In this document: positions 1-64,000 of the stretch, piece by piece | Numbering within the stretch: position 1 is the stretch's first letter | How the letters are laid out: each line of letters starts with the position of its first letter | Origin: Candidatus Saccharimonadota bacterium | GTDB lineage: Bacteria > Patescibacteriota > Saccharimonadia > Saccharimonadales > SLHW01 | Assembly: GCA_050486305.1 (NCBI GenBank) | Contig: JBJHDA010000001.1 | Coordinates: 435,071-499,070 of the forward strand | Direction: 5' to 3' | Length of the DNA: 64,000 nt | The notes under the pieces: generated by a model | Told to the model about the DNA's origin: nothing | Seen by the model: the letters and a program-made list of their open reading frames with translations, nothing else | Database searches by the model: none | Program-made: the position numbers and the translations under genes

Positions 1-2
1 GA

Positions 3-539
3 TGGTTTACGCTATCCTCTTCTCCTTCTGAAGAACATATTTCGATCACAACAAAGCTGGCAGAAAAACCAAGCAGCTTCAAAAAACATTTGTTCACTTT
101 AACTCCCGGAGACCCCGTTGCGATATCAGATGCAATGGGTGATTTTGTTCTACCTAGAGACACATCAAGACCAATTGTATTTGCTGTCGCAGGCATCGGC
201 GTAACACCCGCTCGTAGTATGCTTACTTGGCTGCAAAAGCAACGCTTACCATACAAGATTCATATGTTGCTTGCAGCTAAAAAACGCTCAGAAATCCCGT
301 TTCTTGATTTATTTGCAAACACTGTCGATGAGCTTAAGTTATTTTTATCCTCAGCAGACAATAAAAGATTGACTGCCCAGCACGTTATTGAAGAAATCGA
401 GCAGCACAAGTCCGCAAATTGTCTCATCTTTATCGCCGGGCCAGAGCATTTTTCTGAAGTTATGCGCGATGACCTAGTCACGCTAGGTGTGCCAAGCCAA
501 CGGCTTATCATTGACTATTTTCACGGCTACGAACAGTAG
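3..539 (+). CDS. FNR-like FAD/NAD(P)-binding oxidoreductase, C-terminal part (5-prime end lies outside the window)
   Basis: Frame 3 is open from the window edge (WFTLSSSPSEEHISITTK resembles the FAD-binding RxYS-type segment). It is followed by the NAD-binding-like GIGVTPARSM and FIAGPEHF. The ORF-track start at 90 (TTG) is probably internal. Confidence 0.55.
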   Translation, partial: WFTLSSSPSEEHISITTKLAEKPSSFKKHLFTLTPGDPVAISDAMGDFVLPRDTSRPIVFAVAGIGVTPARSMLTWLQKQRLPYKIHMLLAAKKRSEIPFLDLFANTVDELKLFLSSADNKRLTAQHVIEEIEQHKSANCLIFIAGPEHFSEVMRDDLVTLGVPSQRLIIDYFHGYEQ

Positions 540-558
540 GCAGCTTCGATTCTCGCCC

Positions 559-1581
559 CTAATTGACTGCTGTTGCACGCGCTTTCGGCGCTGCAGCAGT
601 TGGAGAGTACGTACGCTCATGCTCCTCAAGATATTTTCTAATCATCAAGGCAGCAGTGGCGCCCTCACCAGTGGCACTCGCAATCTGCATCGTTGCTCCA
701 CTCCGAACATCACCCGCACAAAATACACCTGGCATGGATGTTTCGAGCTCATGGTTCGTTTTAATCATGCCGATCTCATCAAGCTCAATACTGCCATCCT
801 TTAGAAACGCCGTATTTGGCAAAAGTCCGATAAAGACAAAAACACCGTCTGTTTTGAATTCTACTTTTTTATTGGTGGACTTATCGGTACCGATCACCTT
901 GGATACGAGTGCATCATCTCCGACAATTTCGTCTGTGGTAGTGTTGAAGTGAACGGTAATCTTGTCGCTATTTTGCTCAAGCTCGCTTTGCAGAATCTCA
1001 CTCGCACGGAGCTTGTCTGAGCGAACCAGCATGTCGATCTTTTTCGCGAACCGCGTCAAGAATAATGCCTCCTGTACTGCTGAGTTGCCGCCGCCGACTA
1101 CCACCAAATGCTTGTCTTTATAAAATGCGCCGTCACAAGTAGCACAATAGTGTACGCCACGGCCATAGTATTTTTCTTCTCCGGGCACACCGAGCTTCCT
1201 GTAGTCGCTCCCGGTAGCTATTAACACTGCTTTTGCATACACGTCGCCATCAGTCGTTTCCAACTTCTTGTACTCGCCCTCATCTTCGATTCGCATCACT
1301 TCGCCGAGCCGGATATCAGCACCAAAACGTTCAGCCTGCTTTCTTAGGCCTTCTGACAGGTCTAAGCCGGACAGCCCTTTCGGAAAGCCAGGGTAATTGT
1401 CCACCCAGTCAGTGATCGCAGCCAAGCCGCCAATAACGCCTTTTTCGTATAGTACAGTCTCTATCTCTTCACGTGTGGTGTAGATCGCTGCTGATAGCGA
1501 CGCCGGTCCGGCGCCAATCATAACGACATCGTGAACTTCTCTGGCATCACTAGATTTTTGCTCTGACTCTTTAGCTGACAT
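559..1581 (-). CDS. trxB: Thioredoxin-disulfide reductase
   Basis: GAGPA dinucleotide motif, redox-active CATC, second GGGNSA motif, C-terminal FCAGDV. I moved the start to the internal ATG at 1581 (MSAKESEQ), which is preceded by AAGGAG. The longer 369-aa ORF adds an implausible basic extension. Confidence 0.9.
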   Translation of the reverse strand: MSAKESEQKSSDAREVHDVVMIGAGPASLSAAIYTTREEIETVLYEKGVIGGLAAITDWVDNYPGFPKGLSGLDLSEGLRKQAERFGADIRLGEVMRIEDEGEYKKLETTDGDVYAKAVLIATGSDYRKLGVPGEEKYYGRGVHYCATCDGAFYKDKHLVVVGGGNSAVQEALFLTRFAKKIDMLVRSDKLRASEILQSELEQNSDKITVHFNTTTDEIVGDDALVSKVIGTDKSTNKKVEFKTDGVFVFIGLLPNTAFLKDGSIELDEIGMIKTNHELETSMPGVFCAGDVRSGATMQIASATGEGATAALMIRKYLEEHERTYSPTAAAPKARATAVN

Positions 1582-1700
1582 AAATAAAACTCCTTTTACT
1601 GCTCGTTGCGCTAGCGAAGACTCTTCAGCAGAAGATCTCCTGCATCTCACTGGTTTATCTCTATACAAAGCGCCTTGAAAAAGCTATCCCTGCAATTTAC

Positions 1701-1949
1701 TTACGCAACAGCTGGCGCAAGCTTGCCAAGATTATACCCTACAATGACTTCTCGGCTGTCATCTTGCTTTGTAACCACGGTTACGGGCACCGTCAAAGCG
1801 CCACTCAACTCAAGTGCCTCTTTTTGCCGTTCTGGCGATTCGTCAAGATTAACCTCTTCGTAGGTCATGCCTTTTGCACCGAGCCATTTTTTTACCATGA
1901 CGCAATAAGCACAAGTGTTTGTGGTAAATATTGTTATGTTTTTTGGCAT
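1701..1949 (-). CDS. Glutaredoxin-like / NrdH-type small redoxin
   Basis: 82 aa with an N-terminal CAYC (CxxC) in a beta-alpha context and a TVP cis-Pro motif. Adjacent to trxB. Confidence 0.75.
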   Translation of the reverse strand: MPKNITIFTTNTCAYCVMVKKWLGAKGMTYEEVNLDESPERQKEALELSGALTVPVTVVTKQDDSREVIVGYNLGKLAPAVA

Positions 1950-2036
1950 TGTATTTTTCCTTCTTACCCTTTCGTTTTTTATCTATATCTTATTGTATAT
2001 AGCGTAGTTTTATAAATCAATACGCTATATGTTGTG

Positions 2037-2603
2037 TTATTGTACGCCAAACAGCTCAATGTCGAACACGAGTGTTCCAAGCGGGCGACCACCATCTCCT
2101 GGCGAGTAGCCATCAGGGGCTTCACCGTACGCGAGCTCGCCCGGTATTATAAGCCTTCGGGTTCCGCCCTCTTTCATCCCGGGTATACCCTCTTGCCAAC
2201 CTGCTATAAGACTATCTAGCGGGAAAACAGCAGGCTCGCCAGAGTCACGGGAGCTCTCAAAGATTTCACCGTTTACCGCATATGCCCCTGTGTAATGGGC
2301 GACAACAGTATCACCTGGCTGCACCTCGGCGCCATCGCCCTCAACCAAATCGACAACCTCTATCTCAGACACATCGCCTGCGATCGGTTCAAAATCGCTT
2401 AAACTTGTTCCTTGTAGCATTTCTCTATCCTCATCAAACTCATTAAACTCATCTGCAAACTCAGCCGGGTCTATCTCTGCCGTCGAATCATTTGAATTAT
2501 CCGCAACGACCGAATAAATCACTATTCCGGTGAACGCGATTGTCGACAGCAGAAAAACGCCTACAATCACTATAATAAAAATTCTCTGTGTGTTTTGCGC
2601 CAT
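2037..2603 (-). CDS. FKBP-type peptidyl-prolyl cis-trans isomerase, membrane-anchored
   Basis: N-terminal TM helix. C-terminal FKBP signature (VVAHYTG, NGEIFESS, GWQEGIPGMKEGGTRRLIIPGELAYG, LVFDIELFGV). Confidence 0.85.
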   Translation of the reverse strand: MAQNTQRIFIIVIVGVFLLSTIAFTGIVIYSVVADNSNDSTAEIDPAEFADEFNEFDEDREMLQGTSLSDFEPIAGDVSEIEVVDLVEGDGAEVQPGDTVVAHYTGAYAVNGEIFESSRDSGEPAVFPLDSLIAGWQEGIPGMKEGGTRRLIIPGELAYGEAPDGYSPGDGGRPLGTLVFDIELFGVQ

Positions 2604-2667
2604 GAACCCTCCTTTTTTGTCTCTCTAAAATGACGTCTTGGGCCGTAGTATAGCGCATTTAACGGGC

Positions 2668-3114
2668 TTATGCAGTACGGAAATGTTCCGGCTTTTTTGG
2701 GAACCCCTTTTTACAGCCATCGATTATATGCTGCTTTAATTTTTCCGAAACAAATGGACGATCAGCAAGCTCATTAATCGCCAGCCACATCGGTTCGTGT
2801 ATATTCTGACCGAGTTTATTTATCGCCGCCTCTTCGCTATCTGGAGACAGTGCCGGTTGACCTCCAAGATACTCGCAAAGAAAGATGTGTTGTGTTCCAT
2901 ACGGGTCTCCAGCCTCTTCGATAAAAACCAGCTGTACGTCTCCAACCGTAAGACCGGTTTCTTCGCGCAGCTCCCTCCTTACTGCCTCCTCAGCCGTTTC
3001 GCCCAGCTCAATTCTGCCGCCAGGAAGTGTGTCGTACATTTTGCCAAATTTATTACGATTGATAACGAGAATTTTATCTTCATTAAGTACGATTGCTCTG
3101 GCTGCTTTTCTCAT
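2668..3114 (-). CDS. NUDIX hydrolase
   Basis: Nudix box GGRIELGETAEEAVRRELREETGL. Confidence 0.85.
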   Translation of the reverse strand: MRKAARAIVLNEDKILVINRNKFGKMYDTLPGGRIELGETAEEAVRRELREETGLTVGDVQLVFIEEAGDPYGTQHIFLCEYLGGQPALSPDSEEAAINKLGQNIHEPMWLAINELADRPFVSEKLKQHIIDGCKKGFPKKPEHFRTA

Positions 3115-3147
3115 AGTAGTGCAGTATACCAGTCGTCAGCCGGCTTT

Positions 3148-4920
3148 TTATAAGACATCGTATTTTTTCAACGCTGCGGTGAGCTTTTTCGGGTCAGTGC
3201 TCCGCTGTATTTCAAGTAGCTTCTGGTACAACCCACCGCTTTTTGCAAGTTCTCCCGGTGAGCCGACCTCGTCGACCTGACCTTTCTTGATCGTAATGAT
3301 TGTATCGACGTGCTGAATCGTGCTCAACCTATGCGCGATAATGAGCGTTGTGCGCTCCTTCATGAGCCGCTCAAGCGCCTCACGTACCAGAACTTCACTT
3401 TTGCTATCAAGGCTGCTTGTCGCCTCGTCCAATAATAATATTGGTGCGTCTTTCAAGATTGCCCGGGCAATTGCAATCCGCTGCTTCTGCCCGCCAGACA
3501 GCTTTAAGCCTCTTTCGCCAATTTCAGTGTCATACCCTTCGGTAAATGCTGATACGAACTCATGCGCATTGGCAGCCTTTGCTGCTCGTACCACCTCGCT
3601 TTTGCTTGCTTTCGGATTGGCGTATGCAATATTTTCCCATATCGTCCCGCTAAACAGAGCAGGCTCTTGAAATACCGTCGCGATGGATGTATGCAGGCTG
3701 TTCCGGTCTACTCCGGCAATATCCTGGCCGTCAATCAGAATGCGTCCCTCGTCCGGCGAATATAGCCGCATCAGCAGGTTTGCAATCGTCGTTTTTCCTT
3801 CACCGCTCTCGCCTACGAGCGCTGCTTTTTTGCCTGCCCCAACCTCAAACGTAATGCCGCTGATTACCGGGTTTCCTTTTTCGTACCCAAACGAAACCTC
3901 TTCGAATTGAACTGTACCGTCATTCACCTGTATCGGTTTTCGCTTACTCTTATCAACCTCTGCAATTTGCTTATCCATTATGTCGAAATAATCTTTGCTG
4001 TCCGTCACGGCACGCTGGGTGTTCTCAACCAAGAAGCTGATCGTAAATATCGGAATACGGATCTGCATGGCATACAGTATCAGCGCCACCGCCTGCCCCG
4101 GTGAAATAATACCCTGTGCTCCTTGTATAAAAATCAGCATAAATACACCAAAAAAGATTAAGTTTAGCGCCACACGCCGCTGAAAGTCTTTCACATGCCA
4201 ATACTTCGATTGCGGCTTCGTCAAGCCGATAACGGAATTAACATGTGAGCGAAACGATGCCAGCTCACGCTTTTGCTGAAGGTAATTTTTTACGACCTTT
4301 ATCTGAGTAATCACCTCTGCAAACCTACCGCTAGCAATATCAAGGTGCTCGTTTTTCTTCTCTTGATAGCGCTGCCATTTCGGACTGCTGCGAAATGTCA
4401 TATAAACGTAGATCGGATACAGCAGGAACAATAGTGCGGCAACCTGCCAACTATAAACAGCGACAGCTATGAGTGAAAAGACCGTCGTAAAGATAAACTG
4501 CAAAAAATTATTGCTGAACATCTGCATGAAGTTTGTAATCTGCTGTATCGAGCGATTCAGGCGGTTGATAATCTTTCCGGACTGCTCAGTATCAAAGTAA
4601 GTCTGCGGTAAATTCAATAAATGCTGGTAATAGTTGCTGCTCAGTGATTTATACATTCGTGCCGAAGCGACATCGCCAAGATAACCGCTCCAATTGCTTA
4701 AGATGTTCTGCATGAAATCAAGTGCAAATATAGCAAAGGCTAACCAGGCAACATAACCAATCCTTGCGTCCGTGCCAGCCTGCATTTCATCTATCGCCCA
4801 GCCAGAAATAAGCGGTGTCAATAAAGACATAAGGCTGAGCAATACGGTAGCAATGCCAATAACGGCGTATGTCTTCCATAAGCCTCTTGTGGTAATTATG
4901 AGCCGTACAATATTTTTCAT
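3148..4920 (-). CDS. ABC transporter, fused permease/ATPase (MsbA/multidrug exporter type)
   Basis: Six predicted TM helices. Walker A GESGEGKTT, signature LSGGQKQR, Walker B ILLLDEATS. Confidence 0.9.
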   Translation of the reverse strand: MKNIVRLIITTRGLWKTYAVIGIATVLLSLMSLLTPLISGWAIDEMQAGTDARIGYVAWLAFAIFALDFMQNILSNWSGYLGDVASARMYKSLSSNYYQHLLNLPQTYFDTEQSGKIINRLNRSIQQITNFMQMFSNNFLQFIFTTVFSLIAVAVYSWQVAALLFLLYPIYVYMTFRSSPKWQRYQEKKNEHLDIASGRFAEVITQIKVVKNYLQQKRELASFRSHVNSVIGLTKPQSKYWHVKDFQRRVALNLIFFGVFMLIFIQGAQGIISPGQAVALILYAMQIRIPIFTISFLVENTQRAVTDSKDYFDIMDKQIAEVDKSKRKPIQVNDGTVQFEEVSFGYEKGNPVISGITFEVGAGKKAALVGESGEGKTTIANLLMRLYSPDEGRILIDGQDIAGVDRNSLHTSIATVFQEPALFSGTIWENIAYANPKASKSEVVRAAKAANAHEFVSAFTEGYDTEIGERGLKLSGGQKQRIAIARAILKDAPILLLDEATSSLDSKSEVLVREALERLMKERTTLIIAHRLSTIQHVDTIITIKKGQVDEVGSPGELAKSGGLYQKLLEIQRSTDPKKLTAALKKYDVL

Positions 4921-4985
4921 GCCATTTAAAACCCTACCTTAAGAAACGTGTTTCCCCTAATTCACTCTTACGTCACTCCGCTCGG

Positions 4986-7502
4986 CTATAGCCGTACGGC
5001 ATCCAGCTCCGCAGCTGCTGCATCGGCAATAGTATCCAAGATTTGGCCTAACTCTGGGCTGGCCATTGTTTTCCTGTCCGACCATGCCGTAATACGGAGT
5101 GCAATATGCTTGCTTGATGCATCTCGCTCCGACTGGTATATGTCAAGCGGACTAATCGTATAGCGCAGGTGATCCACCTTTGCTAAAACGTTATCCGCAA
5201 CCGAATAAACATCCTGATACGTGATGCCGCCTGAAACCTTTAGAGAAATATCCTGTTGTATCTTAGGATACTTCGACAAAGGCTTGTAGCGATTTATTCG
5301 CGGAGCCAGCCTCAAGGCATCAATATCTACTTCAAATACGGCGGTCGATGCAGGCAATTTTAATGCCTTGCTAACAGCCCGCTTCGCCTCTCCCACTACA
5401 CCGACTAGCTTATCGCCAATCATAATGGCTCCGGACCGGTTTGTGGCAAACGGGGCAATCATTTGCTTTTCTGCAAGACTGTCGCCAGTTAAATCATCAG
5501 TTAAAGGAACAATATCGTACGTAATGCCAAGCCGGCTGAATAGGTAATCTGCATAGGCGCGTGCCTGATAGAATGCCGAGCCGGTGCCAATCTGCTGCCA
5601 TGTCTTTTCGTCTGCGGAATACACGAAGGCTAACCGGTTGTGCTCTGCCGGTACGGCAGGTTCATCATCGCTCATTACTGACGACACGTGGGATTTTCCA
5701 ATTTCAAACAGCGCGAGCTCGCCATAACCTGCCTTGATATTGGCATGTACTTTCTCTAATAAGCTAGGGCTTAGGCTCAGCCGATAGTACTGCAGGTCAG
5801 GACTTAGCGCATTTGATAAGCAAAATGCTTTTGATGTGTCCTGTGTAGCCTTTTCAAGGAGGCCTCCGTGAACAAAACTATACGTCAGCGCCTCATTCGA
5901 GCCAGCTGCCGCTAATATATTGCGTATAGAATCACAGAAATCGAGCTGTGCGTTGCGCTCAACAGGAGCTAAGCTCCGTGTGGGCAGCTCTTTCGGCAGT
6001 GTATCAAAGCCCATAAGCCGGCCGACCTCTTCGACGATATCCTCAGGTATCGCGATGTCAGTGCGCCAAAACGGCGGCTGTACCACCAACGCATCAGCTT
6101 CAGGCCGAACGATAAACTCGACGGCTTCGAGGTGATTTTGTATATCGTTGGCTGATGTGTGTATACCCAACCTATCGGATACAAACTGGGGCGCAACGGT
6201 AATACTTGGCTGTGGCTGGAGTTCATCCACCTCATCTACGATGTTGCTAGCTACGGTGGCGCCAGAGACATATTCCAGCATAGCGATTGCTTCGCCGATA
6301 ACCCGGTCATTCTGATGTGGTGATTGCCCCTTATTGAATCGTGTGACCGCGTCAGTAAATAACCCAAGCCCCATGCTCGTACGACGTATCGCGTACATAT
6401 CAAAGTTCGCGCACTCTAGAACGATCCGTTTCGTGTTCTCGTCAACTTCCGTATCAATTCCGCCCATAACGCCGCCGATTCCGACTGGAGTATCGTGTGA
6501 CGTAATTAAGATTGTCGAATCATCTTCAAAAGCCAGCTCTTTGCCATCGAGCAGCGTAAGCCTGTCACCTTTTTTGGAGTATCTCGTTTCAAGCTGCAAG
6601 TCTTTTTTGTTGGTGACTTTTTGTAATTTATCAGCATCATACGCATGTAGCGGCTGACCAGTCAGTGCCATTAAGTAGTTGGTGGCGTCAACGACATTGT
6701 TTATTGGCCGAATACCGACTCTCGCTAAATACGCCTGAACCATAAGCGGGCTTTGCTTCACCGTAATTGAATCAAGCAATACGGCCATAAACCGCGGCAC
6801 AACGCCTTGGATCTCGTTTCGTACGGTTAATTTAGTTTTCGTTTTTTCAAGCGAAGCGATAGCAAGACGCTGGCGATACCATTCCGGTGACGCAAACTGC
6901 AACCCCTGTATGCCCGCAATCTCCCTGGCAACCCCAAGAATGCCGAAACAATCAGGACGATGCGTAAACATCTTGTTTTCTATATCAATGACGGTGTCGT
7001 TCAGGTCATATACTTCGGCAAAATCGGCCCCAGGCTGAGCCTCGATATCCACCGTTACAATACCGCCATGATCGTCCCCAATCGCCAATTCCTGAGCGCT
7101 TGCTAGCATACCATTGCTAACTTCACCGCGGATTTCACGTGCTTCAAGCACAAACGGCTCCGAGTCAAAGCTTTTTGGCACAGTTGAGCCTGGGGGCAGC
7201 CAGGCTGCCAACATGCCCTCTGTAACATTTGGTGCTCCACAGACAACTTGCACATGGCCGGAGTCGTTCCGCTCCACACCATTTATCTTTCCTCCATCGT
7301 CAATCAAGCAGACCTTGAGCTTATCAGCGTTCGGATGGCTCTCGGCAGAGACGACCCTGACGACAACTATACCCCTGTACCGGGCTGATAAGTCGACAAC
7401 TTCCTCTACCGCCCCCAATTGTTCACCAATTTTGCGGATTATGTCTGCGTCAGAGGTTGTAATATCGGTAAACTGCCTTACCCAATTTAGACTTACTTTC
7501 AT
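4986..7502 (-). CDS. pheT: Phenylalanine--tRNA ligase beta subunit
   Basis: 838 aa. N-terminal tRNA-binding domain (HPNADKLKVC), B3/4 and B5 regions, C-terminal anticodon-binding-like domain. Overlaps pheS by 4 nt. Confidence 0.92.
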   Translation of the reverse strand: MKVSLNWVRQFTDITTSDADIIRKIGEQLGAVEEVVDLSARYRGIVVVRVVSAESHPNADKLKVCLIDDGGKINGVERNDSGHVQVVCGAPNVTEGMLAAWLPPGSTVPKSFDSEPFVLEAREIRGEVSNGMLASAQELAIGDDHGGIVTVDIEAQPGADFAEVYDLNDTVIDIENKMFTHRPDCFGILGVAREIAGIQGLQFASPEWYRQRLAIASLEKTKTKLTVRNEIQGVVPRFMAVLLDSITVKQSPLMVQAYLARVGIRPINNVVDATNYLMALTGQPLHAYDADKLQKVTNKKDLQLETRYSKKGDRLTLLDGKELAFEDDSTILITSHDTPVGIGGVMGGIDTEVDENTKRIVLECANFDMYAIRRTSMGLGLFTDAVTRFNKGQSPHQNDRVIGEAIAMLEYVSGATVASNIVDEVDELQPQPSITVAPQFVSDRLGIHTSANDIQNHLEAVEFIVRPEADALVVQPPFWRTDIAIPEDIVEEVGRLMGFDTLPKELPTRSLAPVERNAQLDFCDSIRNILAAAGSNEALTYSFVHGGLLEKATQDTSKAFCLSNALSPDLQYYRLSLSPSLLEKVHANIKAGYGELALFEIGKSHVSSVMSDDEPAVPAEHNRLAFVYSADEKTWQQIGTGSAFYQARAYADYLFSRLGITYDIVPLTDDLTGDSLAEKQMIAPFATNRSGAIMIGDKLVGVVGEAKRAVSKALKLPASTAVFEVDIDALRLAPRINRYKPLSKYPKIQQDISLKVSGGITYQDVYSVADNVLAKVDHLRYTISPLDIYQSERDASSKHIALRITAWSDRKTMASPELGQILDTIADAAAAELDAVRL

Positions 7503-8524
7503 GATGTAAACTGCCTTAAAAAATCTAGTTTTGCGGACTCAAAATGCCGTATATCCTCGATGTTGTTTTTCATCATAACCAGCCGCTCAATGCCACCGCC
7601 CCACGCAAAACCGGTATACGTCTCTGGATCAATATCCGCATGACGAAGTACGTTCGGGTGGATCATGCCACAGCCCAAGAGCTCCAGCCACTTCTGCTCC
7701 TCCGAATCATCCTTCCTTAATATCTCTGGCCGCTCAATCGCCAGCTCAAAGCTCGGTTCAGTAAACGGAAAGTAAAACGGCTGTATTTTTGCCTTTAGCT
7801 CCTCGCCAAAGTATTCACTTAAAAATGTCTGCAGTGTCGCAACCAGGTTACCGGCGTGAATCCCCTTACCTACAACAACTCCCTCCAGCTGGTAAAACGT
7901 ATGCTCGTGCGTTGCGTCAAGATCCTCGTTCCTAAAAACCCGCCCAGGTATCACGACTCGAATATCCTCGCCCTGCTCAAGCGAAGATTTGTACTGTTTT
8001 AATACCCTATTTTGCATTGTGCTGGTGTGTGCAGGCGCGATGAAGCCTTCTTTTGTCATAAACGTGTCGTAATCATCGCGCGCTGGGTGATCATCCGGAA
8101 AGTTCAAGCTTTCGAACATATGATAATCATCATCAATTTGCCGGGACTCTACTGCGTTAAATCCCATGCGATAAAAAATGTCGAGTATCGCACTAATCTC
8201 TGTCGTTAAGGGGTGTTTGCTGCCGACAGTCGCGGGCAATACATGTGGCTGCTTTTCTCTCGGGGTGTTCACGTCAAACGGCGCAGTCACATCGATGGGT
8301 GGCAATTCTTCTGCTGCTTCCTCCGCCGACGCGGCAGCCTGGAGCTCATTTTTAAGCTCATTTACTCTGCGTCCAAAATCTGCCCGCTCACCTTCAGGTA
8401 GTGTCGGGATTTGCGAATAGAGTGCCCGAAGCTCTGTCGAGCGGAGCACCTGGCTGATAGGTTCACCCGCTTTGAGCCGCTTTTTCAGCACATTTCTAGC
8501 ATCAGTAATAGAATCCTTGCTCAT
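7499..8524 (-). CDS. pheS: Phenylalanine--tRNA ligase alpha subunit
   Basis: Class II aaRS motifs (FRNEDLDATHEHTFYQLEG, GFAWGGGIERLVM) and an N-terminal coiled-coil. Confidence 0.92.
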   Translation of the reverse strand: MSKDSITDARNVLKKRLKAGEPISQVLRSTELRALYSQIPTLPEGERADFGRRVNELKNELQAAASAEEAAEELPPIDVTAPFDVNTPREKQPHVLPATVGSKHPLTTEISAILDIFYRMGFNAVESRQIDDDYHMFESLNFPDDHPARDDYDTFMTKEGFIAPAHTSTMQNRVLKQYKSSLEQGEDIRVVIPGRVFRNEDLDATHEHTFYQLEGVVVGKGIHAGNLVATLQTFLSEYFGEELKAKIQPFYFPFTEPSFELAIERPEILRKDDSEEQKWLELLGCGMIHPNVLRHADIDPETYTGFAWGGGIERLVMMKNNIEDIRHFESAKLDFLRQFTS

Positions 8525-8569
8525 AATACTTACCGTTAGTATAACAGATGTGTTTGCTATAATACCGCC

Positions 8570-9193
8570 ATGCGTGTGACAAAGTATCCACAGAGCTGTT
8601 TTCGGGTAGAAAAGGACGGCAATGCCCTGTTAATCGATATTGGCAATTTTGCAACCAGTCAATTCAGCCGAGCAGACATCAAGCCATTTGACGCTATTTT
8701 AATTACCCACCAACACGCCGACCATATCGATCCAGAGCTGTCAGCCTGGCTTGACGATAAAGCCATCCCTATCTACAGCAATCAAGACGTCGCAGATAAA
8801 TTCCCCGAACTAAACATACGCGTTATAGACGACACTCAAACCGAGCGAATTGCCGGCTTTGACGTTACTGCCCGTGATTTGCCGCACTGTAAAATGCCAG
8901 ATGGAAGCGATGGCCCGCCTAATACGGGCTTTGTTATTGACGGGCACTTTTTCCACCCAGGCGACGGTATCGCAATCTCTAGCTTGAGTGTAGACACACT
9001 CGCCGCACCAATTGCCGGGCCAAGCGTATCGGTTTATAGCGCCGTTCAGCTAGCCAGACAGGTAGATGCAAAAACGGTGATTCCAATGCACTACGACAAC
9101 CCGGTCTTCTTTAATGATCCGAGCGTATTAAAAGAGCGCTTTAGCGAAGCAAACGTTATCGTGCTAGCAAACGGCGAGGAGGCGGACATATAG
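8570..9193 (+). CDS. MBL-fold metallo-hydrolase
   Basis: HxHxDH motif (THQHADHID) and beta-lactamase-fold length. Confidence 0.75.
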   Translation: MRVTKYPQSCFRVEKDGNALLIDIGNFATSQFSRADIKPFDAILITHQHADHIDPELSAWLDDKAIPIYSNQDVADKFPELNIRVIDDTQTERIAGFDVTARDLPHCKMPDGSDGPPNTGFVIDGHFFHPGDGIAISSLSVDTLAAPIAGPSVSVYSAVQLARQVDAKTVIPMHYDNPVFFNDPSVLKERFSEANVIVLANGEEADI

Positions 9194-9195
9194 CC

Positions 9196-9693
9196 ATGGC
9201 TAATTTTTCATTTGATATCGTCAGCGAATTTGACAAGGCAGAAATGAACAATGCGTACGATCAAGCCCAGCGAGAGATCGTTAACCGCTACGACTTCAAG
9301 GGGACACCCGCAGCCATCGAATGGCTCGGTGACGATAAAGCCGGGCTAAAGATAACCGGTAATAGTGACTGGCAAATTGATGCACTGCTCGACATCTTCC
9401 GAAAAAAGCTCGCCAGCCGAAACATCAGCCAGAAAGTACTCGACACCAGCAAGCCGGCAGAAACTTCAAACCTGAAAACAACAAAAGAGGTCCCCTTTAT
9501 ACAAGGACTCGACCAAGACAAAGCCAAGCAGCTTACCAGGCAAATACGGGATCAGTACCCAAAGGCAAAAACCCAGGTACAGGGCGACGCCGTCAGAGTA
9601 ACCAGCAATAAGAAGGACGAGCTACAAGCTGTCATGCAGTTGGTGCGCCAACTCGACCTGCCGTTCCCCGTTAGTTTTACCAATTTCCGCTAG
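9196..9693 (+). CDS. yajQ: YajQ-family nucleotide-binding protein (UPF0234)
   Basis: N-terminus SFDIVSEFDKAEMNNAYDQAQREIVNRYDFKG is characteristic of YajQ. 165 aa. Confidence 0.85.
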   Translation: MANFSFDIVSEFDKAEMNNAYDQAQREIVNRYDFKGTPAAIEWLGDDKAGLKITGNSDWQIDALLDIFRKKLASRNISQKVLDTSKPAETSNLKTTKEVPFIQGLDQDKAKQLTRQIRDQYPKAKTQVQGDAVRVTSNKKDELQAVMQLVRQLDLPFPVSFTNFR

Positions 9694-9710
9694 CGGTTTA
9701 TACTGGTCAT

Positions 9711-11033
9711 ATGCAGCAAGGCCATCGGGAGCTTACAGAAGCCGCCAAAATCGTCCTTGATGAAAATAACCGAGGCAATTTTACCGTGCCAGCTGAGCCG
9801 CTCTATCCGCACCAATGGCTGTGGGACAGCGCTTTTATCGCCATCGGGCTTCGGCACTACGACGTCGACCGGGCCAAGGCAGAATTGCTCCACTTGCTTG
9901 AGGGGCAATGGGCAGATGGTATGATTTCGCACGTTATCCATGCTGGTAAAAAGAGTGCACGCGACGCAAACATCTGGCGAAGCTGGATGAACCCGAATGC
10001 ACCGGATCATACTTCAACCAGCGGCATCACACAGCCGCCCATCTTAGCCGAGGCAGTTACCCGAGTTGCTAAAAAACTGCCCAAGCATGAACGAAAAAGC
10101 TGGCTCAAGCTCGTTTACCCCAACCTCATTCGCTATCACGAGTGGCTTTACCGCGACAGAGATCCCCATAACGAAGGTCTGGTTCTGCAAATCCACCCGT
10201 GGGAAACTGGACTTGATAACAGTCCGCCCTGGATGAAAGAGCTGCACGATCACCAGCTGCCTATCTGGATACAAGTTATCCGCTCACTGCGGCTCGCCCC
10301 GCTGTTCAACATGTTCAGAAACGACACAAAAATTATTCCTGCCAAGCAGCGCATGAGCACTATCGATGCCCTCGCACTTTACAGCGTACAGCGGCGGTTA
10401 CGTCGGAAAAACTACGATATAAAACGGATCCTCGCGCACTCCTTATTTGCAATAGAGGACCTCAGTTTTAATGCGATCTTTATCCGTAACAATCAACTGC
10501 TAAAAGACATCGCAAAAGAACTTAAAGAAGACCTGCCGGAAGAACTGCTAGAAAACATGAAGTCGACTGAAGCAGCGTTCGAGCAGTTATGGGACCCGTA
10601 CGCCGGGCAATATTACTCCCGTGAATTCGTCAGCCATCGACTTATCAAAGAATCGTCTGTCGGCACATTAATCGCGCTGTATGCAGGTGTCGTTCCGAAA
10701 GAACGAGCAGAGCAATTAGTCCGACTGCTAGAAGATGAGCAGCAATTCGGCACAAGCTTCCCGGTGGCTTCTTGTCCGGTCAGCAGTGATTGGTTTAATC
10801 CAGAGCGGTATTGGCAAGGGCCCGCCTGGGTTAATGTGAACTGGCTCATTATCGACGGCCTAGAGCGACACGGCTTTCATGACCACGCCGATGCGCTGCG
10901 CGAAACAACCATTGAGCTTATCGAACAGCACGGGTTTTACGAGTACTTCAGCCCGATTGATGGCGCGCCCGCAGGAGCACAGAACTTTAGCTGGACAGCA
11001 GCGCTAACAATCGACTTACTAGAGAAAAAATAA
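9711..11033 (+). CDS. Six-hairpin glycoside hydrolase (GH63 / MGH1-like glucosidase family)
   Basis: QWLWDSAFIAIG near the N-terminus, HPWETGLDNSP, and WQGPAWVNVNW near the C-terminus. These are typical of (alpha/alpha)6 GH63-like enzymes. Confidence 0.65.
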   Translation: MQQGHRELTEAAKIVLDENNRGNFTVPAEPLYPHQWLWDSAFIAIGLRHYDVDRAKAELLHLLEGQWADGMISHVIHAGKKSARDANIWRSWMNPNAPDHTSTSGITQPPILAEAVTRVAKKLPKHERKSWLKLVYPNLIRYHEWLYRDRDPHNEGLVLQIHPWETGLDNSPPWMKELHDHQLPIWIQVIRSLRLAPLFNMFRNDTKIIPAKQRMSTIDALALYSVQRRLRRKNYDIKRILAHSLFAIEDLSFNAIFIRNNQLLKDIAKELKEDLPEELLENMKSTEAAFEQLWDPYAGQYYSREFVSHRLIKESSVGTLIALYAGVVPKERAEQLVRLLEDEQQFGTSFPVASCPVSSDWFNPERYWQGPAWVNVNWLIIDGLERHGFHDHADALRETTIELIEQHGFYEYFSPIDGAPAGAQNFSWTAALTIDLLEKK

Positions 11034-11066
11034 ACCGCCCAATCAGCGGTTCTTTAAGACGAACAC

Positions 11067-11089
11067 CTTCTGACTATTTAAGTCAGAAG
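11067..11089 (+). terminator. Hairpin downstream of the glycosidase gene
   Basis: cttctgact-attta-agtcagaag, a perfect 9-bp stem about 30 nt after the stop codon. Confidence 0.5.
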
Positions 11090-11095
11090 TAAAAT

Positions 11096-11113
11096 TACTT
11101 GCGGCCGCAAGTA
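11096..11113. repeat. 18-bp perfect palindrome TACTTGCGGCCGCAAGTA (copy 1), probable bidirectional terminator
   Basis: Perfect palindrome centred on GCGGCCGC, lying between the convergent glycosidase and giant-protein genes. The identical core recurs at 16084-16109. Confidence 0.7.
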
Positions 11114-11196
11114 TTTCATAATTCTACCTGCTTTAAACAGTGATCAAGATTATGGGAGTTAGCAATGAATTAAAAATTAAAGTACCGTAAGGCGCA

Positions 11197-14100
11197 TTAC
11201 CAATAAAATGGCCTGTTCTGTTCTGCCGTATCAAACCACCGGCCATGCCGCATGAGCTGTTGCTGACGCGGCGGAGTTCCGAGTTCAGGTACATATGTAT
11301 AGTCATCTAACAACGAACCGTCCGCCTTGACAACCCGGAAGCAGTAGTTGCCACCAAGATCCGAGTTGTCATACATTGAGAAGTTGAACATAGCCGTAGC
11401 CCCTCTTGAGGTTTCGTTCACTAATTGAAAGTTATTACTTTTTACATAAACCTGGTTGACGGTACCACGTTCGTTGCTGGGATCGTTTTCACTGGGTGCG
11501 GCAGGACTATTGTTGGAAGTTTCGGAATCGCTATAGAAAGTTATATTGCCGCCGCCTTCCTGGAACTCATAATACACTCTTATGCCTATGTGGCTTACGC
11601 TAATAGTAGTATCATCGAATGAATATGCGGTAAACAACGCTCCAAGCCCAGCATTATTTATGTCCGCCGGCTCCCAGCTCTGTCCCCATAGGTCGTTTTC
11701 GTCTCCAACAATTAAAGTATCGCCCTCCATTCTGCTACCTGCTGTGTCTGACAGGAGAGTGCCATCCCTGACAAGATGACCAGCAGGCATAATTACGGCA
11801 CTATTAGTAACCGTATGGCTAATGTGAGCCTCAATACCTTTAATCGTGGCCTCGTTCGATATAGCAAAGCCGAAATCACGCACGATAAGACTTTCTGTCC
11901 CCTCAGTTGACAATAAACTTGCTTCCGCAGAATCAGGTGAAGTAGTCAGTGCATTAGATATACTAGACCAGGGAACCGTACCAAAACCATCTGGGTCGGT
12001 CTCTGCGACAGAACCTGACGCAACTCCAGTATCCGCTTGACCCCCTTCACCACCTTGGACAAGTAAATCCTGATAGTTCTGTCCAGAGAAGTCAATGCTA
12101 CAAACATCACCGAGGCGAGGAGCGTACTGGAGCTTGAAATCCCCGGCAGTTGCATCTTTATCGTCGACATCTATTAGCATACGTAAGCTCACAGGCTGGT
12201 TCGGCTCATCAAGCGTAGCCGTTTGGTTCTGAGCCGCAATCGGGTTTTTGGCTCCTCCAGGGTCGTGATAATAAACATTCATTGCGATATGATCAACACT
12301 GGCTGTCATAGTTGTAGCCGGATCCATAACCAAAAATACCGACAAAGCAAAGCCAAAATCACTCGAGTTGATGTCGTCAGCCGTCCATGATTCACCCCAT
12401 AAGTCATCGTCCCCTCCGTACACAGCATTGCCAGGGCTATCTGACCACCCTCCGCCGCCGCCAGCGTAATTATCACCTATGGTATCTTCATCCTTTACTA
12501 AATATGCCCTAGACTCATCAATATAGCCTGAACCGGAGCCTAGGTTAAAATACCTCGACACTTCTACTTCTATACCTAAAATTTCAGCTCCATCAGGAAT
12601 ATTAAAGTTAAAGTCTGTCGCCATCAGATAATTCGTCAACACGCTGGTCTGGGATGCGCCTCCGTTCTGAGCAGCAGCATCTGCGGTCTCACCATCATCA
12701 TGTATGGCATTTTCTGGATTAGCCCAGTTAAGGAATCCGACTGAGTCTTCATTAACAACGCTGTTTGAATGCACGTAGTCATCAACCCCATCTACACCTT
12801 CTACGTTATCGAACCACCGGAAATCAGACTGCGTAAATGTTGGCGGAGGAATGCGTAATTCGGGGATAACAGAGTATGTATCCAGCTCACTCCCGTCTGC
12901 ATTTACGATACGGAAGCAATACGTCGCCTCCGCCGGAGCATCGTTATCCACTAGCGCAAAATCCCATATGCCGTAGTCCCCGTTTGGAATGGTGTTTGTG
13001 TTAGTAAAGTTATTGCTCTCCACATAACTCTGCATCACGGCGTTGCCCGAGCCTGGGTCAGGGTCGTCAGAGCTCGGAACAATACTCGAACCATCCGGGA
13101 TTTCAGAATTATCGTAAAAAGTTAGTCTATCAGAAATAGAATAGGTTATGCCTATCTCTACATAATGAATCTGACTGGAGGAGTCCTCTGCATATACTGT
13201 TGGACTGAAAAAGTCCTTGATACTCTGCCACGTTCTATCTAGTATGGTGCTTGACTGACATACCGGCACACAAGGGTCCCCTCCAGAAGAGTGTGTATGA
13301 TTAGCGCGAATCATCACTCCAAACGTTTCGCTGTTAATATCTCCTGGATCGAGTGTCGTGTTCCACATATCAGACTCACCACCGACAGTAGCAGTGCTTG
13401 GGGTTCCGGAGTTGGGCAATTCAAGAGATTTCAATGTCGAGCCACTTATTGGTGAGCCGTCTTGAGCCAAACGTATGGTGTGAGTATTCACTGAAGTTTC
13501 ACTTGATTCAAAGTCAATGATGGCCTGGGCTCGACCATTAACCCTTACGGTGATGCCCTCGATTTCCGCGTTTTGCGGTATAGAAAAGTTGAAATCTTCA
13601 GCAAAAATATCACTTCGCTCCCCAGAGTCAGACAGCGTAACGCTAGCATGGTCAGAGGTAGCTGTAATGTTCATCGGCGAACTCCAGGTAGTGGTAGATG
13701 GCGACACTGGCTCGGAATAAGCATCTGCAGGCATAACATAATCTGAGGTGCCATCGAATGGATCAATGACGTCCGTATATTCCTCTCCACCAGAAAAGTC
13801 TGCGGTACAAACAGCATCCGGCCCAAGCTCGGCGTATTGGAGCTTGAAGTTACCCGATTCAGCCGGCAAATCGCCTTGGTCAGCCGAAACCGTCGCTCGC
13901 AACCGAAACGGCGTACCTTCGGTCAGCGCCGTGGCGGGTTGATCCTGTGCGCCAAGCGAATCATTAACAGCAGCACCAAATTGATACACACTAACCCTCG
14001 GGTTAGTATAGCCGGTAATTCCGATCTGTTGCTTATCATCCTGAGCAAAGGCGGTACTGCTCGCCCCGCCCGGCAAGTCACCCGGGTCCGACAGTTTGGT

Positions 14101-15954
14101 AAATGTATCGGTAGTGCTATCTACGGAATAAATAGTAAGGTAAGGGCTTTCATCGTGAGCAACCGACATGTAGTTGCCGTCCGGCGAAAAGGCAACCCCT
14201 CGGCCATCCCCAGTTGGTAAATCACTTGGATCCGGCAGTTTGGTAAATGTATCGGTCGTGCTATCTACGGAATAAATAGTAAGGTAAGGGCTTTCATCGT
14301 GAGCAACCGACATGTAGTTGCCGTCCGGCGAAAAGGCAACCCCTCGGCCATCCCCAGTTGGTAAATCACTTGGATCCGGCAAATTTGTAAAAGTATCCTC
14401 GCTCGAATCCACTTCCTGTACAGTCACGAAAGGGCTGACTTCATGAGCAACCGCGTGATACTTGCCATCCGGCGAAAAAGCAGCACCATTAGCCCACCCC
14501 TCAACGGCATCGACACTCCCTGGCGCTACTCTGACGAGCAGATTATCTGCCTCGAAAACTGCTACAAGTGAACTCTGCTGTACGGCAGAAACATAATGGC
14601 TGTCAGCAGAAAACGCTACACCATACGGATTTGATGTGGGCGGATTACTTGGATCAGTAGTTCTCGTAAACGTATCTGTTTCCGTATCAATCTCGAATGT
14701 TACTAAGCGAGGACTACTAGTATATCCAAGCGCAAGGTACTGTCCGTTCGGGCTAAAGGCAACACTCAGTCCGGCACCACAGCCCGTCGGAGCATTGATA
14801 GGATCAGGGAGCTTAACGTATGAGCTAGTTGTGGTATCAAATTTATAGATGCTTAGAAATGGACCGCAGCCCGCTTCATGGGCAATAGCCATATAGTCCC
14901 CCTCCGGACTGAATGCAATCTGCCGACCGCCACCTCCAGGCTCTATATCAACGTCATCAAGTTTAGCCAATTTTTGAGACTCATTCTCAAACCAGCGATA
15001 ACTGCTCTGCTCAGTTTCAACGAGTGAGGTATAGGTTACTTCGGTGCTCAATGCCGCAACGCGGACGTCATCGCGCTGGTTGGTGGGGTTGCCGCCCCCT
15101 TGCACGATACGTGTTAAGCGTACTTGGGCATCGTCTAGCTGGGCCTGGCTCCACGAGCCGTTGAACGTCGCACTGAAGACTCCCCAGGAATTAAATGACG
15201 GTGTCACCCGCGTAGCGCCCTGCAATGAGCCGCCGATGCGCAGGTCAATGTCTATGTCGTCAAGCGTACCACCATTAGCGTTGGTAGCACTCTGCGCCAG
15301 GATATATACGGTAATACTGGTTGCCTCATCAACATTGGCAACATTCGTTAACCCGAACTCAACCGATACCGTGCCATCGCTAGAGCCAGTCGGCCCAGTA
15401 CCAATGTGCGTACTGGTAGTTGGCGACCCGTTTACATCCTCATTTATATATGTATAGCGGTCGGACGAACAAGTACCACCATTACATTGTGACCATTCGG
15501 TTGTAATGTCTTGGTTCGGCAGGGTAACGGCAGTTGCGGCCTGAACACCAAGCGCAATAAACGGTACGAACGCCACCGCCAACAACAGGCCAGCCAGTGC
15601 AGGAAAGAAATTCTTTCGCACAGATCGCCTATAATCAGCACGCCTTGCGTGTCTGGCCACCCAAGAAAAAGGAGCGATACCGTTCTGTTTAATAACACTA
15701 ATAAAGCGCTTGATAAGTGAAGACTTAGGCTTATCAATAGCCAGCCTCTGCTCTCCACGCGGCAGAACAGGTCGATGCTGTTCGTTTATGTTGATCGAGG
15801 TACGGCTCTCGCTGCGATTAACTGCTCCAATGCGCCGTGAGGAGCGCTCGTTGGATACCCATGAGGACGCCGATTGCCTTGAGTGTCGAACAGCCGGGCG
15901 AAAATCACGGCTATCTGAAGCTTTCATCTGTACGCCTCTTTTGCGAACCGACAT
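11197..15954 (-). CDS. Giant (1585 aa) membrane-anchored surface protein with a 7-blade beta-propeller-like region and three repeated C-terminal super-modules
   Basis: Basic N-terminal region followed by one TM helix (FFPALAGLLLAVAFVPFIALGV). Seven (A/V)FSP(D/E/N)G-type blades. Three repeats of a unit containing FKLQYA..C..DFSG, FNF(S/N)IP..AEI.GI.V and YCFR(I/V)V(N/K)ADGS..D.Y..(I/V)PEL followed by (Y/F/G)RWF(E/D). Exact start is uncertain (M1 or M10). Confidence 0.8.
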   Translation of the reverse strand: MSVRKRGVQMKASDSRDFRPAVRHSRQSASSWVSNERSSRRIGAVNRSESRTSININEQHRPVLPRGEQRLAIDKPKSSLIKRFISVIKQNGIAPFSWVARHARRADYRRSVRKNFFPALAGLLLAVAFVPFIALGVQAATAVTLPNQDITTEWSQCNGGTCSSDRYTYINEDVNGSPTTSTHIGTGPTGSSDGTVSVEFGLTNVANVDEATSITVYILAQSATNANGGTLDDIDIDLRIGGSLQGATRVTPSFNSWGVFSATFNGSWSQAQLDDAQVRLTRIVQGGGNPTNQRDDVRVAALSTEVTYTSLVETEQSSYRWFENESQKLAKLDDVDIEPGGGGRQIAFSPEGDYMAIAHEAGCGPFLSIYKFDTTTSSYVKLPDPINAPTGCGAGLSVAFSPNGQYLALGYTSSPRLVTFEIDTETDTFTRTTDPSNPPTSNPYGVAFSADSHYVSAVQQSSLVAVFEADNLLVRVAPGSVDAVEGWANGAAFSPDGKYHAVAHEVSPFVTVQEVDSSEDTFTNLPDPSDLPTGDGRGVAFSPDGNYMSVAHDESPYLTIYSVDSTTDTFTKLPDPSDLPTGDGRGVAFSPDGNYMSVAHDESPYLTIYSVDSTTDTFTKLSDPGDLPGGASSTAFAQDDKQQIGITGYTNPRVSVYQFGAAVNDSLGAQDQPATALTEGTPFRLRATVSADQGDLPAESGNFKLQYAELGPDAVCTADFSGGEEYTDVIDPFDGTSDYVMPADAYSEPVSPSTTTWSSPMNITATSDHASVTLSDSGERSDIFAEDFNFSIPQNAEIEGITVRVNGRAQAIIDFESSETSVNTHTIRLAQDGSPISGSTLKSLELPNSGTPSTATVGGESDMWNTTLDPGDINSETFGVMIRANHTHSSGGDPCVPVCQSSTILDRTWQSIKDFFSPTVYAEDSSSQIHYVEIGITYSISDRLTFYDNSEIPDGSSIVPSSDDPDPGSGNAVMQSYVESNNFTNTNTIPNGDYGIWDFALVDNDAPAEATYCFRIVNADGSELDTYSVIPELRIPPPTFTQSDFRWFDNVEGVDGVDDYVHSNSVVNEDSVGFLNWANPENAIHDDGETADAAAQNGGASQTSVLTNYLMATDFNFNIPDGAEILGIEVEVSRYFNLGSGSGYIDESRAYLVKDEDTIGDNYAGGGGGWSDSPGNAVYGGDDDLWGESWTADDINSSDFGFALSVFLVMDPATTMTASVDHIAMNVYYHDPGGAKNPIAAQNQTATLDEPNQPVSLRMLIDVDDKDATAGDFKLQYAPRLGDVCSIDFSGQNYQDLLVQGGEGGQADTGVASGSVAETDPDGFGTVPWSSISNALTTSPDSAEASLLSTEGTESLIVRDFGFAISNEATIKGIEAHISHTVTNSAVIMPAGHLVRDGTLLSDTAGSRMEGDTLIVGDENDLWGQSWEPADINNAGLGALFTAYSFDDTTISVSHIGIRVYYEFQEGGGNITFYSDSETSNNSPAAPSENDPSNERGTVNQVYVKSNNFQLVNETSRGATAMFNFSMYDNSDLGGNYCFRVVKADGSLLDDYTYVPELGTPPRQQQLMRHGRWFDTAEQNRPFYW
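14092..14380. repeat. Near-perfect 144-bp tandem duplication inside the giant gene (two identical 48-aa propeller blades)
   Basis: Unit beginning cagtttggtaaatgtatcggt at 14092 repeats at 14236. I see one mismatch (gtagtgc vs gtcgtgc). It encodes GVAFSPDGNYMSVAHDESPYLTIYSVDSTTDTFTKLPDPSDLPTGDGR twice. Confidence 0.9.
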
Positions 15955-16083
15955 TTTCCCCTACCTTCAGTGTTTTAATTTTTCTATACACCCGAGTGAC
16001 AATAAGCACAATAACTATACTATAACTTAAGGAGTGCAACAGAGCAAAAGGCGTATTTTTAGTTCGTGGTTTGCTCATCGTAA

Positions 16084-16109
16084 AAAATACTTGCGGCCGC
16101 AAGTATTTT
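16084..16109. repeat. Palindrome AAAATACTTGCGGCCGCAAGTATTTT (copy 2), probable rmuC terminator
   Basis: Perfect 26-bp palindrome overlapping the rmuC stop codon. The core is identical to 11096-11113. Confidence 0.7.
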
Positions 16110-17169
16110 AACTCTCTATCTGTTTATCTGCCTTTTTGGTATCTAGCTGCATATCTGATTGATTGCTAATCTGGTCAACCACCTTTGTCAGCTGTCGGCT
16201 TCTTGTGCCCTCTACTTCGTGGTAGGTTTTCTGCACTGTTTCCAGCTGATTCCCCAGCTTTTCGAGGCTGCTGCCGAACTTCTCATACTCATCCTGGAAC
16301 TTGGAAACCAGGCCAAAAATTTCCTGCAAATTCTTCTCGTACCCGAAGTTCTTATATGCCTGCATCACTAAACGAAGTACCGCCGTAAAGCCAAAAGGGC
16401 CTGCCAGCACGACCTTCCGCTGGGCACAATACTCGTTTATTTCCGGAAGTTTTTCGTAAATAAAGCTAAATATCATCTCGTTCGGAATGAACATCACCAC
16501 GAAATCCAGCGTTTGATCCTCCGGATTAATATAATCCTTCGAGGTAATGCCCTTTACCTTCATCTTTATGGAGTTGCCGAACTTTTTCAGCGCCTGCTTT
16601 TTCGCAGCTTCGTTTTCAGCCGCCTGGTACTCCATCAGATCATCAAACGGAAACTTGGCATCAACGTTGAGCTTAGAGCCATCTGGCAGTTTAATCGTAA
16701 AGTCAGGCCGGCCCTCTTGGGTCTGCGCTTGTTTTAAAAATGTGACGTTCTCAACAAAACCGGCTGCTAGCAGAAGATCCTCGGCCACTTGCTCCCCCCA
16801 CTCACCGCGCAAGCGATTATTAGAAAGTAAGCTTTTTAGCCCTTCAGTTGAAACCTGCAGCTCTCCGGTTACTTTTGCCGTATTTAATAACTGTTCTTTT
16901 ATCGCGGCGTTTTGTGTCCTTAGGTTACCAACCTCTTTTTGGCTGGACTCAAGCTTTTTCTCCAGGCCGCTGATAATCTCCTTTAAAAGCACGCGGTTAT
17001 TCTCCAGCACATCTTTTATGCCGCCTTCTATCTCGTCTTTGCTGCCTTTTCGCTGCTCTTCGTTCGATTTAGTAAGCTGCAGTGTAAACTTCTGGGCAAG
17101 AATGTAGAGCACCGCCCCTAAAACAGCCGATGCGATCAACGCTGCAATAACTATTTCTCCAATATTCAT
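16108..17169 (-). CDS. rmuC: DNA recombination protein RmuC
   Basis: N-terminal TM helix, long coiled-coil, and a C-terminal RmuC nuclease-like region (RGEWGEQVAEDLL, PDFTIKLPDGSKLNVDAKFP, VVMFIPNE). Start moved to the ATG at 17169 (MNIGEIV). Confidence 0.85.
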   Translation of the reverse strand: MNIGEIVIAALIASAVLGAVLYILAQKFTLQLTKSNEEQRKGSKDEIEGGIKDVLENNRVLLKEIISGLEKKLESSQKEVGNLRTQNAAIKEQLLNTAKVTGELQVSTEGLKSLLSNNRLRGEWGEQVAEDLLLAAGFVENVTFLKQAQTQEGRPDFTIKLPDGSKLNVDAKFPFDDLMEYQAAENEAAKKQALKKFGNSIKMKVKGITSKDYINPEDQTLDFVVMFIPNEMIFSFIYEKLPEINEYCAQRKVVLAGPFGFTAVLRLVMQAYKNFGYEKNLQEIFGLVSKFQDEYEKFGSSLEKLGNQLETVQKTYHEVEGTRSRQLTKVVDQISNQSDMQLDTKKADKQIES

Positions 17170-17466
17170 AAATATAAAGACCCTTACCCACCAGAATAGG
17201 CGTGTACCTAATTTCAAATTGTGCGTAGACTCGCTCCAGTTACAAGTCTACGAGAGGGCCTCGACACCGTTCGCTCTCTACAACAAACGATGAAATCGAA
17301 TGCTAGATTAGTTACTTGGCTCGCGTTTTCCAACATGCCCAGGTTCTAAACATTACGCACTTGACGGTTAGGGATTTCATAAATGCGATGTAACCGTAGA
17401 GAGAGACTGGAATACCTCTCATTCGCGCCTTTCATTTAGCACCTACATTTATTCTATCATATAGGC

Positions 17467-18339
17467 TTAGTGGTCGTCTTCGTCATCATGATGGTCATCG
17501 TCGTCGTGGTGATCGTCATCTTCATCATGGTGATCGCGCTGCTCAGAAGAAGAGTGTCCATGCCCATGTCCGTGTCCATCATCAATATATTCGTGGGCGA
17601 GAACGATTATGAACGAGACGATAACCGCGCCAAAGAATAATGCGACTGCCTGGAGGTCAAATAATTTATGTTTCTTGTTGTTCTTGTTTATGAACGGAAT
17701 AATATCACTCATGGCGATGTAGAGTAAGAACCCAGCGCTCACTCCTAAAATTATCCCGAGCGGAAGTACTTCGCCCGAACCAAGGTAGTAGGTTATTGTT
17801 GCAGTGGCTGCCGTTGCAAACGAACTGACAACATTTACGAGCAGCACCCTTGCCCGGGACATACCCTTCGACAAAAGCAAGCCAAAGTTTCCGATTTCTT
17901 GCGGGATTTCGTGCGCAACAACCGCGACTGTCGTAGCAATACCGGTTGGGATGCTTACTAAAAATCCAGCAGCTATCACGATGCCATCTATAGCGTTATG
18001 CAGCGCATCCCCGGCAATAACTAAAAATCGATTCGGGTCTTTGTCCAGGTGTTTTCCGTAGCGATGATGATGAAAGTAATGCAACCACCGCTCCAGCAAA
18101 AAGAACACCAGTATGCCAACCATCGCTGATGTAAACACCGTTTGTGCAGCGGCCTCGTGAATGCCCTCTGGCAATAGGTCAAAAAATACTGCCGCTAACA
18201 AAGCACCGGCTGCAAACGGAGTCGCATAATAGGCAAACTTTTTCGCAAACGCTCGTTTACTTAATAAGATCAGCCCGCCCACGAGTGAGAGCAAGCCGCC
18301 AAAAATTGAAAAAACTAAAATATAACCAAGTACTGACAC
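17467..18339 (-). CDS. ZIP-family divalent metal (zinc) transporter with a His/Asp-rich C-terminal tail
   Basis: Multi-TM ZIP motifs (HNAIDGIVIAAGF, HEIPQEIGNFGLLL). Tail GHGHGHGHSSSEQRDHHDEDDDHHDDDDHHDDEDDH. I prefer the GTG start at 18339, preceded by AAGGA; the ORF-track start at 18411 would leave no promoter space. Confidence 0.8.
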   Translation of the reverse strand: MSVLGYILVFSIFGGLLSLVGGLILLSKRAFAKKFAYYATPFAAGALLAAVFFDLLPEGIHEAAAQTVFTSAMVGILVFFLLERWLHYFHHHRYGKHLDKDPNRFLVIAGDALHNAIDGIVIAAGFLVSIPTGIATTVAVVAHEIPQEIGNFGLLLSKGMSRARVLLVNVVSSFATAATATITYYLGSGEVLPLGIILGVSAGFLLYIAMSDIIPFINKNNKKHKLFDLQAVALFFGAVIVSFIIVLAHEYIDDGHGHGHGHSSSEQRDHHDEDDDHHDDDDHHDDEDDH

Positions 18340-18405
18340 AATACATCCTTTTTTACTTTTTGCTGGATACAAATGTAGAGGACAGCCAGCTTTTTTGCAA
18401 CTTTG

Positions 18406-18430
18406 TCGCAATTTTGTGCTAGAATTGCGA
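18406..18430. promoter_or_regulatory. Inverted repeat TCGCAATT-N9-AATTGCGA, candidate Fur/Zur operator
   Basis: Perfect 8-bp arms directly upstream of the fur-family ATG (18432), in the divergent intergenic region shared with the ZIP transporter. Confidence 0.4.
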
Positions 18431-18431
18431 A

Positions 18432-18857
18432 ATGAACAAAGAAGATGACTTAAAGCAAGTGCTCCACCGTAATGGCTTTAGTATGACAAAAGCTCGCTCT
18501 GAAGTGTTTAAGGCTTTGCGAGCGTACGGGCCTTGCCAGATCCATGTTTTGCAAAATAAACTTAAGCCCGCTGTGCATCGCGCCAGCTTATATCGGGTTA
18601 TTGCACTTTTTGAATCTCTTGGTGTCGTAAACCGAATACCATACGGGTGGAAGTATAAGCTTGAGCTTAGTGACATGTTCACAGACCACCATCACCATGC
18701 TCACTGCACAGAATGCAACACAATACTTAAGCTAGACGAAAACGAAGATGTCGAGGGCATGATTGAGCAACTCGCCACAGACAGCGAACTGCAGCTGACT
18801 TCCCACAGCTTGGAAATACACGGAATCTGTAAAGATTGCCAGTCAGGCAAAAAATAG
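18432..18857 (+). CDS. Fur-family metalloregulator (probably Zur)
   Basis: Winged-helix N-terminus, HHHHAHCTEC and C-terminal CKDC (paired CxxC structural Zn site). Divergent from the ZIP transporter. Confidence 0.8.
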   Translation: MNKEDDLKQVLHRNGFSMTKARSEVFKALRAYGPCQIHVLQNKLKPAVHRASLYRVIALFESLGVVNRIPYGWKYKLELSDMFTDHHHHAHCTECNTILKLDENEDVEGMIEQLATDSELQLTSHSLEIHGICKDCQSGKK

Positions 18858-18952
18858 ACCCCGAACGTATCGTTCAGGGTCGGTGGAAGCCTCACACTTC
18901 CGCTTAAATAATAGCGCTTACCCCTTGTTGCTAGCAATGACATTCATCACAC

Positions 18953-19624
18953 TTACGGTGTGCGATCACGGACGGTCACGTGCCTAAATAGCATTGCGGA
19001 CATCCAGCCGATAGCTGCCCCGCCCACGATATCAAGCGGTGTGTGCACACCTAGGACCATTCGAGATATGCCGGCCAAAATGGTCATAATGATAATCGGG
19101 ATATGCCACTTCTTCGGCGTGTGATTATAAAGAACGATGCCAATCGCTACCGCCATTGCAGTATGACCGGAAGGAAACCCCGGACCGCGCACCATTACAT
19201 CGTGAAATACAATGTTATCAAACAGCTCGTCTGGCCTGCCCCGTCCAAACAAATCCTTACCTACTCCAGACAGCAGGTACGCCAATGCGCCAGCCATCAG
19301 AAGCCGCAGTACGATAATATAGTTCCGCAAAAACAGATACAGCAGCGAAAGTGTGGCAAAGAAGTACACGCTGCCGAGCTGCGTTAAAACAAAGAAAATA
19401 GGTATTAAGAACCCTGTCTCAATATAAAAGAACGAAAATATCGCTTCTTCTAATGCGGTTGCTTCCTCCGGACGGGTCAACAATGCAGCAACGATGAATG
19501 TAGCCAGCGCAACCAGGACATGCCAATCTGATTTTTGGAAATAATTCCTTTTCTTTTTTTGCGGCTTCTTTTTAACAGTTCGACTGCTGCTTCGAGCTGG
19601 TTTGCTCTTTTTTGCTTGTGGCAT
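18953..19624 (-). CDS. PAP2-family phosphatase (undecaprenyl-diphosphate / lipid phosphatase type)
   Basis: PAP2 motifs KDLFGRGRP, PSGHT and SRMVLGVHTPLD, in a multi-TM protein. Confidence 0.8.
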   Translation of the reverse strand: MPQAKKSKPARSSSRTVKKKPQKKKRNYFQKSDWHVLVALATFIVAALLTRPEEATALEEAIFSFFYIETGFLIPIFFVLTQLGSVYFFATLSLLYLFLRNYIIVLRLLMAGALAYLLSGVGKDLFGRGRPDELFDNIVFHDVMVRGPGFPSGHTAMAVAIGIVLYNHTPKKWHIPIIIMTILAGISRMVLGVHTPLDIVGGAAIGWMSAMLFRHVTVRDRTP

Positions 19625-19672
19625 AGTTAGAGGTATTCTACCCGCTTATGCTAAAACGAGTCAACCAGCTAC

Positions 19673-20566
19673 TTACTGGGCTGCCTGTCGAACAAGCCTA
19701 TCGACTAGCTCAGGCATACTGATCCCGGCGGTAAGTGCGGCCTTTGGAAACAAGCTCTGCTCGGTAAAGCCAGGTAGCGTGTTGAGCTCTAGCGCAAACA
19801 GCTCGTCATTTTTGATCATGAAATCTACCCTGGATAAATGGCGCACCTGCAAAGCATTATGAATATTCACCGCTATGGACTGTGCTGCCTCCTGCAGCTT
19901 CGCATCAATGTTTGCTGGCGGACACAGCTCCTGAGTTTTACCGTTATATTTGTTTTCGTAATCAAACTCTCCAGACTCAGGCGGGATAATTTCTATCACC
20001 GGAAGGGTCTGCCCGCCTAAGACCGCAACAGTTATTTCGTCTCCATCAATCAGCTTTTCAAGCAGCATCTTTTCGTCATGTAAGAATATAGCATCGAGAT
20101 CAAGCTGCGTTTCTGTTGGGCTGCGGACTATGTGGGTATTAATGCTCGACCCGCCAGTAACAGGCTTAAGAACATAGGGCTTTGTCAGCATCGGATCATT
20201 CTCAATCGACTGGCGTGTCACAACTCGCCACTGCGGCGTTTTTATTCCAAGCCGAACAAGCTCTTGCTTAAATAAGTCCTTATCAAAACACAGACGAGAC
20301 ACATCCGCCGTCGCACCGACGTACTTCATTCCTAGCTTGTCTAAGACTTCCTGAATCGAACCGTCTTCACCGCCAGCTCCATGTAACACCGGAAAAACGA
20401 CATCCACATTTTCCCAATACTTACCAATTGCATCTGTGTCATCCTTCGTGTCTAGCGAAATAACGTCGTGCCCAGCCTGCGTTAGCATCTGGGCTACAAA
20501 CGCAGCGGAGCGGAGTGAAACTTCCCGTTCGGCTGAGTTGCCGCCTTTCAATACTAGTATTTTCAT
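19673..20566 (-). CDS. ddl: D-alanine--D-alanine ligase
   Basis: MKILVLKGGNSAEREVSLRSA N-terminus, ATP-grasp core, and C-terminal LELNTLPGFT. Confidence 0.88.
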   Translation of the reverse strand: MKILVLKGGNSAEREVSLRSAAFVAQMLTQAGHDVISLDTKDDTDAIGKYWENVDVVFPVLHGAGGEDGSIQEVLDKLGMKYVGATADVSRLCFDKDLFKQELVRLGIKTPQWRVVTRQSIENDPMLTKPYVLKPVTGGSSINTHIVRSPTETQLDLDAIFLHDEKMLLEKLIDGDEITVAVLGGQTLPVIEIIPPESGEFDYENKYNGKTQELCPPANIDAKLQEAAQSIAVNIHNALQVRHLSRVDFMIKNDELFALELNTLPGFTEQSLFPKAALTAGISMPELVDRLVRQAAQ

Positions 20567-20625
20567 GCGCTTCTGCTTCTTAGGTTACTACGTCTAATCT
20601 AAATTAAATTATCTCAGCAACTTCA

Positions 20626-21732
20626 TTATACGATTTTTTCCCATGGAAGGTCAGGCTTGCCAAAATGCCCATAAGCAGAGGTTCCTTTGTATATTGGGCG
20701 ACGCAAGTTAAGCCCGTCAACGATGCCCTTTACTGATGTCTCAAGGAGTGAATCAGCAAACGCTTCAAGCTCTGCTTGCTCAACTTTTGACGTCCCCTGG
20801 GCGTCAATTGTCTTCATAAGCGGATTCGGCTGACCAATTACATAGGCCAAGCCGACTTCACATCGATCCGCCAGTCCTTTCGCCACAATGTTTTTTGCGA
20901 TATACCGTGCTGCATATGCGCCTGATCGATCAACTTTGCTCGGATCTTTCCCACTAAAGGCACCGCCGCCGACTCGGGCGTATCCGCCGTAGGTATCCAC
21001 AACGATCTTTCTGCCTGTCAAGCCGGCGTCAGATTCCGGGCCGGGTATATGCCATACGCCGGTACCGTTAATTACGATGTCCTCGACTTCCGGCAACGAG
21101 AATCCGTACCTGTCTAACACTGGCGTAACGATGCCTGTAATAGCATCTTTTTGAACCTGCTCGGGTGTCGTAGTCTCATCATGTGCAACGGCCAAAACCA
21201 GCTTTTCCACCCCGATTGGTTTGTCGCCCTCATAACGGACTGTTACCTGTGCCTTCCCGTCTGGCCGTAGCCAAGCAAGTTCACCGGATTCGCGAGCCTC
21301 ATCAATTTGCCTAGTGAGGGCATGTGCCAACGTTATTGGCAGCGGCATCAGCGTTTCTGTTTCCCGGCAAGCAAATCCAAACATCATGCCTTGGTCGCCC
21401 GCCCCGTCTTTGTCAACGCCGACAGCAATTTCAGGTGACTGTTGATGTATGTAGTTATGGAGCGTAGATTTGTCAGAAAAGCCCCACTTTGGGTTAGTAT
21501 AGCCGAGCTTGCGTATCGTATCTCGCGCGATGGTTTCGTAGTCTAGCGTTGCATCAGATTTTATTTCTCCGAGCAAGACGATTCTATCCGCCCCGACAAC
21601 AGCTTCAATCCCGGTGCGCGAGTTTGGGTCGTGCTTGATTGCCTCGTCAACAATTGCATCGCTGATTGCATCGCAAATTTTATCAGGATGCCCAGCGCAA
21701 ACGCTCTCACTTGTAAATAATGTGCTACTCAC
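20626..21732 (-). CDS. metK: S-adenosylmethionine synthase
   Basis: GHPDKICDAISDAIVD, GAGDQGMMFGFA and GGGAFSGKDPSKVDRSGAY. GTG start preceded by GGAGGG. Confidence 0.93.
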   Translation of the reverse strand: MSSTLFTSESVCAGHPDKICDAISDAIVDEAIKHDPNSRTGIEAVVGADRIVLLGEIKSDATLDYETIARDTIRKLGYTNPKWGFSDKSTLHNYIHQQSPEIAVGVDKDGAGDQGMMFGFACRETETLMPLPITLAHALTRQIDEARESGELAWLRPDGKAQVTVRYEGDKPIGVEKLVLAVAHDETTTPEQVQKDAITGIVTPVLDRYGFSLPEVEDIVINGTGVWHIPGPESDAGLTGRKIVVDTYGGYARVGGGAFSGKDPSKVDRSGAYAARYIAKNIVAKGLADRCEVGLAYVIGQPNPLMKTIDAQGTSKVEQAELEAFADSLLETSVKGIVDGLNLRRPIYKGTSAYGHFGKPDLPWEKIV

Positions 21733-21903
21733 TTAAATGCCCTCCATCTCAAAACTAGTTTTTTGTATTACCGATGCGCCCCTACTGGCCTGCACCTCTG
21801 CTCCAGCTGAAGCTATCTCTCCTATTATTGCGACGACTGCCACATCATCGCGTACACTTCTTTCGCATAAATCTGCGGGCAACTCTAGTTGTACTTCTCT
21901 CAT

Positions 21904-21941
21904 AAAAAATATCCTTTCTGGCAGGTAGCCGGAAAGGATAT
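21904..21941 (-). terminator. Rho-independent terminator in the metK leader (expression platform)
   Basis: On the minus strand, ATATCCTTTC-(13-nt loop)-GAAAGGATAT is followed by TTTTTT. The 5-prime arm can alternatively pair with the upstream GGAAAGATAT (antiterminator-like). Confidence 0.65.
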
Positions 21942-22055
21942 CTAAGAAGCAAAATATCTTTCCCGGTTTACAGCCGGGCTTGGATGGAGCACCTTTTCTG
22001 CTGTTAGCAGCTAGGTTGCCGGTAGGTCTGAAAGCCAAGTCTCTCGCTACACTCT
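21942..22055 (-). promoter_or_regulatory. SAM-I-clan-like riboswitch aptamer candidate upstream of metK
   Basis: Minus-strand read: GAGAGACUUGGCUUUCAGACCUACCGGCAACC, a hairpin (CUGCU-AAC-AGCAG), AAGGUGCUCCAUCC, then a hairpin (CCCGG-CUGUAAA-CCGGG). The GGCAACC and GGUGC(N)AUCC junctions match SAM-I/SAM-IV core junctions. I could not identify P1 or P2 convincingly. Confidence 0.45.
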
Positions 22056-22113
22056 TTATATCTTTAAATTGTTAACGTTTAGTACTATACGGCACCCATC
22101 GAAAACACGCAAC

Positions 22114-22491
22114 CTAGGCGCTTTCAGGAAATCGCGCGCAATCCAATAAGTTGCTGCCAAGATTGGCTATTCTCGAAGAATCTGCAGGATAAAACCCACG
22201 CTCTTGCTTGTTATGAACTGTGACTGTGCCATCAGGGTCTGCGCGAAGCCACTCGTTATCTATATGAAAAAAGATTGGTGGGTCAGATTCGTCTTCGTCG
22301 ACAGGAGCAATAGTGCCAACCCGCAACTCATGTACTGTCCCTTCAATTACAAGCGGAACAGTGACAACTGCCCCAGTTGCATCTGGCGACTGCGCCTCTA
22401 CAGTTTGGCGGATCTGAACCAATTGATCATAGGCAGTTGGCTGCTGTGTGTGCTCACTTTCGGGTCCAATTTCAAAACTCATAATAAACAC
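22114..22491 (-). CDS. Hypothetical protein
   Basis: 125-aa ORF with no recognisable motif. Confidence 0.5.
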   Translation of the reverse strand: MFIMSFEIGPESEHTQQPTAYDQLVQIRQTVEAQSPDATGAVVTVPLVIEGTVHELRVGTIAPVDEDESDPPIFFHIDNEWLRADPDGTVTVHNKQERGFYPADSSRIANLGSNLLDCARFPESA

Positions 22492-22621
22492 CTTTTCATT
22501 TTAAATCCGTGTACTCTACATATTATTGTACAGAGCAAGCAAATTGTTTACAATTCAGTATCCCTGGAATAAGCCTCATTAATACGTTATAATCACCACG
22601 TCTTTTAATTTTCCTATACAG

Positions 22622-22695
22622 TGGGATGTAGCCAAGCGGTAAGGCAACGGGTTCTGGTCCCGTGATCGGGGGTTCGAATCCCTCCATCCCAGCCA
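22622..22695 (+). tRNA. tRNA-Gln (anticodon CUG), CCA encoded
   Basis: Manual cloverleaf: acceptor TGGGATG/CATCCCA, short D-stem GCC/GGC, anticodon stem ACGGG/CCCGT with loop TTCTGGT, T-arm GGGGG-TTCGAAT-CCCTC, discriminator G, CCA. A hairpin plus T-run follows. Confidence 0.9.
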
Positions 22696-22850
22696 ATATA
22701 AAAACATCGGCAAACGTCGGTGTTTTTATATTGTTGGGATATAGGCGACCGAGAACCACGCGAGTGAGCAAAGCGAACGTGGGTTCGGTGAAGCGAAAGC
22801 TCACGCAGGAGCTAGCTCCGAGTAAGCTTGAGCAGAAGAGGCTTGCCGAT

Positions 22851-22868
22851 ATCCCTCCATCCCAGCCA
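22851..22868 (+). repeat. Copy 2 of the tRNA-Gln 3-prime end (ATCCCTCCATCCCAGCCA), att-like direct repeat
   Basis: 18/18 identical to 22678-22695. Followed by its own hairpin plus T-run (acaccac-cttg-tgtggtgt-ttttt). Confidence 0.85.
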
Positions 22869-23016
22869 TGAAATGACACCACCTTGTGTGGTGTTTTTTC
22901 ATGGCTCTGAGAGACTTCTAACCCCCGCAGAATGAGCGCAAGCGAATGTGGGGTTCGGGGCTTGAACCTCACGCGCAGGTGCTCGCATCGAGCATGAGGC
23001 GAAAAGCCACTATGTC

Positions 23017-23034
23017 ATCCCACCATCCCAGCCA
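23017..23034 (+). repeat. Copy 3 of the tRNA-Gln 3-prime end (ATCCCACCATCCCAGCCA)
   Basis: 17/18 match. The preceding ~110 bp is recognisably homologous to the segment preceding copy 2. Confidence 0.8.
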
Positions 23035-23181
23035 CGAACTATTCGCTTCGCTCGAGTTCATGGCAGCACCATTGGAATAATGAATATCGGAACGGAGAAG
23101 CACATAATTTAATTTTCTAACGGCAATCAATTGCTCTAATCAGTATCGACTGGTATATTTTCATTAAGCAAGCCAGGTGTT

Positions 23182-23499
23182 ATGGAAAACTATCCGCCCC
23201 AGAACGAAACCCATAGAATGCGCTCATCTGAAGTAGATGCAGCTAGAGAAAAACTGCAGATTGAACATGCAGCACTCACCCCTGAACAGCAGCAGAAATG
23301 CGAACTATATGTACGCAAACATGGACAGCCTATTAATGGAACTATAATCGATAACCCAGACAGGTCTGGGCTGAAGTTTGGATCTGATACGGCGCCCTTT
23401 TACGATAAGGGTACATTTGGATTGCCGGCTGATTTATTTGCCGAAGAAGCAGCCCATGCGATGATTAGGCTCGAACAAATGCTTGGAAACCCTGAGTAG
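23182..23499 (+). CDS. Hypothetical protein (inside the segment between att-like copies 3 and 4)
   Basis: 105-aa ORF with no recognisable motif. Confidence 0.45.
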   Translation: MENYPPQNETHRMRSSEVDAAREKLQIEHAALTPEQQQKCELYVRKHGQPINGTIIDNPDRSGLKFGSDTAPFYDKGTFGLPADLFAEEAAHAMIRLEQMLGNPE

Positions 23500-23569
23500 T
23501 GCTACAGTGCCGCAACAATATCACATCAGCACGTCACTTTAGCCTGTAGAGCGCAGCATGCACGAGATC

Positions 23570-23587
23570 ATCCCTCCATCCCAGCTA
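23570..23587 (+). repeat. Copy 4 of the tRNA-Gln 3-prime end (ATCCCTCCATCCCAGCTA)
   Basis: 17/18 match, 553 bp after copy 3. Confidence 0.8.
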
Positions 23588-23666
23588 ATACAATAGCGTG
23601 GCATTTTCCACTGCAATAAATACCCTGTCATATACCATTTAGTGATTTACGGGGGTTTTTACGTTT

Positions 23667-24329
23667 ATGAGATCAGTGGTGCTGTCAACTGTGCTGGCAA
23701 TCGAAAATATTAAGTTTGAAGTTTTTCTCGTCTATATCCTCGCACTCATCGCAATTCTTTTGCAGGTCGTCTCGTTGCATGCTGCAGATAGCTCAAGTTC
23801 CAGCCTAGCCCGGCCAGCGAGTATACAAAACGGCCAACCGTTAATGGCAGCAGCAGAGGAAGAGCCCGCCCCAGAGGTTAACCAAGCTTCAGCCACAGTG
23901 CCAGAAGAGCCTGAGCAAGCAGAAATCACTAAAAAAGTTTGGCCGATGAACGGCAGAGTTACTGTTGAGTTCGGCGTGCCTCATCGGCCATGGCAAAACA
24001 GACACACTGGAATCGACATTATTAGCGACAATCGCTCCGGCGCGGCCTCAATTACTCCTTTTACAGACGGAACTGTTTCGGAAATTATCCGTTCTGGCCG
24101 TGGCCTTGGAAACCACGTGATTGTCGACCACGGAGAGGGCATTTCTTCCGTTTATGCACATTTATCTAGAATTAACGTGCGGATAGGCCAAGACGTAAAA
24201 CCCGGCGATACACTTGGATATGAAGGGAGCTCCGGAGCGACTACGGGTCGGCACCTGCACTTTGAAGTGCGGGTAAACGGCGTGCCAAAAAACCCACGAA
24301 ACTTTATATTTGGGAACCCCAACGACTAG
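23667..24329 (+). CDS. M23-family peptidoglycan metalloendopeptidase
   Basis: HTGIDI, and SSGATTGRHLHFEV (HxH). N-terminal membrane/signal segment. Confidence 0.85.
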   Translation: MRSVVLSTVLAIENIKFEVFLVYILALIAILLQVVSLHAADSSSSSLARPASIQNGQPLMAAAEEEPAPEVNQASATVPEEPEQAEITKKVWPMNGRVTVEFGVPHRPWQNRHTGIDIISDNRSGAASITPFTDGTVSEIIRSGRGLGNHVIVDHGEGISSVYAHLSRINVRIGQDVKPGDTLGYEGSSGATTGRHLHFEVRVNGVPKNPRNFIFGNPND

Positions 24330-24446
24330 CTGGCTCACTCGGCGGCATCCCGTAAATTATTCAACTGCCATTTTCTCGAGTTTCGTTAATGTATGAGCAT
24401 ACCGCCTACATTGCTGTGGGCGGATTTGTGTGAGAGGTAAAAAGAG

Positions 24447-25580
24447 GTGAAGAAAATATACGATGTCAGTATCGTCCGCAGGTACAAAGTAAAGCCAAGT
24501 GCGGACAATATTCAGGGTATAAAGCGGCGCAAACAAGCGGAGGCTAAGGACTCCTTAGTGCTGCCACTAAAAGAGAAGCAGCGGCCACATGCAGAGAAAA
24601 CTCCCAAGCAAAGCACAAAAAAGGAGCCCTTAAGCTCGTATATGATTGATCCCGATTATCTTGACTACATCACAGGTGAATCAACACCAGATGACATGCA
24701 ACCTCAGCAGCAAAAACCAGCAAGCGATGAGTGGGAGCTCGGCCCAAAGGAGACAGACGGCAAGCTTGAATTACTGATCTCAAAATTATCAGCAGCTTGG
24801 GGTGCTACAGGAGCTGTGGCCAAACAAGCGATCGACCGGGCAGCGGAACTCTGGCGCAAACACGTTTCCCGAGCAAATGCAGCAAAATACTGGAGTGCGA
24901 CCAAAGCTGCTCTCTTTAAGCTAAGTATTGCAACTTACGATAAGCTCGCCGTATTACGAAAGAAGGCATTGCGTTACCTAAAGGTGTTGCTGGCCTTGCG
25001 CATCCCTGCTACTTATACCGCTGCCAGAGGGGTCATCCCTACTAACGTACGCAGGCTTAAATTCTTTGCCAAAATCGCACTGCCTGTACTCGCGATTGTT
25101 TTACTGCTTACGGCAGGAGTGTTCACAACGAACGACACGAATGGCACGACCACTGACATTCCGGTTGTCACTACCACTGATGACGATGAAGATGACGAAC
25201 CTGATGAGCCGGAGGCAGACAACAACAGGAACGGCGAAACTCCAGAGGGTAACGCAACAGAAATAAGCGATACTGCTACGCCACAGCAAGGTAATAACGG
25301 TAGCGAGGGCAGCACAACTGGCACGAGCACAAGTCAACAGCAGGCACAAGACGATAGTGAGGACATGGGGCCCATAGGTGGTGGTGACGACTCAGCTTTC
25401 ACTCAAAACGGCCGGACCAGTAGTGAGTCAAGCGGTACCAACGGTACTAGCAACGGCACAAACAATCAGGAAGATGACCAAACAGATGATGTAACATCAT
25501 GCACTTTGATCGAAAATACGCTCAGGGAAGTAAGCGGCTTACTAAAGCCTGGCGAAGAAAGCGAAAACTGCACACCTTGA
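24447..25580 (+). CDS. Hypothetical membrane protein with a T/N/G/D/E-rich low-complexity ectodomain
   Basis: GTG-initiated 377-aa ORF with one TM helix (FFAKIALPVLAIVLLLTAGVF) followed by an acidic Thr/Asn/Gly-rich tail. Confidence 0.55.
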   Translation: MKKIYDVSIVRRYKVKPSADNIQGIKRRKQAEAKDSLVLPLKEKQRPHAEKTPKQSTKKEPLSSYMIDPDYLDYITGESTPDDMQPQQQKPASDEWELGPKETDGKLELLISKLSAAWGATGAVAKQAIDRAAELWRKHVSRANAAKYWSATKAALFKLSIATYDKLAVLRKKALRYLKVLLALRIPATYTAARGVIPTNVRRLKFFAKIALPVLAIVLLLTAGVFTTNDTNGTTTDIPVVTTTDDDEDDEPDEPEADNNRNGETPEGNATEISDTATPQQGNNGSEGSTTGTSTSQQQAQDDSEDMGPIGGGDDSAFTQNGRTSSESSGTNGTSNGTNNQEDDQTDDVTSCTLIENTLREVSGLLKPGEESENCTP

Positions 25581-25614
25581 GGCTGTTGAGAAGCCTGCCC
25601 CCCGCCTAACTACA

Positions 25615-25998
25615 TCAACTCAGTATATCGGCCACCATCTCATCAATCTGGTTGTCTGATAGATTCGCCTTTACGGCGTACCCTTCTATACCAAGTTCAC
25701 GCAGCGTCGGCGGTGCATCGGCCTCGCTTAAGTTAGAAATAATCAACACCTTTATGTCCTTGCCCCAGTCGCTGTTACGAATTGTCGTGAGAACTTGCTC
25801 GCCGGAAATATCCGGTATCATTAGGTCCAGCAACACTAAATCTGGTATTTCTTTTTGTATAAAATAAAGAGCTGTTATGCCGTTGTACGCAATGAAGCAG
25901 GTGTAGCCAAGCAGCTCAAGCCGTGTTTTATAAATCTCCGCCAAACTTGAGTTGTCTTCTACGATGACTATCTTTTTAGAATCTGCGTTTTGTTCCAT
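25615..25998 (-). CDS. Stand-alone response-regulator receiver domain (CheY-like)
   Basis: IVIVEDN, LVLLDLMIPDISG (phospho-acceptor Asp) and conserved K in YAVKA. There is no output domain and no kinase gene in the window. Confidence 0.8.
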   Translation of the reverse strand: MEQNADSKKIVIVEDNSSLAEIYKTRLELLGYTCFIAYNGITALYFIQKEIPDLVLLDLMIPDISGEQVLTTIRNSDWGKDIKVLIISNLSEADAPPTLRELGIEGYAVKANLSDNQIDEMVADILS

Positions 25999-26092
25999 GT
26001 GCTGATTTTAATACATCTACGATGGTAATACTAATTATCAGTAACTCGCTAAATGTAAGGTATAGTATAAGCATAACCAAATAGGAAAAGAC

Positions 26093-26665
26093 TTGACCGG
26101 AAATCTGGAAAGAGATCCCAGCCTAGACTTCGGCGGAGAGCTGATAGAGCTCCGCCCATATACCAAGCACGTAGAGCAGAGCCTGGCGGCTGAAGCCTTG
26201 GCTCAAATCTACTTTTATAGCCCGACAGACCGTAATTTTACACAGGGCTGGTCATTTGAAGAGCTAGATATGCTCTCATTGCGCGAGCCAGCTGTAAACT
26301 TTATGCTCCACATGAAACCGTTCGACAACCAAGACAGGTTTTACTGCCTTCGTGACAGCGAATCCCGCTTTGTTACAGTCGGCAAATTCGTTACCGAGCT
26401 CAATCAGCCGTTCGTAGGCGACAAGGTTGAGGCCCACTCAGGCATGCCAATAGTAACCGATACGAATACGGGGTTAGGTGTGATACTCCGCGAGCGAGAC
26501 TCAGTCTTCAGCTATTTTGATAACCATGAAGAGGCACCTCCTTGGTGCCCAATCGATGCGCGCCTAAAGGAACTTATGTTGACAGATGAAATACGACGGA
26601 ATATAGACGGTACCCTTTTCGTATCCGAAAAAAACGCCCTCAAACCGCCTGGCCAAACTTTTTAA
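26093..26665 (+). CDS. Hypothetical protein
   Basis: 190-aa ORF (TTG start) with no recognisable motif. Confidence 0.4.
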   Translation: MTGNLERDPSLDFGGELIELRPYTKHVEQSLAAEALAQIYFYSPTDRNFTQGWSFEELDMLSLREPAVNFMLHMKPFDNQDRFYCLRDSESRFVTVGKFVTELNQPFVGDKVEAHSGMPIVTDTNTGLGVILRERDSVFSYFDNHEEAPPWCPIDARLKELMLTDEIRRNIDGTLFVSEKNALKPPGQTF

Positions 26666-27435
26666 TCAGCCCCCGACCCGACATAAATCGGCTCTAGCTC
26701 GGCAATCTGTCCTAGCAATTCCACGCCTACATCAAGTGCCTGTACTTTGTGCTCAATAAACTCATACGACCCAAAAGGAGCAACAGACTCATTTTTGCCT
26801 TCTACTGGGATAGCAACAGCTGGTGTAAATACCTGGAAGTTTTGCGATAGGGTTATTTTGTCATCTTTGAGATTAAATAATGGTACAAGCGGTATCGGAC
26901 TCTTGCCATCCGCTACTTGCTGCATTTTTTCGCTGCCAGGTATCATCTCCATCTCTGGATAGTTGGGGCTTTCCAGGTCAAATACACCGACAAAGTATTG
27001 GGTGTCGTCAACTTCATCCGCGGTAAAATCAATTGCTAGCCATTTATCGTTCTCTTCTGTGTTTATCAGCTCGTTCGTGATAATACGAATACTCTGCTTG
27101 CAATCAACAGCTTCGCCAGGCTCTGCAGTGCGCATTACACAAACCATCGTTTGCAAAATACTTGATGGTTGGTCGGGCTCAAATACCTCCTGTTGGAAAA
27201 GTGCAACCCCGACACCGTCAGATAGAGCACCGTGCTTAATAAGTTTACTCTTTACGCTCATACGAAAGTGACTAAGCTCGGTCTGGAATTTAGCCTCAAT
27301 AATACTCTGATTGATTTCCGCCTCGCGTCGAATTTCGCCAGAATTAGCGAAATCATGATGTCCGACCCAAGAACGATTATCTCTCATGTCAAGTATCCTT
27401 ATCACTGATTGTACTGTATTTGCGTAATCACACAA
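26662..27435 (-). CDS. Hypothetical protein
   Basis: 257-aa ORF with no recognisable motif. Its 3-prime end overlaps the convergent ORF by 4 nt. Confidence 0.45.
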   Translation of the reverse strand: MCDYANTVQSVIRILDMRDNRSWVGHHDFANSGEIRREAEINQSIIEAKFQTELSHFRMSVKSKLIKHGALSDGVGVALFQQEVFEPDQPSSILQTMVCVMRTAEPGEAVDCKQSIRIITNELINTEENDKWLAIDFTADEVDDTQYFVGVFDLESPNYPEMEMIPGSEKMQQVADGKSPIPLVPLFNLKDDKITLSQNFQVFTPAVAIPVEGKNESVAPFGSYEFIEHKVQALDVGVELLGQIAELEPIYVGSGAD

Positions 27436-27486
27436 ATAATTGTCATATTTTATAGTGCTAGGTGATTTGCAGGAAAACGAAAACCA

Positions 27487-28092
27487 CTAGTCTTCTATAT
27501 AAAAACAATCCCAGCACACAGGGTTATACAGATATTGCGGATTACTCGGATCTTCCGGAACGATCTCCGGCAAGCCTTCTCGAATAACCTCATTTGTCTG
27601 AGCATTGCGTATTTGCGTAAATCGCGCGTTCATATCAGAGCAATCATCGCCAGCACAAACAGCCTCATGCTGTTGAACTTTCGGGCCAGCCTCAAGCAAT
27701 TTAGTGTAGGTAGACATTGGTTTACCCATACCAGAAAGATCCAGCGTTGCCGCTAGCACAACCTTACCTTTGCTTCGCCATTGCTGGACACACTTGTAGG
27801 CGTCATCCGCCTCAAACATAAATGCCTCGTCTACGCCGATAACATCCACGTCATCAAGGGCAAAACGCGCCGTCCATTCGCTCAGTTCTTGCAGCGAATA
27901 CGCTCTGATTTTTTCGCCATTACGAGACGCAATCCCGTCATCCCTCAGCTCAGCGCCAGGCTTAAGTCCAATCACGTTATAGCCCGCATACGTGTACTTC
28001 TTCATATCGGAAATCAGGGCTGCCGATTTTCCGCTCATCATCGGCCCAACGTGCAACACGAATTCGGGTGTTTGTTTTTCTGTTTCCCCCAT
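27487..28092 (-). CDS. tdk: Thymidine kinase
   Basis: P-loop GPMMSGKS, VIGVDEAFMF, and C-terminal Zn-binding cysteines (CAGDDC, CWDC). Start moved to MGETEKQ. Confidence 0.85.
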   Translation of the reverse strand: MGETEKQTPEFVLHVGPMMSGKSAALISDMKKYTYAGYNVIGLKPGAELRDDGIASRNGEKIRAYSLQELSEWTARFALDDVDVIGVDEAFMFEADDAYKCVQQWRSKGKVVLAATLDLSGMGKPMSTYTKLLEAGPKVQQHEAVCAGDDCSDMNARFTQIRNAQTNEVIREGLPEIVPEDPSNPQYLYNPVCWDCFYIED

Positions 28093-28214
28093 AATTGCTA
28101 TGTAGTATAGCAACCAATTTCTGAAATTATAAAATTAATTGCCCCGTTTTTCGCGAACCGTTTATTATCGAATGTTATACTGGAACTGCACATCATCTCA
28201 GTTATTTTTGCGTT

Positions 28215-28622
28215 ATGAAGTATATATTTATCATCGGTAGTTTAGCCATTGTAACGATAGTGACCTTCCTGATACTTCAGCCAAATAGGAGTAATGAGGA
28301 GCAGCCTACCATGGAGCAACCAGACATCACGTTCGATACTATCCTCCGCGAGCTAGAAAACGACGAGGCAGTACTGATCGACGTACGTACACCAGCGGAG
28401 TATGAAGACGGGCATGCAGCCCCGGCAGTGAACGTGCCCTTGCAGGATATCCAGGACGGGGCCACGCCTGACGCAACGACAGACCAACACGTTTATCTGT
28501 ATTGTCGAACCGGCTCACGCTCAGCACAAGCTACCAGCGAACTACGACAAGCAGGCTACAACGTTACGAATCTTGGAGGCTTACAAAATATGATTGCTAT
28601 CGGCGCAGAAATCACCCCCTAG
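28215..28622 (+). CDS. Rhodanese-domain sulfurtransferase, membrane-anchored
   Basis: N-terminal TM helix. Active-site loop YCRTGSRS. Confidence 0.8.
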   Translation: MKYIFIIGSLAIVTIVTFLILQPNRSNEEQPTMEQPDITFDTILRELENDEAVLIDVRTPAEYEDGHAAPAVNVPLQDIQDGATPDATTDQHVYLYCRTGSRSAQATSELRQAGYNVTNLGGLQNMIAIGAEITP

Positions 28623-28773
28623 ACCTAGCGCTCTATGCTGGAGTGATTCCGCAGATTGCGACTGACATGCTTTCATATGCAACTACCAGCAGCGTTAAAC
28701 TGGAGTATTTTTGTTTTAATCAATAACACTCATGGTTGCGGATAGCGCAAGAGAGCATTACCATTAATAAGCT

Positions 28774-29142
28774 ATGAGTGAGGCCTATAACATACAGCAT
28801 AATCAGCCGGAACTGGCTGAAGCACCAAAGCCAGTCGAGCAAGTCCGTATCCACTCACTACGATCAAAACTTGTATTAGGTGAGTGGGCCGCGGAAGCTG
28901 CTTGTGCAGAAATGGATTCAGACATTTTCTTCCCAGACGAACAGCGCAACTCCCGTATAAACAAGGAGTTGACTGCTGAAGCAAAACAAATCTGCAGCGA
29001 ATGCCCGGTCCGTGAAGAGTGCCTCGACTATGCTCTCGAAAATCACCGAGAAATGCTCGGTGGCATCTTCGGCGGGTACACTGAAAAAGAACGAAAACGG
29101 CTACTTGGCTTGCGCCAAAGGACTCGACGGACGAAACCATAA
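28774..29142 (+). CDS. WhiB-family (Wbl) Fe-S transcriptional regulator
   Basis: Four Cys in the Wbl pattern (C-x29-CSECPVREEC) plus a GIFGG turn and a basic tail (KERKRLLGLRQRTRR). Confidence 0.8.
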   Translation: MSEAYNIQHNQPELAEAPKPVEQVRIHSLRSKLVLGEWAAEAACAEMDSDIFFPDEQRNSRINKELTAEAKQICSECPVREECLDYALENHREMLGGIFGGYTEKERKRLLGLRQRTRRTKP

Positions 29143-29310
29143 TAATGCAGCGAACTACCCGGGCTTACTTTACTTTTTGAAACTTGGAAAACTAGGGCTT
29201 CGGGATGTCGGCAACCAGCGACAGGGCGCAATAGATAAACGAAGGGCCGCAAAAAAACCAAGCGGTAATTGAATGGTGCAATATTCAATATGCGAGCCGA
29301 CTTGCCTTAT

Positions 29311-29964
29311 TCATGTTCGGCTGGTAATCGACGGCATATAGCTGGTGTATGAAGAAATGTCATAAACAGCTCTGAAGTAATCATTAAGTTGCGTGTGCGA
29401 CATCGTGGTAATCGTGTTTTGTTTATAGGGCGACTGTAAGTACGCTAGATAACGCTTATCACCTGCATGGCCTGCCCAAAAGCGCTCGACCACCGTGCTC
29501 AGCCACTCAGCGACCTCACCGGATTCTTCCGGCGAAAAGACAATAGCCTCTTCTTGCGGGAAGTAGCCGTAATCATCCGCCTCCTCGTATTCCAACAATA
29601 GCGGGTCTATGCCAAACGGCTTTAAAAACTGACTATACGTCGGGTCAACTAGGTATGTCGAGTCACCTTCTTGTATGTTAAGTAGCACGTGCCCGCTCGT
29701 CTTGAAATGACGGTAGCCGAGCTGCGCATTTAATGCATCATCAATTTCCGGCTGAATCAGCTGGCGGGTTTTTACACCTTGCTCGTCTAGGATTTTTTGT
29801 AACTCAAAGCAGCTCAGGCCACATAACGGCATACGAAACTCAAGGCCGCTGTAGGCGTCTCGGAACAGGCTGCGTCGTTTCCCGATTTGTTCTCGTACAG
29901 CAGGTAACGCTGCCTCGACCATTTCAGTGAGCTCAGACCACTCCCTCTCCATTTGTTCTGGCAT
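29311..29964 (-). CDS. Hypothetical protein, possible transglutaminase-core-like cysteine protease fold
   Basis: Ordered Cys...His...Asp candidates (LCGLSCFELQ, SGHVLLNI, YLVDPTYSQF) resemble the C-H-D triad spacing of transglutaminase-like enzymes. Weak. Confidence 0.35.
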   Translation of the reverse strand: MPEQMEREWSELTEMVEAALPAVREQIGKRRSLFRDAYSGLEFRMPLCGLSCFELQKILDEQGVKTRQLIQPEIDDALNAQLGYRHFKTSGHVLLNIQEGDSTYLVDPTYSQFLKPFGIDPLLLEYEEADDYGYFPQEEAIVFSPEESGEVAEWLSTVVERFWAGHAGDKRYLAYLQSPYKQNTITTMSHTQLNDYFRAVYDISSYTSYMPSITSRT

Positions 29965-30062
29965 AATGCACTATTCTGTACTGTCTCACCACCCCAAGCA
30001 AGCACTACCGCCATATATGCCGCTAGAAAACTGCGCAAGTAGTAACGAATCGTAGCGGTTGA

Positions 30063-30701
30063 TTACCTGGCTTGTGGGCTTTCGGGATCCAAATGCAGCG
30101 TGTCCATGCTCGCGTAAATTTCATCAATCGATATGCGCACTTCGTTCAGCCCGTCGCCTGCGTAGAAGCTCTCTTCCGGCTCCTCGCCAATGACTTTTGG
30201 CAAAGCTGCCCACTCCTGCGAGAGGTTATAGGCAAACTCTTCACGGGTTATATTGCCATCCATGTAGTCGTGAACGCCTCGGCGCTCAATCAGCGCTATC
30301 GCCAGCCTATCTTGCAGTTCGGCCGTAAACACCTCGGAGCCATCTATCCCCTGTTCTTCAATCAGCCCTTCCAACGTCGGCCGGATAAACTGGTATCTGC
30401 CAACGGCGCTGCTTGGGCTGCCGTTTTCAACGTAATCACGCTGCCACGCCAGCACATCGTCTACACTCATAGATGTAAAATCCGGCTCGTCAGAATTACC
30501 CGCGTTACCATAGTAGGCATTGTAGTTGCCGCTGCTTTCCCCTTTCGCGATGGTCTCCAGCATCTCGGTATAGTTATAGTTTCGTGTGATAGTTCCCCCC
30601 TGATAAATTAAAAACGCAGCAGCCAGTATCGCAACAGGTAAGATAACCCGCTTCGACAAAAAGCGAGGCTTTTTCTTCCCTCTCATACGGTTTGTGAACA
30701 A
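30063..30701 (-). CDS. Membrane-anchored lysozyme-like / transglycosylase-like protein
   Basis: N-terminal TM anchor. GESSGNYNAYYG and GRYQF resemble the catalytic Glu and G-x-Y-Q motifs of the lysozyme-like superfamily. Confidence 0.45.
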   Translation of the reverse strand: MFTNRMRGKKKPRFLSKRVILPVAILAAAFLIYQGGTITRNYNYTEMLETIAKGESSGNYNAYYGNAGNSDEPDFTSMSVDDVLAWQRDYVENGSPSSAVGRYQFIRPTLEGLIEEQGIDGSEVFTAELQDRLAIALIERRGVHDYMDGNITREEFAYNLSQEWAALPKVIGEEPEESFYAGDGLNEVRISIDEIYASMDTLHLDPESPQAR

Positions 30702-30874
30702 ATAAAATTTGTAGATAAACTTGTTAATTGCTTGCGCCCTCCCGCACCGTTAGAGATTAGTGTATCGTGGCTCCGTGCGCAAGCTAAATTCACACACGTT
30801 ATTAGTAAAGATTGCACATAGCAGACCAGAAGTTAACCACCCGGCCATCTGAAGACGGCTGGTATAATGAGCCC

Positions 30875-32659
30875 ATGTTAAAACTTATAAAAATGATGCT
30901 GGTGCTCTTTGCCCTGCTCATTGTCTTGCCAGCTGCCGATACAAGTGCGCAGAGTGTCGAAAATTTCGAGTTTCGCTCGTTCGAGGCAGAGTACTTTATA
31001 AGCCGCGATGATGAAGGGCGCTCCAGTATGCATGTAGTCGAAACACTCGTCGCCGAGTTCCCGGAATTCGACCAAAACAAAGGCATTATCAGAGAGATAC
31101 CCCATAGTTACCAGGGGCAACCGCTCTCGTTCGAGCTGCTATCGTTAGAGCGGAACGGCGAGCCCGAGCCTGTCTATGACGAGTCTAGATCTGGTGAATT
31201 TATACGGGTCAGCACCGGCACGGATGACTATCTTCACGGCACGCAAACCTACGAAATCACCTACCAGTTGCGTGACGTCGTACGAGATTTTGATGAGCAC
31301 CAGGAATTATTCTGGGATATAAACGGCACCAGCTGGCGTCAGCCATTCGGCTCGGTCAGTGCAACCGTGCATCTGGATAACGATGTTGCGGATAATTTCA
31401 CCGGAACCGTCACATGCTACGAAGGTCCGGCTGGCTCACGTGACATGTGCGACTACCAGGTCGAGGATAGCCAGGCAGTATTTACCTCTACCCGGCCATT
31501 CAGCGCCAGAGAAAACCTTTCTATCGTAATGGAGTTTGAGCCTGGTACCTTCGAGCCGTATGCAGAAGGAACCGGCGGGACAGTTCGTGCCGTAATCGCA
31601 GCACTATCTGCAGTGCTCTCCATCGCCGGGATTATCACCGCCGTACACCTCAAACTACGAGCCCGCAACCATCCTGGCCGCGGTGTAATCGTCCGTCAGT
31701 ACCTCCCACCAAAACACACCTCGGTGCTTTGGGCAGCTATGGTTAATCAGCGTAAAAAAATCATGCAAAAAGCTGTCACCGCACAGATACTTGAACTGGC
31801 CGTAAATCGAAAAATAAAAATCGTTGATACTGGCAAAAAGCAAGCCTTCGGTCTGGGTAGAACCATCTACGAGTTAGAGATCATCGACTTGACCGATATC
31901 TCGCTTGAAGGCGAAAAGCTCCTGCGAGCGCTTTTTGGCACGGAATACCAACTCGGCAAGCGGCATAAAGTCAATGATTCCAGTAGCCAGGTAGGGCTCC
32001 GCATGGCAGCTTTGCAAAAGAAGCTTAAAAAAGAAGTCATCCGCCACAGCTACCGCAGAAAAACTTCTGGTAAGTGGGTGCCGGCCGTACTCTCCATACT
32101 CGGCTTCAGTACCGGGCTTTGGGTTCTTGTTTGGCTCGAAAGTCTCGGGCTCCAAGTTGATTTTACAAACGATTGGCGGACCTGGGGCTTCCCGATCGGA
32201 TTATTGAGCGCAACTGTTACATTCCTTATTCTTGGCAGCAATCTAAACCCGCTGACAAAAAAGGGCCGCGAGCTATCTGACTACCTAGAAGGCATGAAGG
32301 AGTACATATCACTGGCAGAGACAGAGCGGCTTCGCTTTGCCCAAAGCCCGGACGGTGCCCAGCGCACAAAGATAAACACCAATAACACGGAGGAGGTCAT
32401 CAAGCTCTACGAACGGCTGCTCCCCTACGCGGTACTCTTCGGCAAAGAAAAAGAGTGGTTCAAGCAACTTGGCAACTATTACGAACAGTCTAAGCAAACA
32501 CCGTACTGGTACGCTGGCACCGGCCATTTTAGCGCCCGCAGCTTCTCTAGCGCGATGAGCCAGGTCAGCTCTGCCGCCTCGTCAAGCAGCAGCAGCGGCT
32601 TTTCTGGTGGCGCCGGTTCCGGCGGCGGCGGAGGAGGCGGTGGCGGTGGCGGCCGCTAA
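30875..32659 (+). CDS. DUF2207-family membrane protein
   Basis: Signal peptide (MLKLIKMMLVLFALLIVLPAADTSAQS), large ectodomain, several TM helices, and a C-terminal SSSSSGFSGGAGSGGGGGGGGGGGR tail typical of DUF2207. Start moved to the ATG at 30875. Confidence 0.7.
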   Translation: MLKLIKMMLVLFALLIVLPAADTSAQSVENFEFRSFEAEYFISRDDEGRSSMHVVETLVAEFPEFDQNKGIIREIPHSYQGQPLSFELLSLERNGEPEPVYDESRSGEFIRVSTGTDDYLHGTQTYEITYQLRDVVRDFDEHQELFWDINGTSWRQPFGSVSATVHLDNDVADNFTGTVTCYEGPAGSRDMCDYQVEDSQAVFTSTRPFSARENLSIVMEFEPGTFEPYAEGTGGTVRAVIAALSAVLSIAGIITAVHLKLRARNHPGRGVIVRQYLPPKHTSVLWAAMVNQRKKIMQKAVTAQILELAVNRKIKIVDTGKKQAFGLGRTIYELEIIDLTDISLEGEKLLRALFGTEYQLGKRHKVNDSSSQVGLRMAALQKKLKKEVIRHSYRRKTSGKWVPAVLSILGFSTGLWVLVWLESLGLQVDFTNDWRTWGFPIGLLSATVTFLILGSNLNPLTKKGRELSDYLEGMKEYISLAETERLRFAQSPDGAQRTKINTNNTEEVIKLYERLLPYAVLFGKEKEWFKQLGNYYEQSKQTPYWYAGTGHFSARSFSSAMSQVSSAASSSSSSGFSGGAGSGGGGGGGGGGGR

Positions 32660-32665
32660 GGAGTA

Positions 32666-33166
32666 TTACTCTGGCCTTCTTGAAATGATGTGGTCAAAGT
32701 TCATTAGCATCGCTATCGCTCCCTGCCGGCTTGATTCGTGCCGAAGCGGTTCTATCAGCCCTTTCGCAATGTCGGGACGATCACTCACAAGTGCTCCGTA
32801 CCGAGCAAGCAGAGCGGCTCGATCGCGGAACGTCTCAGCCTCAATCTTTATAATCGGCAGCCCGAAGCCCCGCCCAATCGCCAGCCTGTCTAATGCTTCA
32901 TAGGCATAAAAGGCACCGATGCACATTCGCCTTGGCACCATTTCATCGCGTTGGCCGCTCCCATAAAGCATACCGGTCATAAACTCGGCCAGATCATGCT
33001 GCCCAGCTGCTTCTAGCTTGGAGCGTTTCTCGGCAAACACATCATCAAACTCGCGCACACCGTTACTTAGCTCGGCGTTAATTTCCTGGTAACTGCTTAA
33101 TACCTCTTGAGCGCAAGCACCAAGTGTTACCTCATGACGTGTCCGTAATTGCTCCATCGCTTCCAT
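32666..33166 (-). CDS. Hypothetical protein
   Basis: 166-aa ORF with no recognisable motif. Confidence 0.45.
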   Translation of the reverse strand: MEAMEQLRTRHEVTLGACAQEVLSSYQEINAELSNGVREFDDVFAEKRSKLEAAGQHDLAEFMTGMLYGSGQRDEMVPRRMCIGAFYAYEALDRLAIGRGFGLPIIKIEAETFRDRAALLARYGALVSDRPDIAKGLIEPLRHESSRQGAIAMLMNFDHIISRRPE

Positions 33167-33264
33167 AACAAATTTACTATATTAAATCACAAAATATACG
33201 ATTGTGCTACTGTCGATTGCAGCAATATCGGAGTATAATATATGTGTAAATAGGAGGGTCAGTC

Positions 33265-33762
33265 ATGAAGATTCTTATCGCCGTCGCAAGCAAACACGGT
33301 GCTACTGCCGGGATTGGCAAAATAATCGAACGGACGCTGGCTGAGCGTGGCCACGAACCGCACTTCCGTGAGCCGAGCGACGTAGACGACTTGTCGATGT
33401 ACGATGCCGTTATACTCGGCAGCGCGATATATGCCGGTAACTGGCGTCGCTCAGCCCGGAAATTCGCTGCTAAACATGGCCAAGAGCTACTCGCTCTCCC
33501 GCTTTGGGTGTTCTCTAGTGGTCCACTTGGGTTATCAAAAGATGATGATGAATACACTGGGCCGGTTATCGAAAATCTAGTCGCCCAGCTTGAACCGGTA
33601 GAGCACAAAGTATTTAGCGGAAAGCTAGACCCATCGCAGCTAAACCTTGGCGAAAAGGCCATCATCAAAATGGTAAAAGCTCCCCAGGGCGATTATCGAA
33701 GCTTTAACGAAATTGTGGATTGGGCAAAATCAATCAGCGATTACCTTTCGGATATGGAGTAG
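33265..33762 (+). CDS. Flavodoxin-like protein (HemG / flavodoxin_5-like)
   Basis: MKILIAVASKHGATAGIG N-terminal FMN-binding-like loop. 165 aa. Confidence 0.65.
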   Translation: MKILIAVASKHGATAGIGKIIERTLAERGHEPHFREPSDVDDLSMYDAVILGSAIYAGNWRRSARKFAAKHGQELLALPLWVFSSGPLGLSKDDDEYTGPVIENLVAQLEPVEHKVFSGKLDPSQLNLGEKAIIKMVKAPQGDYRSFNEIVDWAKSISDYLSDME

Positions 33763-33767
33763 TCTGC

Positions 33768-34808
33768 GTGGCCGAAACTCATCTAGACATGCTCAACCAA
33801 GTCCAGGCCATATTTAACGAGCAAGTGTATTTAGTTGGCGGAAGCGTCCGCGATGTCTTGCTTGGAAAGCAGCCGACTGATTATGACTTTACCACCACGC
33901 TCTTGCCCAATGACATCGAGCAAGCAGTCAGAGCCGCAGGGCTAAGGGCGCATACATCGGGCAAGCGTTTTGGTACTATCGGTTTTCGCTTAAACGGACA
34001 TCATGTTGAGGTCACGACGTTCCGTACTGAGGAGTATGATGGCCGGAGCCGTAAGCCGCAGGTTGAGTTCGTCCGTGATATCACCGCCGACCTTGCGCGC
34101 AGAGATTTTACGATCAACGCCATGGCTATCCGCGATGGAAATCACATTATTGACCCTTTCGGCGGTCGGGAGGATTTAAACAACAAACTTATCCGGGCAG
34201 TCAATAAGCCATACGAGCGGTTTCACGAAGACCCGCTGCGCATGCTCCGGGCGGGTCGATTTTCTGCTCAGCTCGGCTTTGCCATCGATCCGGATACGCA
34301 ATCAGCCGCCTCTAAAAACGCAATCGAAATATTGCGCATATCTAAAGAACGCTGGGTGCGCGAGCTAGACCTTATCTTAATGAGCCCGTCGCCAGCAACG
34401 GGGATGCGCTACACTGCCAACACCCGCCTGCTGCACTACATGATGCCAGAGTTGGCCATTCAAATTGGATTCGACCAAGATAGTCCCTACCACGAACTAG
34501 ACTTGTGGGAGCACAGCCTCAAGACACTGGAGCTGTCACCAGCAACTATCGAGGCCCGCTGGGCTGCCTTGCTCCACGATATCGGCAAACCGTACGTACG
34601 CACCGTAAATCAGCACGGCTACAGCAACTACGTCGATCACGAATTCGTCGGAGCCGAAATGGTTTGGAAGATTGGCAAATATCTGCGCTGGGGGAATAAG
34701 CGGTTAGACCACGTTGTGCAGCTAGTGCGCGAGCACCTTTCAGATGATGATAGCCCAATTGCCGAGGCAGATTCAGCGGGGCGCTATCGCAATAGCAGCG
34801 AAGCATAG
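33768..34808 (+). CDS. cca: CCA-adding enzyme / tRNA nucleotidyltransferase with HD domain
   Basis: GGSVRDVLLGKQPTDYDFTT, RRDFTINAMA, EDPLRMLRAGRF, and an HD region (LLHDIGKP). I prefer the GTG at 33768, with GGAG 8 nt upstream. Confidence 0.85.
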   Translation: MAETHLDMLNQVQAIFNEQVYLVGGSVRDVLLGKQPTDYDFTTTLLPNDIEQAVRAAGLRAHTSGKRFGTIGFRLNGHHVEVTTFRTEEYDGRSRKPQVEFVRDITADLARRDFTINAMAIRDGNHIIDPFGGREDLNNKLIRAVNKPYERFHEDPLRMLRAGRFSAQLGFAIDPDTQSAASKNAIEILRISKERWVRELDLILMSPSPATGMRYTANTRLLHYMMPELAIQIGFDQDSPYHELDLWEHSLKTLELSPATIEARWAALLHDIGKPYVRTVNQHGYSNYVDHEFVGAEMVWKIGKYLRWGNKRLDHVVQLVREHLSDDDSPIAEADSAGRYRNSSEA

Positions 34809-34906
34809 CCCGTCGTTACCTGCTAGAGTTTATTACAATAGTAGGGGTTGATATTTTTGCTATTCTGTGTAATAATAGTGGTCTATTTAACGGGAGGTGA
34901 GCTACG

Positions 34907-35899
34907 GTGAGCAACGAAAAAATGGAACAAGAACCTGGTTATAAAGCAGAGGAAATGCCCGAAACGGAAGCGCCCTTATTTGAGCAGTCCGGCGAGACAG
35001 ACGTCCAGGAGTTCGGTGAGCAGCCTATCGATGCAACAACCGAAGAGCACAATGATAAACCCGAAGAGCAAGAAGCCGAAAGCAGCGCAATCGAGTACGA
35101 AGTTAGCTATCGCTGCGAATCTACAGAAACGTGGCAGTTTACTATCGATGCCACAAACGAAGGCGACGGCATATTTACCAGCACGGTAGCCCCGCATGGC
35201 GGACCTGACCCTGAATCTGATGAGTTCAACCCAGACGTCGTGCACCCCTTCAATCTCGAAGCCGGAGAGTCAGACTCCCTAACCGTAGGCGAACTGCCGC
35301 GAGATATCGCTTGGTACGAGTGGGCCACCGAAGACGAATTAGTAGAAGAGCTGCGCGATGAAACGGTAGATTATACCGGGTGCGAAACAGCAGAACCAAA
35401 GCCAGACAAAGAGCCAGAAGCAGAACTCGGGCCGTTGCCGATGTCGGTATCAATCGGTTGTGTCACAGAAGATACGTGGGAGTTTACGATAGATGCAGGC
35501 TGGGCTGGCGAAGGTACTTTTGAAAGCATTGTTGCCCCGCATGGCGGACCTGACCCTGAGTCTGATGAGTTCAACCCAGATGTCGTGCACCCGCTTAATC
35601 TAGAGCCTGGCGAGACCGGCTCAGTCACGGTAACTGATTTACCAGAAGTTGCACACTATGAGTGGACGACGGATGATGAAGTACTGCTATCGCTGCAAGG
35701 CAGCCAGGTAGACTTTTCTGCTTGTGCCCCTGAGCAAGTAGTAGAAGAAGAAAAAGAAGAAGAAACTATTGCAGAAACCAAAGAGCCAGAGGAGCTGCCT
35801 GAAACCGGCATGCACGCTGCTCCAGAGATCGCTGCGCTGGGGTTTGTTGCCCTCGCGGCCGGTAGCTACTTGGTTTACCGGGGCCGCAAACACGCTTAA
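34907..35899 (+). CDS. LPXTG-anchored acidic surface protein with two ~115-aa internal repeats
   Basis: C-terminal LPETG, hydrophobic helix and RGRKHA sorting signal. Internal duplication (TWQFTIDA...VAPHGGPDPESDEFNPDVVHP repeated, DNA ~35186-35262 vs ~35531-35607). No N-terminal signal peptide is visible, and an in-frame TGA lies 9 nt upstream of the GTG start. Confidence 0.75.
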   Translation: MSNEKMEQEPGYKAEEMPETEAPLFEQSGETDVQEFGEQPIDATTEEHNDKPEEQEAESSAIEYEVSYRCESTETWQFTIDATNEGDGIFTSTVAPHGGPDPESDEFNPDVVHPFNLEAGESDSLTVGELPRDIAWYEWATEDELVEELRDETVDYTGCETAEPKPDKEPEAELGPLPMSVSIGCVTEDTWEFTIDAGWAGEGTFESIVAPHGGPDPESDEFNPDVVHPLNLEPGETGSVTVTDLPEVAHYEWTTDDEVLLSLQGSQVDFSACAPEQVVEEEKEEETIAETKEPEELPETGMHAAPEIAALGFVALAAGSYLVYRGRKHA

Positions 35900-36093
35900 A
35901 GTGTTTCACCCTTTTTGTTGAGTCTGGGAGTAGCTCAAAAACAGCGGGAACTTTACTCACCTAGCATGTTTTTATGTTCACAAGCAAACTCTTCCTGCTG
36001 TAAAACAACACTCAGCCAAACATCAGGTAAATAGAGTTGTGTTGTCATTATGGTTTTGCTTACTTGGCAAAAGTAGTATTAGATAGAATATAT

Positions 36094-37569
36094 ATGAGTC
36101 AAAACCCAGAAATACCTCACTCCTTATACCCTGTGGCGTTCGGAAACGAAGAAGAGACCGGTATGCTGATCGACCACGGTGAAGGGTTTGATGAGCCGTA
36201 CGGTCTCGTGCAAGGCATCGAGTACTACGTACCAGAAAATCTCCGTGGCCATAAAAGCTTCCTTACGAACGGGGCAAAGATTTATGCTGGCGGTACAGGT
36301 GATGAAACCGAAGGGCTGACGAACCTTGAGCGCGCCACCGCGGAGTGCTCGACGCTAGATCAGCTCGTCGCTCGTATCCGCGCGAACGAGAAACTACTTA
36401 TTGACGTATCCAGCACCTACGCCAAAAAATACGCTGATACGCACGATACACCGGTGCATGTACGCATTCAGCGGCGTGTCGTCGACGGCCACGGTAGCCG
36501 CAAAGGCTGCCACGACAACTTCTCTGTCAATGGTAAAGACATTAACGATCCGAGCGAACGCACCAGCTTCCGTCTGCACCCGATGGTGCTAGGGCATATC
36601 GTTACGAGGTCGTTCGTCAGCGGTGCCGGGCATTTTACAGATAACGGTACGCATTACGGTCAAAAAATCGGCGGTCTAGTACAAACCGAAGGTCGTAGAT
36701 ACGGCGGTACGGTATATCGGATTACATCAGGCGGTGCCAACGAACGGCTAGAAGTCCGCTCGAACGATATCAACATCTCCGACTGGGCTATCCGGAGTCG
36801 TGTGGGCAGCACCGCCCTCGCGCTTGCGGTTGCAGGTACTGAGCTGGCAGATGGTTTTTCTGCGCACGCCAGTCACAACCAATACTTCGCCATGGCAAAT
36901 TATTTCAACGAGCTCAACCTACACCGTGACGGCAGCATCGAAGCGTCCGGTGCACAGCACGAAGCACTCGATTTCCAGATGCGACTCGCCGAGGTGGCGC
37001 TGTTCGAGCTCGAGCATATCGCTGGACCGTTGCCAGATGATCTGCGCACCGCCGCCGAAGAGCTTTACTTCTTTTGCCGCGATTACAAACAAGTCCTCGA
37101 TCAGGACGCCAGCGTTCGGTTGTTGGCCGATCGCGCTGATTGGGCTGCCAAGGCAGCGTATGTGCTAGACCGTATCGATGCCGACCAAAATAACGGTGTG
37201 CTCCGCAGCACTCACGATATCCAGGCCCAGGCAGATGATCTGCGCTACGATCATATCGCGCTGCGAGCAGTACCAGGCCTTAAGTCGCCTCGGGTGACGC
37301 ACGGCTATGGTTATAAACACCGTGATGCAGGTAATCTCAAGCACTCCGCATCGGAAAAAGATGTCGCTCGCGCTTACTGGCAGGCTCCGGAAACGACACG
37401 TGCCCATGAGCGCGCCAGGATATTAAAGGAAGACAAGGTCACCCATTGTGACTGGCACACCGTGAACCACATCCAGTCAGACGGCACGTACCGCTACACA
37501 ACCTTGCCGAATGCCGCCGGTACGCCAGTCGACATGCAAAAAGTCGTTGAATTCTCCAGCAAGATCTAG
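36094..37569 (+). CDS. Pup-ligase/deamidase-family protein (PafA/Dop-like), orphan
   Basis: FGNEEETGM (cf. GIETEYG), FLTNGAKIYAGG...ERATAEC (cf. NGARLY.D.GSHPEYATPEC), GCHDNFSV (cf. GCHENY), and C-terminal DWAAKAAYVL (cf. DWV.K). Start moved to the ATG at 36094 (MSQNPEI). Confidence 0.7.
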   Translation: MSQNPEIPHSLYPVAFGNEEETGMLIDHGEGFDEPYGLVQGIEYYVPENLRGHKSFLTNGAKIYAGGTGDETEGLTNLERATAECSTLDQLVARIRANEKLLIDVSSTYAKKYADTHDTPVHVRIQRRVVDGHGSRKGCHDNFSVNGKDINDPSERTSFRLHPMVLGHIVTRSFVSGAGHFTDNGTHYGQKIGGLVQTEGRRYGGTVYRITSGGANERLEVRSNDINISDWAIRSRVGSTALALAVAGTELADGFSAHASHNQYFAMANYFNELNLHRDGSIEASGAQHEALDFQMRLAEVALFELEHIAGPLPDDLRTAAEELYFFCRDYKQVLDQDASVRLLADRADWAAKAAYVLDRIDADQNNGVLRSTHDIQAQADDLRYDHIALRAVPGLKSPRVTHGYGYKHRDAGNLKHSASEKDVARAYWQAPETTRAHERARILKEDKVTHCDWHTVNHIQSDGTYRYTTLPNAAGTPVDMQKVVEFSSKI

Positions 37570-37699
37570 CCGAGCCAACCGTTCACTGCCACTTTCGTAA
37601 CGCTTTTTAATTGGTTGCATATGTTTTTAGTGAGCCTGGGAGGGCTCAGGCTGAAGGCTGCTGACTTGTTACCTCTATGTACTGGCTGCTATCGGAATT

Positions 37700-38455
37700 T
37701 TACGTTAGTTTCTCCCACAAAATCTGAAAGGCCATCTTGTGCATGTTTACCACGCCTTCGTCTTCTAGTAAGACGCCATACGGCTCCTTGGTTTTTGATA
37801 TAGAAAAGATCGCTATTTTATTGGCGTATATAACCGTATAGCTCGTTGGGTCTAGTACGGTCTCCTTTACATACTTGCGTTCAGAAAACTCAGACTCTCC
37901 CCCGCCTTCTCCTACAGCAATCACGTGGGCATAAATGCCATACCGCACCCGACGCTTCGTATAATCTTCAAAAAACCGATACAGCTCCTGCCGGATTGAT
38001 TGGGAGGCATACACCCGTATTAGCTTTTCCTCTTCTTTTCTCATTGTGTTTAGAACATCTCGGAGCAAGGCTGTAATGCCATCATAGCCCTCGTACACGC
38101 CAATGCTTGCCTTGCCGAGCGCGGTCGATTTTATGCCTTTTAGTAATGGGATGGTGTTCTTCACATCACTTTTGGCGTATGTTAGCTCGTTTTCTTTCTG
38201 GCTAGCCAGCCGCATAAGAAACGAAGGGTCTTCTGCAGTGTAGCGAAGCTGCTTATTTGTCGGCTGGGCCTTCACAAGCCCCATATCTTGTAGCTTAATC
38301 AGCGAATTATAAACAACTCCACGATTCAGATTGGTTTGCTTGGCGATTTTCCGTACCGAAAGCTGCTCATATTGCAGTAACGCATAATAGACGCTAAAAT
38401 CCCTCGGCTCTAGGCCGAGAAACTGCAGTGTTGAGGGCGAAATAATATCATTCAT
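37700..38455 (-). CDS. TrmB-family transcriptional regulator
   Basis: N-terminal winged helix (FSVYYALLQYEQLSVRKIAKQTNLNRGVVYNSLIKLQDMGLV) plus a TrmB-type C-terminal domain. Confidence 0.7.
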   Translation of the reverse strand: MNDIISPSTLQFLGLEPRDFSVYYALLQYEQLSVRKIAKQTNLNRGVVYNSLIKLQDMGLVKAQPTNKQLRYTAEDPSFLMRLASQKENELTYAKSDVKNTIPLLKGIKSTALGKASIGVYEGYDGITALLRDVLNTMRKEEEKLIRVYASQSIRQELYRFFEDYTKRRVRYGIYAHVIAVGEGGGESEFSERKYVKETVLDPTSYTVIYANKIAIFSISKTKEPYGVLLEDEGVVNMHKMAFQILWEKLT

Positions 38456-38551
38456 TTTGTAACGTTTTACTATAGTTACTTCTTTGTTTTTGTCAATAAA
38501 TATATGCCATTTGTTATTGTACTTTACTAGCTACTCTCTCACGCTACATAT

Positions 38552-39466
38552 ATGGAGCGAGAGAACTCCAGGGAGACATACGACGGGAGGCGGCCGGGCT
38601 TAACGCAGCGGCAATATGTTACTGGTGGCGAAGAAGAATCAAACCTAAAGCGCCGCTGGCGGGCATACGACTTTATGATCGGCGGTAACACTTTCACCGA
38701 GGAGTACTTAGGCGCCCTTGAGGTATCACCCAACGAATCTGTTGCAGATATCGGCTGCAACGAAGGGCGAGACCTCGCCTACCTAAGACAGCTCGGGCAT
38801 GTCGGGCTATCTATCGGTATAGATGTAGACCCGCAGATCTTCGAAACGTCCCCGCACTACCGCAGCCAAGCACCAGAGCGACCCATCCAATTTATTAGCG
38901 CGCGTGCCGAAGCACTTCCGCTCGAACCGCGCTCGCTAGATGTTATCACCGCTTCTTTTATGCTTTATCACGTTGCCGAGCCAGACAAAGCACTACGCAA
39001 CATGAGTGAATGCTTACGGCCTGGCGGGCGGCTCGGCATCACAACAAGCGGCCCAAATAACAAGCCGAGACATAGAGCATTCGAACGCAAGATCGCTCAG
39101 CACCTCGGCGTAACGCCGCCGCCGCTGTTTAACGCATCCTTTGATAGCCATAAGTTACGTGACATCTACAGGAGCTGGCCAGGCCCAGCAACTGTGCACG
39201 GACTCGCCACATCAGAGTTCGATGACATGAAGCTACACGAAGAAAACAAAGCAATTCGCTTTACGAACGAAAGCTACGGTGCGTACATTGACTCGCTAGC
39301 GAGCATGCGCAGCGAATTTAACCCATCACTTGCAGATGACGACAGCGTCTGGCGCGAGGCAATCGAGGCAGTCGTTGAGCCAGAAATTACCGAGGCAATC
39401 AAATCTGCGGGGTATTTTGAAGATAGTGTAGAGCGAGCCTACTTAATTTGCAGAAAACGCACGTAA
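38552..39466 (+). CDS. Class I SAM-dependent methyltransferase
   Basis: Motif I VADIGCNEGRD and post-I/II motifs (ITASFMLYHV, LRPGGRLGITT). Confidence 0.75.
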   Translation: MERENSRETYDGRRPGLTQRQYVTGGEEESNLKRRWRAYDFMIGGNTFTEEYLGALEVSPNESVADIGCNEGRDLAYLRQLGHVGLSIGIDVDPQIFETSPHYRSQAPERPIQFISARAEALPLEPRSLDVITASFMLYHVAEPDKALRNMSECLRPGGRLGITTSGPNNKPRHRAFERKIAQHLGVTPPPLFNASFDSHKLRDIYRSWPGPATVHGLATSEFDDMKLHEENKAIRFTNESYGAYIDSLASMRSEFNPSLADDDSVWREAIEAVVEPEITEAIKSAGYFEDSVERAYLICRKRT

Positions 39467-39491
39467 AACTTGCTCCATCCGCCTCCGGCGG

Positions 39492-39551
39492 GAGCCTGGA
39501 AGGGCTCAGGGAGGGATGAAAAATGAATGCACCAGTCGACTGGTGCATTCA
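39492..39551 (+). repeat. Composite post-gene element: GAGCCTGGAAGGGCTCAGG mini-hairpin plus TGAATGCACCAGTCGACTGGTGCATTCA palindrome
   Basis: The mini-hairpin motif recurs at 35920, 37632, 54384 (inverted) and 56007 (inverted). The 28-bp palindrome recurs with one mismatch at 55942-55969. Confidence 0.75.
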
Positions 39552-39568
39552 TGATTTCATATCAAATA

Positions 39569-39898
39569 TCAATTATCAGATAGGCGGTACGCGACTGATT
39601 GTCCCGCATCGCCTATCTGCTGCGCCTTGCCCTCGGCTTCTAGTTCATTCATATACCGCACTACGGTATTTCGCGATACGCCTAGGGCATCACGAATGTC
39701 TTCGTTCCCCATTTCACCGTTTTCTTGCAGCAGCTCCAGTACCCGCGCCTTGCGCGCTTCTTTCTAGCTGGTCCGCTCCAGCGCCACCGCGCAAACCCCC
39801 ATCACATCACTGCTAACCTGCTTCACCCTCTCCTTCGTCGGCCGATGCACCAGCAAAAACAGAACGGCTACAGCCAGAGCAATAACAAGATAAATCAT
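39569..39898 (-). pseudogene. Small membrane-anchored winged-helix HTH regulator, interrupted by an in-frame TAG (copy 1, full length)
   Basis: Minus-strand translation: MIYLVIALAVAVLFLLVHRPTKERVKQVSSDVMGVCAVALERTS-TAG-KEARKARVLELLQENGEMGNEDIRDALGVSRNTVVRYMNELEAEGKAAQ... The TAG at 39764-39766 aligns with CAG (Gln) in the paralog at 41768-42010. Confidence 0.65.
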
Positions 39899-40006
39899 GG
39901 TTTGATTATACCAATCAATAAAAAGTATTGACTTATCGTTCATATTGTAGTATTGTAGTAGAAGGTTTCAAAAGTACCCCCTCCAAGTAACAACGAGGAG
40001 GATACT

Positions 40007-40672
40007 ATGTCTGAAAGACATACCACCAAAGCGCACATCAACCAGTCTCCGCAATCAAGCGGAGATTTTTTTGTGCCCAAAACCAAAGACCCAACCGAAC
40101 AACAAAAAAGCATCGTCATAACTGGCGGCCCATCAACTGGCAAAACCACCGCGCTCAAACACCTAAAAACAAAGCGCTCGGATCTCGCCTACATAGGCGA
40201 GGCAGCAACTATGGTACTATCAAGCGGTTTCCCAACGCCCGATGAAGAAAGGCCCTGGACGCAACGCTGGCAAAATTCGTTGCAAATCGCGATAGCCGGC
40301 ATGCAGCTCGGGCTCGAATCAGCCACACATGAATATGCATCGTCACCAGTCATACAAGACAGAGGTCTGCTCGACGGCGCCTCTTACCTTGAGCGAGGGG
40401 TCGATGAATTCGAAGAACTCATCGGCATAGACAGGCAGACCATGTTAAAGCGCTATCATGCAGTCATCTACCTCGGCTGGCTTACCACGCGCACATACAG
40501 CAATACCAACAACCCGCAACGGTTTGAAGATGAAAGCCGTGCAAAACACCTATCGGAGAAGGTCAGGCAATGCTGGGGAGGACACCCAAACCTTATCGAA
40601 ATACACGACCAAGACAATCGGGCGGCAAAGATCGAGAAACTACTCCCTGCTCTGCTAGGTGAACGACAATGA
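40007..40672 (+). CDS. AAA_28/NadR-like P-loop NTPase
   Basis: Walker A GGPSTGKTT, then VIQDRG (Walker B-like). 221 aa. Overlaps the next gene by 4 nt. Confidence 0.6.
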   Translation: MSERHTTKAHINQSPQSSGDFFVPKTKDPTEQQKSIVITGGPSTGKTTALKHLKTKRSDLAYIGEAATMVLSSGFPTPDEERPWTQRWQNSLQIAIAGMQLGLESATHEYASSPVIQDRGLLDGASYLERGVDEFEELIGIDRQTMLKRYHAVIYLGWLTTRTYSNTNNPQRFEDESRAKHLSEKVRQCWGGHPNLIEIHDQDNRAAKIEKLLPALLGERQ

Positions 40673-41799
40673 AGCCAAACAGCAAGCCAAAAAAGCTGCT
40701 GTGGGGTATCTGCGGCGTCGGTATGGGGCATGCCCACAGGCAGCTCCCTCTAATCCAGTACTTTTCAGTAAATCATCAAGTTGTAATTATCACATGCGGT
40801 GATTCGTATCACATGTACAAACAAGAGCTTAAAGGCAACGCGAAAGTCACCGTTGTGTACGCCCAACCGCCATATTTACCTGATGGGGCTTCAGGAATCG
40901 GTTTTAAAGAAGCGATTAACTTAGACCGTAATCAAAACATTGATTTTTTCAAAACTAGTGCCGAGGCATTTACCACACTGAACAACGTCATCAGTAGGCC
41001 AGACCTGGTGATTGGCGACTATAAGCCATATTGCGCCCAATATGCTTATGCTCACAATGCTCCCGTTATAACGTTCGACCAGCAGAGCAAGTATTTGTCA
41101 GGTGACTTCCCAGACTCAATTAGAGGATGCAGCTACTCCGGCGAAGTTATGCGACTACAAATGTTCTACCCAAAAGTAGAAGAACGGATTGCAGCCTCGT
41201 TCTTTAAGTTCAAATCGAAGCCTAACGCACCTGAAGTGACCATAGTGCCGCCGATAATCCGACAGAGCATTCAAGCAATCAAGCCTCAGAGAAAAAACGA
41301 CGGATCGTTGCTGGTATATTTATCTGAATACCCTGATTTGCTCAATGCCGTACAGTTACTAGAAGCACTTTCAAGACAGCACGATACAACAATAAAACTA
41401 TTCGCGAAAGGAGCCAAAAAATATAAGCACAAGTGTAGAAATCTAAAGCTCAGAGAACCAAACAATCAGGCGTTTGTTAATGCACTGAAAACATGTAGTG
41501 GCATAATCTGTACTGCCGGACATAGTTTATTGTCTGAAGCAATGTACCTCGGCATACCGGTCTATGCGCTCCCGCGTAAACAATACGAGGCACTCATGTG
41601 CGCTCGCGTCATTGCTGGCAACGGATTTGGTACAACCTCAACAATGCTCAATCAATCAAGCATAGCTAAGTTTATAAACAACCTGCATACATATCGCCAA
41701 TCAATTCATCAAAACTCAAACAATATATTACTGCGAACTGACGGCACCAGTGAAGTTATAGATATAATTAACCGCCACCTAGGACCTTGGAATAGTTAA
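40669..41799 (+). CDS. Glycosyltransferase (GT-B, MurG/GT28-C-terminal-like, TIGR00661-like)
   Basis: N-terminal GICGVGMGHAHR motif and C-terminal ICTAGHSLLSEAMYLGIPVYALP, typical of GT1/GT28 nucleotide-sugar binding. Confidence 0.6.
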   Translation: MKPNSKPKKLLWGICGVGMGHAHRQLPLIQYFSVNHQVVIITCGDSYHMYKQELKGNAKVTVVYAQPPYLPDGASGIGFKEAINLDRNQNIDFFKTSAEAFTTLNNVISRPDLVIGDYKPYCAQYAYAHNAPVITFDQQSKYLSGDFPDSIRGCSYSGEVMRLQMFYPKVEERIAASFFKFKSKPNAPEVTIVPPIIRQSIQAIKPQRKNDGSLLVYLSEYPDLLNAVQLLEALSRQHDTTIKLFAKGAKKYKHKCRNLKLREPNNQAFVNALKTCSGIICTAGHSLLSEAMYLGIPVYALPRKQYEALMCARVIAGNGFGTTSTMLNQSSIAKFINNLHTYRQSIHQNSNNILLRTDGTSEVIDIINRHLGPWNS

Positions 41800-42010
41800 T
41801 GTCTCTAGGAGGTGTAAGGGTTATTTCATCGTTTTCTTGCAGGAGCTCCAGCACCCGCGCCTTGCGCGCTTCTTTCTGACTGGTGCGCTCTAGCGCCACC
41901 GCACAAACCCCAACCACATCACTGCTAACCTGCTTCACCCTCTCCTTCGTCGGCCGATGCACCAGCAAAAACAGAACGACTATCGCTAGCGCAATTACGA
42001 TATAGATCAT
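41768..42010 (-). pseudogene. Truncated copy 2 of the TM-HTH gene (5-prime 188 bp conserved; the HTH part is replaced by unrelated sequence)
   Basis: 41823-42010 aligns with 39711-39898 at high identity. The ORF MIYIVIALAIVVLFLLVHRPTKERVKQVSSDVVGVCAVALERTSQKEARKARVLELLQEND then diverges and runs antisense into the 3-prime end of the glycosyltransferase gene. Confidence 0.6.
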
Positions 42011-42065
42011 ACCTCGAGTTTAACATTTACAGAAACTCAGCGATGCCAATACCTGATGATTGATA
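42011..42065 (-). repeat. Upstream/promoter segment U (copy A) of the TM-HTH gene
   Basis: About 55 bp, nearly identical to 43475-43529. On the minus strand it contains TTGGCA, then a TAAATG/TAAACT-like box, then GAGG before the ATG. Confidence 0.6.
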
Positions 42066-42140
42066 TCAGATGTTTGATGCTATGCTGTCGATATGAGTCT
42101 AGATGTAAATCAGATCATCTCATTCAGAGATACGTGTAAT

Positions 42141-43367
42141 CTAAGATGACATGTCGATTTCTTTCAAGTCTAGCTGAACCCTGTATTCCTTTAACTGAAT
42201 AATTTCACCTACAGGCTTGATGGCAGAGAGGAGCGTTTTATCGGCTTCACCTACGATGATGAGACCTCTTACTTTTTTACCGTTGGCTAACTGGTCTTTC
42301 ACCCAGCTTATGTAGTTAAGTATTTGGCCAACTACTTTATAACCTGATGAATCACGCTTGAGCTCAATTACAACGAAGTCACCGTTTTTATCTGTTGCAA
42401 GAATGTCAATTATGCCTACATCTGTTGTGTATTGTTGACCTGTATTTCCAACATCATCAACATACATTGATAAATCTTCACCAAAATTAATATTTGCCCA
42501 ATTATTAACAACGTACTCTTCCAGGTGTTCTTCTAGTGGCATAAAGCCGGTATAATCATCACTTACAGCGGATTTTAGTCTTGTGCTGTCGGGTTCAATC
42601 TGAATTTCATTTGAATCTTCTGGGTTTACTTCTTCAGCTTTTGAGTGTGAATACTGCCTAGCGGTTACAAAGATAACGTCTTGAGTAACCCATCTGAATT
42701 CTGAGTCTTTAAACTCTAGGCCATCAGTGAGCGATTCACGAATTTCTTTAAACTCAGCTCTTTGTTTAACTAATTTCCTAAGACCTTCAATATATTCGTT
42801 ATAAAGTTTGTATTGTTCACCTGGCGGAGTCTTATGAGGGATCTTGAATTCTGGGTTTATGAATCGTGAAAAGACCTTCCATTCTGCTGGCTTTAATGGA
42901 TTGTATAAGTCTGGGTACTTGAATCCTAACAGCAAAGATATAAACCGTAGGTTTATATAAGTATTAGCTGGAGGATGTCCATTTTTTTTGCTTCGTTTCT
43001 TTTCAAGTTCATCGAAAGCAGTCTTAGTTCTATTGATTCGTTCAGCAACATCTACATTGTTGTCAAACAGATGTTTCAGTATTTCGCGTGTTTCATCTGG
43101 GTAGTCTTCTGCATAGTGCATCAACATCCGTTTAGGAAAAAACATTGATCCCGCAACGAGGTTATTATTAAGTATTGAGTCGTCGATATTGCCAGCTAAA
43201 TCTAGAGATTCAATGTCAAAGTGTGTTTGAAAGTGATTTACTGATTCAAACTTATAGCCCTCATGCTGCTCAACGTGTTTCTGTATGCCGTGTTTACGAA
43301 CGTGATTAAGAAATATTCTTAGCCAATCGTTGTAGCGACTTGCCTCATCTTCCTTCACTGTATTCAT
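42141..43367 (-). CDS. PD-(D/E)xK nuclease-domain protein (NucS/DUF91-like C-terminus) with an unknown ~300-aa N-terminal region
   Basis: C-terminus TDVGIIDILATDKNGDFVVIELKRDSSGYKVVGQILNYISWV matches the D...(D/E)xK...Q..Y pattern of NucS-like nucleases. I do not recognise the N-terminal part. Confidence 0.6.
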   Translation of the reverse strand: MNTVKEDEASRYNDWLRIFLNHVRKHGIQKHVEQHEGYKFESVNHFQTHFDIESLDLAGNIDDSILNNNLVAGSMFFPKRMLMHYAEDYPDETREILKHLFDNNVDVAERINRTKTAFDELEKKRSKKNGHPPANTYINLRFISLLLGFKYPDLYNPLKPAEWKVFSRFINPEFKIPHKTPPGEQYKLYNEYIEGLRKLVKQRAEFKEIRESLTDGLEFKDSEFRWVTQDVIFVTARQYSHSKAEEVNPEDSNEIQIEPDSTRLKSAVSDDYTGFMPLEEHLEEYVVNNWANINFGEDLSMYVDDVGNTGQQYTTDVGIIDILATDKNGDFVVIELKRDSSGYKVVGQILNYISWVKDQLANGKKVRGLIIVGEADKTLLSAIKPVGEIIQLKEYRVQLDLKEIDMSS

Positions 43368-43393
43368 ACTAATGTCCTCTCAAATTAATAGTT

Positions 43394-43474
43394 TTATCGT
43401 ACTATACTATTCTCCGGCCGATGCAAAAATAAGAATGCCTCCACCAAAGCCAAAGCTACTAATAGATAAATCAT
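43394..43474 (-). pseudogene. Copy 3 remnant of the TM-HTH gene 5-prime end (26 codons), now a leader ORF upstream of the nuclease gene
   Basis: MIYLLVALALVEAFLFLHRPENSIVR-stop. It shares the MIY...LFLLVHRP start and the CGGCCGATGCA DNA segment with copies 1 and 2. Confidence 0.5.
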
Positions 43475-43529
43475 ACCTCGAGTGTAACAATAACAGAAAC
43501 TCAGCGATGTCAATACCTGATGATTGATA
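43475..43529 (-). repeat. Upstream/promoter segment U (copy B)
   Basis: acctcgagtgtaacaataacagaaactcagcgatgtcaatacctgatgattgata compared with 42011-42065. A few mismatches. Confidence 0.6.
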
Positions 43530-43624
43530 GCTATTCCGGTAGAGCAGATTATCTAAGGTGCTGGCGATTCAATACTGTAATCTGAATTGCTTATAATACT
43601 AAGCAGAAAGGAGGACATACAAAA

Positions 43625-43717
43625 ATGAGTGATATTGATAACAGCTACGAACTACAAAAGATTCGTGAAGCACTGCAAAGTATTGCTAGCACACTGAGCT
43701 ATATCGCGCACAAATAG
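43625..43717 (+). CDS. Small ORF (30 aa) with a strong RBS
   Basis: AAAGGAGGA lies 8 nt upstream of the ATG, with a TATAAT-like box at ~43592. Peptide MSDIDNSYELQKIREALQSIASTLSYIAHK. Not in the ORF track (under 60 aa). Confidence 0.35.
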   Translation: MSDIDNSYELQKIREALQSIASTLSYIAHK

Positions 43718-43740
43718 GATATTTTATTATTACGGATTTA

Positions 43741-46700
43741 TCATTTTGCCACTTCGCGGCTCCAGTCGTCGCCGAAGAGGTTGGCCTGTTCGAGTACTAG
43801 GTCGGTGGCCATTTTTTGTTGATCTGGTGGATAGCCGTATTGGTTGAGTAGCTTCTTTACTTCAATGCGTAGGCGGGCTTGGGCACTTTCACGAACTTGC
43901 CAGTCTACACTTACGTTCTTGCGGATTTTTTGTACCAGCATTTGAGCAAGCTCACGTAACTGAGCGTCTTGCATGACTTCTTTGGCGCTTTCGTTCATGA
44001 TAAGCGCATCGTAAAAGGCTACTTCGTCTTCGTTGAGTCCCTCTACCCTACCTGCTTCGCTTTCTGTACGGATCTTTTTGGCTAACTCTATAAGCTCTTC
44101 GATGACTTGGGCAGCTTCGATAGTTTGGTTACGGTACCGGGTCAGAGTTTCTTCAAGCATTTCCGAGAATTGCCGTTCACGCACTGCGTTTTTAGAGAAT
44201 TTGGCCTTAACTTCATCATTTAGTAGTTTTTGCAGAGCTTCGACGGCAAGGTTTTTGCGCTGCATGCTCCGCACTTCTTCTAAGAATTCATCAGATAATA
44301 TCGATAGGTTTGGCTTATCAAGTCCAGCGGCCGAGAATATATCTACGACGCCTACGGGAGTAATGGCTTTATCTACAATCTGCCGTATGGCTAGACGGTA
44401 ATCATCATCTGTTGGTCCGCCTCTGCGATCAACTTTATCTAGTCGAGCCTTTACTGCCTGGAAAAATGCGACTTGTTCGCGAATAGCTACTGCTTCTTCG
44501 TGTGGCATGGCCAGTGCAAAGGCCTTGCTTAGCTCCAGTACATGTTGCTTCAGCCGCTTCATGCCGTTTTCTTGCGCGAGTATGAATTCTTCTGCGTCGA
44601 GAATAATCTGCAGCTGTTCATTAGTGTCTGCCGTGAAGTAACGCATATAGTCGAAGCCATAAAAGAGATTTTGCACAATCTCAAACTTTTGTTTCATCAG
44701 CGCCACTGCCTCAGTGATATCGAGCGCTGGCTGGCCTTCGCCGCCGCTTTCGGTGTAATCGTTGAGCGCTTCTCGCAGTGCAGCCGCTACTCCCAGGTAG
44801 TCCACGACTAGACCTCCTTCTTTGCCAGGATATACGCGGTTCACTCGGGCGATGGCCTGCATGAGCGTGTGGCCTTTGAGCGGTTTGTCTAGATACATAG
44901 TGTGGAGGTTCGGCACGTCAAAGCCAGTTAGCCACATATCACATACAATCACCAGCTTTAGGTCGTTGCTCGGGTCTTTCATTCGCTCTGCCAATCGGCC
45001 TAGCTTGTCTTTGCTATGGATGTGCTTTTGCAGGCTGCCTTCATCATCTGCCGAGCCAGATATTATTACCTTGATAAAGCCTTCGTCTATGTCGTCTTTG
45101 TGCCACTCGGGTCGTAGCTGAATGATCTTTTCGTATAGATCAGCAGCAATACGGCGACTCATGGTTACGATCATTCCTTTGCCATCTATGGCTTCGAGTC
45201 TACCCTCGAAGTGCTTAATAATATCTTCTGCTATCAATTGCAATCGGTCACTATCGCCGACGATGGCTTCTTTTTGTGCAAACTCAGCTTTGAGTTTTTG
45301 CTGGCGGGTTGCTTCTTCGCCTTCTAGCAGATCGCCGACTTCTTTGTCGAGCCATTGCTTGGTTTCTTCGTCCAGGCCGAGGTCGATTAGTCGGCTTTCG
45401 TAATAAATAGGCACAGTTGCCTTGTCTTCTACGGCTTGGTGTACGTCATAAATGTCTACGTAGTTACCAAACACTGCTGGGGTAGAGCGGTCATCTTGTT
45501 CGATCGGTGTACCAGTAAAGCCGATGTAGCTGGCCTCTGGCAAGGCGTCACGCATATACTTGGCATAGCCATACACTAGCTGTGCGTCGCTTTGGCGGAT
45601 GCGAGCTTTTAGGCCGTACTGGCTGCGGTGTGCCTCGTCTGCGATCACGATGATGTTGGTACGTTCACTCAGGGTTGGTAGATGATCTTCATCCTCGCCT
45701 GGCGAGAACTTCTGGATAGTCGTAAAGATCACGCCGCCGGCATCGCGGTCTAGTAGTTCTCGTAGCTGCTTGCGAGTAGTTGCCTGTTTCGGCTTCTGGC
45801 GGAGTATGTCTTGGCAGCTAGCGAATGTGTTAAACAATTGACCGTCAAGGTCATTACGGTCGGTCACGATCACGAGCGTCGGATTCTTTAGCTCGCTAGA
45901 GAGGATGAGCTTGCCAGCATAGAACACCATACTAAGTGACTTGCCTGAGCCTTGGGTGTGCCAAACCACACCAGCACGGTGGTCGCTGTCTGGCTGAGCC
46001 GACTTTTTGGTGGAAGCAACGGCTTTGTTGACCGCCCAGTATTGGTGGTATGCGGCGACTTTTTTGATGTACTTTTCTTCTTTGAGTCCTTCGCGCTCAA
46101 AGACGATGAAGTGTCGGACTATATCAAGTAGCCGCGACTTATCAAATACGCCGCGGAGCATTACGTCTAGTTGCGGTACGTTGCTCTTTAGTTTTTCGCC
46201 CTCTATCGTCTTCCACGGCATAAATCGTTCCAGCTGGGCGGATATTGTGCCGAGCCGGGCTTCGTGCCCGTCGCTGATAACGCATAGTTCATTAAAGCGG
46301 AATAGTGAGCCAATCTGGTCTTTATATGTTTGTATTTGGTTGAACGCGCGCTTGACGTTTGCCTTTTCGCTGGCGGCATTCTTTAGCTCTATCACGACCA
46401 GTGGCAGACCGTTTACAAATAGCACGATGTCTGGGCGGCGATTGTGTTCACCCTCCACTACGGTAAATTGATTGACTGCCACAAAGTCGTTGTATTGCGC
46501 CTGATCAAAGTCAAATAGCTTAACTACTTGAGTGCGGATCGTTCCGTCGTTATCGCGATACTCTACATGCACTCCGTCTATTAGTAGCTTATGAAAGGCG
46601 TGATTATCTAGCACGAGGTCTGGGCTGTTACTGCGCAATGTTTTTTTGATAGCTTCTTGTCGGTCGGTTTCGGTTAGACTCGGGTTTATCCGCGCAACGG

Positions 46701-46845
46701 CATCATCTAGCCTGCCAACCAATGCCACCTCGCTGTATTCTCGCTCTCCAGAGCCATCTGGCCCGATGTCTGGCCCAAACAGCACTTCCCAGCCAAGCTC
46801 ACGTAATGTATCTAGTGCTGATTGTTCAATCTTGTCTTCTGTCAT
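43741..46845 (-). CDS. hsdR: Type I restriction enzyme, R subunit
   Basis: 1034 aa. N-terminal PD-(D/E)xK region (DIVLFVNGLPLVVIELK), helicase motifs HTQGSGKS and VIADEAHRSQ, and a typical C-terminal helical domain. Confidence 0.92.
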   Translation of the reverse strand: MTEDKIEQSALDTLRELGWEVLFGPDIGPDGSGEREYSEVALVGRLDDAVARINPSLTETDRQEAIKKTLRSNSPDLVLDNHAFHKLLIDGVHVEYRDNDGTIRTQVVKLFDFDQAQYNDFVAVNQFTVVEGEHNRRPDIVLFVNGLPLVVIELKNAASEKANVKRAFNQIQTYKDQIGSLFRFNELCVISDGHEARLGTISAQLERFMPWKTIEGEKLKSNVPQLDVMLRGVFDKSRLLDIVRHFIVFEREGLKEEKYIKKVAAYHQYWAVNKAVASTKKSAQPDSDHRAGVVWHTQGSGKSLSMVFYAGKLILSSELKNPTLVIVTDRNDLDGQLFNTFASCQDILRQKPKQATTRKQLRELLDRDAGGVIFTTIQKFSPGEDEDHLPTLSERTNIIVIADEAHRSQYGLKARIRQSDAQLVYGYAKYMRDALPEASYIGFTGTPIEQDDRSTPAVFGNYVDIYDVHQAVEDKATVPIYYESRLIDLGLDEETKQWLDKEVGDLLEGEEATRQQKLKAEFAQKEAIVGDSDRLQLIAEDIIKHFEGRLEAIDGKGMIVTMSRRIAADLYEKIIQLRPEWHKDDIDEGFIKVIISGSADDEGSLQKHIHSKDKLGRLAERMKDPSNDLKLVIVCDMWLTGFDVPNLHTMYLDKPLKGHTLMQAIARVNRVYPGKEGGLVVDYLGVAAALREALNDYTESGGEGQPALDITEAVALMKQKFEIVQNLFYGFDYMRYFTADTNEQLQIILDAEEFILAQENGMKRLKQHVLELSKAFALAMPHEEAVAIREQVAFFQAVKARLDKVDRRGGPTDDDYRLAIRQIVDKAITPVGVVDIFSAAGLDKPNLSILSDEFLEEVRSMQRKNLAVEALQKLLNDEVKAKFSKNAVRERQFSEMLEETLTRYRNQTIEAAQVIEELIELAKKIRTESEAGRVEGLNEDEVAFYDALIMNESAKEVMQDAQLRELAQMLVQKIRKNVSVDWQVRESAQARLRIEVKKLLNQYGYPPDQQKMATDLVLEQANLFGDDWSREVAK

Positions 46846-47885
46846 TCTATCTCTCTCAGTCCATAGTATACATCGAAGCGCTCCTTCTCCTTATCATCTA
46901 GTTGGCCTATGAAAAAACTAAACAACTCTAAGGCAAGAGATTTTACATCCTCGTCTAATCCTATACCGTAGACCTGATTGTTTGTCATCATTGCATCCTT
47001 GATCGCAGCTAATTCTTCTTGTCGGTAAAAATCTAGGCTATCGTGAATTCTGGTAACTACATTGTGAGTTGAACTAAAACTCCCTGAAGCCTGCAGGCTG
47101 CTTGGATCTTCAATGAGCAAAGAATCCGATGTTTTTATAATCTCTTTACTTGTAGCGTCTTGAAGCACAAGTGTTGAATATTCTTCATAGTCAAACTGGC
47201 TAACAACATCAGTGTTTCTGTTGACCCAATTATCCCTCAGTATAGCCTCAGGTTGCTCTAACTCATTTCTAATAGCACCGACTGTGTAGTCATCAAAAAA
47301 CACCCTGCTTAGTTCTTTCGCTATCTCATCCGGGCTTAAGCAAATTATTTCTTGCCTGTTTTTGTAATACTCTTTAAGTCTACCGTCCATGCAAGCTAAA
47401 TAGTATACATCGTATGTTTTTTGCTTCAAAAAATCATCGATTGTGCATGCTATAAGAGCATCTTTTATGCCTTTGTCGGAGTTATTTTTACCATTACTGT
47501 TTCGCATATTAAACGGTGGATTGCCAGGAATTACCCATTTGCGAATTTTCTTGTACGCCTCCACAGGATCTTTGATGTCAATCACCTGGTACGGTATATC
47601 CTCCATGATTTGTAGTTTACGAACATGTTCTTGCTCGTTTACAGTCTCCAGTGCAGTCGTGTCAAATCCGAGCATTGGTAGCAAAGAATTTCGCTTCAAT
47701 ATATTTAAATTTTCTTGAATACCCTCGGTCTTCTGCTGCACTAATTCATCGATAACAATTTGAGGCATGTATATCGTTGCCCGCTGGGATATTTTGATTA
47801 GTGTATCTCTTCGGCCGAAAAAAGCTTGCTGCGTACGATCTGCGTAACATGAGTTGGTATCAAAGATGACTGCAATTTTCGACAT
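46842..47885 (-). CDS. PIN-like (DUF4935-like) domain protein embedded between hsdS and hsdR
   Basis: N-terminal IAVIFDTNS, QIVIDELVQQ and DKGIKDALIACTI give the ordered acidic residues of PIN-like nucleases. The C-terminal ~170 aa is unknown. It overlaps hsdR by 4 nt. Confidence 0.5.
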   Translation of the reverse strand: MSKIAVIFDTNSCYADRTQQAFFGRRDTLIKISQRATIYMPQIVIDELVQQKTEGIQENLNILKRNSLLPMLGFDTTALETVNEQEHVRKLQIMEDIPYQVIDIKDPVEAYKKIRKWVIPGNPPFNMRNSNGKNNSDKGIKDALIACTIDDFLKQKTYDVYYLACMDGRLKEYYKNRQEIICLSPDEIAKELSRVFFDDYTVGAIRNELEQPEAILRDNWVNRNTDVVSQFDYEEYSTLVLQDATSKEIIKTSDSLLIEDPSSLQASGSFSSTHNVVTRIHDSLDFYRQEELAAIKDAMMTNNQVYGIGLDEDVKSLALELFSFFIGQLDDKEKERFDVYYGLREIE

Positions 47886-47891
47886 GTTTTT

Positions 47892-49055
47892 TCATACCTT
47901 TAATTCCCCGGATATTAAGCGTGGTAAAAGTGAATCACGTAAGCTTGAGAGAATAGCTATATTATTTATATTCAAAATAATCTGATCTACGATATCATCG
48001 AGTTGGCCAACTTCTTGTTTTTGCTCTTTTGGTATAAAAATCTTCATATGATCAATAGACTTTCCAGCGTGTTTAATTGTAGTACCCGTTGAATACACGT
48101 CTATCACCCTTTGAGTAGTCGGTGATTTCATATAAAAATATATGTACCCGCTAGAAATGCTTTCGTGCTTTGAGGTAATTTTTTGAATCCCACTAGAGTA
48201 AGCTCCTTCATATCCAACCCTGACCATACCGGGTGCACCATCAAATGAAACTAGTACATTGTGTTTATTTACAAAGCAGCCGTTTGCTATATCTTTTTTT
48301 ATGTAAACTTCGGATCCTTTATTTGTTAAATCACCTACTCGGTAAAAACTAATTGTGTCTTCGTGGGGCTCCGCTTCATATTTTTTTGAGCCAGGCTCAA
48401 TCCCTCGTTTAAAATTTAATACATCTTTTGCGGGCTTACCTTCAAGCTTCTCAGTCTCAGGATTGTCGATGAAGTAGTGCTTGAAGAGGGCTTGGCCCAT
48501 TTGCTCCAGCGTTTCATTCATTTGCCGATTCAATTCAATCTTTTCATTAATCTTGCCTAGAATTTCTACAATCTTTTGCTGCTCTTGTAGTTTGGGGAGA
48601 ATAATCTTAATAGTCTTTACGGCCTTGGTCGGGGTAGCTATCGATGGTACACCAACCTGTGCAGCATGCTGCATTAACTCATGCTGACCAATTGCGGATT
48701 TCATATAATAAAGTAGGTATCTCGGATTTACCTTGTTCTTATTTAGAGACATCCGTAACTGTGATTGTGAAGCTAAATAGTAGGGATACTTTCCATGCGG
48801 GACAATACTCACTTGCCCAAGAGTTCCACGATGGGTAACAACAATATCATCAGGATATGCAAGGCTACGTTTTAACGATCGCGCCTTCTCTTCGCTAACA
48901 AATGAGAAATCACCACCTACTTCATATCCGTAAAGATTCCCGCCTTTAATAACAGGAACACCCGCCTCAATGAAGTTATCTGCTTTGAGATTTGATCCAA
49001 AAGGACCCATCGCAAGATCGACAAGCAAATCTCCAAGCAAAACAGTCTGAGTCAT
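47892..49055 (-). CDS. hsdS: Type I restriction enzyme, S (specificity) subunit
   Basis: Two target-recognition domains separated by conserved helices (LPEQQKIVEILGKINEKIELNRQMNETLEQMGQALFKHYF and a C-terminal LRDSLLPRLISGEL). Confidence 0.88.
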   Translation of the reverse strand: MTQTVLLGDLLVDLAMGPFGSNLKADNFIEAGVPVIKGGNLYGYEVGGDFSFVSEEKARSLKRSLAYPDDIVVTHRGTLGQVSIVPHGKYPYYLASQSQLRMSLNKNKVNPRYLLYYMKSAIGQHELMQHAAQVGVPSIATPTKAVKTIKIILPKLQEQQKIVEILGKINEKIELNRQMNETLEQMGQALFKHYFIDNPETEKLEGKPAKDVLNFKRGIEPGSKKYEAEPHEDTISFYRVGDLTNKGSEVYIKKDIANGCFVNKHNVLVSFDGAPGMVRVGYEGAYSSGIQKITSKHESISSGYIYFYMKSPTTQRVIDVYSTGTTIKHAGKSIDHMKIFIPKEQKQEVGQLDDIVDQIILNINNIAILSSLRDSLLPRLISGELKV

Positions 49056-49444
49056 CTTGACACCCTCCCTGCTTTCTTGGCGAGCTTTGTAAATTTCTTC
49101 TGTTCGTCCATAAGTACTTCTGGATTTTTTACATAATGACTTGCTTGACGTTCGTGTTGCTCAAAGTCGAGTGCAGTTTCTATCCCACACTGACGGCAGA
49201 AGTGGCTTAGTGTACCTGCAGGCTTATAGTACAAAGAACGAACTTCGAATTCCTTACCCTCCAGTACAATAAGTGCAAAATGTGGGCACGCGTTTTTGAG
49301 TTTGATTAGGTTGTTCGAATCACGTCTTTCGAGAAATTTATTTATGTCAAAAGATATCCTGATTGCAATTATTGATACGACCGTCAAAATGAACAGCCCG
49401 ACGAACTGCCAAAAAGTCAGGCCCGTATTAAAGATCCCGTTCAA
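49052..49444 (-). CDS. Small membrane protein with a Cys/His cluster (embedded in the R-M operon)
   Basis: N-terminal TM helix (LTFWQFVGLFILTVVSIIAI), then ACPH...HFCRQC (Zn-ribbon-like). Overlaps hsdS by 4 nt. Confidence 0.5.
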   Translation of the reverse strand: MNGIFNTGLTFWQFVGLFILTVVSIIAIRISFDINKFLERRDSNNLIKLKNACPHFALIVLEGKEFEVRSLYYKPAGTLSHFCRQCGIETALDFEQHERQASHYVKNPEVLMDEQKKFTKLAKKAGRVSR

Positions 49445-49472
49445 AGCTTACTCCCGCGCAAAACAGTCTGCG

Positions 49473-49976
49473 TCATTTTTTCTTCTCCCATTTCTTCGTA
49501 GGAAATTGACTAAAATACGGTCCACGCAAATCAGATAATTTATCAAGTTCAGCATGGATTCTAATTTGCTGCTCGGCATGATTTTCTGCTTGTTCGCCGA
49601 CATCAAAAAATTCCCCACCGTACAAAATACCTTTACCTCCAATGTATGTACCGTGCGCAAACATGTTACGAATTTTTAACCAGTTCTTAAACAATGACTT
49701 ATTCAGCTTGTTTTTGTCACCGAGCAAGCGTTTATAGATTTTGGCCAAGATGTTTATTTTGGTATCTAGTGATATGCCTCGGCCGTTCATCAAATCGTAC
49801 ATAAATGCTAAATAAATAGGCTGGTAGTCCGCGTTTGGGCAGCGCGTATAAAACTCTGCCACATAAGCGTTTATCATGTGTTCTATGGATGTAGCTTGCG
49901 TTATAACCCTTCCGATTAATGCCTGATCCATAATAAGCTTGGAGGTTAAATCATCTGACAAGTCAGCCTTGGTCAT
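49473..49976 (-). CDS. HEPN-motif protein (Abi-like, putative RNase) embedded in the R-M operon
   Basis: Rx4H motif in KIRNMFAHGTY within an all-helical-looking ~167-aa protein. I prefer the ATG at 49976, with GAGG 6 nt upstream, over the ORF-track start at 50015. Confidence 0.5.
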   Translation of the reverse strand: MTKADLSDDLTSKLIMDQALIGRVITQATSIEHMINAYVAEFYTRCPNADYQPIYLAFMYDLMNGRGISLDTKINILAKIYKRLLGDKNKLNKSLFKNWLKIRNMFAHGTYIGGKGILYGGEFFDVGEQAENHAEQQIRIHAELDKLSDLRGPYFSQFPTKKWEKKK

Positions 49977-50511
49977 TTTTCGCCTCGATACTGTTACGGT
50001 GAGCATTTTTTGCACTTAACAGAAGACTGTACTCTTTCGGCTTCACTTGAACGTCGTAATCGTTGATAAGGGGCCTCATGAGGCGAATTGCTCCGCTTCT
50101 CAACCCTCGATTAGATAATCCAATATCCCGCCTCATCTCTCTGAATACATTGGTCATTAAAACCATGGTGTAAAATCCATTGCCGGGCTGATCGCTCCTA
50201 TATGTATTTTGCAGCATATCGGAATATGCGTTAATTACTCTCGGCGCAGAGTAAAGCACTGCGGTTTTGTGAAAGTCTTTCATTCTCTTAACGATATCTT
50301 TTTGTTGCTCTGGTGTAGCTCCTGTTTTTTGATCTTGTACGTCGGCTAGAAACTGCAAGATAAAGTTTACATACTCCTGGTACATCTCTCGTTTAATCTC
50401 AGCATTCCTAGAGCTGAACTGCGCCTTCTTGTCTAGCGAATACTTAATCAAGTAACCAACTATACCACTTGATATAATGCCGACAAGAGTGAGCCAATTT
50501 TCTGTTGTCAT
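49963..50511 (-). CDS. Single-pass membrane protein of unknown function (embedded in the R-M operon)
   Basis: N-terminal TM helix (WLTLVGIISSGIVGYLI). The remainder looks helical with no known motif. ATGA overlap with the upstream gene. Confidence 0.5.
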   Translation of the reverse strand: MTTENWLTLVGIISSGIVGYLIKYSLDKKAQFSSRNAEIKREMYQEYVNFILQFLADVQDQKTGATPEQQKDIVKRMKDFHKTAVLYSAPRVINAYSDMLQNTYRSDQPGNGFYTMVLMTNVFREMRRDIGLSNRGLRSGAIRLMRPLINDYDVQVKPKEYSLLLSAKNAHRNSIEAKNDQG

Positions 50512-51188
50512 TCGTTGCCTCTTTTCCTAAACCTGACACTAAGAAAGCCAAAACTCAATTCTGGAGTAATCTCAATTTTTCGTAACAGTCGAAATTTTCT
50601 TTTTGAGTCTTTCACGCTGCTACGAGTTACGTTCAGCAAAGTTTCTGAATTATAACCTTGGGTTGTTATTGCTCCTGATTCGACTGCTCCAAAATCATTG
50701 CCGGCATATTTTATCTTGTGCCTCTTTAGCTCGGATTTTTCGATACTTCCAAATACGAGCATATGGCCATAACCAAGATCATCAAACGCCGCCTTAATGC
50801 CAGCGAGGAATATACCGCCTATATCTTGGCGGTAGATATCCGGAATATTTTTTTCTGTAGAAGGTAGCGTTGAAACATAGCGCATGTGTTTGGCTATTGC
50901 GGCACACAGTTCAATAAACCTTTTGGGGCTTGGCTCGATTTCTAATCGCTCGAATACTAGAGCTGTCTTGCTGTGATTATCGAGCTCTTTAGTGTTTTTA
51001 GTCGGGCATTTTTCACCCATTAATCGCCAAACGTTTTGATACGATGCGCTGATAACATCTGCGAAACGTCCGTAATCGAGCAATGAATATTCATTAAAGA
51101 GCGAGTTCTTGATTCGCTCGAATGCATCAGGCGTCATCGGATTATTGACAGGTTGGCTCGGTAAGTCTGCAATTTTTTTATAAATCAT
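50508..51188 (-). CDS. Hypothetical protein (first gene after hsdM in the R-M operon)
   Basis: 226-aa ORF overlapping the hsdM stop by 11 nt. No recognisable motif. Confidence 0.5.
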
Positions 51189-52668
51189 AACCGATCTTCT
51201 TCAGGCTGTCTTTTATCTTCTGCTCTAGCTCATGGCTTTGTTCGAATTGCTGCTTTAGGTCGGTTGTGAGACGCTGCATTTTCTCGTTGAATGCTTCGTC
51301 GTCTTCTTCTACTTCGGCCGCGCCAACGTAGCGCCCTGGGGTGAGTACATGGTCGTGTTCGCGGATCTCGTCGAGTGTGGCAATTTTGTAGAAGCCAGGG
51401 ATGTCTTCGTACTTATCATTTTGGTCACGGAAGTTGTGATACACCTGGGCGATTTCGGCTATTTCATCTTCTGTAAGCTGGCGGTTGCGGCGATTGATCA
51501 TCTCGCCTTTTTCGCGGGCATCTATAAATAGTGTTTTGCCAGAGCGGTTGGTGCGATCTCTAGCGACAAACCATAGACAAGCAGGAATACCTGTGTTGAA
51601 GAAGAGTTGTGGCGGTAGAGCTACCATGCAGTCAACGAGGTCAGCCTCAACAAGGTTCTTGCGAATCTCACCCTCCCCTGATGTGTTGGAGCTCATAGAG
51701 CCATTAGCCAAGACAAACCCTGCTATACCCTTAGGGCTTAAGTGATGGATGAAGTGCTGTACCCAGGCAAAGTTGGCGTTGCCCTTTGGCGGGGTTCCGT
51801 ATTTCCACCGAGAATCGTTTTGCAGTAATTCGCCACTCCAATCACTCACGTTAAATGGCGGATTGGCGATGACGTAGTCGGCCTTTAGATCTTTGAGCTT
51901 ATCGTTGTGCAGGGTATCGCCATACTGAATGTCGGCATCTATGCCGCGGATGGCCATGTTCATCTTGGCGAGCTTCCAGGTGGTCTGGTTCGACTCCTGG
52001 CCATAGACAGCTATGTCGCCCAGACGGCCTTCGTGCTCCTCAATAAATTTTTCGCTCTGTACAAACATACCACCGCTGCCACAACACGGGTCATAGATTC
52101 GCCCTTTGTAGGGCTGGAGCATTTCGACTAGTAGCTTGACGATGCTTTTTGGTGTATAAAATTGACCGCCACGCTTGCCTTCTGCATCGGCAAACATGCC
52201 AATAAAGTATTCGTAGATACGGCCAAGCATGTCTAAGTTTTTGTGGCCGGTGCCATTTAGACTGACGCTACTGAACGTGTCTATAAGCTCACCGAGGCGA
52301 CGCTTATCCAACGCTTCGCGGGCATAATTTTTCGGCAGTACACCTTTGAGCGAGGGGTTTTCGCGCTCGATAGCATCCATGGCATCGTCGATTAGTACTC
52401 CGATATTGGGTTGTTTGGCATTGTCTTTGAGGAATGACCAGCGGGCCTCTTTTGGCACCCAAAACACGTTTTCGGCAGCGTACCAGTCGCGATCTTCAGG
52501 ATCGTAGTCTTCATCTACGGCTTGTTTATAGCGTACTTCAAACGAGTCTGAGATATATTTAAGAAAGATGAGGCCCAGCACCACGTGCTTGTACTCGGCT
52601 GCATCCATATTGTTGCGCAGCTTGTCTGCTGATTGCCAAAGTTGCTTTTCTATTTGCTGTATATCCAA
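51178..52668 (-). CDS. hsdM: Type I restriction enzyme, M (N6-adenine DNA methyltransferase) subunit
   Basis: HsdM N-terminal domain ([32 protein letters not shown]), SAM motif [10 protein letters not shown], and catalytic NPPFN. I prefer the TTG start at 52668, with AGGAG 7 nt upstream. Confidence 0.9.
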
Positions 52669-52781
52669 CGTAATACTCCTGGTTATAAGTCGCTCAGTCA
52701 ATCTGACGTTGCAGTGTAAGAATTTTAACATCTTATAAGGTGTTTTTCCACGCTCAGAGGCTAGCCTTAGTTTGTAGTAGA

Positions 52782-53498
52782 ATGAACCTAATGGATAAGT
52801 TATCAAAATCTGCTCATCAATGGGTCAGAGAAAATCGTAAAAAACTACTACAAGAATTTTGCTCCGACACTATTTATAAATCTCAGGGACAGCCTTCAAC
52901 CATATTCATGGCTGGTACTCCTGGAGCGGGAAAAACAGAATTCTCAAAAAAATTGATCGAAGAGTTCCCGGTAAAGATGGTACGTATTGACGCTGATGAA
53001 ATCAGAGAGCTAATGCGCGACATCGGCTATAACGGTGCAAACGCAAAAGTATTTCAGACTGCTGCAACGAAAGGCGTTAACCAACTTTACGATCAAGCGT
53101 TAAAGAAAGGATATAGCGCAGTCGTTGATGGGACATTTTCATATGGGAGCTGGAGAGAGAACATCGATAGATCTTTAGGTAGAGGCAGACTAGTTGAGAT
53201 TTATTACTTATATCAAGAACCGGAAATTGCTTGGGATTTTGCAAAAAGGCGCGAAGCAAATGAAGGTCGAGCAGTCCCAGCAGAAACATTTATCGATGCA
53301 TATATTAAATCAATAAGAAATGTAAATGAAGCGAAGCGCATATTCGGGAACAAAGTCAAAGTAAATTACGCCGAGAATGACTATCGAAAAAATGTCAAAA
53401 AAATCGAGCTTGATATCGATAATGTTGAAAGATATCTACCTAAAATATATAATGAAGACGAGTTAAAAGGTTTGTTGCATGAAAGAAGCAGTTCGTAA
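52782..53498 (+). CDS. Zeta-toxin-family P-loop kinase
   Basis: Walker [15 protein letters not shown] followed by RIDADEIRE, typical of zeta toxin/AAA_33-like kinases. Start uncertain (52782 or 52791). Confidence 0.65.
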
Positions 53499-53637
53499 AC
53501 TATTTGGAAAGCGCAATCAGTATTATTCTTATACTGATTTTTCTTTGCATGCCTCAGATTCCGAAAAAAAGCGCTTGATGGAGAAAACTCTACAAGAAGC
53601 CAATAAGCTACAAAAAGAAACGGCCGGAATTAAATAA
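53479..53637 (+). CDS. Small ORF (52 aa) overlapping the 3-prime end of the zeta-toxin-like gene
   Basis: An ATG at 53479 overlaps the zeta gene end by 20 nt in another frame. Peptide [52 protein letters not shown]. Not in the ORF track. Confidence 0.3.
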   Translation: MKEAVRKLFGKRNQYYSYTDFSLHASDSEKKRLMEKTLQEANKLQKETAGIK

Positions 53638-54283
53638 TATTCTTGTGTGATTTTTTGGTGACAATAATGTGATAGGTGAGCTCGATGCCGAGTAGCTCAG
53701 CAGCTTTTTCTAGTTTTCTAGAAATCGTTTCATCAGCAAAGCTTGGTGTTGTGTCGCCGCTTGGGTGGTTGTGGGCGACGATAATGCTGGCTGCTCGATC
53801 AGTAATTGCATCAGCGAAGACTTCGCGGGGGTGGACTAGGCCGCTAGTGAGTGTGCCTATGGTGATCGTGCGCTTCTCAATCAATCGATTGGCGCCGTCT
53901 AGTGTCATGACGACAAAGTGTTCTTGTCGCTTGTCCCGAATATCAGCCAACTGTTCTACTGCTTTGTCTGTGCTGTCAATAATCGGCTTGTCACCATCGA
54001 CTAAATATCGCCTGGACAGCTCTATTGCCGCCAGAATTTCAGTAATCTTTGCCGAGCCAAGTCCAGTCACGTTATTAAGCTGCTCGTAAGTAATGGTTGC
54101 GCCGTGTTTCTGGAACAACTTTAGTGTATCTTTAGCAATTTTACCAACATCTGCTTGCTTATTCCCGCTACCAATTAGCGCCTGCAGAAGCTCAAGATCA
54201 GATAAGTTTTGCGCACCCTTCGCAGCAAGCTTCTCCCGCGGACGGTCACTTTTATATAAATCAACAATACGCTTATGCTTCAC
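53630..54283 (-). CDS. radC: RadC-family JAB/MPN domain protein
   Basis: N-terminal HhH region and JAMM motif HNHPSGDTTPS. Confidence 0.85.
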   Translation of the reverse strand: MKHKRIVDLYKSDRPREKLAAKGAQNLSDLELLQALIGSGNKQADVGKIAKDTLKLFQKHGATITYEQLNNVTGLGSAKITEILAAIELSRRYLVDGDKPIIDSTDKAVEQLADIRDKRQEHFVVMTLDGANRLIEKRTITIGTLTSGLVHPREVFADAITDRAASIIVAHNHPSGDTTPSFADETISRKLEKAAELLGIELTYHIIVTKKSHKNII

Positions 54284-54321
54284 ACCCTCGACTATATCGA
54301 ATAAACCGTCTCACCCAAAAC

Positions 54322-54406
54322 TAAACACGCAAGTCGACTTGCGTGTTTAATAAAAATAAAATATAAAGATAAAATTATCGAGCGAGCCCTGAGCCTATCC
54401 AGGCTC
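54322..54406 (-). repeat. Composite post-gene element (inverted orientation): TAAACACGCAAGTCGACTTGCGTGTTTA palindrome plus GAGCCTGGATAGGCTCAGGGCTC motif
   Basis: Palindrome at 54322-54349, centred on AGTCGACT like the one at 39524-39551. The mini-hairpin motif at 54384-54406 (minus strand) matches 39492-39510. Confidence 0.7.
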
Positions 54407-54689
54407 GTAAAAACCGATGCAGCCAGTCAGGCTACTAGCGAATAAAGCCGGAATCACGGTCTTTTTGCTCCGCTAAAGAATTCAAAAAGACCAATCCCTT
54501 TAGGGTTGTTGTTTCGGCGCTTTAGTAGCCTGGTGCTTGGTTGCAATAGGGTTTTTACGTCGCCTGTCGACTTTGGTGCTACCGTTTGACGAAACAAATG
54601 GTAGCTAAAATTGTCGCCTGCGTGGCGAAACCCCACAACAGCCCTAGGGTTATAGAAGAAACTATTCTCGCTCGTAGAGCGACCCCTAG

Positions 54690-55856
54690 CTATTTCTTGA
54701 CAACCGAAGCCACACGCTGGTGGCGGACGGCGGCAGATAGGCGGACCACGAGGGCACCAAGACCCAGTGCACCGATTACCAGCGAAGCAAATACCGATAC
54801 AACCGGTATGAGGTTAATTGCATACAGCGCAACCAGCCCGACAATGAAGCTGACAAACAGGCTTGGCGTCTTTTTATTACCGAAGCGGGAGAGAAGAATC
54901 CATCCCAGCGCGATACCAACGATGAACTTACTGATGTATAGCCCGACCGCAAAGGCAACCCATAACAGGATTGCAAGCGGAATACCAAATACCGTAACCA
55001 TCAATAGTGTGCCGAGCGGTATGGTAACCAGCATGGCAACCAAGCCCCAGCCAAAGCTAGCGAGCGGACGGTTCCGTACAACTGCTGCAACATCGGCTAG
55101 CGGCCGCCGGGCAAGCAACAGCAACACTGCCCCGACTAACAGCGCCGAGATGAATGACCACAGCGTAAAGACGTAGCGACCAACGCGCCAATCACCTACA
55201 CCGCCGAACCGCTCAAGCCCGCCTGCACGCGTCAACTCACCAGCAACTTGCGCGCCATCGGCAACCTCTGCATCTTGATCTGACCGATACTCGACATCAC
55301 CTGAAATAACTGCGCCTTCGTTTATGCGTAGCCGCTCTGCAGAAATCTTTGAATCGGTACCGATTGCACCGTTAATAGTAACCCGTGAACCGAAGCCGGT
55401 TACGCCGTGCGTAACCGTGCCGTTTACCGTAATGCTCTCGCCAAAGTAGACGAGCCCACGGCCAATCGTGCTATCGGACGCCAGACTCATGGTAGAGCCA
55501 AAGAAGGTAACGCCCCCGCCAACTTCTGCCGAGGAAAGGCTAAGTGATTGCCCGGCAGCGCGCACGCTCCCGCCGACATCGCCGTTAACCGTTATGGTAG
55601 AGCCGGCTACAATCAAATCACCGCCAATCTGCCCGTTAACGGTTATCTGCTGCCCTGCAGCATACACGTCTCCCTCAACATCACCGTCTATCTGCAGAAT
55701 GTTTCCTGCTATGAATAAATCGTCCTCGATAACTTCATCGCTGCTAACGGTAACGTTATCGTTTGACCGGTACTCTGCCGCCCGAGCCGTGCTAACAAAC
55801 CCGATAAACCCTAATGTAACCACTGCAAGAACCGTCAGAACCAAGAATTTCTTCAT
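54690..55856 (-). CDS. Membrane protein with an N-terminal bactofilin-like beta-helix repeat ectodomain and a C-terminal polytopic domain
   Basis: Signal/TM segment, then many (V/I)NG.(I/V).GD(L/V) repeats (polymer-forming cytoskeletal / DUF583-like), then about 5 TM helices. Start moved to MKKFLVL (55856), with GGAGGG upstream. Confidence 0.6.
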   Translation of the reverse strand: MKKFLVLTVLAVVTLGFIGFVSTARAAEYRSNDNVTVSSDEVIEDDLFIAGNILQIDGDVEGDVYAAGQQITVNGQIGGDLIVAGSTITVNGDVGGSVRAAGQSLSLSSAEVGGGVTFFGSTMSLASDSTIGRGLVYFGESITVNGTVTHGVTGFGSRVTINGAIGTDSKISAERLRINEGAVISGDVEYRSDQDAEVADGAQVAGELTRAGGLERFGGVGDWRVGRYVFTLWSFISALLVGAVLLLLARRPLADVAAVVRNRPLASFGWGLVAMLVTIPLGTLLMVTVFGIPLAILLWVAFAVGLYISKFIVGIALGWILLSRFGNKKTPSLFVSFIVGLVALYAINLIPVVSVFASLVIGALGLGALVVRLSAAVRHQRVASVVKK

Positions 55857-55941
55857 GCCGCCCTCCTTCATGTAAATGTAATTTGTCTTATTTATATTTT
55901 ACACCATTCGTCCATCATTACCCCTATAAACAGCCCAAAAA

Positions 55942-56023
55942 TGAATGCACCACTCGACTGGTGCATTCAGAAAACAGCAACCAGCAACCAGGAAGCAGCA
56001 GCAGCCGAGCCCGTTCCTGGCTC
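55942..56023 (-). repeat. Composite post-gene element (inverted orientation), near-identical palindrome to 39524-39551
   Basis: TGAATGCACCACTCGACTGGTGCATTCA (1 mismatch) at 55942-55969. The motif GAGCCAGGAACGGGCTC (minus strand) is at 56007-56023. Confidence 0.75.
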
Positions 56024-56281
56024 TCCAAAAACAGATGACTCATACCGCTAACGTGCTGAGATAAAGCTGGCACTTGCTCCGCTTCAACTTAAATAATAAA
56101 AGCGGAGATGCTTGTCACTGTGCCAGCGTCAGTACGGTAGTGAGGATGAGGCAATATGTTTTTTGGAGCCGCCAGTCGTTTTTTGGGTTCCGTTTTGGTC
56201 GACACAAAAATGGAACAAGATTTGGTTCTTTCCAAAAGAACACCCCTACCATTTTTATAAAAAATATACCTATACGCCTGC

Positions 56282-57340
56282 CTACAAGCTTGGTATAGCT
56301 TGCATATCCGCATTGGACCCCTGCCCAAACACAAACGTAGACTCACGGTCATTCACTGCCCGCTCCATCGCCAAATCTACCAAGTTATAAATAACAGCCT
56401 CATAATCCATCCCCATATATAACTGACAAGCCTTCGGGAACGTTCCATAACCGCCAATCAAACTCGGGATCAGGTTTGCCTCAAGAAAATGCGGTGTGCC
56501 ATCGGCATCAAGCCGTATGTCGACCCGCCCGTAGTCACGTGCGCCGAGGGCGTGGAATGCACCGAGGGCTAACTGGCTTACCCGATGACGCACGCTCTGG
56601 TCAGTCACTGGTATGACTTGTTCATTGTTTGCTGATTTCGCCGCTGCACCGAGCACACGGTGCCCGCGTTTATCCGCCTCGGCAATGAGCTCTACCGGCA
56701 TAATCGATAGCTCGTCACTACGATACTCGCGCATGACTGCGACACTAAACTCCCTGCCTGGCAGATACCGCTCGATCAGCGAGTCGGAACCGTGCTGATG
56801 AGCGATAGAGGTGACCTTGGCTTGCAGCGCAGCAAAGTCGTATACGACTGAGTCACTGCCGATACCCAATCCGCCGCCGCGATTAGCCGGTTTTACGAAT
56901 AACGGGTACGGCGCAGTGACAGCAGCCTGCGTTAACGGAGTATGTTGCCGGGCAATATAAAACGGCGATGTCTGAAGCCCGGCTGTTCGTACAGCTTGCT
57001 TTGCCAGCGTTTTGTCGCAGTCAAGCTCGTGTGCCACGCTAGCGGAACCAGTATGGGCGATGTCGTTGTCTTCTAAATAGCTACTGAGCCATACCCGGTT
57101 CTCGTCGTCTAACCCCAAAGATGGATTACGTGGCACAAATTTGGAACCTAAAAACACCAAATCTGGCTTTTTGGCAACGAGATCATGCAAGTCTGCCACG
57201 TTATCGATAAGACTAATGCCTACCCGTGCATATCGCCTGGATAGGACGTTATAAATGGCCAAGCGTGAGGGCTTGCTCATAGAGCTAAGATAACTCTTTG
57301 AAGAGCTGACAATTTCTATATGTTTATTCTGTTTTATCAC
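56282..57340 (-). CDS. D-alanine--D-alanine ligase-family ATP-grasp enzyme (second paralog)
   Basis: ATP-grasp motifs (PLFVKPANRGGGLGI, IERYLPGREFSVAVM, GRVDIRLDADGTPHFLEANLIPSL). Clearly divergent from the ddl at 19673-20566. Confidence 0.7.
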   Translation of the reverse strand: MIKQNKHIEIVSSSKSYLSSMSKPSRLAIYNVLSRRYARVGISLIDNVADLHDLVAKKPDLVFLGSKFVPRNPSLGLDDENRVWLSSYLEDNDIAHTGSASVAHELDCDKTLAKQAVRTAGLQTSPFYIARQHTPLTQAAVTAPYPLFVKPANRGGGLGIGSDSVVYDFAALQAKVTSIAHQHGSDSLIERYLPGREFSVAVMREYRSDELSIMPVELIAEADKRGHRVLGAAAKSANNEQVIPVTDQSVRHRVSQLALGAFHALGARDYGRVDIRLDADGTPHFLEANLIPSLIGGYGTFPKACQLYMGMDYEAVIYNLVDLAMERAVNDRESTFVFGQGSNADMQAIPSL

Positions 57341-57638
57341 AATTTTAACCGTTCTACAGACTGTGTCGTCGCCTGTTATACATAATTTAATACTGTCGTT
57401 ACCTCTGGAGATTCGGTTCCGCCGACAACAAAAAATATATTGTATACGGCGCTGGTATGGCTGAGGTAACTTTTAAAACGAAGAGATATAAGTAACCGTT
57501 CGCTTGCATCTAGTTTAACACGCCACCCCTGATTCGGCTACAGCCGCTTCTCTATCCACAAATATATAGAGCTAATAAATATAAAAAATAGAGCGGGCTG
57601 CTTTGCCCGCTCTAATACGCTCAGAATTTGGTTTGTAC

Positions 57639-57890
57639 CTACGCTCGCCGCACTGCCCGGACAATAGCCAGCAGTATAACCGCACCTAACGTGGCTACGA
57701 TTAAGCTCCATAACGTAAACCCGGTCACTCCTTCGCCGCCGAACATTCCAACAACAAAGCCGCCGATCAAAGCTCCAACGATACCAACCGCAACGTTCGC
57801 GAGAACTCCTTGCTGCTCACTCGTGCCCATAATTAACGAAGCCAGCCATCCTGCTAAACCGCCTAATATAATCCATGCTAGTATGCCCAT
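57639..57890 (-). CDS. GlsB/YeaQ/YmgE-family stress membrane protein
   Basis: MGILAWIILGGLAGWLASLIMG plus Gly-rich TM helices. 83 aa. Confidence 0.8.
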   Translation of the reverse strand: MGILAWIILGGLAGWLASLIMGTSEQQGVLANVAVGIVGALIGGFVVGMFGGEGVTGFTLWSLIVATLGAVILLAIVRAVRRA

Positions 57891-57952
57891 TCTTTACTCC
57901 TCGTTTACGTTCTTGTTTGCTATCTATTGGCTAATCGTTTCTTGCTGTCAGG

Positions 57953-58054
57953 TTAGTGATGGTTTGCCCTTCCATCATCGGCTAAGTCTGGATATTGCCG
58001 GTACTTCCTGTCTAGAAACGTGTCGATACGATCGTTTAGTTCGTTTGTTTGCAT
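57953..58054 (-). CDS. Small ORF (33 aa) with a strong RBS upstream of the GlsB-family gene
   Basis: AAGGAGGTG lies 9 nt upstream of the ATG. Peptide MQTNELNDRIDTFLDRKYRQYPDLADDGRANHH. Confidence 0.35.
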   Translation of the reverse strand: MQTNELNDRIDTFLDRKYRQYPDLADDGRANHH

Positions 58055-58213
58055 AAAGATAAGCCACCTCCTTTTGCTTAAGCTTAATCATTGTGTACGG
58101 AGCCTGCTTCGTGCGACCTCCCCGTATAAGTACCCATGATATTGGCTGAGCGCAAGTCTGGCTGTAAGACAGTTAACGCAAAGCGTGTTAGATAATTAAC
58201 ATTACTGCTACGC

Positions 58214-59986
58214 TTACTCTGGAAGTATGATGCTGCCAGCTGAAGTCTGGTTTCGCTGCTCGACACCAAGCTGCGCTTCGCGACCGTCCTCTGAAATAAC
58301 GATAATGCCGGCATTGCCGAATATCGTCCCGCCAGTAAGTCCATGCCCTTTTTCGCTCAGCCCTTGCCGAAGCGCCTCTGGAAAGTCATCCTCTACCTCC
58401 AGCGTATTTTCTACTTCGTAAGGAAAAATGGTGGACGGGAACGCATTACTAACAAAACGCGGCCGATCCACGGCTTCTTGTGCCGTGTAGCCGAACTCAA
58501 CGATATTGATAAATTGCTGAAGCTGGGCTTGAGCCTGCGTGTCTGCGCCAACATTACCGCCGAGCATATATAAGTTGCCATTGTTAGTAACGAGATACGG
58601 GTTCGAGGTATGCCGTACCTTATAGCCAGGCGACAGAACGTTCGGGTCGTCCTCATCCAGCGCCATGAACCGCATGCGGTTGTTTATGTGAATACCTGTA
58701 TCGCCAATTACTAGAAATTGCGCACCGAGGCTCGTGGTGACGGCAGCAGCATTCCCTTCCGTATCGACGATATGAAACGTAGTAGTGTTGCTTGCTTCGC
58801 CATCGAGCGGATCCTCAATCGGCCAGACCGCCGTCTCATCAAGGCTGATGTTCTCCCGATGGCGCTCGGCGTGCTCCTCCGACAAGATGGTATCGACCGG
58901 TACGTCTACTCGGTCGGGATCGCCCACGTGATAATACCTATCGGCAAACGCGCGCTTTAATGCCTCGATCTGCAGGTGGACCGCGTCCGGGTCATTTGAG
59001 TCATACTGGGAAAAGTCATAACCCATTAGGATATTGAGAGCGGACAGCATGGTAATACCTTGGCTGTTTGGCGGATTCTGGTAGACGGTGAGCCCATCCC
59101 GGTAGTCAAGGCTTAAGGGTGTCACAATCTCTGCCTCAAAGCCCCAAAAATCATCGATGGTTAAGTAGCCGTCGTCTTGATCGGAGTACGCAACGATTGC
59201 CTCCGCAATCGGTCCGCGGTAGTAATAATCCCGGGCTGCCTGAACAGCCTGACTACGCTCCCCGTCCTCCAGCGCCTCAGCGTAGGCATTGGCAAGTGAC
59301 TCGAACGTATCTGCCATGTCGTGTTGGTGCACGGTGTCGCCCTCGCTTAGCAGGTTGCCGTTTCTTAGATAAATCTCGCCCGTTTCATCGTAATTAAAAA
59401 CTCTGCCGGAGGATGTATTGAGCCACTGCTCCATATCTGCGCTTACTTCGTACCCCTCTCTGGCTACTCTAATGGCAGGCGCTAACACCTCGTCTAGGTC
59501 GAGCTCGCCGTACTCATCGAGCCATAGCATCCAGCCGTCCCAGGCGCCCGGCACGTTCGCTTGATGCATGCCGAACGAACCTGCCCTGCCGCGGTAATTT
59601 TCTACTGAGGCGTTGCTGCCTGTTGGGCCAACTCCATCCAGGCTCGTTACCTGGTTTTCATCCGCATCGTAATAAAGCGCCCAGGTGCCACCGCCAAGCG
59701 CGCTGGAGAACCACGGCTCGACAACACTCAACGCTGCAGCCACCGCTACTGCAGCATCCGCTGCCGTTCCGCCAGCCTCCAGAATCTCTATCCCGATGTC
59801 CGTCGCTTTATCATGGGCAGTCACCACCGCCGCAACATGAGCTTGCTGGCCTTGTGTCGTGTTAACTTCTTGTCCTGCTTCTTCGGCATTATTGTTTCCA
59901 TACACGAGATATAAAACACCAGACACCAGTACTCCAGCGATGAGTACGGCCAAAAGGCCAATACGCGGGTTACGGAAATTCAACAT
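58214..59986 (-). CDS. ggt: Gamma-glutamyltransferase
   Basis: N-terminal anchor. The autoprocessing site region SNTTTFHIVDTEGNAAAVTTSLG and the C-terminal GGTIFGNAG are typical of GGT. Confidence 0.88.
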   Translation of the reverse strand: MLNFRNPRIGLLAVLIAGVLVSGVLYLVYGNNNAEEAGQEVNTTQGQQAHVAAVVTAHDKATDIGIEILEAGGTAADAAVAVAAALSVVEPWFSSALGGGTWALYYDADENQVTSLDGVGPTGSNASVENYRGRAGSFGMHQANVPGAWDGWMLWLDEYGELDLDEVLAPAIRVAREGYEVSADMEQWLNTSSGRVFNYDETGEIYLRNGNLLSEGDTVHQHDMADTFESLANAYAEALEDGERSQAVQAARDYYYRGPIAEAIVAYSDQDDGYLTIDDFWGFEAEIVTPLSLDYRDGLTVYQNPPNSQGITMLSALNILMGYDFSQYDSNDPDAVHLQIEALKRAFADRYYHVGDPDRVDVPVDTILSEEHAERHRENISLDETAVWPIEDPLDGEASNTTTFHIVDTEGNAAAVTTSLGAQFLVIGDTGIHINNRMRFMALDEDDPNVLSPGYKVRHTSNPYLVTNNGNLYMLGGNVGADTQAQAQLQQFINIVEFGYTAQEAVDRPRFVSNAFPSTIFPYEVENTLEVEDDFPEALRQGLSEKGHGLTGGTIFGNAGIIVISEDGREAQLGVEQRNQTSAGSIILPE

Positions 59987-60159
59987 ATGTGCTCCATTGC
60001 CAAACTATGGTAAACGCGAGCACGTATTTATTAAGTGAAATAACTAACTGCTCAAATCGCTTTTGCTTATATGTGCAGAACGATGGCCCTGTAAGTAAAC
60101 TAACTGCTCTATCCGCTAATGATTGTTACCGTTACGCTAGCAGTAATGGAGATTTAGAC

Positions 60160-60387
60160 GTGCCATACGATACAACTAATGAATTGCCCGACAGTGTAAA
60201 AAGCGTACTGCCAAAACATGCCCAGGAAATATATATGAAATCATTTAATAGTTCTTGGGAGCAGTACAAAGATCCGGAAAAACGACGTGACGATGCCGAT
60301 AGGGAGGAAGTAGCCCATCGTGTCGCCTGGAGCGCAGTAAAACAAAAATACGAAAAAGGCCAGGATGGCAACTGGCATAAGAAATAA
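60160..60387 (+). CDS. chaB: ChaB-family protein
   Basis: ELPDSVKSVLPKHAQEIYMKSFNSSWEQY...EEVAHRVAWSAVKQKYEK matches ChaB. I prefer the GTG at 60160 (GGAG upstream) to the 132-aa ORF-track start. Confidence 0.75.
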   Translation: MPYDTTNELPDSVKSVLPKHAQEIYMKSFNSSWEQYKDPEKRRDDADREEVAHRVAWSAVKQKYEKGQDGNWHKK

Positions 60388-60401
60388 GCGAGACACCACA
60401 T

Positions 60402-60433
60402 AAAAAAAGAGGCTGCAAACAGCAGCCTCTTTA
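60402..60433. terminator. Bidirectional terminator between chaB and the KGG gene
   Basis: AGAGGCTGC-aaaca-GCAGCCTCT flanked by an A-run and a T-run. Confidence 0.7.
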
Positions 60434-60462
60434 ATTTCTACGCTTCCGCAACCTCGATTAAG

Positions 60463-60627
60463 CTAAGAGCGCTTTCCGCCTTTTTTACCAGCCCGCCTTG
60501 CTTTGTCCGGATCGTTCGCAAAGTTTGCTGGATTGTCCTCCTTGCCTTGCGACTTACCGCCTTTGCTCGCGATGTCTCGCTGCTTATCTTCGTCCATTGA
60601 AGCGAATCCTCTATCGGAATCAGCCAT
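60463..60627 (-). CDS. KGG-repeat general stress protein (54 aa)
   Basis: MADSDRGFASMDEDKQRDIASKGGKSQGKEDNPANFANDPDKARRAGKKGGKRS contains KGG stress-induced repeats. RBS GGGAGGG. Not in the ORF track. Confidence 0.7.
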   Translation of the reverse strand: MADSDRGFASMDEDKQRDIASKGGKSQGKEDNPANFANDPDKARRAGKKGGKRS

Positions 60628-60814
60628 GTATACCCTCCCTATTCATTAGTTTGCAAGCGTTGATTATATGGATGGCTAGGAAAGTTTCTATGCAATAAGT
60701 TACATACAGCCTTCGAACATTTTCATTATATTCGTAGTAGTAAAATACTTCACTGTGATGAAAAAAACTGGCCTCATACTAAGCATTGCTAATGTTAATG
60801 CAAGGGGGTAGTTT

Positions 60815-61024
60815 ATGTTTAGCACACCAATAAGTGAAGATGAACTTGACGCGATGGCGATGGATTACGAAGGCCATGTAAGTTATGCCAACAGCGAATC
60901 AGATAATGATTTAGGAGGCGAAATATCGCAGCGGATTCGTGAAGCTGAGGTGGATGACACCCACCCCCGAACCGATACCGATATGGACGTACAGGAACTA
61001 TACGACGCAGGTCTGTTCGCTTAA
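60815..61024 (+). CDS. Hypothetical acidic protein
   Basis: 69-aa ORF, with GGGGTAG (weak RBS) upstream. Confidence 0.4.
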   Translation: MFSTPISEDELDAMAMDYEGHVSYANSESDNDLGGEISQRIREAEVDDTHPRTDTDMDVQELYDAGLFA

Positions 61025-61102
61025 ACCGCGCTCAACTCAAGATTCGCGCTGACGTTTTTGGGTAATGTGCTGGCCAAGAAGCAGTCAGCACTACACCCCG
61101 GG

Positions 61103-62266
61103 TCAGCGCGACATGTTATATCGAAGTATCGCCTTGACGTTTATTTTGCTCGACGGTTGCCCGTTGTTCTCTTTATAGGTAGCGGTAATTTCTCCCGCCT
61201 GTGCTTTGACGCTTGAAACGACCTTTTCTAGCATGCTGATATCCTCTGGGAACTCGTACCGCTTCATTGCTACATTCTCCTCTTGCACACTATCTCTCGT
61301 CTGGCGAAGCGCTTCAACAAAAAGGTGATCAACGTTACCGATAGAACTGGCGGACATAACGTTATCCATCCCTTCAGCTGCGAGCCCGTTTCCGCGCGCC
61401 TCCTCAAAGCGCTGCAACGCTTTGGTCCTTTCATCATCTTGGATGGATTCCAACAGGCTACGTACTTCTTTTTGCAGAGCAGGAATTGTTCTCGGGCTTT
61501 CGTGGTTTCCTCTTATCTCCTTGTCCAGGGTGTGCTTGTAACGAAGCAGGCTCCGTACATGCGCGACCCTCTCCTTGGTTCCGGCCAAAATGAGCGGGTC
61601 ACTATATTTTTGCAAAAAGGTGTCCGCCCGTTTTGCCAACAGGTGTAAGTAGTTATTAATGTCAACGTCTTTGTTGTCGTCAGCGGCACCGTGCCCATGA
61701 TACATCGCTCTCCCACGGCTGGCACCAGTATGAAACTGTTGGTTTTTTTGGAATTCATCTAGGCGGAGAGCGTCCTCGATATTCTTAGGTAAGTTGCTGT
61801 CTTCGATTTGCTCCATCGTGGCCACGTCAACGCGGAATAGCTTTGGTCGATCTAGGTTTATTTCGAGCAGAAAATAGTTTTTTAGCGCTTTTTGCATAAT
61901 GTGTAATGGCGCTAACACGAACGAATCATCGACACTGTGGATTACATTCACCTCATACGGAAGCTTTACATAGCGCATCCTGTCGGGGTCCACGAACAAG
62001 GCCAGCCCGTACTTTTGATGCCGCCAAAAATCGGCATCATCAATAAGATCCCATACACGCCGCAGGCTTTTATCTGCCGTATCACTTACTCGGATTGCTG
62101 GATTGCTTTCGATTTTATGCAGTATGTTTTTTAAGCGGATTGAGTCCTCCTCAATCGTATTGCTCCGGCTTTCTGGATGTGTCGGCATATATAAACTTAT
62201 GCGGTCTTGACCCTCTGCACCAGATCGTAAATCTGCCGGTATAATACTTTTTAGCTTGAGCTCCAT
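61103..62266 (-). CDS. Hypothetical protein, possibly baeRF-family (bacterial archaeo-eukaryotic release-factor-like)
   Basis: The N-terminal RISLYMPTHPESR...IRLKNILHKIE pattern and overall length resemble baeRF families as I remember them. Not verified. Confidence 0.3.
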   Translation of the reverse strand: MELKLKSIIPADLRSGAEGQDRISLYMPTHPESRSNTIEEDSIRLKNILHKIESNPAIRVSDTADKSLRRVWDLIDDADFWRHQKYGLALFVDPDRMRYVKLPYEVNVIHSVDDSFVLAPLHIMQKALKNYFLLEINLDRPKLFRVDVATMEQIEDSNLPKNIEDALRLDEFQKNQQFHTGASRGRAMYHGHGAADDNKDVDINNYLHLLAKRADTFLQKYSDPLILAGTKERVAHVRSLLRYKHTLDKEIRGNHESPRTIPALQKEVRSLLESIQDDERTKALQRFEEARGNGLAAEGMDNVMSASSIGNVDHLFVEALRQTRDSVQEENVAMKRYEFPEDISMLEKVVSSVKAQAGEITATYKENNGQPSSKINVKAILRYNMSR

Positions 62267-62624
62267 GAAAAATACTCCTTTGGCAACGTTATAAATCAGT
62301 ACATATGACTGCTACTTGCGGCTAGCTAGCGCCACCTATGCTCAAGCTGATATGACGAGTCAGGGCCAAATCTGCTGTTATATTTTTGCTTTGCCTTTCT
62401 TTTTTGCTGGTATCTTGCTTGTCTGTACTCTTTTGTAAAACTGCTGTTGTATTTCAACATCCCCTCCTTATTGTGTTAGCAAACTGTACGGTCTTTGCTC
62501 CTTTTTATCAGTAGTATTTTTCATTGCTACGCTGCAATAAACCGCGGATAGTACCCATGTTGCTTCCTGGAGATTTTCTGGTTGGCGCTAACGCTCGAGC
62601 CAAAAACCAGGCAGCAGATAGATT

Positions 62625-63809
62625 ATGAATATACTCGATGGCATTATTATTGTTACGGTTACTCTGTTTGTTTTGCGCGGAGTTCATATTGGGCTGACCC
62701 GTCGGGTATTTTCTTTTACCGGATTTTGGCTCGGCTTCTTTGGCGGTGCATATGCCTCGATTTATCTCATCCCGCTTTTTCAGGAACCCGTTATCCGCTT
62801 TATGAGTGGTGTTATCGTTATATTAGGGAGCGCAGTATTTGTCGGTGCTTTCGGTAAAAAAATCGGAGACTATTTTGCCAGCCGTGTAAAAGACGTAAAG
62901 CTTCGCGGCGTAGACGTCGTACTAGGCGGACTATTTGATGCACTGTTAATTATCGGTATTTTCTGGCTGCTGTCGTCAGTATTTAGCGGCGTCCCTGTCT
63001 ATGACGTTAACCGACATATCAGTCAATCTTCAATTATCCAGGCTGTACATAATCGGTTTCCGCCGGCACCGGAAGTGCTCGCCCGGGTAACCCGTTATAT
63101 CAACTCGGAGGCGTTTCCTCCGGTTTTTATCGGTCCTGAGCCGCGGCCGGTTGGTCCTCAAAACCCGCCAGAAACTGAAGAGGTAGCAGCTGCCTTGGCA
63201 ACAGCTGGAACGTCAACGGTACGGATAGAATCAGCGGGGTGCGGTGGCATTGTTTTTGGGTCTGGCTTTATTGCTGCGGATGATGCAGTGGTGACAAATG
63301 CGCATGTGGTCGCCGGCATAAGCAGTCTGAGTATCGTTGACATTGAAGATAGGCATAGTGGAGAAATTGTATATTTTGACCCGGCGATGGACATCGCAAT
63401 AATCAGAGTCTCTGGCCTAGCTGGCGAACCGCTTGAGCTGGACACAGATCGGCAGCCAGCAGGAACCACTGCCACAACGCTTGGTTATCCATCGGGCGGT
63501 GAGCTAGAGCCATCGCCGACGGTAATCCTCAGGCAGCTTGATGCACGAGGGCGCGATATATATGACAGCTCGCGCACTACTCGCTCAATTTACGAACTGC
63601 AGACAAGTGTGACAGTCGGTAACTCTGGCGGACCAGTCGTGCTGCGTGATGGCAGTGTAGTCGGCATGATATTTGCCCGCTCTGACGCACACCGCAACAC
63701 CGGGTACGCCATAACAGCCGATAAAATTGCTGAGAAATTAGCGGAGGCAGCGGCCAGCGACGAAGCAGTAGATAACGGGGTGTGTGTTCAGCCGCAGTAC
63801 AGAAGGTAA
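62625..63809 (+). CDS. CvpA-domain / trypsin-like serine protease fusion (MarP-like)
   Basis: Four N-terminal TM helices (CvpA-like). Protease triad contexts TNAHVVAG, DIAIIRV and GNSGGPV. Confidence 0.8.
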   Translation: MNILDGIIIVTVTLFVLRGVHIGLTRRVFSFTGFWLGFFGGAYASIYLIPLFQEPVIRFMSGVIVILGSAVFVGAFGKKIGDYFASRVKDVKLRGVDVVLGGLFDALLIIGIFWLLSSVFSGVPVYDVNRHISQSSIIQAVHNRFPPAPEVLARVTRYINSEAFPPVFIGPEPRPVGPQNPPETEEVAAALATAGTSTVRIESAGCGGIVFGSGFIAADDAVVTNAHVVAGISSLSIVDIEDRHSGEIVYFDPAMDIAIIRVSGLAGEPLELDTDRQPAGTTATTLGYPSGGELEPSPTVILRQLDARGRDIYDSSRTTRSIYELQTSVTVGNSGGPVVLRDGSVVGMIFARSDAHRNTGYAITADKIAEKLAEAAASDEAVDNGVCVQPQYRR

Positions 63810-64000
63810 AGGCTTTTGGCTTTTTTGAGCATATATGGTGTCTCAGTACGGCGCTGTGTATAAATCATGCCTTGTATAGCTCTACCTGTTAAATAATTAA
63901 CACTCCCTCTATACTATTTACCGTAGACTACGTTCATGGACAAGCTAGACCTATAATAGATAAGCTGGGGGTAGAATGCTTGAACACTTTAAACCATTAT

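Follow-up and report, generated by a model that had tools for sequence, protein, structure and literature searches.

Four direct copies of a tRNA-Gln 3' end in a Saccharibacterial genome: a probable array of stacked attachment-site scars

The 3' end of a tRNA-Gln gene recurs three times downstream of the intact gene in a 64-kb stretch of Saccharibacterial DNA (the window, to which all coordinates refer). We read the locus, with a probability of roughly 0.6, as an attL/attR-type scar array at a tRNA-Gln integration hot spot, in which three successive insertions are now reduced to gene-less or one-gene stubs. The kind of scar is known; here it is unusually miniature and oddly regular. The tail of tRNA-Gln(CTG), ATCCCTCCATCCCAGCCA, is found in four direct copies, all on the + strand, and shuffled sequences are expected to contain 0.00 matches in the same pattern search. 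The features of the locus are as follows.

22114..22482, - strand: 122-aa ORFan of the left flank, with the same gene order in contigs L176 and L177
22588..22593, + strand: TATAAT, a possible -10 box of the tRNA-Gln gene, read directly from the sequence
22622..22695, + strand: intact tRNA-Gln, anticodon CTG (ARAGORN; Rfam tRNA, 63.7 bits)
22678..22695, + strand: tail copy 1, the last 18 nt of tRNA-Gln, 0 mismatches
22694..22733, + strand: terminator T1, a palindromic hairpin with A- and T-tracts; the CA of CCA forms part of its base (inverted repeat; -23.6 kcal/mol, z -7.2)
22734..22850, + strand: unit U2, a non-coding arm of 117 nt with no promoter-like site and no Rfam match
22851..22868, + strand: tail copy 2, 18/18, 0 mismatches
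22864..22906, + strand: terminator T2, a palindrome CCATGAAA...TTTCATGG whose stem includes the AGCCA of the tail (inverted repeat and terminator scan; -27.8 kcal/mol, z -6.4)
22907..23016, + strand: unit U3, 110 nt, paralogous to U2 by alignment
23017..23034, + strand: tail copy 3, 17/18, T>A
23031..23064, + strand: weak hairpin after copy 3 (GCCA.GAACT...AGTTC.TGGC; inverted repeat; -12.1 kcal/mol, z -1.4), probably a decayed terminator
23182..23499, + strand: 105-aa ORFan, ribosome-binding site AGGTG, sole cargo of the third module (23035-23569)
23570..23587, + strand: tail copy 4, 17/18, CCA>CTA
23623..23660, + strand: terminator-like hairpin with a T-run, starting at +36 after copy 4 (folding), a candidate for the ancestral tRNA terminator
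23667..24329, + strand: M23 peptidase gene, the right chromosomal flank of the array (Pfam, 9.4e-26)

Aligned to the Rfam tRNA model, the repeat corresponds exactly to tRNA positions 59-76: it begins with the final 2 nt of the T loop and runs through the 3' strands of the T stem and the acceptor stem to the discriminator and CCA. An earlier note on this DNA had reported the 18-mer at 22678 and its recurrence at 22851 (18/18), 23017 and 23570 (17/18 each), and the pattern search agrees. Mismatches in the tail rise with distance from tRNA-Gln (0, 0, 1, 1) and CCA is lost in copy 4. The T>A change in copy 3 results in CCCAC, which as read from the sequence is complementary to GTGGG in U3, and the flanks of copies 4 and 1 have 6 further bases in common (AATAYAA). 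The primer-binding site of a tRNA-primed retroelement was considered for a repeat of this extent and rejected, as neither a reverse transcriptase nor any other gene accompanies it.

Two short modules follow the tRNA gene at 22696-22868 (173 bp) and 22869-23034 (166 bp), and they are homologous: end to end they are 59% identical, and their local alignment scores z 13 relative to shuffles; the mutual homology that had been noticed in the ~110 bp before copies 2 and 3 is thus confirmed. The third module is unrelated to the first two. Every arm holds a copy of the 5' half of the tRNA T stem, placed 45-90 nt before the tail. In U2, GAACCACG (22753-22760) is inverted relative to CGTGGGTTCGG (22778-22788), a copy of the variable-loop/T-stem 5'/T-loop start of the tRNA, and a 62-nt spacer follows; in U3, AACCCCC (22920-22926) is inverted relative to TGTGGGGTTCGG (22947-22958) and the spacer is 58 nt. 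Additionally, AGCGAA occurs 4 times within 276 bp of the arms (0.32 expected per 320 bp). The inverted half-sites that resemble the T stem, and the GAAGCGAA-type arm motifs, are proposed as putative binding sites for a recombinase or an accessory protein.

The tRNA copy and copy 2 had each been described as followed by a hairpin plus T-run, and the folding scores of T1 and T2 support this; hairpin strength falls with distance from tRNA-Gln (z -7.2, -6.4 and -1.4), and the weakest, at 23031-23064, contains an inverted GAGCGAAGCGAA motif. T1 is similar (z 6.2) to the terminator 3' of tRNA-Gln in contig L015, which derives from another Saccharibacterium, and resembles the one in L178. The T2 hairpin type is also found after tail 4 of L015 (z 9) and after a tRNA-Lys tail in L118, and nowhere else in the 2.0 Mb of compared sequence. 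If every insert has to leave the tRNA gene working, strong terminators of their own after copies 1 and 2 are what one would expect.

A mechanism can be proposed in which the incoming attP would comprise an arm of ~110 nt, a duplicate of the 18-nt tRNA-Gln tail and a terminator. Each insertion would rebuild the tRNA gene from the incoming tail and terminator and shift the older tail and the terminator belonging to it downstream. Copy 4, with its CCA changed to CTA, would then be the original chromosomal 3' end, now unused, and the order of events would run from right to left, with module 23035-23569 arriving first, T2 and U3 next, and T1 and U2 last. The bodies of the elements and any integrase may have been lost, or the modules may never have been autonomous; what is left behind would be inserts of 155, 148 and 535 bp between direct repeats, resembling stubs of cis-mobilizable elements.

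Other genomes provide evidence for integration at this tRNA end. L015 has the same tRNA-Gln/metK arrangement as the window (metK 64% identical) and carries 5 tails, of which tails 3 and 4 enclose a three-gene island encoding an unknown protein, a CGNR regulator and an MFS transporter; the gene for an Arr rifampin ADP-ribosyltransferase follows tail 5. In the strain pair L194/L195, metK and tRNA-Gln are identical over 2221 nt, only 3 nt are common after CCA, and unrelated genes then follow. In the distantly related L093, L182 and L198 no tail repeat accompanies tRNA-Gln, so the flank of the gene does not require the repeats. The layout seen in the window is found again at tRNA-Gln (L178, L202) and at tRNA-Lys (L094, L118), and the T-stem block matches the local tRNA (12 nt exact in L178, 12 nt exact in L094, 8 nt in L118). 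The earlier note mentioned neither this recurrence nor the T-stem copy inside each unit. In the arrays compared, modules with cargo alternate with cargo-free modules.

Viral contigs carry the same tail. The 18-mer or its L015-type variant, followed by the element's own terminator, is present in L002, L004, L006-L008, L207 and L208, and a related ~280-aa tyrosine integrase lies beside the tRNA-Gln fragment in 7/7 viral contigs with enough sequence next to the tail. The 18-mer, which the earlier note suggested seeking as attP in phage sequences, is present in IMG/VR contigs beside integrases, and an attP with an adjacent integrase shows that the tRNA-Gln end is used as an attachment site. These phage sites and the window array share the 18-mer and a terminator of their own. 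They differ in that the phage attP has an unbroken and longer stretch of tRNA homology (31-57 nt, beginning in the variable or D region, as compared with 18 nt), in that the phage integrase gene lies within about 150 bp whereas the window array has none, and in that the phage arms have no similarity to U2 or U3. An origin of the array as the attP of a known phage was rejected, since the 18-mer matches in IMG/VR are longer tRNA-Gln fragments beside integrases and have no unit-like arm; searching IMG/VR with unit and terminator patterns gave chance matches or nothing, and the phage collection gave no match. The viral integrases are small and XerC/D-like, with Pfam matches only to the SAM-like N-terminal and catalytic domains. 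They appear to be devoid of an arm-binding domain, and such enzymes would be expected to use core-type accessory sites.

Several results count against the scar reading. No recombinase domain was found in the 40 window ORFs of at least 165 aa, which extends to the whole 64 kb the earlier statement that no integrase is adjacent; tblastn with a tRNA-Gln-targeting viral integrase found no match in the window, and no recombinase gene lies next to the compared Saccharibacterial tRNA-Gln loci. Searches of IMG/VR, the phage collection and the compared loci yielded no parent element whose arms are homologous. A close relative that could provide an empty or occupied site was sought and none was found, the best metK match being 71% (GTDB representatives) and the best M23 match 54% (JGI metagenomes); the two small flanking ORFs are, like the internal one, ORFans, and the further metK loci P0031 and P0048 have no tRNA-Gln. 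The 105-aa protein has no Pfam or PHROG match and no homologue but itself among 5.8 billion proteins, and none of the cargo ORFs has a phage-family annotation (PHROG). The regularity of the array also argues against scars. Random decay predicts no equality of module sizes within a genome, as is seen here (173/166 bp) and in the two paralogous units of L015 (128 and 128 bp, z 12.9), nor does it predict that arms are alike within a genome (z 13 here, z 12.9 in L015) and not between genomes while terminators are alike between genomes. In a canonical T-loop attR the T-stem 5' half immediately adjoins the T loop; in the arms it stands 45-90 nt away from the tail.

This regularity would be compatible with modules that are not products of decay but discrete, non-autonomous, attP-only mini-elements (tail, terminator and arm, 130-175 bp) or landing pads of a cassette platform, inserted and removed in trans. 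The T-arm-like half-sites of the arm would then be recognition sites for a genome-specific recombinase encoded elsewhere or on a helper, and arms that must match a resident recombinase would be alike within and not between genomes. The equal module sizes, the recurrence of the layout with a T-stem block matching the local tRNA, the alternation of modules with and without cargo, and the small XerC/D-like character of the viral integrases that target the tail all point in the same direction. We nevertheless regard this explanation as unlikely: no recombinase, circular junction or polymorphism is seen for any module, and circles of ~170 bp are poor recombination substrates. The units also occur nowhere else in the sequence compared, as blastn-short searches with every part of the modules, run on the window and ~2 Mb of related loci, returned only the parts themselves and the tRNA tail, a result that also eliminates a dispersed repeat or MITE. 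The module layout is known from about 6 independent lineages, a small number, and L094 and L118 owe their taxonomic assignment to an M23 peptidase match only. It would be a tentative extension, and a doubtful one, to propose that Saccharibacteria harbor a family of gene-less modules at tRNA-Gln and tRNA-Lys, each with an 18-nt tail, a palindromic terminator and a ~110-nt arm with a split T-arm mimic, that are inserted and amplified by a trans-acting recombinase and act as landing pads for small cargo, so that the cassette platform would be built on a tRNA 3' end and not on attI.

The paralogy of U2 and U3, their near-equal length and the similar relationship of the two L015 units would also follow from local tandem duplication of a tRNA-flank module by unequal crossing-over or slippage at the 18-nt tails or palindromic terminators, with later divergence, and slippage is favored by direct repeats and strong palindromes. 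However, the similarity between T1 and T2 is far lower than that between U2 and U3, each terminator resembles its L015 counterpart, and the third module has no relationship to the other two. Duplication accounts neither for gene islands bounded by tails nor for the L194/L195 breakpoint at the tRNA end, and it does not say where the first tail copy came from. Duplication of this sort is quite improbable as the source of the array.

The earlier note had left two readings side by side, stacked remnants of integration and a tandemly amplified small transcript bearing the tRNA tail. The first is supported by the gene islands between the L015 tails, the L194/L195 breakpoint at the tRNA-Gln 3' end and the integrase-bearing viral contigs with the tail; the second gained no support. 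In a broader form it would make the units functional RNA genes or cis-acting RNA elements, acting as mimics or decoys for enzymes of the T-arm/acceptor end, or antisense RNAs on the opposite strand. Each unit is indeed closed by a perfect or near-perfect tRNA 3' end and a terminator, in other lineages the T-stem block agrees with the resident tRNA, and an arm hairpin (GAACC.../...GGTTC) is conserved with 6/20 predicted pairs kept through double changes between U2 and U3, a comparison of two sequences only. U2 also folds somewhat better than shuffles (z -2.4 on the + strand, -1.1 on the - strand). Against this, each unit lies behind a strong terminator and has no promoter-like site on either strand, the folding of U3 does not exceed that of shuffles (z 0.0 on both strands), neither unit shows a significant folding advantage consistently, and unit sequence is not conserved between genomes. 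The covariance-model scan that had been suggested for tRNA-like folds gave no match in the units (Rfam, E up to 10), only the tRNA itself being matched. An origin of the units as decayed full-length copies of tRNA-Gln was rejected, as aligning their 5' parts to that of the tRNA gave no significant similarity (p 0.19, 0.12 and 0.89). A functional RNA is accordingly very unlikely.

An assembly artefact, in which reads of co-occurring strains were mis-joined at the conserved tRNA, is extremely improbable. The contigs L174, L176 and L177, from this or related species, do break inside or at tRNA-Gln, and 22659-22783 lies outside both Logan contigs compared. However, Logan contig L173, an independent assembly, reproduces 22784-23666 at 100% identity with copies 2-4 included, so these copies are not peculiar to one assembler, and the earlier note's check for the repeats in an independent assembly comes out in their favor. 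The 18-nt repeat is shorter than assembly k-mers, the inter-copy units are diverged paralogues and not collapsed or duplicated reads, and equivalent arrays are present in the unrelated assemblies L015 and, from four samples, L178-L181.

The scar reading agrees in part with described systems. The Dehalococcoides ssrA islands are associated with integrases that target the T loop/3' end, with identity starting inside the T loop (PMC3146451), tRNA fragments serve as attR sites (PMC9897764), and tandem tDNA arrays have been reported (PMC4383910), although arrays with at least 3 fragments are rare even among full islands (4/3919 Islander calls; PMC4383910). Islander arrays and the ssrA islands resemble the locus in having an intact gene followed by several direct 3'-end copies with identity from the T loop, a conserved sequence just 5' of each repeat, some intervals that contain no integration module, and strain-specific cargo (PMC3146451, PMC4383910). 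Their intervals measure kilobases, whereas those of the locus measure 155-535 bp and have no tyrosine or serine integrase nearby. Islander calls require an intact tRNA with a direct fragment of the same gene, which tRNA-Gln and its three 18-nt 3' fragments on the same strand provide, and an integrase inside the interval; the intervals here are ORF-free or contain only the 105-aa ORFan.

Decayed elements that have no integrase, keep attL and attR and undergo tandem accretion have also been described (PMC5704250). The CIMEs and the ICESt1-related accretion of Streptococcus thermophilus are like the locus in that attL and attR are kept, integration and transfer genes are lost, and elements stack in tandem at a resident att site (PMC5704250). 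At the locus, 18-nt direct repeats flank all 3 modules and none contains a recombinase, which corresponds to attL/attR with neither integration nor transfer genes. Described CIMEs are kilobase derivatives of identifiable ICEs or IMEs, in contrast to the locus, which has no known parent and has two gene-less modules. The earlier opinion that the units are far too small for intact elements is correct.

Integron cassette arrays and Xer-dependent IMEX at dif are analogies only, since they also consist of small one-directional units with the same end site, some of them gene-less, with the recombinase outside the units and inverted repeats of variable spacing in the site-bearing segment. Unlike these systems, the locus has no IntI, attI, Pc or attC consensus, no tyrosine recombinase is found in the window, and the site is a tRNA 3' end and not dif; nothing at the locus indicates single-strand folding or Xer involvement.

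How the episymbiotic, genome-reduced Saccharibacteria gain new genes is very poorly understood. At the locus and in its relatives, foreign DNA has entered repeatedly at the 3' end of tRNA-Gln and apparently also at that of tRNA-Lys; in one relative this DNA includes a rifampin-resistance gene and, separately, a transporter island, and in a strain pair it is alternative cargo. As scars only, the modules would allow past integrations to be traced in genomes that are difficult to compare by other means; as discrete units acted on in trans, they would be smaller than any integrative element described so far and would form a simple natural landing-pad system. The source organism is an uncultured soil Saccharibacterium.

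Unit homology between genomes is confined to the tails, with the exception of the W1 and L178 units, which have the short stretch CGT.GGTTCGGTG.AAGC.AA in common (z 4.5). Near tRNA-Gln, a formal promoter scan returned only a weaker site at 22527-22554. In L093 a homologue of the M23 peptidase gene lies ~970 bp after the repeat-free tRNA-Gln, and on the left side L176 and L177 have the gene order of the window, with the 122/125-aa gene, the leader and metK.

The single tRNA in the window is a tRNA-Gln(CTG) at 22622-22695 (ARAGORN and Rfam), and its final 18 nt, ATCCCTCCATCCCAGCCA, are found four times in direct orientation when shuffled sequences give an expectation of 0.00 matches. In the Rfam alignment this repeat (the tail, with copies numbered from the tRNA downstream) coincides exactly with tRNA positions 59-76, covering two final T-loop bases, the 3' strands of the T stem and the acceptor stem, the discriminator and CCA. 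Retroviral primer-binding sites complement the same 18-nt span, and as no reverse transcriptase is present the resemblance is treated as a coincidence of the T-loop boundary. In tail 4 the CCA is gone and replaced by CTA, and the flanks of copies 4 and 1 have six further bases in common. The features of the array and its surroundings are as follows:

20626-21732, minus strand: metK, left of the array
21951-22064, minus strand: SAM riboswitch (S-box) in the metK leader, 46.1 bits (gathering score 44.4)
left flank of the array: 122-aa ORFan
22678-22695, plus strand: tail 1, inside the tRNA-Gln
22694-22733, plus strand: T1, long palindromic terminator after copy 1, folding at -23.6 kcal/mol (z -7.2)
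22851, same strand as tail 1: tail 2, 18/18
22864-22906, plus strand: T2, long palindromic terminator after copy 2, folding at -27.8 kcal/mol (z -6.4)
23017-23034, same strand as tail 1: tail 3, 17/18
23182-23499, plus strand: 105-aa ORF with a good ribosome-binding site
23570, same strand as tail 1: tail 4, 17/18
79 nt downstream of tail 4: M23 peptidase gene

The array is arranged in modules of terminator, unit and tail. The first comprises the tRNA (tail 1), T1, the non-coding unit U2 (117 nt) and tail 2; the second T2, the unit U3 (110 nt) and tail 3; and the third a decayed hairpin, 118 nt, the 105-aa ORF, 70 nt and tail 4. Measured to the end of the next copy, the intervals that follow copies 1 and 2 (173 and 166 bp) are paralogous, with 59% identity from end to end and z 13 in a local alignment. 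The stems of T1 and T2 both take in the last tail bases, a weak hairpin of the same design follows copy 3 (z -1.4) and a terminator-like hairpin lies 36 nt downstream of copy 4. Each unit also holds a copy of the tRNA variable-loop/T-stem 5'/T-loop start (CGTGGGTTCGG at 22778 in U2 and TGTGGGGTTCGG at 22947 in U3; CGGGGGTTCGA in the tRNA), which is separated from the tail by 58-62 nt and preceded 17-20 nt upstream by an inverted copy (GAACCACG at 22753 in U2, AACCCCC at 22920 in U3). Counting both strands, 276 bp of these arms contain the motif AGCGAA four times, versus 0.32 expected per 320 bp. The copy 3 mismatch (CCCTC to CCCAC, 23017-23034) makes a perfect complement to GTGGG of the U3 T-stem block (22947-22958), and in U2 the same GTGGG stands opposite an unchanged CCCTC; the pairing could be compensatory or due to chance.

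An assembly artefact is unlikely because an independent Logan contig (L173) reproduces window 22784-23666 identically and equivalent arrays are present in unrelated assemblies. In its favor, Logan contigs are interrupted between 22658 and 22784, and three independent assemblies of this or related lineages (L174, L176, L177) end inside or at the 3' end of tRNA-Gln. These ends suggest graph branching at the site and fit either strain heterogeneity there or a tRNA common to co-occurring species. The repeat coordinates, paralogous intervals, terminators and identical contig confirm the earlier note, which had described four direct tRNA-Gln 3' ends, homologous ~170-bp units and hairpin terminators after the tRNA copy and copy 2.

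The earlier note had proposed either stacked integration remnants or a small transcript. The second proposal, in which the units are RNA genes, was tested as a rival and is disfavored: no promoter-like site precedes U2 or U3 on either strand, the check for tRNA-like folds gave no Rfam match in the units at E up to 10, and the fold z is -2.4 for U2 and 0.0 for U3. On the other side, 6 of the 20 pairs in a U2/U3 consensus hairpin are kept through double changes, a count drawn from two sequences only. Decayed tRNA copies were rejected as well, the 5' parts of the units having no significant alignment to the tRNA 5' part, as was a dispersed repeat, the modules occurring nowhere else in the window and about 2 Mb of loci.

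The proposal of integration is supported by gene islands in a relative, a strain-level breakpoint and viral integrases. A Saccharibacteria MAG contig (L015, metK 64% identical) shares the divergent metK/tRNA-Gln arrangement and carries five tails, in this order:

tRNA, T1-like terminator, 92-nt unit, tail 2
terminator, canonical contiguous T-arm fragment (tail 3)
three-gene island: 337-aa protein of unknown function, CGNR zinc-finger regulator, MFS transporter
tail 4, T2-like terminator, second unit, tail 5
Arr rifampin ADP-ribosyltransferase gene

The Arr gene (1956-2381, plus strand) bounds this array and the MFS transporter and CGNR regulator (2617-5356) are enclosed by it, so resistance-type cargo sits at the hot spot. 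[quoted passage not shown] One (L194, 1-2269) encodes two unknown proteins (135 and 310 aa) after the tRNA and the other (L195, 1-1488) a DinB_2-family protein. No tail repeat follows tRNA-Gln in L093, L182 and L198-L200, which argues that the repeats are insertions and do not belong to the gene. One gene separates the tRNA from the M23 homologue in L093. In L182 a ParE-toxin/RHH-antitoxin pair (7143-7635) directly follows tRNA-Gln; a terminator is absent, as is any tail repeat within 7.7 kb.

A search of phage contigs for the 18-mer as attP was fruitful. The window-type tail is carried by viral contigs L002, L004 and L006-L008 and the L015-type tail by L207 and L208, with contiguous tRNA homology of 31-57 nt. 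A related tyrosine integrase of ~280 aa (SAM-like N-terminal and catalytic domains) lies beside the tRNA-Gln fragment in all seven viral contigs with enough adjoining sequence; the tRNA-Gln end is thus a real attachment site for such enzymes. The window itself has no adjoining integrase, as previously noted: no recombinase domain was found in its 40 ORFs of at least 165 aa, and tblastn with a tRNA-Gln-targeting viral integrase gave no match in the window.

Three things are observed: the tRNA 3' end is directly repeated, its tails and terminators showing progressive decay; relatives have foreign or strain-specific genes between such tails or beyond them; and there are integrases that use the tRNA-Gln tail. 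We infer that three site-specific integrations at tRNA-Gln probably occurred in succession, each bringing a new tail and terminator that displaced the old one. The ORFan module would have arrived first, then T2 with U3, then T1 with U2, and the element bodies and recombinase gene would have been lost subsequently. This putative history follows the path described in the literature, from integration through decay to a cis-mobilizable element to accretion (PMC5704250). It also matches the ssrA islands that lie in tandem in Dehalococcoides, where the repeats are 20 bp long, insertion is in the T loop, every repeat is preceded by a conserved motif and several intervals lack integration modules (PMC3146451). 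Islander calls seldom include arrays of three or more (4/3919).

The small-module layout recurs in other contigs. In L178-L181 (metK 76%; four samples) a different tRNA-Gln with T arm CGTAGGTTCGAATCCTAC is followed by a T1-like terminator, GAACCTACGAT, 22 nt, ATCGTAGGTTCGG, 39 nt and a degenerate tail; the T-stem block copies 12 nt of their own tRNA exactly, and a perfect 11-nt inverted repeat flanks it. In L202, GGGTTCGAA is followed by 52 nt and a degenerate tail. The same design is found at tRNA-Lys genes in L094 (cargo, TGGCCCTCCA and a palindromic terminator, CTCGACAC/AGGGTGTCGAGG, 88 nt, TCAAGTCCCT) and L118 (cargo, tail, CCATGAAAAA...TTTTTCATGG, GTGGGTTC, 58 nt, CCCCACTGAGC), both retrieved via the M23 homologue, the sole source of their taxonomy. 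Within 2.0 Mb of sequence, the CCATGAAA...TTTCATGG hairpin is confined to window 22866 and L118, and L015 has a one-base variant. Terminators are alike across genomes (window versus L015, z 6.2 for T1 and 9 for T2), whereas unit bodies resemble one another only inside the same genome (z 13 and 12.9).

Four regularities are unaccounted for by repeated integration: modules of one genome are equal in size, arms are similar within genomes but terminators between genomes, the T-stem block stands 45-90 nt from the tail when the canonical T-loop attR (L015 tail 3, viral attPs) is contiguous, and the block has an inverted copy. They keep open a much less likely explanation, in which the modules would be discrete units that a genome-specific recombinase recognizes in trans, or the arms would serve some purpose. 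Att scars made of duplicated tRNA 3' ends are already established, as are tandem arrays and remnants lacking an integrase. New are the miniature gene-less modules, the recurring layout that includes a split T-arm mimic, and the occurrence in Saccharibacteria at two tRNA species (the tRNA-Lys contigs being placed via the M23 homologue).

The window comes from an uncultured Saccharibacterium. Among GTDB species representatives its metK is best matched by Saccharibacteria MAGs (60-71% identity), and matches in a large protein collection reach 80%, several named Saccharimonadales. The 105-aa ORF and the 122-aa flank gene have only self-matches among 5.8 billion proteins, so these searches brought up no close relative with which to compare occupied and empty sites. 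Given the SAM riboswitch in the metK leader, the mechanical ORF at 21733-22038 is probably not a gene, and neither are the short ones annotated in L174, L176 and L177 between metK and the 122-aa ORF. Farther along, window 43741-54283 holds a defence/addiction cluster in which the hsd genes are interleaved with others, including short ORFs of unknown function (one faintly matching HEPN):

43741-46845: hsdR, type I restriction-modification
46842-47885: PIN_12 protein
47892-49055: hsdS
51178-52806: hsdM
52740-53498: zeta toxin
53630-54283: RadC

Pupylation-type ligases are associated mainly with Actinobacteria; a Pup-ligase family protein is encoded in this Saccharibacterium (36037-37569, plus strand) and another adjoins metK in a different relative (L203/L204; L203 8143-9705). 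A protein with bacterial archaeo-eukaryotic release factor-like domains (baeRF families 7, 3 and 6) is encoded at 61103-62266 (minus strand), and a 1585-aa ORF with beta-propeller/lactonase-type repeats (11197-15954, minus strand) is possibly a large surface protein. Two D-Ala-D-Ala-ligase-family genes (19673-20566 and 56282-57340, both minus strand) lie within 64 kb of this reduced genome.

Follow-up and report, generated by a model that had tools for sequence, protein, structure and literature searches.

A deep Saccharimonadia-specific branch of the PafA/Dop family that may act on a substrate other than Pup

The PafA/Dop-family protein encoded in the window studied here (the whole 64-kb stretch of DNA that was analyzed) is a genuine, very divergent relative of PafA and Dop and is itself neither PafA nor Dop. 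Its clade is a large, deep, hitherto undescribed third branch of the family, a sister group specific to Saccharimonadia. We regard it as somewhat probable that the protein is a cytoplasmic, stand-alone ATP-dependent carboxylate-amine ligase of this deep sister branch with a non-Pup substrate. The catalytic aspartate that PafA and Dop need is missing and no Pup gene is adjacent, and the protein therefore probably joins something other than Pup. So far, the view has been that PafA and Dop form a closed pair and that Pup always accompanies them, and pupylation is, to our knowledge, the only ubiquitin-like tagging system native to bacteria. A third branch with no Pup neighbor, an ancestral motif, and often no catalytic aspartate would mean that this fold serves a second function.

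Gene and genomic surroundings

The PafA/Dop-family coding sequence (positions 36094 to 37569, plus strand), assigned to Pfam family PF03136, encodes 491 amino acids plus a stop codon in the ORF list. An independent gene call on a public contig also starts at the ATG at 36094 and gives 491 residues, and the N termini of homologues line up with this start in the alignment; a TTG in the same frame at 36037 is less likely to be the start. An intergenic region of 194 bp (35900 to 36093) lies between this start and an upstream LPXTG protein gene (34907 to 35899), the product of which matches TIGR01167 above its cutoff and has at its end LPETG, then a hydrophobic stretch, and finally a basic tail. 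Downstream, a TrmB-type HTH gene (37700 to 38455, minus strand) is convergent with the target gene across a 130-bp gap, and a class I methyltransferase gene (38552 to 39466) is also a neighbor. The first-pass annotation had named the same neighbors, an LPXTG surface protein, a TrmB regulator, and a methyltransferase, and all three were confirmed.

The PafA/Dop-family gene is effectively monocistronic, and a scan for sigma-70-like promoters and terminators at the gene gave none that was convincing above shuffle expectation. No signal peptide is visible in the product, in which catalytic strand 1 starts at residue 15. The protein matched none of the known antiphage defense or phage families modeled in PADLOC and PHROGs. 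The housekeeping genes of the window are collinear with those of Saccharimonadales genomes, with identities of 46% to 68%, which speaks for a native gene, and the window also encodes an actinobacterial-type WhiB regulator.

Family membership and fold

The protein scores 93.9 bits against the Pup_ligase model of Pfam (PF03136; cutoff, 25; E = 1.4e-26), which is above the gathering threshold, and the clade profile and PafA 4B0T align with each other from end to end (E = 2.5e-26). In Foldseek searches with an AF2 model of the target (pLDDT, 89; pTM, 0.90), PafA and Dop were the top matches (TM, 0.69 to 0.74; E = 1e-21 to 1e-18), followed by YbdK/GCS2 and GS. The model aligns over about 500 columns with the two-domain structures 4BJR, 4B0R, and 5LRT, which consist of a GS-like beta-sheet cradle and a family-specific C-terminal domain, and the target is thus predicted to have the complete two-domain PafA/Dop fold. 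Membership of the PafA/Dop family and the carboxylate-amine ligase fold, as proposed in the first-pass annotation, is supported by the Pfam, clade profile, and Foldseek results, and the profile search did not assign the protein to another carboxylate-amine ligase family. The features of this superfamily (GS, GCS1, and GCS2), namely, a six-strand cradle with Ex[EH], the acidic strand 2/3, [HD]x[NH], Ex[RK]x2D, and two arginine fingers, are present and conserved in the target.

The protein fails both equivalog models of the family, with 67.6 bits for PafA (TIGR03686; cutoff, 551.3) and 44.6 bits for Dop (TIGR03688; cutoff, 492.3). Ten other clade members likewise fail both cutoffs. The controls pass, a true PafA (P0067) with 645.6 bits and true Dop sequences with 550 to 595 bits.

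PafA (TIGR03686; 4B0T and 4BJR) resembles the target in its whole two-domain fold (TM, 0.71), in its length, and in having no Dop-loop, and the two share GhExE, NG.[RK].Y, E..T.E, GCH[DE]N, the arginine fingers, DW..K, TRA..R, and a C-terminal Trp. However, PafA Asp64 (Corynebacterium glutamicum numbering, in the YLD motif) is replaced by Gly and an insertion in the target, which also differs by the substitutions H to E220 and I to R222 in strand 6, N to R128, R to K191, and E to D141 and by having no adjacent pup gene.

A clade restricted to Saccharimonadia

The clade of the target is restricted to Saccharimonadia, where it comprises about 200 clusters at 50% identity. In a neighbor-joining analysis with Poisson-corrected distances, it was split from PafA plus Dop in 200 of 200 bootstrap replicates. 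The mean identity of the clade to PafA and to Dop is 21% to 22%, compared with 37% between PafA and Dop. Over 177 members, residues E19, E21, E79, E84, D131, H140, R218, E220, R222, D225, R436, and R440 are conserved at 95% to 100%, and, judging from this conservation, the catalytic core of the clade appears to be under purifying selection.

Saccharibacteria are episymbionts of Actinobacteria, to which phylum PafA and Dop are native, and the window holds, as noted above, a WhiB regulator of actinobacterial type. Both would fit a recent acquisition of the gene from an actinobacterial host by horizontal transfer, or an effector directed against the Pup system of the host, but we consider either to be extremely improbable. 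The GC content of the gene (0.52) is the same as that of its flanks, the identity to PafA and Dop is only ~21%, and the clade is diverse, confined to Saccharimonadia, and set apart from PafA plus Dop in every bootstrap replicate. Moreover, PafA and Dop have a less ancestral strand-6 motif than the target (see below), and neither a signal peptide nor a match to a defense or phage family was seen. The suggestion in the first-pass annotation that the gene was horizontally acquired is thus unsupported as far as a recent event is concerned, given the GC content and a deep, Saccharimonadia-wide clade that does not lie among actinobacterial sequences.

In Saccharibacteria genomes, clade proteins bear the labels "Pup--protein ligase" or "PafA2 family," which amount to a systematic misannotation. 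A keyword search for literature linking Saccharibacteria, CPR, or TM7 to pupylation, PafA, Pup ligase, or the proteasome gave no relevant paper, and the clade is absent from two surveys of the family (PMC7947786 and PMC2588565). The planctomycete homologues described there and the other sporadic, non-actinobacterial ones resemble the clade in being PF03136 members outside Actinobacteria and Nitrospirae with one copy per genome. According to the published descriptions, which set them apart, their identity to PafA/Dop is 29% to 31%, whereas that of the Saccharimonadia clade is ~21%, and pup is reported beside the PafA homologues (PMC2588565), whereas the clade has no Pup neighbor.

Active-site residues

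The four motifs quoted in the first-pass annotation were all found in the translation: FGNEEETG (residues 16 to 23), NGAKIY...ERATAEC (residues 59 to 85), GCHDNF (residues 138 to 143), and DWAAK (residues 349 to 353). The first of them contains the strand-1 signature G17-N-E19-E-E21 (36142 to 36156, plus strand), the GhExE Mg/ATP motif of carboxylate-amine ligases; 169 to 173 of the 177 clade members have its G, E, and E, and PafA and Dop carry it as well. The residues of GhExE and those of the strand-4 HxN motif, H140-D-N142, are each >95% conserved in the clade.

Strand 2, N59-G60-A-K62-I-Y64-A-G66 (36268 to 36291, plus strand), was located by HMM alignment to 4B0T, 4BJR, and 4B0R, and it keeps the residues equivalent to the nucleotide-contact residues R90 and Y92 of Dop. 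The position of the catalytic Asp (D64 in PafA and D94 in Dop) is occupied by Gly66. Three invariant residues, N59, G60, and Y64, and the sequence of the 4BJR D64N mutant anchor the register, which was checked against the numbering in PMC8599861. In the clade alignment, this column holds G in 99 and D in 58 of 177 members, and in the branch of the target, the Asp has given way to Gly-Gly and a variable loop. PafA requires the catalytic Asp (PMC13091356), and in Dop, D94 has been proposed to activate water, while R227 and H241 hold the catalytic phosphate (PMC8599861).

The clade-specific insertion between strands 2 and 3, G67 to T76 (GTGDETEGLT; 36292 to 36321, plus strand), varies in length and sequence among relatives, being 10 to 41 residues long (median, 13) in the 91 Gly-type members. 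AF2 modeling of the loop is of low confidence, with pLDDT values of <50 at residues 69 to 72. A compensating acidic residue in this loop was considered and rejected, as none is conserved; 14 of the 91 Gly-type loops contain no acidic residue at all.

The loop is followed by strand 3, N77-L-E79-R80-A-T-A-E84-C (36322 to 36348, plus strand), in which E79 and E84, the acidic ligands of metal and ATP, are each retained in 176 of 177 members. Among the 91 Gly-type members, 82 have N77 and 72 have R80, two residues that are not conserved in the Asp type; beyond these two, a comparison of Asp-type and Gly-type columns revealed no change correlated with the loss of Asp elsewhere in the protein. The first-pass annotation was right that ERATAEC departs from the PEYAT(P/A)EC type (Y to R80), but it did not list the weightier substitutions, namely, G66 in place of the catalytic Asp, E220 in place of His, and R222 in place of Ile.

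The strand-4 motif [HQ]x[NH] is part of the segment R127-R128-V-V-D131 ... G-C-H140-D141-N142 (36472 to 36519, plus strand), in which R128, D131, H140, and D141 are conserved in 173, 168, 170, and 163 of 177 members, respectively, with N to R128 and E to D141 as clade-diagnostic substitutions.

Strand 6, R218-L-E220-V-R222-S-N-D225-I-N227, together with the preceding R209 (36718 to 36774, plus strand), has Ex[RK]x2D instead of the [QH]x4D of PafA and Dop, which the target does not match (E220-x-R222-x-x-D225). GhExE in strand 1, [HQ]x[NH] in strand 4, and [QH]x4D in strand 6 have been described for the PafA family, and Ex[RK]x2D is the strand-6 form elsewhere in the superfamily of carboxylate-amine ligases (Iyer et al. 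2008, PMC2588565). The motif residues E220, R222, and D225 are present in 175, 169, and 177 of 177 clade members, respectively, and R209, which aligns with the phosphate-binding Arg of PafA (R207) and Dop (R227), is present in 133. The strand reads ERLEVRSND in the target and RRIEVRFPD in Escherichia coli GlnA, and hhalign of the clade against GlnA picks the same strand 6 with a nonsignificant E value of 0.12, which we take as consistency only. The clade retains the ancestral GS/GCS-type strand-6 motif.

The family-specific C-terminal domain (37138 to 37455, plus strand) carries D349-W-A-A-K353, T435-R436-A-x-x-R440, and W454, all common to PafA and Dop; Dop W453 stacks at the nucleotide-binding pocket (PMC8599861).

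Lacking the Asp on which PafA and Dop depend (PMC13091356 and PMC8599861), the target could be catalytically dead or could carry out only the first half-reaction. The Asp-less branch would then consist of pseudoenzymes or nucleotide-dependent binding or regulatory proteins that bind ATP and a ligand and perform no ligation, as the loss of the general base of both characterized relatives and the lack of a consistent replacement in the insertion might suggest. We consider this rather unlikely. The metal, ATP, and phosphate ligands are 95% to 100% conserved in the Asp-less branch, just as in the Asp-retaining branch, a constraint more typical of an active phosphotransferase, and the newly conserved N77 and R80 suggest that the pocket has been remodeled and has not decayed.

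It is very unlikely that the protein is a Dop-like amidase or deamidase that hydrolyzes a gamma-glutamyl amide or isopeptide bond with bound ADP and phosphate. The target is about as similar to Dop (TIGR03688; 4B0R, 5LRT, and 7OXY) as to PafA, and it shares with Dop the fold (TM, 0.69 to 0.74), the R90/Y92 nucleotide contacts, the residues of the C-terminal domain, and the equivalent of the phosphate-binding R227, which is mostly kept in the clade. However, the Dop-loop of 40 to 65 residues before strand beta2 (PMC8599861) is absent, the region between strands 1 and 2 being of PafA-like length, and Dop aligns only from profile position 55, whereas PafA aligns from the N terminus. Furthermore, D94 and H241 of Dop are replaced by G66 and E220, leaving R209 (133 of 177 members) as the only one of the three equivalents kept, the Dop equivalog score is far below its cutoff (44.6 versus 492 bits), and there is no Pup at the locus.

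Search for Pup, proteasome, and partner genes

No reading frame ending in GG[QE] occurs anywhere in the 64-kb window, which extends the earlier observation that the flanks contain no small ORF ending in GGQ or GGE. None of the 125 small intergenic ORFs of the window matched the Pfam Pup family, and in a tblastn search of the window with Pup, Mpa, Dop, and PafA of Micrococcus, the target gene itself was the only match. The orphan status proposed in the first-pass annotation is further supported by related loci: neither the window nor 23 related loci (425 kb, at most 21 kb per homologue) contained a Pup, an Mpa, a second paralogue, or a conserved neighbor, and the Pfam families of Pup, the proteasome, and Mpa were absent from the contexts of ten homologues. 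The same scan (C-terminal GG[QE] and G[QE]) recovered the Pup adjoining PafA in four Micrococcus loci used as a positive control. Each locus contains one PafA/Dop-family copy, and a paralogue pair of the PafA/Dop kind was rejected for these loci.

Neighbor clustering covered all ORFs of at least 30 to 40 amino acids across 19 and then 24 loci. No conserved small ORF that could encode a UBact-like tag was found in the 24 loci, as judged by conservation and adjacency. The recurrent items considered as a conserved partner gene were antisense ORFs in conserved genes and the local synteny of one subclade (BipA, YaaA, and a multicopy NUDIX family, with Zincin_1 in locus L001), pointing to shared ancestry, and the candidate was rejected. 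The NUDIX hydrolase is a recurrent neighbor limited to that one subclade. The downstream genes of ~200 amino acids in loci L028 and L029 are not homologous and are uninformative.

These results bear on whether the gene is an ordinary PafA in a pupylation system dispersed over the genome, only a part of which is covered by the 64-kb window, with pup and perhaps mpa or prcAB located elsewhere. The protein is a Pfam Pup_ligase member of PafA-like architecture with no Dop-loop, and one homologue is named "Pup--protein ligase" by NCBI, but such a system is highly unlikely here. The score of 67.6 bits compares with a PafA cutoff of 551, the Asp that PafA requires is Gly66, and strand 6 departs from the PafA type. 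Moreover, pup is reported to adjoin PafA homologues invariably in every lineage examined, planctomycetes included (Iyer et al., PMC2588565), yet none was present in the 23 loci, whereas the Micrococcus control was positive. The dispersed pupylation-like pathway envisaged in the first-pass annotation thus finds no support, with the catalytic Asp absent and Pup absent from 23 independent loci. Its other proposal, a repurposed ligase or amidase, fits the evidence, apart from the recent horizontal acquisition discussed above.

Predicted mechanism

The residue classes for Mg/ATP binding and for stabilization of phosphoryl transfer are all kept in the target (GhExE, the strand-3 acidic residues, HxN, the two arginine fingers R209/R218, and R436/R440/W454). 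In the stand-alone ligase that we favor, ATP and Mg would bind in the beta-sheet cradle. In glutamine synthetase, E357 is a metal ligand and R359 is a gamma-phosphate/acyl-phosphate ligand, and by analogy, E220 and R222 may play these respective roles. A carboxylate, most likely the gamma-carboxylate of a glutamate, would be phosphorylated, and an amine would then attack the acyl-phosphate. The replacement of Asp by Gly-Gly and a flexible loop, together with the newly conserved N77 and R80, suggests that the acceptor side of the pocket has been rebuilt, in which case the nucleophile would be activated differently or would be intrinsically reactive. If so, one large branch without the "essential" catalytic Asp implies a second, undescribed way to complete the reaction on the PafA/Dop fold.

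Relationship to the ancestry of the family

A further possibility, which we put forward tentatively and with some doubt, is that the Saccharimonadia clade is a Pup-independent, prepupylation PafA/Dop lineage, a living relative of the ancestor of the Pup ligase and depupylase, that has kept the GS/GCS-type phosphate/metal motif Ex[RK]x2D and carries out a different ATP-dependent ligation on a small-molecule or protein carboxylate. As a natural outgroup, the clade would help to reconstruct the path from a small-molecule ligase to an enzyme that tags proteins. Since the hosts of the clade genes live attached to Actinobacteria, an exchange of genes between episymbiont and host could be relevant to the origin of pupylation. 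With the target, the sparse catalogue of functions in CPR bacteria also gains an enzyme that can be tested.

GS and GCS2/YbdK share with the target the beta-sheet cradle (Foldseek E = 1e-6 for 1TT4 and 1R8G and 1e-5 to 1e-4 for GS) and the strand-6 motif Ex[RK]x2D. In contrast, sequence similarity to them is not significant in direct profile alignments to YbdK and GlnA (hhalign E = 0.12), and the structural match is partial (TM, 0.3 to 0.5), the target having in addition the PafA/Dop-specific C-terminal domain and helical insertions.

Gene and fold family

The target ORF (window 36037/36094 to 37569, + strand) was confirmed in the ORF list, and its start at ATG 36094, which gives a protein of 491 amino acids, is the one used in an independent gene call on the public contig encoding the identical protein and is consistent with the N termini of the aligned homologues. 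All four motifs quoted in the first-pass annotation were found in the translation, and the neighbors were as described there, namely genes for an LPXTG-anchored protein, a TrmB-type HTH regulator (opposite strand), and a class I methyltransferase. A 194-bp gap upstream and a convergent gene downstream make the gene effectively monocistronic, and the protein had no match among the PADLOC and PHROGs models. Its GC content (0.52) equals that of the flanks, so nothing suggests recent insertion. Of the earlier interpretation, the PafA/Dop fold family and the lack of a nearby Pup gene stood, whereas horizontal acquisition was not supported as a recent event; that the gene is a recent acquisition, or encodes a host-directed effector, is extremely improbable. 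The window genes for PheS, PheT, a YajQ-like protein, and MetK are 46% to 68% identical to, and partly collinear with, named Candidatus Saccharimonadales/Saccharibacteria loci, and all organism-named close homologues are from Saccharimonadales/Saccharibacteria or are labeled only "Patescibacteria group bacterium" or "bacterium."

The LPXTG-anchored protein upstream (window 34907 to 35899) carries, twice in tandem, a domain of ~110 amino acids (…TWQFTIDA…APHGGPDPESDEFNPDVVHP…) that has no match in Pfam.

The target scored 93.9 bits against Pfam PF03136 (Pup_ligase; gathering score, 25). An AF2 model built from 27 homologues (pLDDT, 89; pTM, 0.90) was confident, and its first-ranked Foldseek matches were PafA 4BJR (E = 1.6e-21; TM, 0.71) and Dop 4B0R, 5LRT, and 7OXY (TM, 0.69 to 0.74), followed by YbdK/GCS2 (E ~1e-6) and then by glutamine synthetases. 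The PafA/Dop alignments span ~500 columns and therefore take in the family-specific C-terminal domain. The homologue profile aligned with PafA 4B0T from end to end (E = 2.5e-26), and its alignment with Dop began at position 55. These fold and profile matches indicate that the target truly belongs to the PafA/Dop fold family. It failed both NCBIfam equivalogs, scoring 67.6 bits for PafA (cutoff, 551) and 44.6 bits for Dop (cutoff, 492); six further clade members (P0139, P0065, P0120, P0185, P0171, and similar) reached 48 to 85 bits with both models, and the controls scored 550 to 595 bits (true Dop sequences) and 646 bits (true PafA). Judged by these models, the target is neither PafA nor Dop, and the database names of clade proteins, "Pup--protein ligase" and "PafA2 family protein," are not supported by the membership tests.

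A Saccharimonadia clade

A word-indexed search retrieved 65 full-length homologues of the target (33% to 48% identity), and exhaustively searching 1.84 billion representatives with a profile gave 221 clusters at E ≤ 1e-30, with scores of 182 to 662 bits among the 150 of these clusters listed; canonical PafA scores ~95 bits on the clade profile. When GTDB was scanned with clade-specific peptides, using one genome per species, the gene was found in at least 17 genomes, a lower bound because the peptide patterns miss one subgroup. All are named as Saccharibacteria/Saccharimonadales except four named only "Patescibacteria group bacterium" or "bacterium," and the sole other matches were ordinary Micrococcus PafA sequences.

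In a distance-based neighbor-joining tree with verified PafA and Dop sequences, which includes few canonical sequences and is in effect unrooted, the canonical group (PafA, Dop, and the intermediate protein P0188) was split from the Saccharimonadia clade with a bootstrap value of 200/200. The mean identities are 21% for clade and PafA, 22% for clade and Dop, and 37% for PafA and Dop. The split and the low identities indicate that the clade is a third deep branch of PF03136, nested in neither PafA nor Dop; as the tree carries no effective root, we infer, rather than read from it, that the clade is sister to PafA plus Dop. P0188 scored 246 bits with the PafA model, 227 with the Dop model, and 198 with the clade profile. 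It combines a PafA-like YLDVGQHPEY loop and a His at position 220 with the clade-like R128 and K191 and may represent an intermediate lineage.

In published surveys, PafA/Dop homologues are recorded from Actinobacteria, Nitrospirae, NC10, Armatimonadetes, Verrucomicrobia, Nitrospinae, Firmicutes, Proteobacteria, and Planctomycetes, with no mention of CPR or Saccharibacteria (PMC7947786, PMC2588565). A full-text literature search for pupylation together with Saccharibacteria, CPR, or TM7 returned nothing relevant.

Active-site residues

The alignment register was anchored on published Dop numbering (PMC8599861), the Dop chain showing R90, Y92, D94, H95, R227, H231, and H241 exactly at the positions of Cui et al., and on the PafA chains 4B0T (wild type, YLDV) and 4BJR (D64N mutant, YLNV). 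Over 177 full-length clade members, the residues kept are G17, E19, and E21 (GhExE); N59, G60, and Y64; E79 and E84; D131, H140, and N142; R172 with the GAG motif; R209, the counterpart of the phosphate-binding Arg (133/177); R218, D225, and N227; D349, W350, and K353; T435, R436, A437, and R440; and W454. Five replacements distinguish the clade from both PafA and Dop: N to R128 (173/177), E to D141 (163/177), R to K191 (176/177), H to E220 (175/177), and I to R222 (169/177).

The last two convert the PafA/Dop strand-6 motif, [QH]x4D, to E-x-R-x-x-D, the Ex[RK]x2D form of the rest of the superfamily (PMC2588565), including glutamine synthetase: strand 6 reads RRIEVRFPD in Escherichia coli GlnA and ERLEVRSND in the target. 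Strand 6 was also the only segment that hhalign aligned locally when the clade profile was compared with GlnA (E = 0.12, not significant alone). The clade thus appears to keep the superfamily-ancestral state, with PafA and Dop derived, a reversal being possible. This motif is the strongest argument that the clade split off earlier than the PafA/Dop ancestor and is not a recent offshoot.

Missing catalytic Asp

The column of Dop D94 and PafA D64 lies two residues past an invariant Tyr. Dop loses its activity when this Asp is mutated, and PafA needs the residue (PMC13091356); in Dop, it is the proposed activator of the hydrolytic water (PMC8599861). Among the 177 clade members, the column holds Gly in 99 and Asp in 58. 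Asp-type members sit on basal branches and have a six-residue, PafA/Dop-like loop (Y-x-D-x4-E). In the target's branch, Y-x-G-G precedes a sequence-variable insertion and then a conserved T-N-[LI]-E-R, the total loop being 10 to 41 residues long (median, 13). No residue is conserved within the insertion among 91 Gly-type loops, 14 of which lack any acidic residue, and the loop is the only stretch of the catalytic domain that the AF2 model gives with low confidence. Between 47 Asp-type and 91 Gly-type sequences, the only systematic differences were this loop, N77 (82/91 of the Gly type), and R80 (72/91); the remaining active site is equally conserved in both. The Gly-type sequences are not strictly monophyletic in the tree, so Asp may have been lost more than once.

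With the cradle intact but the Asp gone, the target could be a pseudoenzyme or a nucleotide-dependent binder, which we consider unlikely; a Dop-like amidase, whose hydrolytic water the Asp is proposed to activate, is very unlikely. In hhalign, the sole local match to GCS2/YbdK (target residues 62 to 104 and E. coli YbdK residues 43 to 84; E = 0.12, not significant) pairs KIYAGG...TNLERATPEC with a YbdK segment. YbdK likewise has a long strand-2/3 loop without Asp after the aromatic position, and the match is suggestive of how an Asp-less cradle might still ligate.

Search for Pup and partner genes

Pup is reported to lie "invariably" beside a PafA homologue in every lineage surveyed (PMC2588565). 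The first-pass annotation had reported no small ORF with a GG[QE] end near the gene, and we found none in the whole 64-kb window or in 23 nonredundant related loci (425 kb). The window and these loci contain 23 scattered frames ending in G[QE], none acidic, bihelical, or conserved; the same script recovered Pup (...FVQKGGQ) beside PafA in four of four Micrococcus loci. In tblastn searches with Micrococcus luteus Pup, Mpa, Dop, and PafA, the target gene was the sole match in each locus. None of the 125 small intergenic ORFs of the window matched the Pup family, the Pfam labels around ten homologues included no Pup, proteasome, or Mpa-type gene, and each locus has one PafA/Dop-family member. The target's fold would suit a canonical PafA of a dispersed system, which we regard, given these searches of the window and related loci and the equivalog scores, as very unlikely. 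Clustering of neighbors across loci gave no conserved partner, with NUDIX/YaaA/BipA synteny in one subclade only. The target belongs to an Asp-less sub-branch of a Saccharimonadia-specific third branch of PafA/Dop that has an ancestral-type strand-6 motif and no Pup gene at the loci searched.

In loci L005 to L008, which represent one subclade, the upstream neighbor of the PafA-like gene, ~100 bp away, is divergent and encodes a member of a multicopy NUDIX hydrolase family; YaaA and BipA come next. L001 has a Zincin_1 metallopeptidase (9522 to 9923) in the place of the NUDIX gene. The window also encodes a regulator of the WhiB family (28774 to 29142; E = 4e-22), a family typical of Actinobacteria, and L032 and L034 likewise have WhiB genes, at a distance of 2 to 4 kb from their PafA-like gene.

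Proposed function

We slightly favor the reading that the target is an ATP-dependent ligase acting on a substrate other than Pup. By analogy with every characterized superfamily member, the conserved cradle residues would bind Mg-ATP and transfer phosphoryl to a carboxylate. Like E357 and R359 of glutamine synthetase, E220 would serve as a metal ligand and R222 would bind the γ-phosphate or acyl-phosphate, whereas in PafA/Dop this role is divided between a His and the Arg-227-type residue. The extra arginines R128 and R222, together with Lys191, would make the pocket more basic than that of PafA/Dop, a hint that the substrate may be smaller or more anionic. The missing Asp, the inserted loop, and N77/R80 would all be located on the entry side of PafA's lysine nucleophile, suggesting, with residue roles assigned by homology, that the acceptor half-site has been rebuilt in the target's branch.

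Other features of the window

A low-GC (0.39 to 0.45) defense island occupies positions 42141 to 52806. It encodes type I restriction-modification subunits HsdR (43741 to 46845), HsdS (47892 to 49055), and HsdM (51178 to 52806), interrupted by a PIN_12-domain gene (46842 to 47885) and several small unassigned ORFs, and a NucS_C-domain protein that matches PADLOC candidate PDC-S02 (E = 4e-32). A SAM riboswitch (21951 to 22064, − strand; 46.1 bits, marginally exceeding the 44.4-bit gathering score) lies upstream of the S-adenosylmethionine synthetase gene (20626 to 21732, − strand) and near a tRNA gene (22622 to 22692, + strand). In a protein of 1,585 amino acids (11197 to 15954), lactonase/WD40-like beta-propeller matches are confined to residues ~340 to 620. 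In addition, a 203-nt direct repeat (39711 to 39913 and 41823 to 42025; 87% identity), each copy carrying a similar small membrane-like ORF, flanks a 2.1-kb segment encoding an AAA_28 NTPase-like protein and a GT1-family glycosyltransferase; the pair looks like a duplication or insertion scar.

Follow-up and report, generated by a model that had tools for sequence, protein, structure and literature searches.

In this Saccharibacteria genome, the part of the window (the whole 64-kb stretch of DNA analysed here) that begins near 39.5 kb is best read as an accretion site that recombination has built at the 5′ end of T, a small conserved gene; we hold this reading with about even confidence. Two small gene cassettes lie within the start of T, beside a type I restriction-modification (R-M) operon, and each has left behind a cut-off T start. 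Most likely, homology-anchored recombination was at work at a defence-gene accretion site, probably on DNA taken up by transformation.

None of the three T copies is intact

T encodes a small membrane-anchored regulator, a transmembrane helix plus a winged helix-turn-helix (wHTH), from a family that is large in the CPR (about 794 clusters). Copy 1 has the full extent of the gene (39569..39898, minus strand, 109 codons): its translation comprises a transmembrane helix, a linker and a winged HTH (Pfam HTH_24, 2e-8), which an AlphaFold model places as a transmembrane helix at residues 3-17, a long helix at 19-60 and the wHTH at 62-106, and its homologues are 40-82% identical. A preliminary description of this DNA had called copy 1 full-length, but its codon 45 (39764-39766) is an in-frame TAG, at a position occupied by CAG in copy 2 and by Q or K in all 16 of 16 aligned homologues. 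The same TAG occurs in Logan contig L001, and 14 of 52 window genes end normally at TAG; none of the three T copies is therefore intact.

Copy 2 is an 80-codon open reading frame (ORF; 41768..42010, minus strand) whose translation is identical to NCBI protein P0008. Its codons 1-63 are T-like, while its 17-codon tail is an antisense reading through the 3′ end of a glycosyltransferase gene. The segment upstream of it (42011..42065, minus strand) aligns with that of copy 3 and is homologous to the T upstream region of a relative, L002. Copy 3 is a 26-codon remnant (43394..43474, minus strand; MIYLLVALALVEAFLFLHRPENSIVR, then a stop) that ends 27 nt ahead of the start codon of a NucS-like gene, and its upstream segment (43475..43529, minus strand), a putative promoter, is placed to drive both the remnant ORF and NucS.

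The repeats are real and their junctions differ

Copies 1 and 2 are identical at 169 of 188 nt (39711-39898 versus 41823-42010), or at 177 of 203 when the match is stretched to 39913/42025, and share a 64-nt exact block (39803-39866 = 41915-41978). By alignment, the copy 1 arm of this repeat (39711..39913, minus strand) holds T codons 1-63 plus the 15 nt before them, in which an extended -10-like TGGTATAAT occurs. Copies 2 and 3 agree at 51 of 55 nt upstream of ATG (42011-42065 versus 43475-43529), in contrast to only 40 of 65 in the coding part (41946-42010 versus 43410-43474). Directly beyond the repeats, identity is random at every edge (5/30, 13/40 and 8/30). The two repeat pairs gave blastn E-values of 7e-63 and 7e-20 inside the window, and the T-start repeats are far beyond chance; a blastn search of the whole 64 kb found no fourth T start.

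The positions first noted for these repeats thus hold, while their content needs correction. Copies 1 and 2 had been said to share the 5′ end and promoter of T: they share coding sequence from about -15, but not the upstream region. Copies 2 and 3 had been said to share first codons and an upstream segment: what is common to both is mainly the 57 nt upstream, and the coding parts are only distantly related. Aligning the three copies, as had been proposed for defining a crossover core, gave differing junctions, at codon 63 and -15 for the event that separates copies 1 and 2 and at codon 22 and -57 for that between copies 2 and 3; at the overlap, the three copies have only ATGAT in common. Across 120-200 nt the T-start repeats are 60-90% identical, and identity breaks off sharply at the start codon, codon 22 and codon 63.

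An independent assembly, of run SRR31311414 (Logan), supplies three contigs that match the window at 100% identity: L001; L057, which runs from hsdR through copy 3 and NucS into the 5′ end of copy 2; and L058, which covers the junction of the glycosyltransferase gene and copy 2. All three end within the 64-nt exact block, so the two halves of copy 2 are phased across that block by the window assembly alone.

The T starts look like diverged alleles

Between copies 1 and 2, dS is 0.33 and dN 0.048, a ratio of 0.146 that compares with 0.07-0.16 between orthologues; the synonymous excess is significant (p = 5e-4), and a model in which one copy drifted neutrally is disfavoured (p = 0.007-0.02). The two copies are thereby shown to have diverged under purifying selection (dN/dS 0.15), although a truncated copy 2 (80 aa) that is itself functional and selected could also produce so low a ratio. 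Copy 3 is, judging from its alignments, a mosaic with a break at ATG: its coding part is 57-61% identical at the nucleotide level to copies 1 and 2 and equally far from the T genes of L002 and L056, whereas its 55 upstream nucleotides are 93% identical to those of copy 2. The three T starts look like diverged alleles brought together rather than a decaying local duplication, which fits incoming DNA that carries a replacement gene end.

A purely internal history would instead have T duplicated in tandem by unequal crossing-over or replication slippage, with insertions between the copies, gene conversion, and deletional decay of the kind typical of streamlined genomes. We consider this unlikely. 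Tandem T pairs do exist at other CPR loci (L007, L040 and L055); L007 (Niyogibacteria), an independent case, has T, then a RhuM/Fic gene, then T again, its two T copies differing at their 5′ ends and matching at 299 of 300 nt at their 3′ ends, terminator included. That essentially exact 300-nt repeat and the 64-nt block here show, as far as sequence comparison reaches, that gene conversion or recent exchange between resident copies occurs and blurs allele histories. The native GC of one cassette (below), the residence of its gene pair in other Saccharibacteria and a rearrangement of the region relative to L003-L005 also favour an internal history. On the other side, mostly synonymous divergence is unexpected for a drifting truncated duplicate, the foreign composition of NucS does not fit, and a single duplication date is insufficient for a copy 3 whose coding part is synonymous-saturated while its upstream segment is 93% identical to that of copy 2. 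The preliminary description had offered repeated unequal recombination as its alternative; this comes closer to the evidence, except that the exchange was probably between diverged alleles and not within one genome.

The cassettes are gene-sized and carry no mobility gene

Cassette A (39914..41822, plus strand) consists of the upstream region of an AAA_28 NTPase gene, that gene (40007-40672, Pfam AAA_28) and a TIGR00661-type glycosyltransferase gene (40669-41799, Pfam Glyco_trans_1_3), both on the plus strand and hence opposite to T. Its GC is near the window average. L064/L065 share the gene pair (69%/59% amino-acid identity), and DNA homology to L064 spans 39923-41594, with no T gene nearby in L064; in another Saccharibacterium the pair lies near genes that neighbour T elsewhere. 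Given the native-like GC and the presence of the pair in that Saccharibacterium, cassette A may have arisen by internal rearrangement rather than from outside.

Cassette B (42066..43409, minus strand) is a NucS-like PD-(D/E)XK nuclease gene (42141-43367, minus strand; Pfam NucS_C) with short unique flanks. The gene matches the PADLOC candidate PDC-S02 (4e-32) and is foreign in composition, with 37% GC against about 48%; GC over the cassette is 37-40%. Elsewhere its homologues adjoin DNA methylases, not T, and its DNA homology to L059 is limited to 43367-42162, ending at the ORF ends. These Pfam matches uphold the cargo names given initially. No T fragments lie beside the nearest homologues of either cassette (L059 and L064), and the cassettes, at 1.3-1.9 kb, are gene-sized and without a mobility gene.

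No integrase, transposase or resolvase occurs among 50 scanned window ORFs. The statement that 39.5-54.4 kb encodes no integrase or transposase accordingly holds for the ORFs scanned there, hsdR, hsdS and hsdM being assigned by homology to L056 instead; nothing points to a dedicated integration enzyme. We find it distinctly improbable that the locus grew by site-specific serial integration, in which mini-islands, each with a T-like attP that brings a replacement 5′ end, enter an attB in the T start under a recombinase encoded elsewhere in the genome and acting in trans, in the manner of tandem islands at tRNA genes or of Xer-dependent elements. The succession of truncated start, cargo and restored start is the expected attL/attR topology, the T starts resemble different alleles, relatives have empty and differently filled sites, and our inspection covered 64 kb of a contig of about 630 kb. 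Yet the left and right limits differ between events with no core beyond ATGAT, the repeats are long and diverged rather than a short identical core, the cassette homologues elsewhere have no T-like flank, and neither the cassettes nor the scanned ORFs supply a mobility gene. The analogy with integrase-type tandem islands is therefore not supported.

The 5′ side of T is a variable site across relatives

The R-M operon that had been described beyond copy 3 (43741..52806, minus strand) is borne out by homology to the annotated operon of L056, and also to L014. By homology to L056 it comprises hsdR (43741-46845), hsdS (47892-49055) and hsdM (about 51178-52670), and embedded in it are a PIN_12 gene (46842-47885), a HEPN-like gene (49473-50015) and an AbiN-like gene (49963-50511), as well as two further genes without assigned function.

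In L056 the homologous operon (HsdM 75% and HsdR 62% identical in amino acids to the window) is followed by an intact T, without NucS or the AAA_28/glycosyltransferase cassette. L003, L004 and L005 are without the island: all that lies upstream of T there is a divergent flavodoxin/CCA operon, 75-83 nt away. In L002 the cargo 5′ of T comprises a C5 methylase, a reverse transcriptase and unknown genes. The 3′-side partner of T (the homologue of window 34907-35899) is kept in L002, L003, L005 and the window; the flavodoxin/CCA block lies on the other side in the window versus L003-L005, the region having been rearranged. The comparison supports the 5′ side of T as a variable site where cargo accumulates, and this part of the hotspot claim stands without its tRNA-island analogy. 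No close relative (>85% nucleotide identity) with an alternative allele was found, a metagenome scan returned one distant locus, and exact-protein look-ups returned the same sample only.

At 13 of 55 loci across the CPR, T is preceded by co-directional R-M genes, and at one they lie downstream (p = 3.8e-4), with similar amounts of sequence on both sides; Pfam counts of neighbours, 143 upstream versus 150 downstream, agree. On a rival reading that this association favours, T would be the terminal gene of CPR defence modules (R-M genes, T, palindrome), each of which brought its own T and had the redundant one trimmed, so that the nested starts would be leftovers of three modules and not a sign of targeting. 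The gaps between R-M genes and T are often only 20-60 nt, some genomes have several T paralogues, and the copy 3 coding part is about as far from the T of L056 (57-63% nucleotide identity) as the adjoining hsdR is from its counterpart there (64%). We nevertheless regard such stacking as rather unlikely: NucS and AAA_28/glycosyltransferase homologues elsewhere are not followed by T, the latter pair is opposite in orientation to T, L003-L005 have T without a defence neighbour, and the contrast between upstream (93%) and coding (~60%) identity of copies 2 and 3 would still need a recombination break at ATG.

A proposed homology-anchored route to the present arrangement

Under the preferred reading, recombination at the 5′ end of T, this lineage would have started out with a type I R-M operon immediately 5′ of T, which is still the state of L056. 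The upstream polarity of R-M genes across the CPR, the independent succession of T, RhuM/Fic gene and T in L007, and the foreign GC of NucS lend this reading further support. Two later events would each have put one gene-sized cassette into the T start, one bringing the NucS-like candidate defence nuclease and the other the AAA_28 NTPase and glycosyltransferase, and each leaving a truncated start made of the upstream region and 22 or 63 codons. DNA would have been taken up from related cells; natural competence has been reported for Saccharibacteria (PMC10633639), as have genomic islands with type I R-M systems, and competence genes, for Patescibacteria (PMC12455944). RecA-type homologous exchange could have anchored such DNA on T or its conserved 3′ flank, and the far end would have been joined illegitimately, either by homology-facilitated illegitimate recombination (HFIR), described as having one homologous and one illegitimate end (PMC3240628), or by Campbell-type single crossover of a circularised fragment; a dedicated recombinase would not be required. 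In its classical form HFIR replaces DNA of the recipient; a single crossover of the Campbell type, or an unequal exchange, would account equally well or better for the direct duplication of 203 nt around cassette A. The retained copy 3 upstream segment, now ahead of NucS, probably drives it, and a nonsense mutation in the remaining full-extent T may have come later. Event order, donors and recombination pathway are all inferred.

Comparison with known systems

Tandem islands at tRNA/tmRNA genes or protein-gene ends, such as SCC elements at the rlmH 3′ end, are integrase-mediated. Our locus resembles them: repeated pieces of a single target gene stand between its cargo units, the intact part has a newly supplied gene end next to it, and relatives have empty or differently filled sites. 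It departs from them in repeating the 5′ end and upstream region instead of the 3′ end, in its long (120-200 nt), diverged repeats without a shared short core, in junctions that differ between events, and in cassettes of single genes or gene pairs with no integrase found. HFIR or Campbell-type insertion during natural transformation, which is not known from any CPR organism, is comparable in that one conserved anchor (T and its 3′ flank) faces a variable side, gene-sized DNA of foreign origin joins the anchor with no mobility gene, and mosaic alleles break inside the anchor, although at T the anchor is directly duplicated, unlike in classical HFIR.

The content is that of a defence island, with R-M genes, a candidate defence nuclease (PDC-S02), PIN/HEPN/Abi-like genes and a zeta toxin, and as at hotspots between core genes the cargo varies among relatives and includes low-GC patches; here, however, remnants of the flanking gene itself mark the hotspot, and that gene family is linked to R-M operons across the superphylum. 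As in integron arrays, small cassettes, none with an evident own promoter, are stacked beside a fixed promoter, NucS lying directly behind the retained T upstream segment, but IntI and attC-like elements at cassette ends are absent, the second cassette is oppositely oriented, and the upstream segment was duplicated per event rather than shared. Like the C proteins that control R-M systems, T is a small HTH protein encoded within or beside R-M operons; unlike them, it is a MarR/ArsR-type winged HTH with an N-terminal transmembrane helix, encoded after the R gene rather than before it, with its palindrome downstream.

Palindromes and a conserved element mark the far end

The far part of the island (52740..54283) holds a zeta-toxin gene (52740-53498, plus strand) and RadC (53630-54283, minus strand). 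Conserved, structured non-coding element X (54400..54640, plus strand) marks the far end of the island in the window and in L002, and directly follows T in L002 and L003; an Rfam search with it gave no match.

A terminator-like, perfect 30-nt palindrome (39523..39552) lies 16 nt past the T stop, is one of a family of palindromes whose link with T genes extends across the CPR, and recurs after T in L002 and L003. An orphan of the same type at 54322..54349, with no adjoining T gene, is identical to the terminator after T in L056. Acinetobacter pdif modules, which are XerCD-dependent, are likewise small and without a recombinase, and the palindromes here share with them a length of 28-30 nt, 11-nt arms and a 6-nt centre; they differ in following T or marking the island's far end instead of flanking the two cassettes, and in being perfectly symmetric rather than XerC/XerD hybrids. 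A second copy of the copy 1 terminator palindrome, with 2 mismatches, lies at 55941..55970, where a GAGCC hairpin stands on its opposite side, so that the two composites bracket 16.4 kb as inverted repeats.

Nested starts of one small gene separate the cassettes

Read along the minus strand from high to low coordinates, the locus begins with hsdR, whose 3' end lies at 43741. A 211-nt spacer, carrying a small plus-strand ORF with a good ribosome-binding site (43625-43717), leads to the upstream segment (43529-43475) and 26-codon ORF (43474-43394) of copy 3 of T, the small gene for a transmembrane helix and winged helix-turn-helix (HTH). The NucS-like nuclease gene (cassette B, 43367-42141) separates copy 3 from copy 2, which comprises an upstream segment (42065-42011) and an 80-codon ORF (42010-41768), all on the minus strand. 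The glycosyltransferase (GT) and AAA_28 NTPase genes of cassette A (41799-40007) run on the plus strand, opposite to the T copies, and are followed by copy 1 (39898-39569, minus) and a 30-nt perfect palindrome (39552-39523).

The three repeated T starts claimed in the preliminary description were borne out by blastn inside the window (E-values 7e-63 and 7e-20), which found no fourth T copy. Copies 1 and 2 are identical at 169 of 188 nt over the interval first noted, or 177 of 203 when extended to -15, and have a 64-nt exact block in common (39803-39866 = 41915-41978); copies 2 and 3 agree at 51 of 55 nt upstream of the ATG and at 40 of 65 in the coding part. The edges are sharp, with identity dropping to random right outside every repeat. 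A promoter and 5' end common to all copies had been proposed; the upstream part is common to copies 2 and 3, but copies 1 and 2 share coding sequence only. From about -25 outward, the sequence upstream of copy 1 belongs to the AAA_28 unit, being homologous to the AAA_28 upstream region of another locus, L064 (DNA homology of 39923-41594 with L064 5043-6722). Precise alignment, suggested as a way to define a crossover core, gave different limits on T for the two repeat pairs (-15 to +188 versus -57 to about +66); at the overlap, ATGAT is all that the three copies have in common.

An independent assembly of SRR31311414 supplied three contigs with 100% identity to the window, covering hsdR, copy 3, the NucS-like gene and the 5' end of copy 2, as well as the GT/copy 2 junction; all three stop within the 64-nt exact block. 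Because the contigs match the window and end in this block, the nested structure is physical, and its phasing across the block comes from the window assembly alone.

Copy 1 had been taken as full-length, yet its codon 45 (39764-39766) is TAG, where copy 2 has CAG and each of the 16 aligned homologues encodes Q or K. The same TAG is present in an independent SRR31311414 contig, and stop-codon reassignment was rejected, as TAG terminates 14 of 52 window genes; no intact T gene is therefore left at the locus. The regulator is probably inactive here, or else exists as two pieces, a membrane peptide of 44 aa and a possible HTH protein of 47 aa starting at ATG 39712.

T resembles MarR/ArsR-like regulators

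T carries a transmembrane helix at its N terminus, followed by a conserved linker in which G-x-C is invariant and by a winged HTH that matches Pfam HTH_24 (2e-8) and HTH_IclR (3e-7). A PDB profile search matched AdcR at 0.003, and the AlphaFold model, with pLDDT above 90 over residues 50-100, gave Foldseek matches to MarR/ArsR-family structures; by predicted fold and by sequence, T fits the MarR/ArsR-like class of winged-HTH DNA-binding proteins. At E <= 1e-10 the family numbers about 794 cluster representatives, almost all of 95-125 aa, with members in many lineages of the Patescibacteria superphylum (CPR). Proteins P0258, P0259, P0282 and others carry 5-12 tandem winged HTH repeats of the T type and reach 818 aa.

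Every T compared has a TGnTAnnnT box 6-7 nt before the ATG, without a Shine-Dalgarno sequence; judged by established promoter rules, the box resembles an extended -10 element serving a leaderless transcript. We speak of a promoter in the T upstream segments on the grounds of position and of this conserved box: a consensus sigma-70 scan flagged the segment of neither copy 2 nor copy 3, and promoter-like sites are no commoner in the region than in shuffled sequence.

The controller (C) proteins of restriction-modification (R-M) systems have an Xre-type HTH and are encoded upstream of the R gene, with a C-box operator also upstream. In contrast, T pairs a winged HTH with a transmembrane helix and lies downstream of hsdR or res, with its palindrome downstream too; T does not belong to the C proteins.

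Defence genes vary on the 5' side of T

Empty and different-cargo alleles, which it had been proposed to seek in related genomes, both exist. Three Saccharibacteria loci (L003, L004 and L005) have no cargo: a flavodoxin/CCA-enzyme operon, oriented divergently to T, lies only 75-83 nt from it. L002, whose T is 82% identical, has a C5 methylase, a reverse transcriptase and unknown genes upstream of T. L056, with a T of 74% identity, has ScoMcrA- and GmrSD-like genes there as well as a type I R-M operon homologous to that of the window (HsdM 75%, HsdR 62%), and an intact T follows the operon; this is the arrangement of the window minus both cassettes. L056 and L003-L005 thus supply the unoccupied target sites expected of tandem islands. 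On the 3' side of T, a homologue of window 34907-35899 is kept in L002, L003, L005 and the window.

This polarity extends to the wider set of loci. R-M-type genes lie 5' of T in 13 of 55 loci, always co-directional and often 20-60 nt away, and 3' of T in one of 55 with similar amounts of flanking sequence (p = 3.8e-4 for the difference). Pfam scans of 143 upstream neighbours of T found, among others, ResIII seven times and N6_N4_Mtase five times, and none of these domains among 150 downstream neighbours. With defence genes enriched, and their content varying at the same flank, the locus has the properties of a defence island or hotspot, as had been suggested. The window locus is a variant of such a defence-gene accretion site, and its nested form was seen in one genome only.

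Exact-protein look-ups with the flanking methyltransferase, NucS and GT returned only short SRR31311414 contigs identical to the window and no alternative alleles, and a metagenome scan with T found one distant locus; neither yielded a donor or pre-insertion sequence from a close relative. A scan of viral contigs with T gave no match. T is not biased to contig ends on its 5' side, which would have signalled strain-variable DNA (17 cases 5' and 14 cases 3', mostly on short contigs).

Several features of the surrounding genes were also apparent. Between hsdR and hsdM lie five extra genes (46842-51188; PIN_12, HEPN-like, weakly AbiN-like and two unknowns), all of low GC (38-41%); the corresponding positions in the L056 operon hold other genes, one of 160 aa and DUF3644. 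Near T, RadC is repeatedly found next to DNA methylases: L006 (4675-6429) has a fusion of RadC to a C5 methylase, in L055 (2280-5946) RadC precedes such a methylase, and in the window (53630-54283) it stands at the edge of the island, the cargo region 5' of T. A Pup-ligase-family gene (36037-37569), together with TrmB-like and methyltransferase genes, separates T from its usual 3' neighbour, and a baeRF (release-factor-like) gene lies near the window end (61103-62266).

Copies of T look like mosaic alleles

We compared the copies with one another and with T in other genomes. Between copies 1 and 2, dS is 0.33 and dN 0.048, a ratio of 0.146 that lies within the orthologue range of 0.07-0.16; synonymous changes are in excess (p = 5e-4), and a model in which one copy drifts neutrally is disfavoured (p = 0.007-0.02). 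The coding part of copy 3 shows 57-61% identity to copies 1 and 2, a level it also has to L002 and L056, and its synonymous sites are saturated, yet the 55 nt upstream are 93% identical to those of copy 2. No single duplication date can explain this mosaic, which requires that diverged alleles recombined with breaks at or close to the ATG. Internal duplication combined with gene conversion is a live alternative account of the same copies.

A Niyogibacteria locus, L007, offers a second, independent case of cargo between two T genes, parallel to the window. There (8482-10321), a RhuM/Fic gene lies between two copies of T, the whole set following a type III-like res gene and preceding a NERD nuclease gene. 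The two T genes are about 55% identical over the first 100 nt at the 5' end; over the last 300 nt, which run from about codon 35 through the terminator, 299 positions match. Among the 55 other loci, short T-start remnants were found only in L007 and L040, the remaining matches being genome-wide terminator palindromes.

A further live alternative is the stacking of modules that each carried their own T, on which the relatives of the cassettes bear. The NucS-like gene matches the PADLOC candidate defence family PDC-S02 (4e-32), has a GC content of 37-40% against about 48% for the window and belongs to a widespread single-gene family; its closest homologues adjoin DNA methylases, not T, and DNA homology with an 87%-identical gene in L059 ends at the ORF ends. 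The AAA_28/GT pair has native-like GC and is kept in L064 and L065 beside genes for LiaF and flavodoxin, both neighbours of T in L003; in L064/L065 themselves the pair has no T gene nearby. No T-like flank accompanies either cassette's homologues in L059 or L064/L065, although at 59-87% amino-acid identity these are distant and the test is a weak one.

Homology-anchored recombination is favoured over site-specific integration

Pfam scans of 50 window ORFs found no recombinase, transposase or resolvase, in agreement with the earlier remark that no integrase or transposase is encoded between 39.5 and 54.4 kb; no tyrosine or serine recombinase stands in or beside an island among these ORFs. The junctions have no identical att crossover core beyond ATGAT, and the homologous elements in L059 and L064/L065 carry no attP-like target, again a weak test. 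On these points, and on that of the cassette homologues that have no T flank, the proposed analogy to serial integration at tRNA genes is not supported. Integrons differ in having IntI, attI and an attC at the 3' end of each cassette; we found no integrase, and no inverted-repeat element follows the NucS-like or GT gene. In pdif-type modules, each unit is bracketed by Xer-type sites in alternating orientation; the T-type palindromes of the window lie at 39523, 54322 and 55941 only, none of them at a cassette edge. The lack of a recombinase, the differing repeat limits without a core and the mosaic alleles together favour homology-anchored recombination over site-specific integration, a mechanism that we infer from sequence.

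The likely substrate would be DNA taken up by transformation, since natural competence has been reported for cultivated Saccharibacteria (PMC10633639). Its far end may be joined illegitimately, as in homology-facilitated illegitimate recombination (HFIR; PMC3240628), or a single crossover may insert a circularised fragment. Were the two 64-nt exact blocks to recombine, a circle of 2,112 bp would be released, bearing cassette A and one hybrid T start; we conjecture that it could re-integrate wherever a genome has a similar T.

Palindromes and a putative structured RNA mark the island ends

A conserved palindrome with the arm AAYACGCCA(G/C) and 10-15-bp stems occurs in the window at 39523-39552, 54322-54349 and 55941-55970. 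In 21 of 56 loci, drawn from many CPR classes, it is found close to the T stop, at a position from 4 nt before to 49 nt after it; directly after T are 21 of the 38 such palindromes in 777 kb (p = 3e-36, a value that is partly circular because the motif was defined from T-adjacent cases). Two window palindromes are orphans at the far island end, one of them identical to the T terminator of L056. Operator, tether site and recombination site are candidate roles.

CPR bacteria have tiny genomes in which few mobile elements can be recognised, and their ways of acquiring and reshuffling defence genes are, to our knowledge, poorly understood. The locus is a concrete, testable case in which gene-sized cassettes were added at the start of one conserved small gene; its scars record at least two events, and the mosaic alleles point to recombination between lineages. 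That T, its compact start and the downstream palindrome together form a CPR-wide landing pad for defence genes, filled by homologous exchange, strikes us as improbable. Were it true, membrane-anchored T would mark, and perhaps tether or regulate, the capture site of R-M and other defence genes, and each capture would leave a portable promoter-plus-start before the new gene; the pad would work like an integron, but without an integrase. In about a quarter of the loci examined, T directly follows an R-M operon, and in more than a third the conserved palindrome stands 3' of T; both patterns were absent from the literature searched, in searches aimed at neither. If both hold, they would define, for a major, little-studied part of bacterial diversity, a new regulator or site linked to defence.

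Element X, a non-coding sequence of about 230 nt, is found in the window (54400-54640, plus strand), L003 (1623-1921) and L002 (10939-11119 and 3092-3330). It is 74% identical between genomes, and the two L002 copies are 95% identical and inverted; it follows T in L002 and L003 and lies at the far island edge in L002 and the window. Of the 67 pairs in its predicted plus-strand consensus fold, 11 show compensatory changes and two are broken, and Rfam had no match at E <= 0.1 in 36-58 kb, element X included; element X is probably an undescribed structured RNA. The gene after it (54690-55871) was considered as a paralogue of 34907-35899, which would imply a duplicated ancestral locus, and proved unrelated.

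A composite of the palindrome and a GAGCC...GGCTC hairpin stands, inverted, at both ends of a 16.4-kb region (39492-39552 and 55941-56023), and through these composites the island could be inverted as a whole. In relatives the flavodoxin/CCA block is divergent from T; here it lies beyond 34907-35899, so the region has been rearranged. In the flavodoxin region, a minus-strand ORF at 33207-33668 was rejected as a gene, homology picking the overlapping plus-strand Flavodoxin_5 ORF (33265-33762). Related elements also occur at 54322-54406 and 37632-37647. Palindromic terminators seem to be reused in the window genome. Another palindrome, TACTTGCGGCCGCAAGTA, is present twice in the window (11096-11113 and 16084-16109), and L020, a further compared locus, has one palindrome six times in 5 kb.
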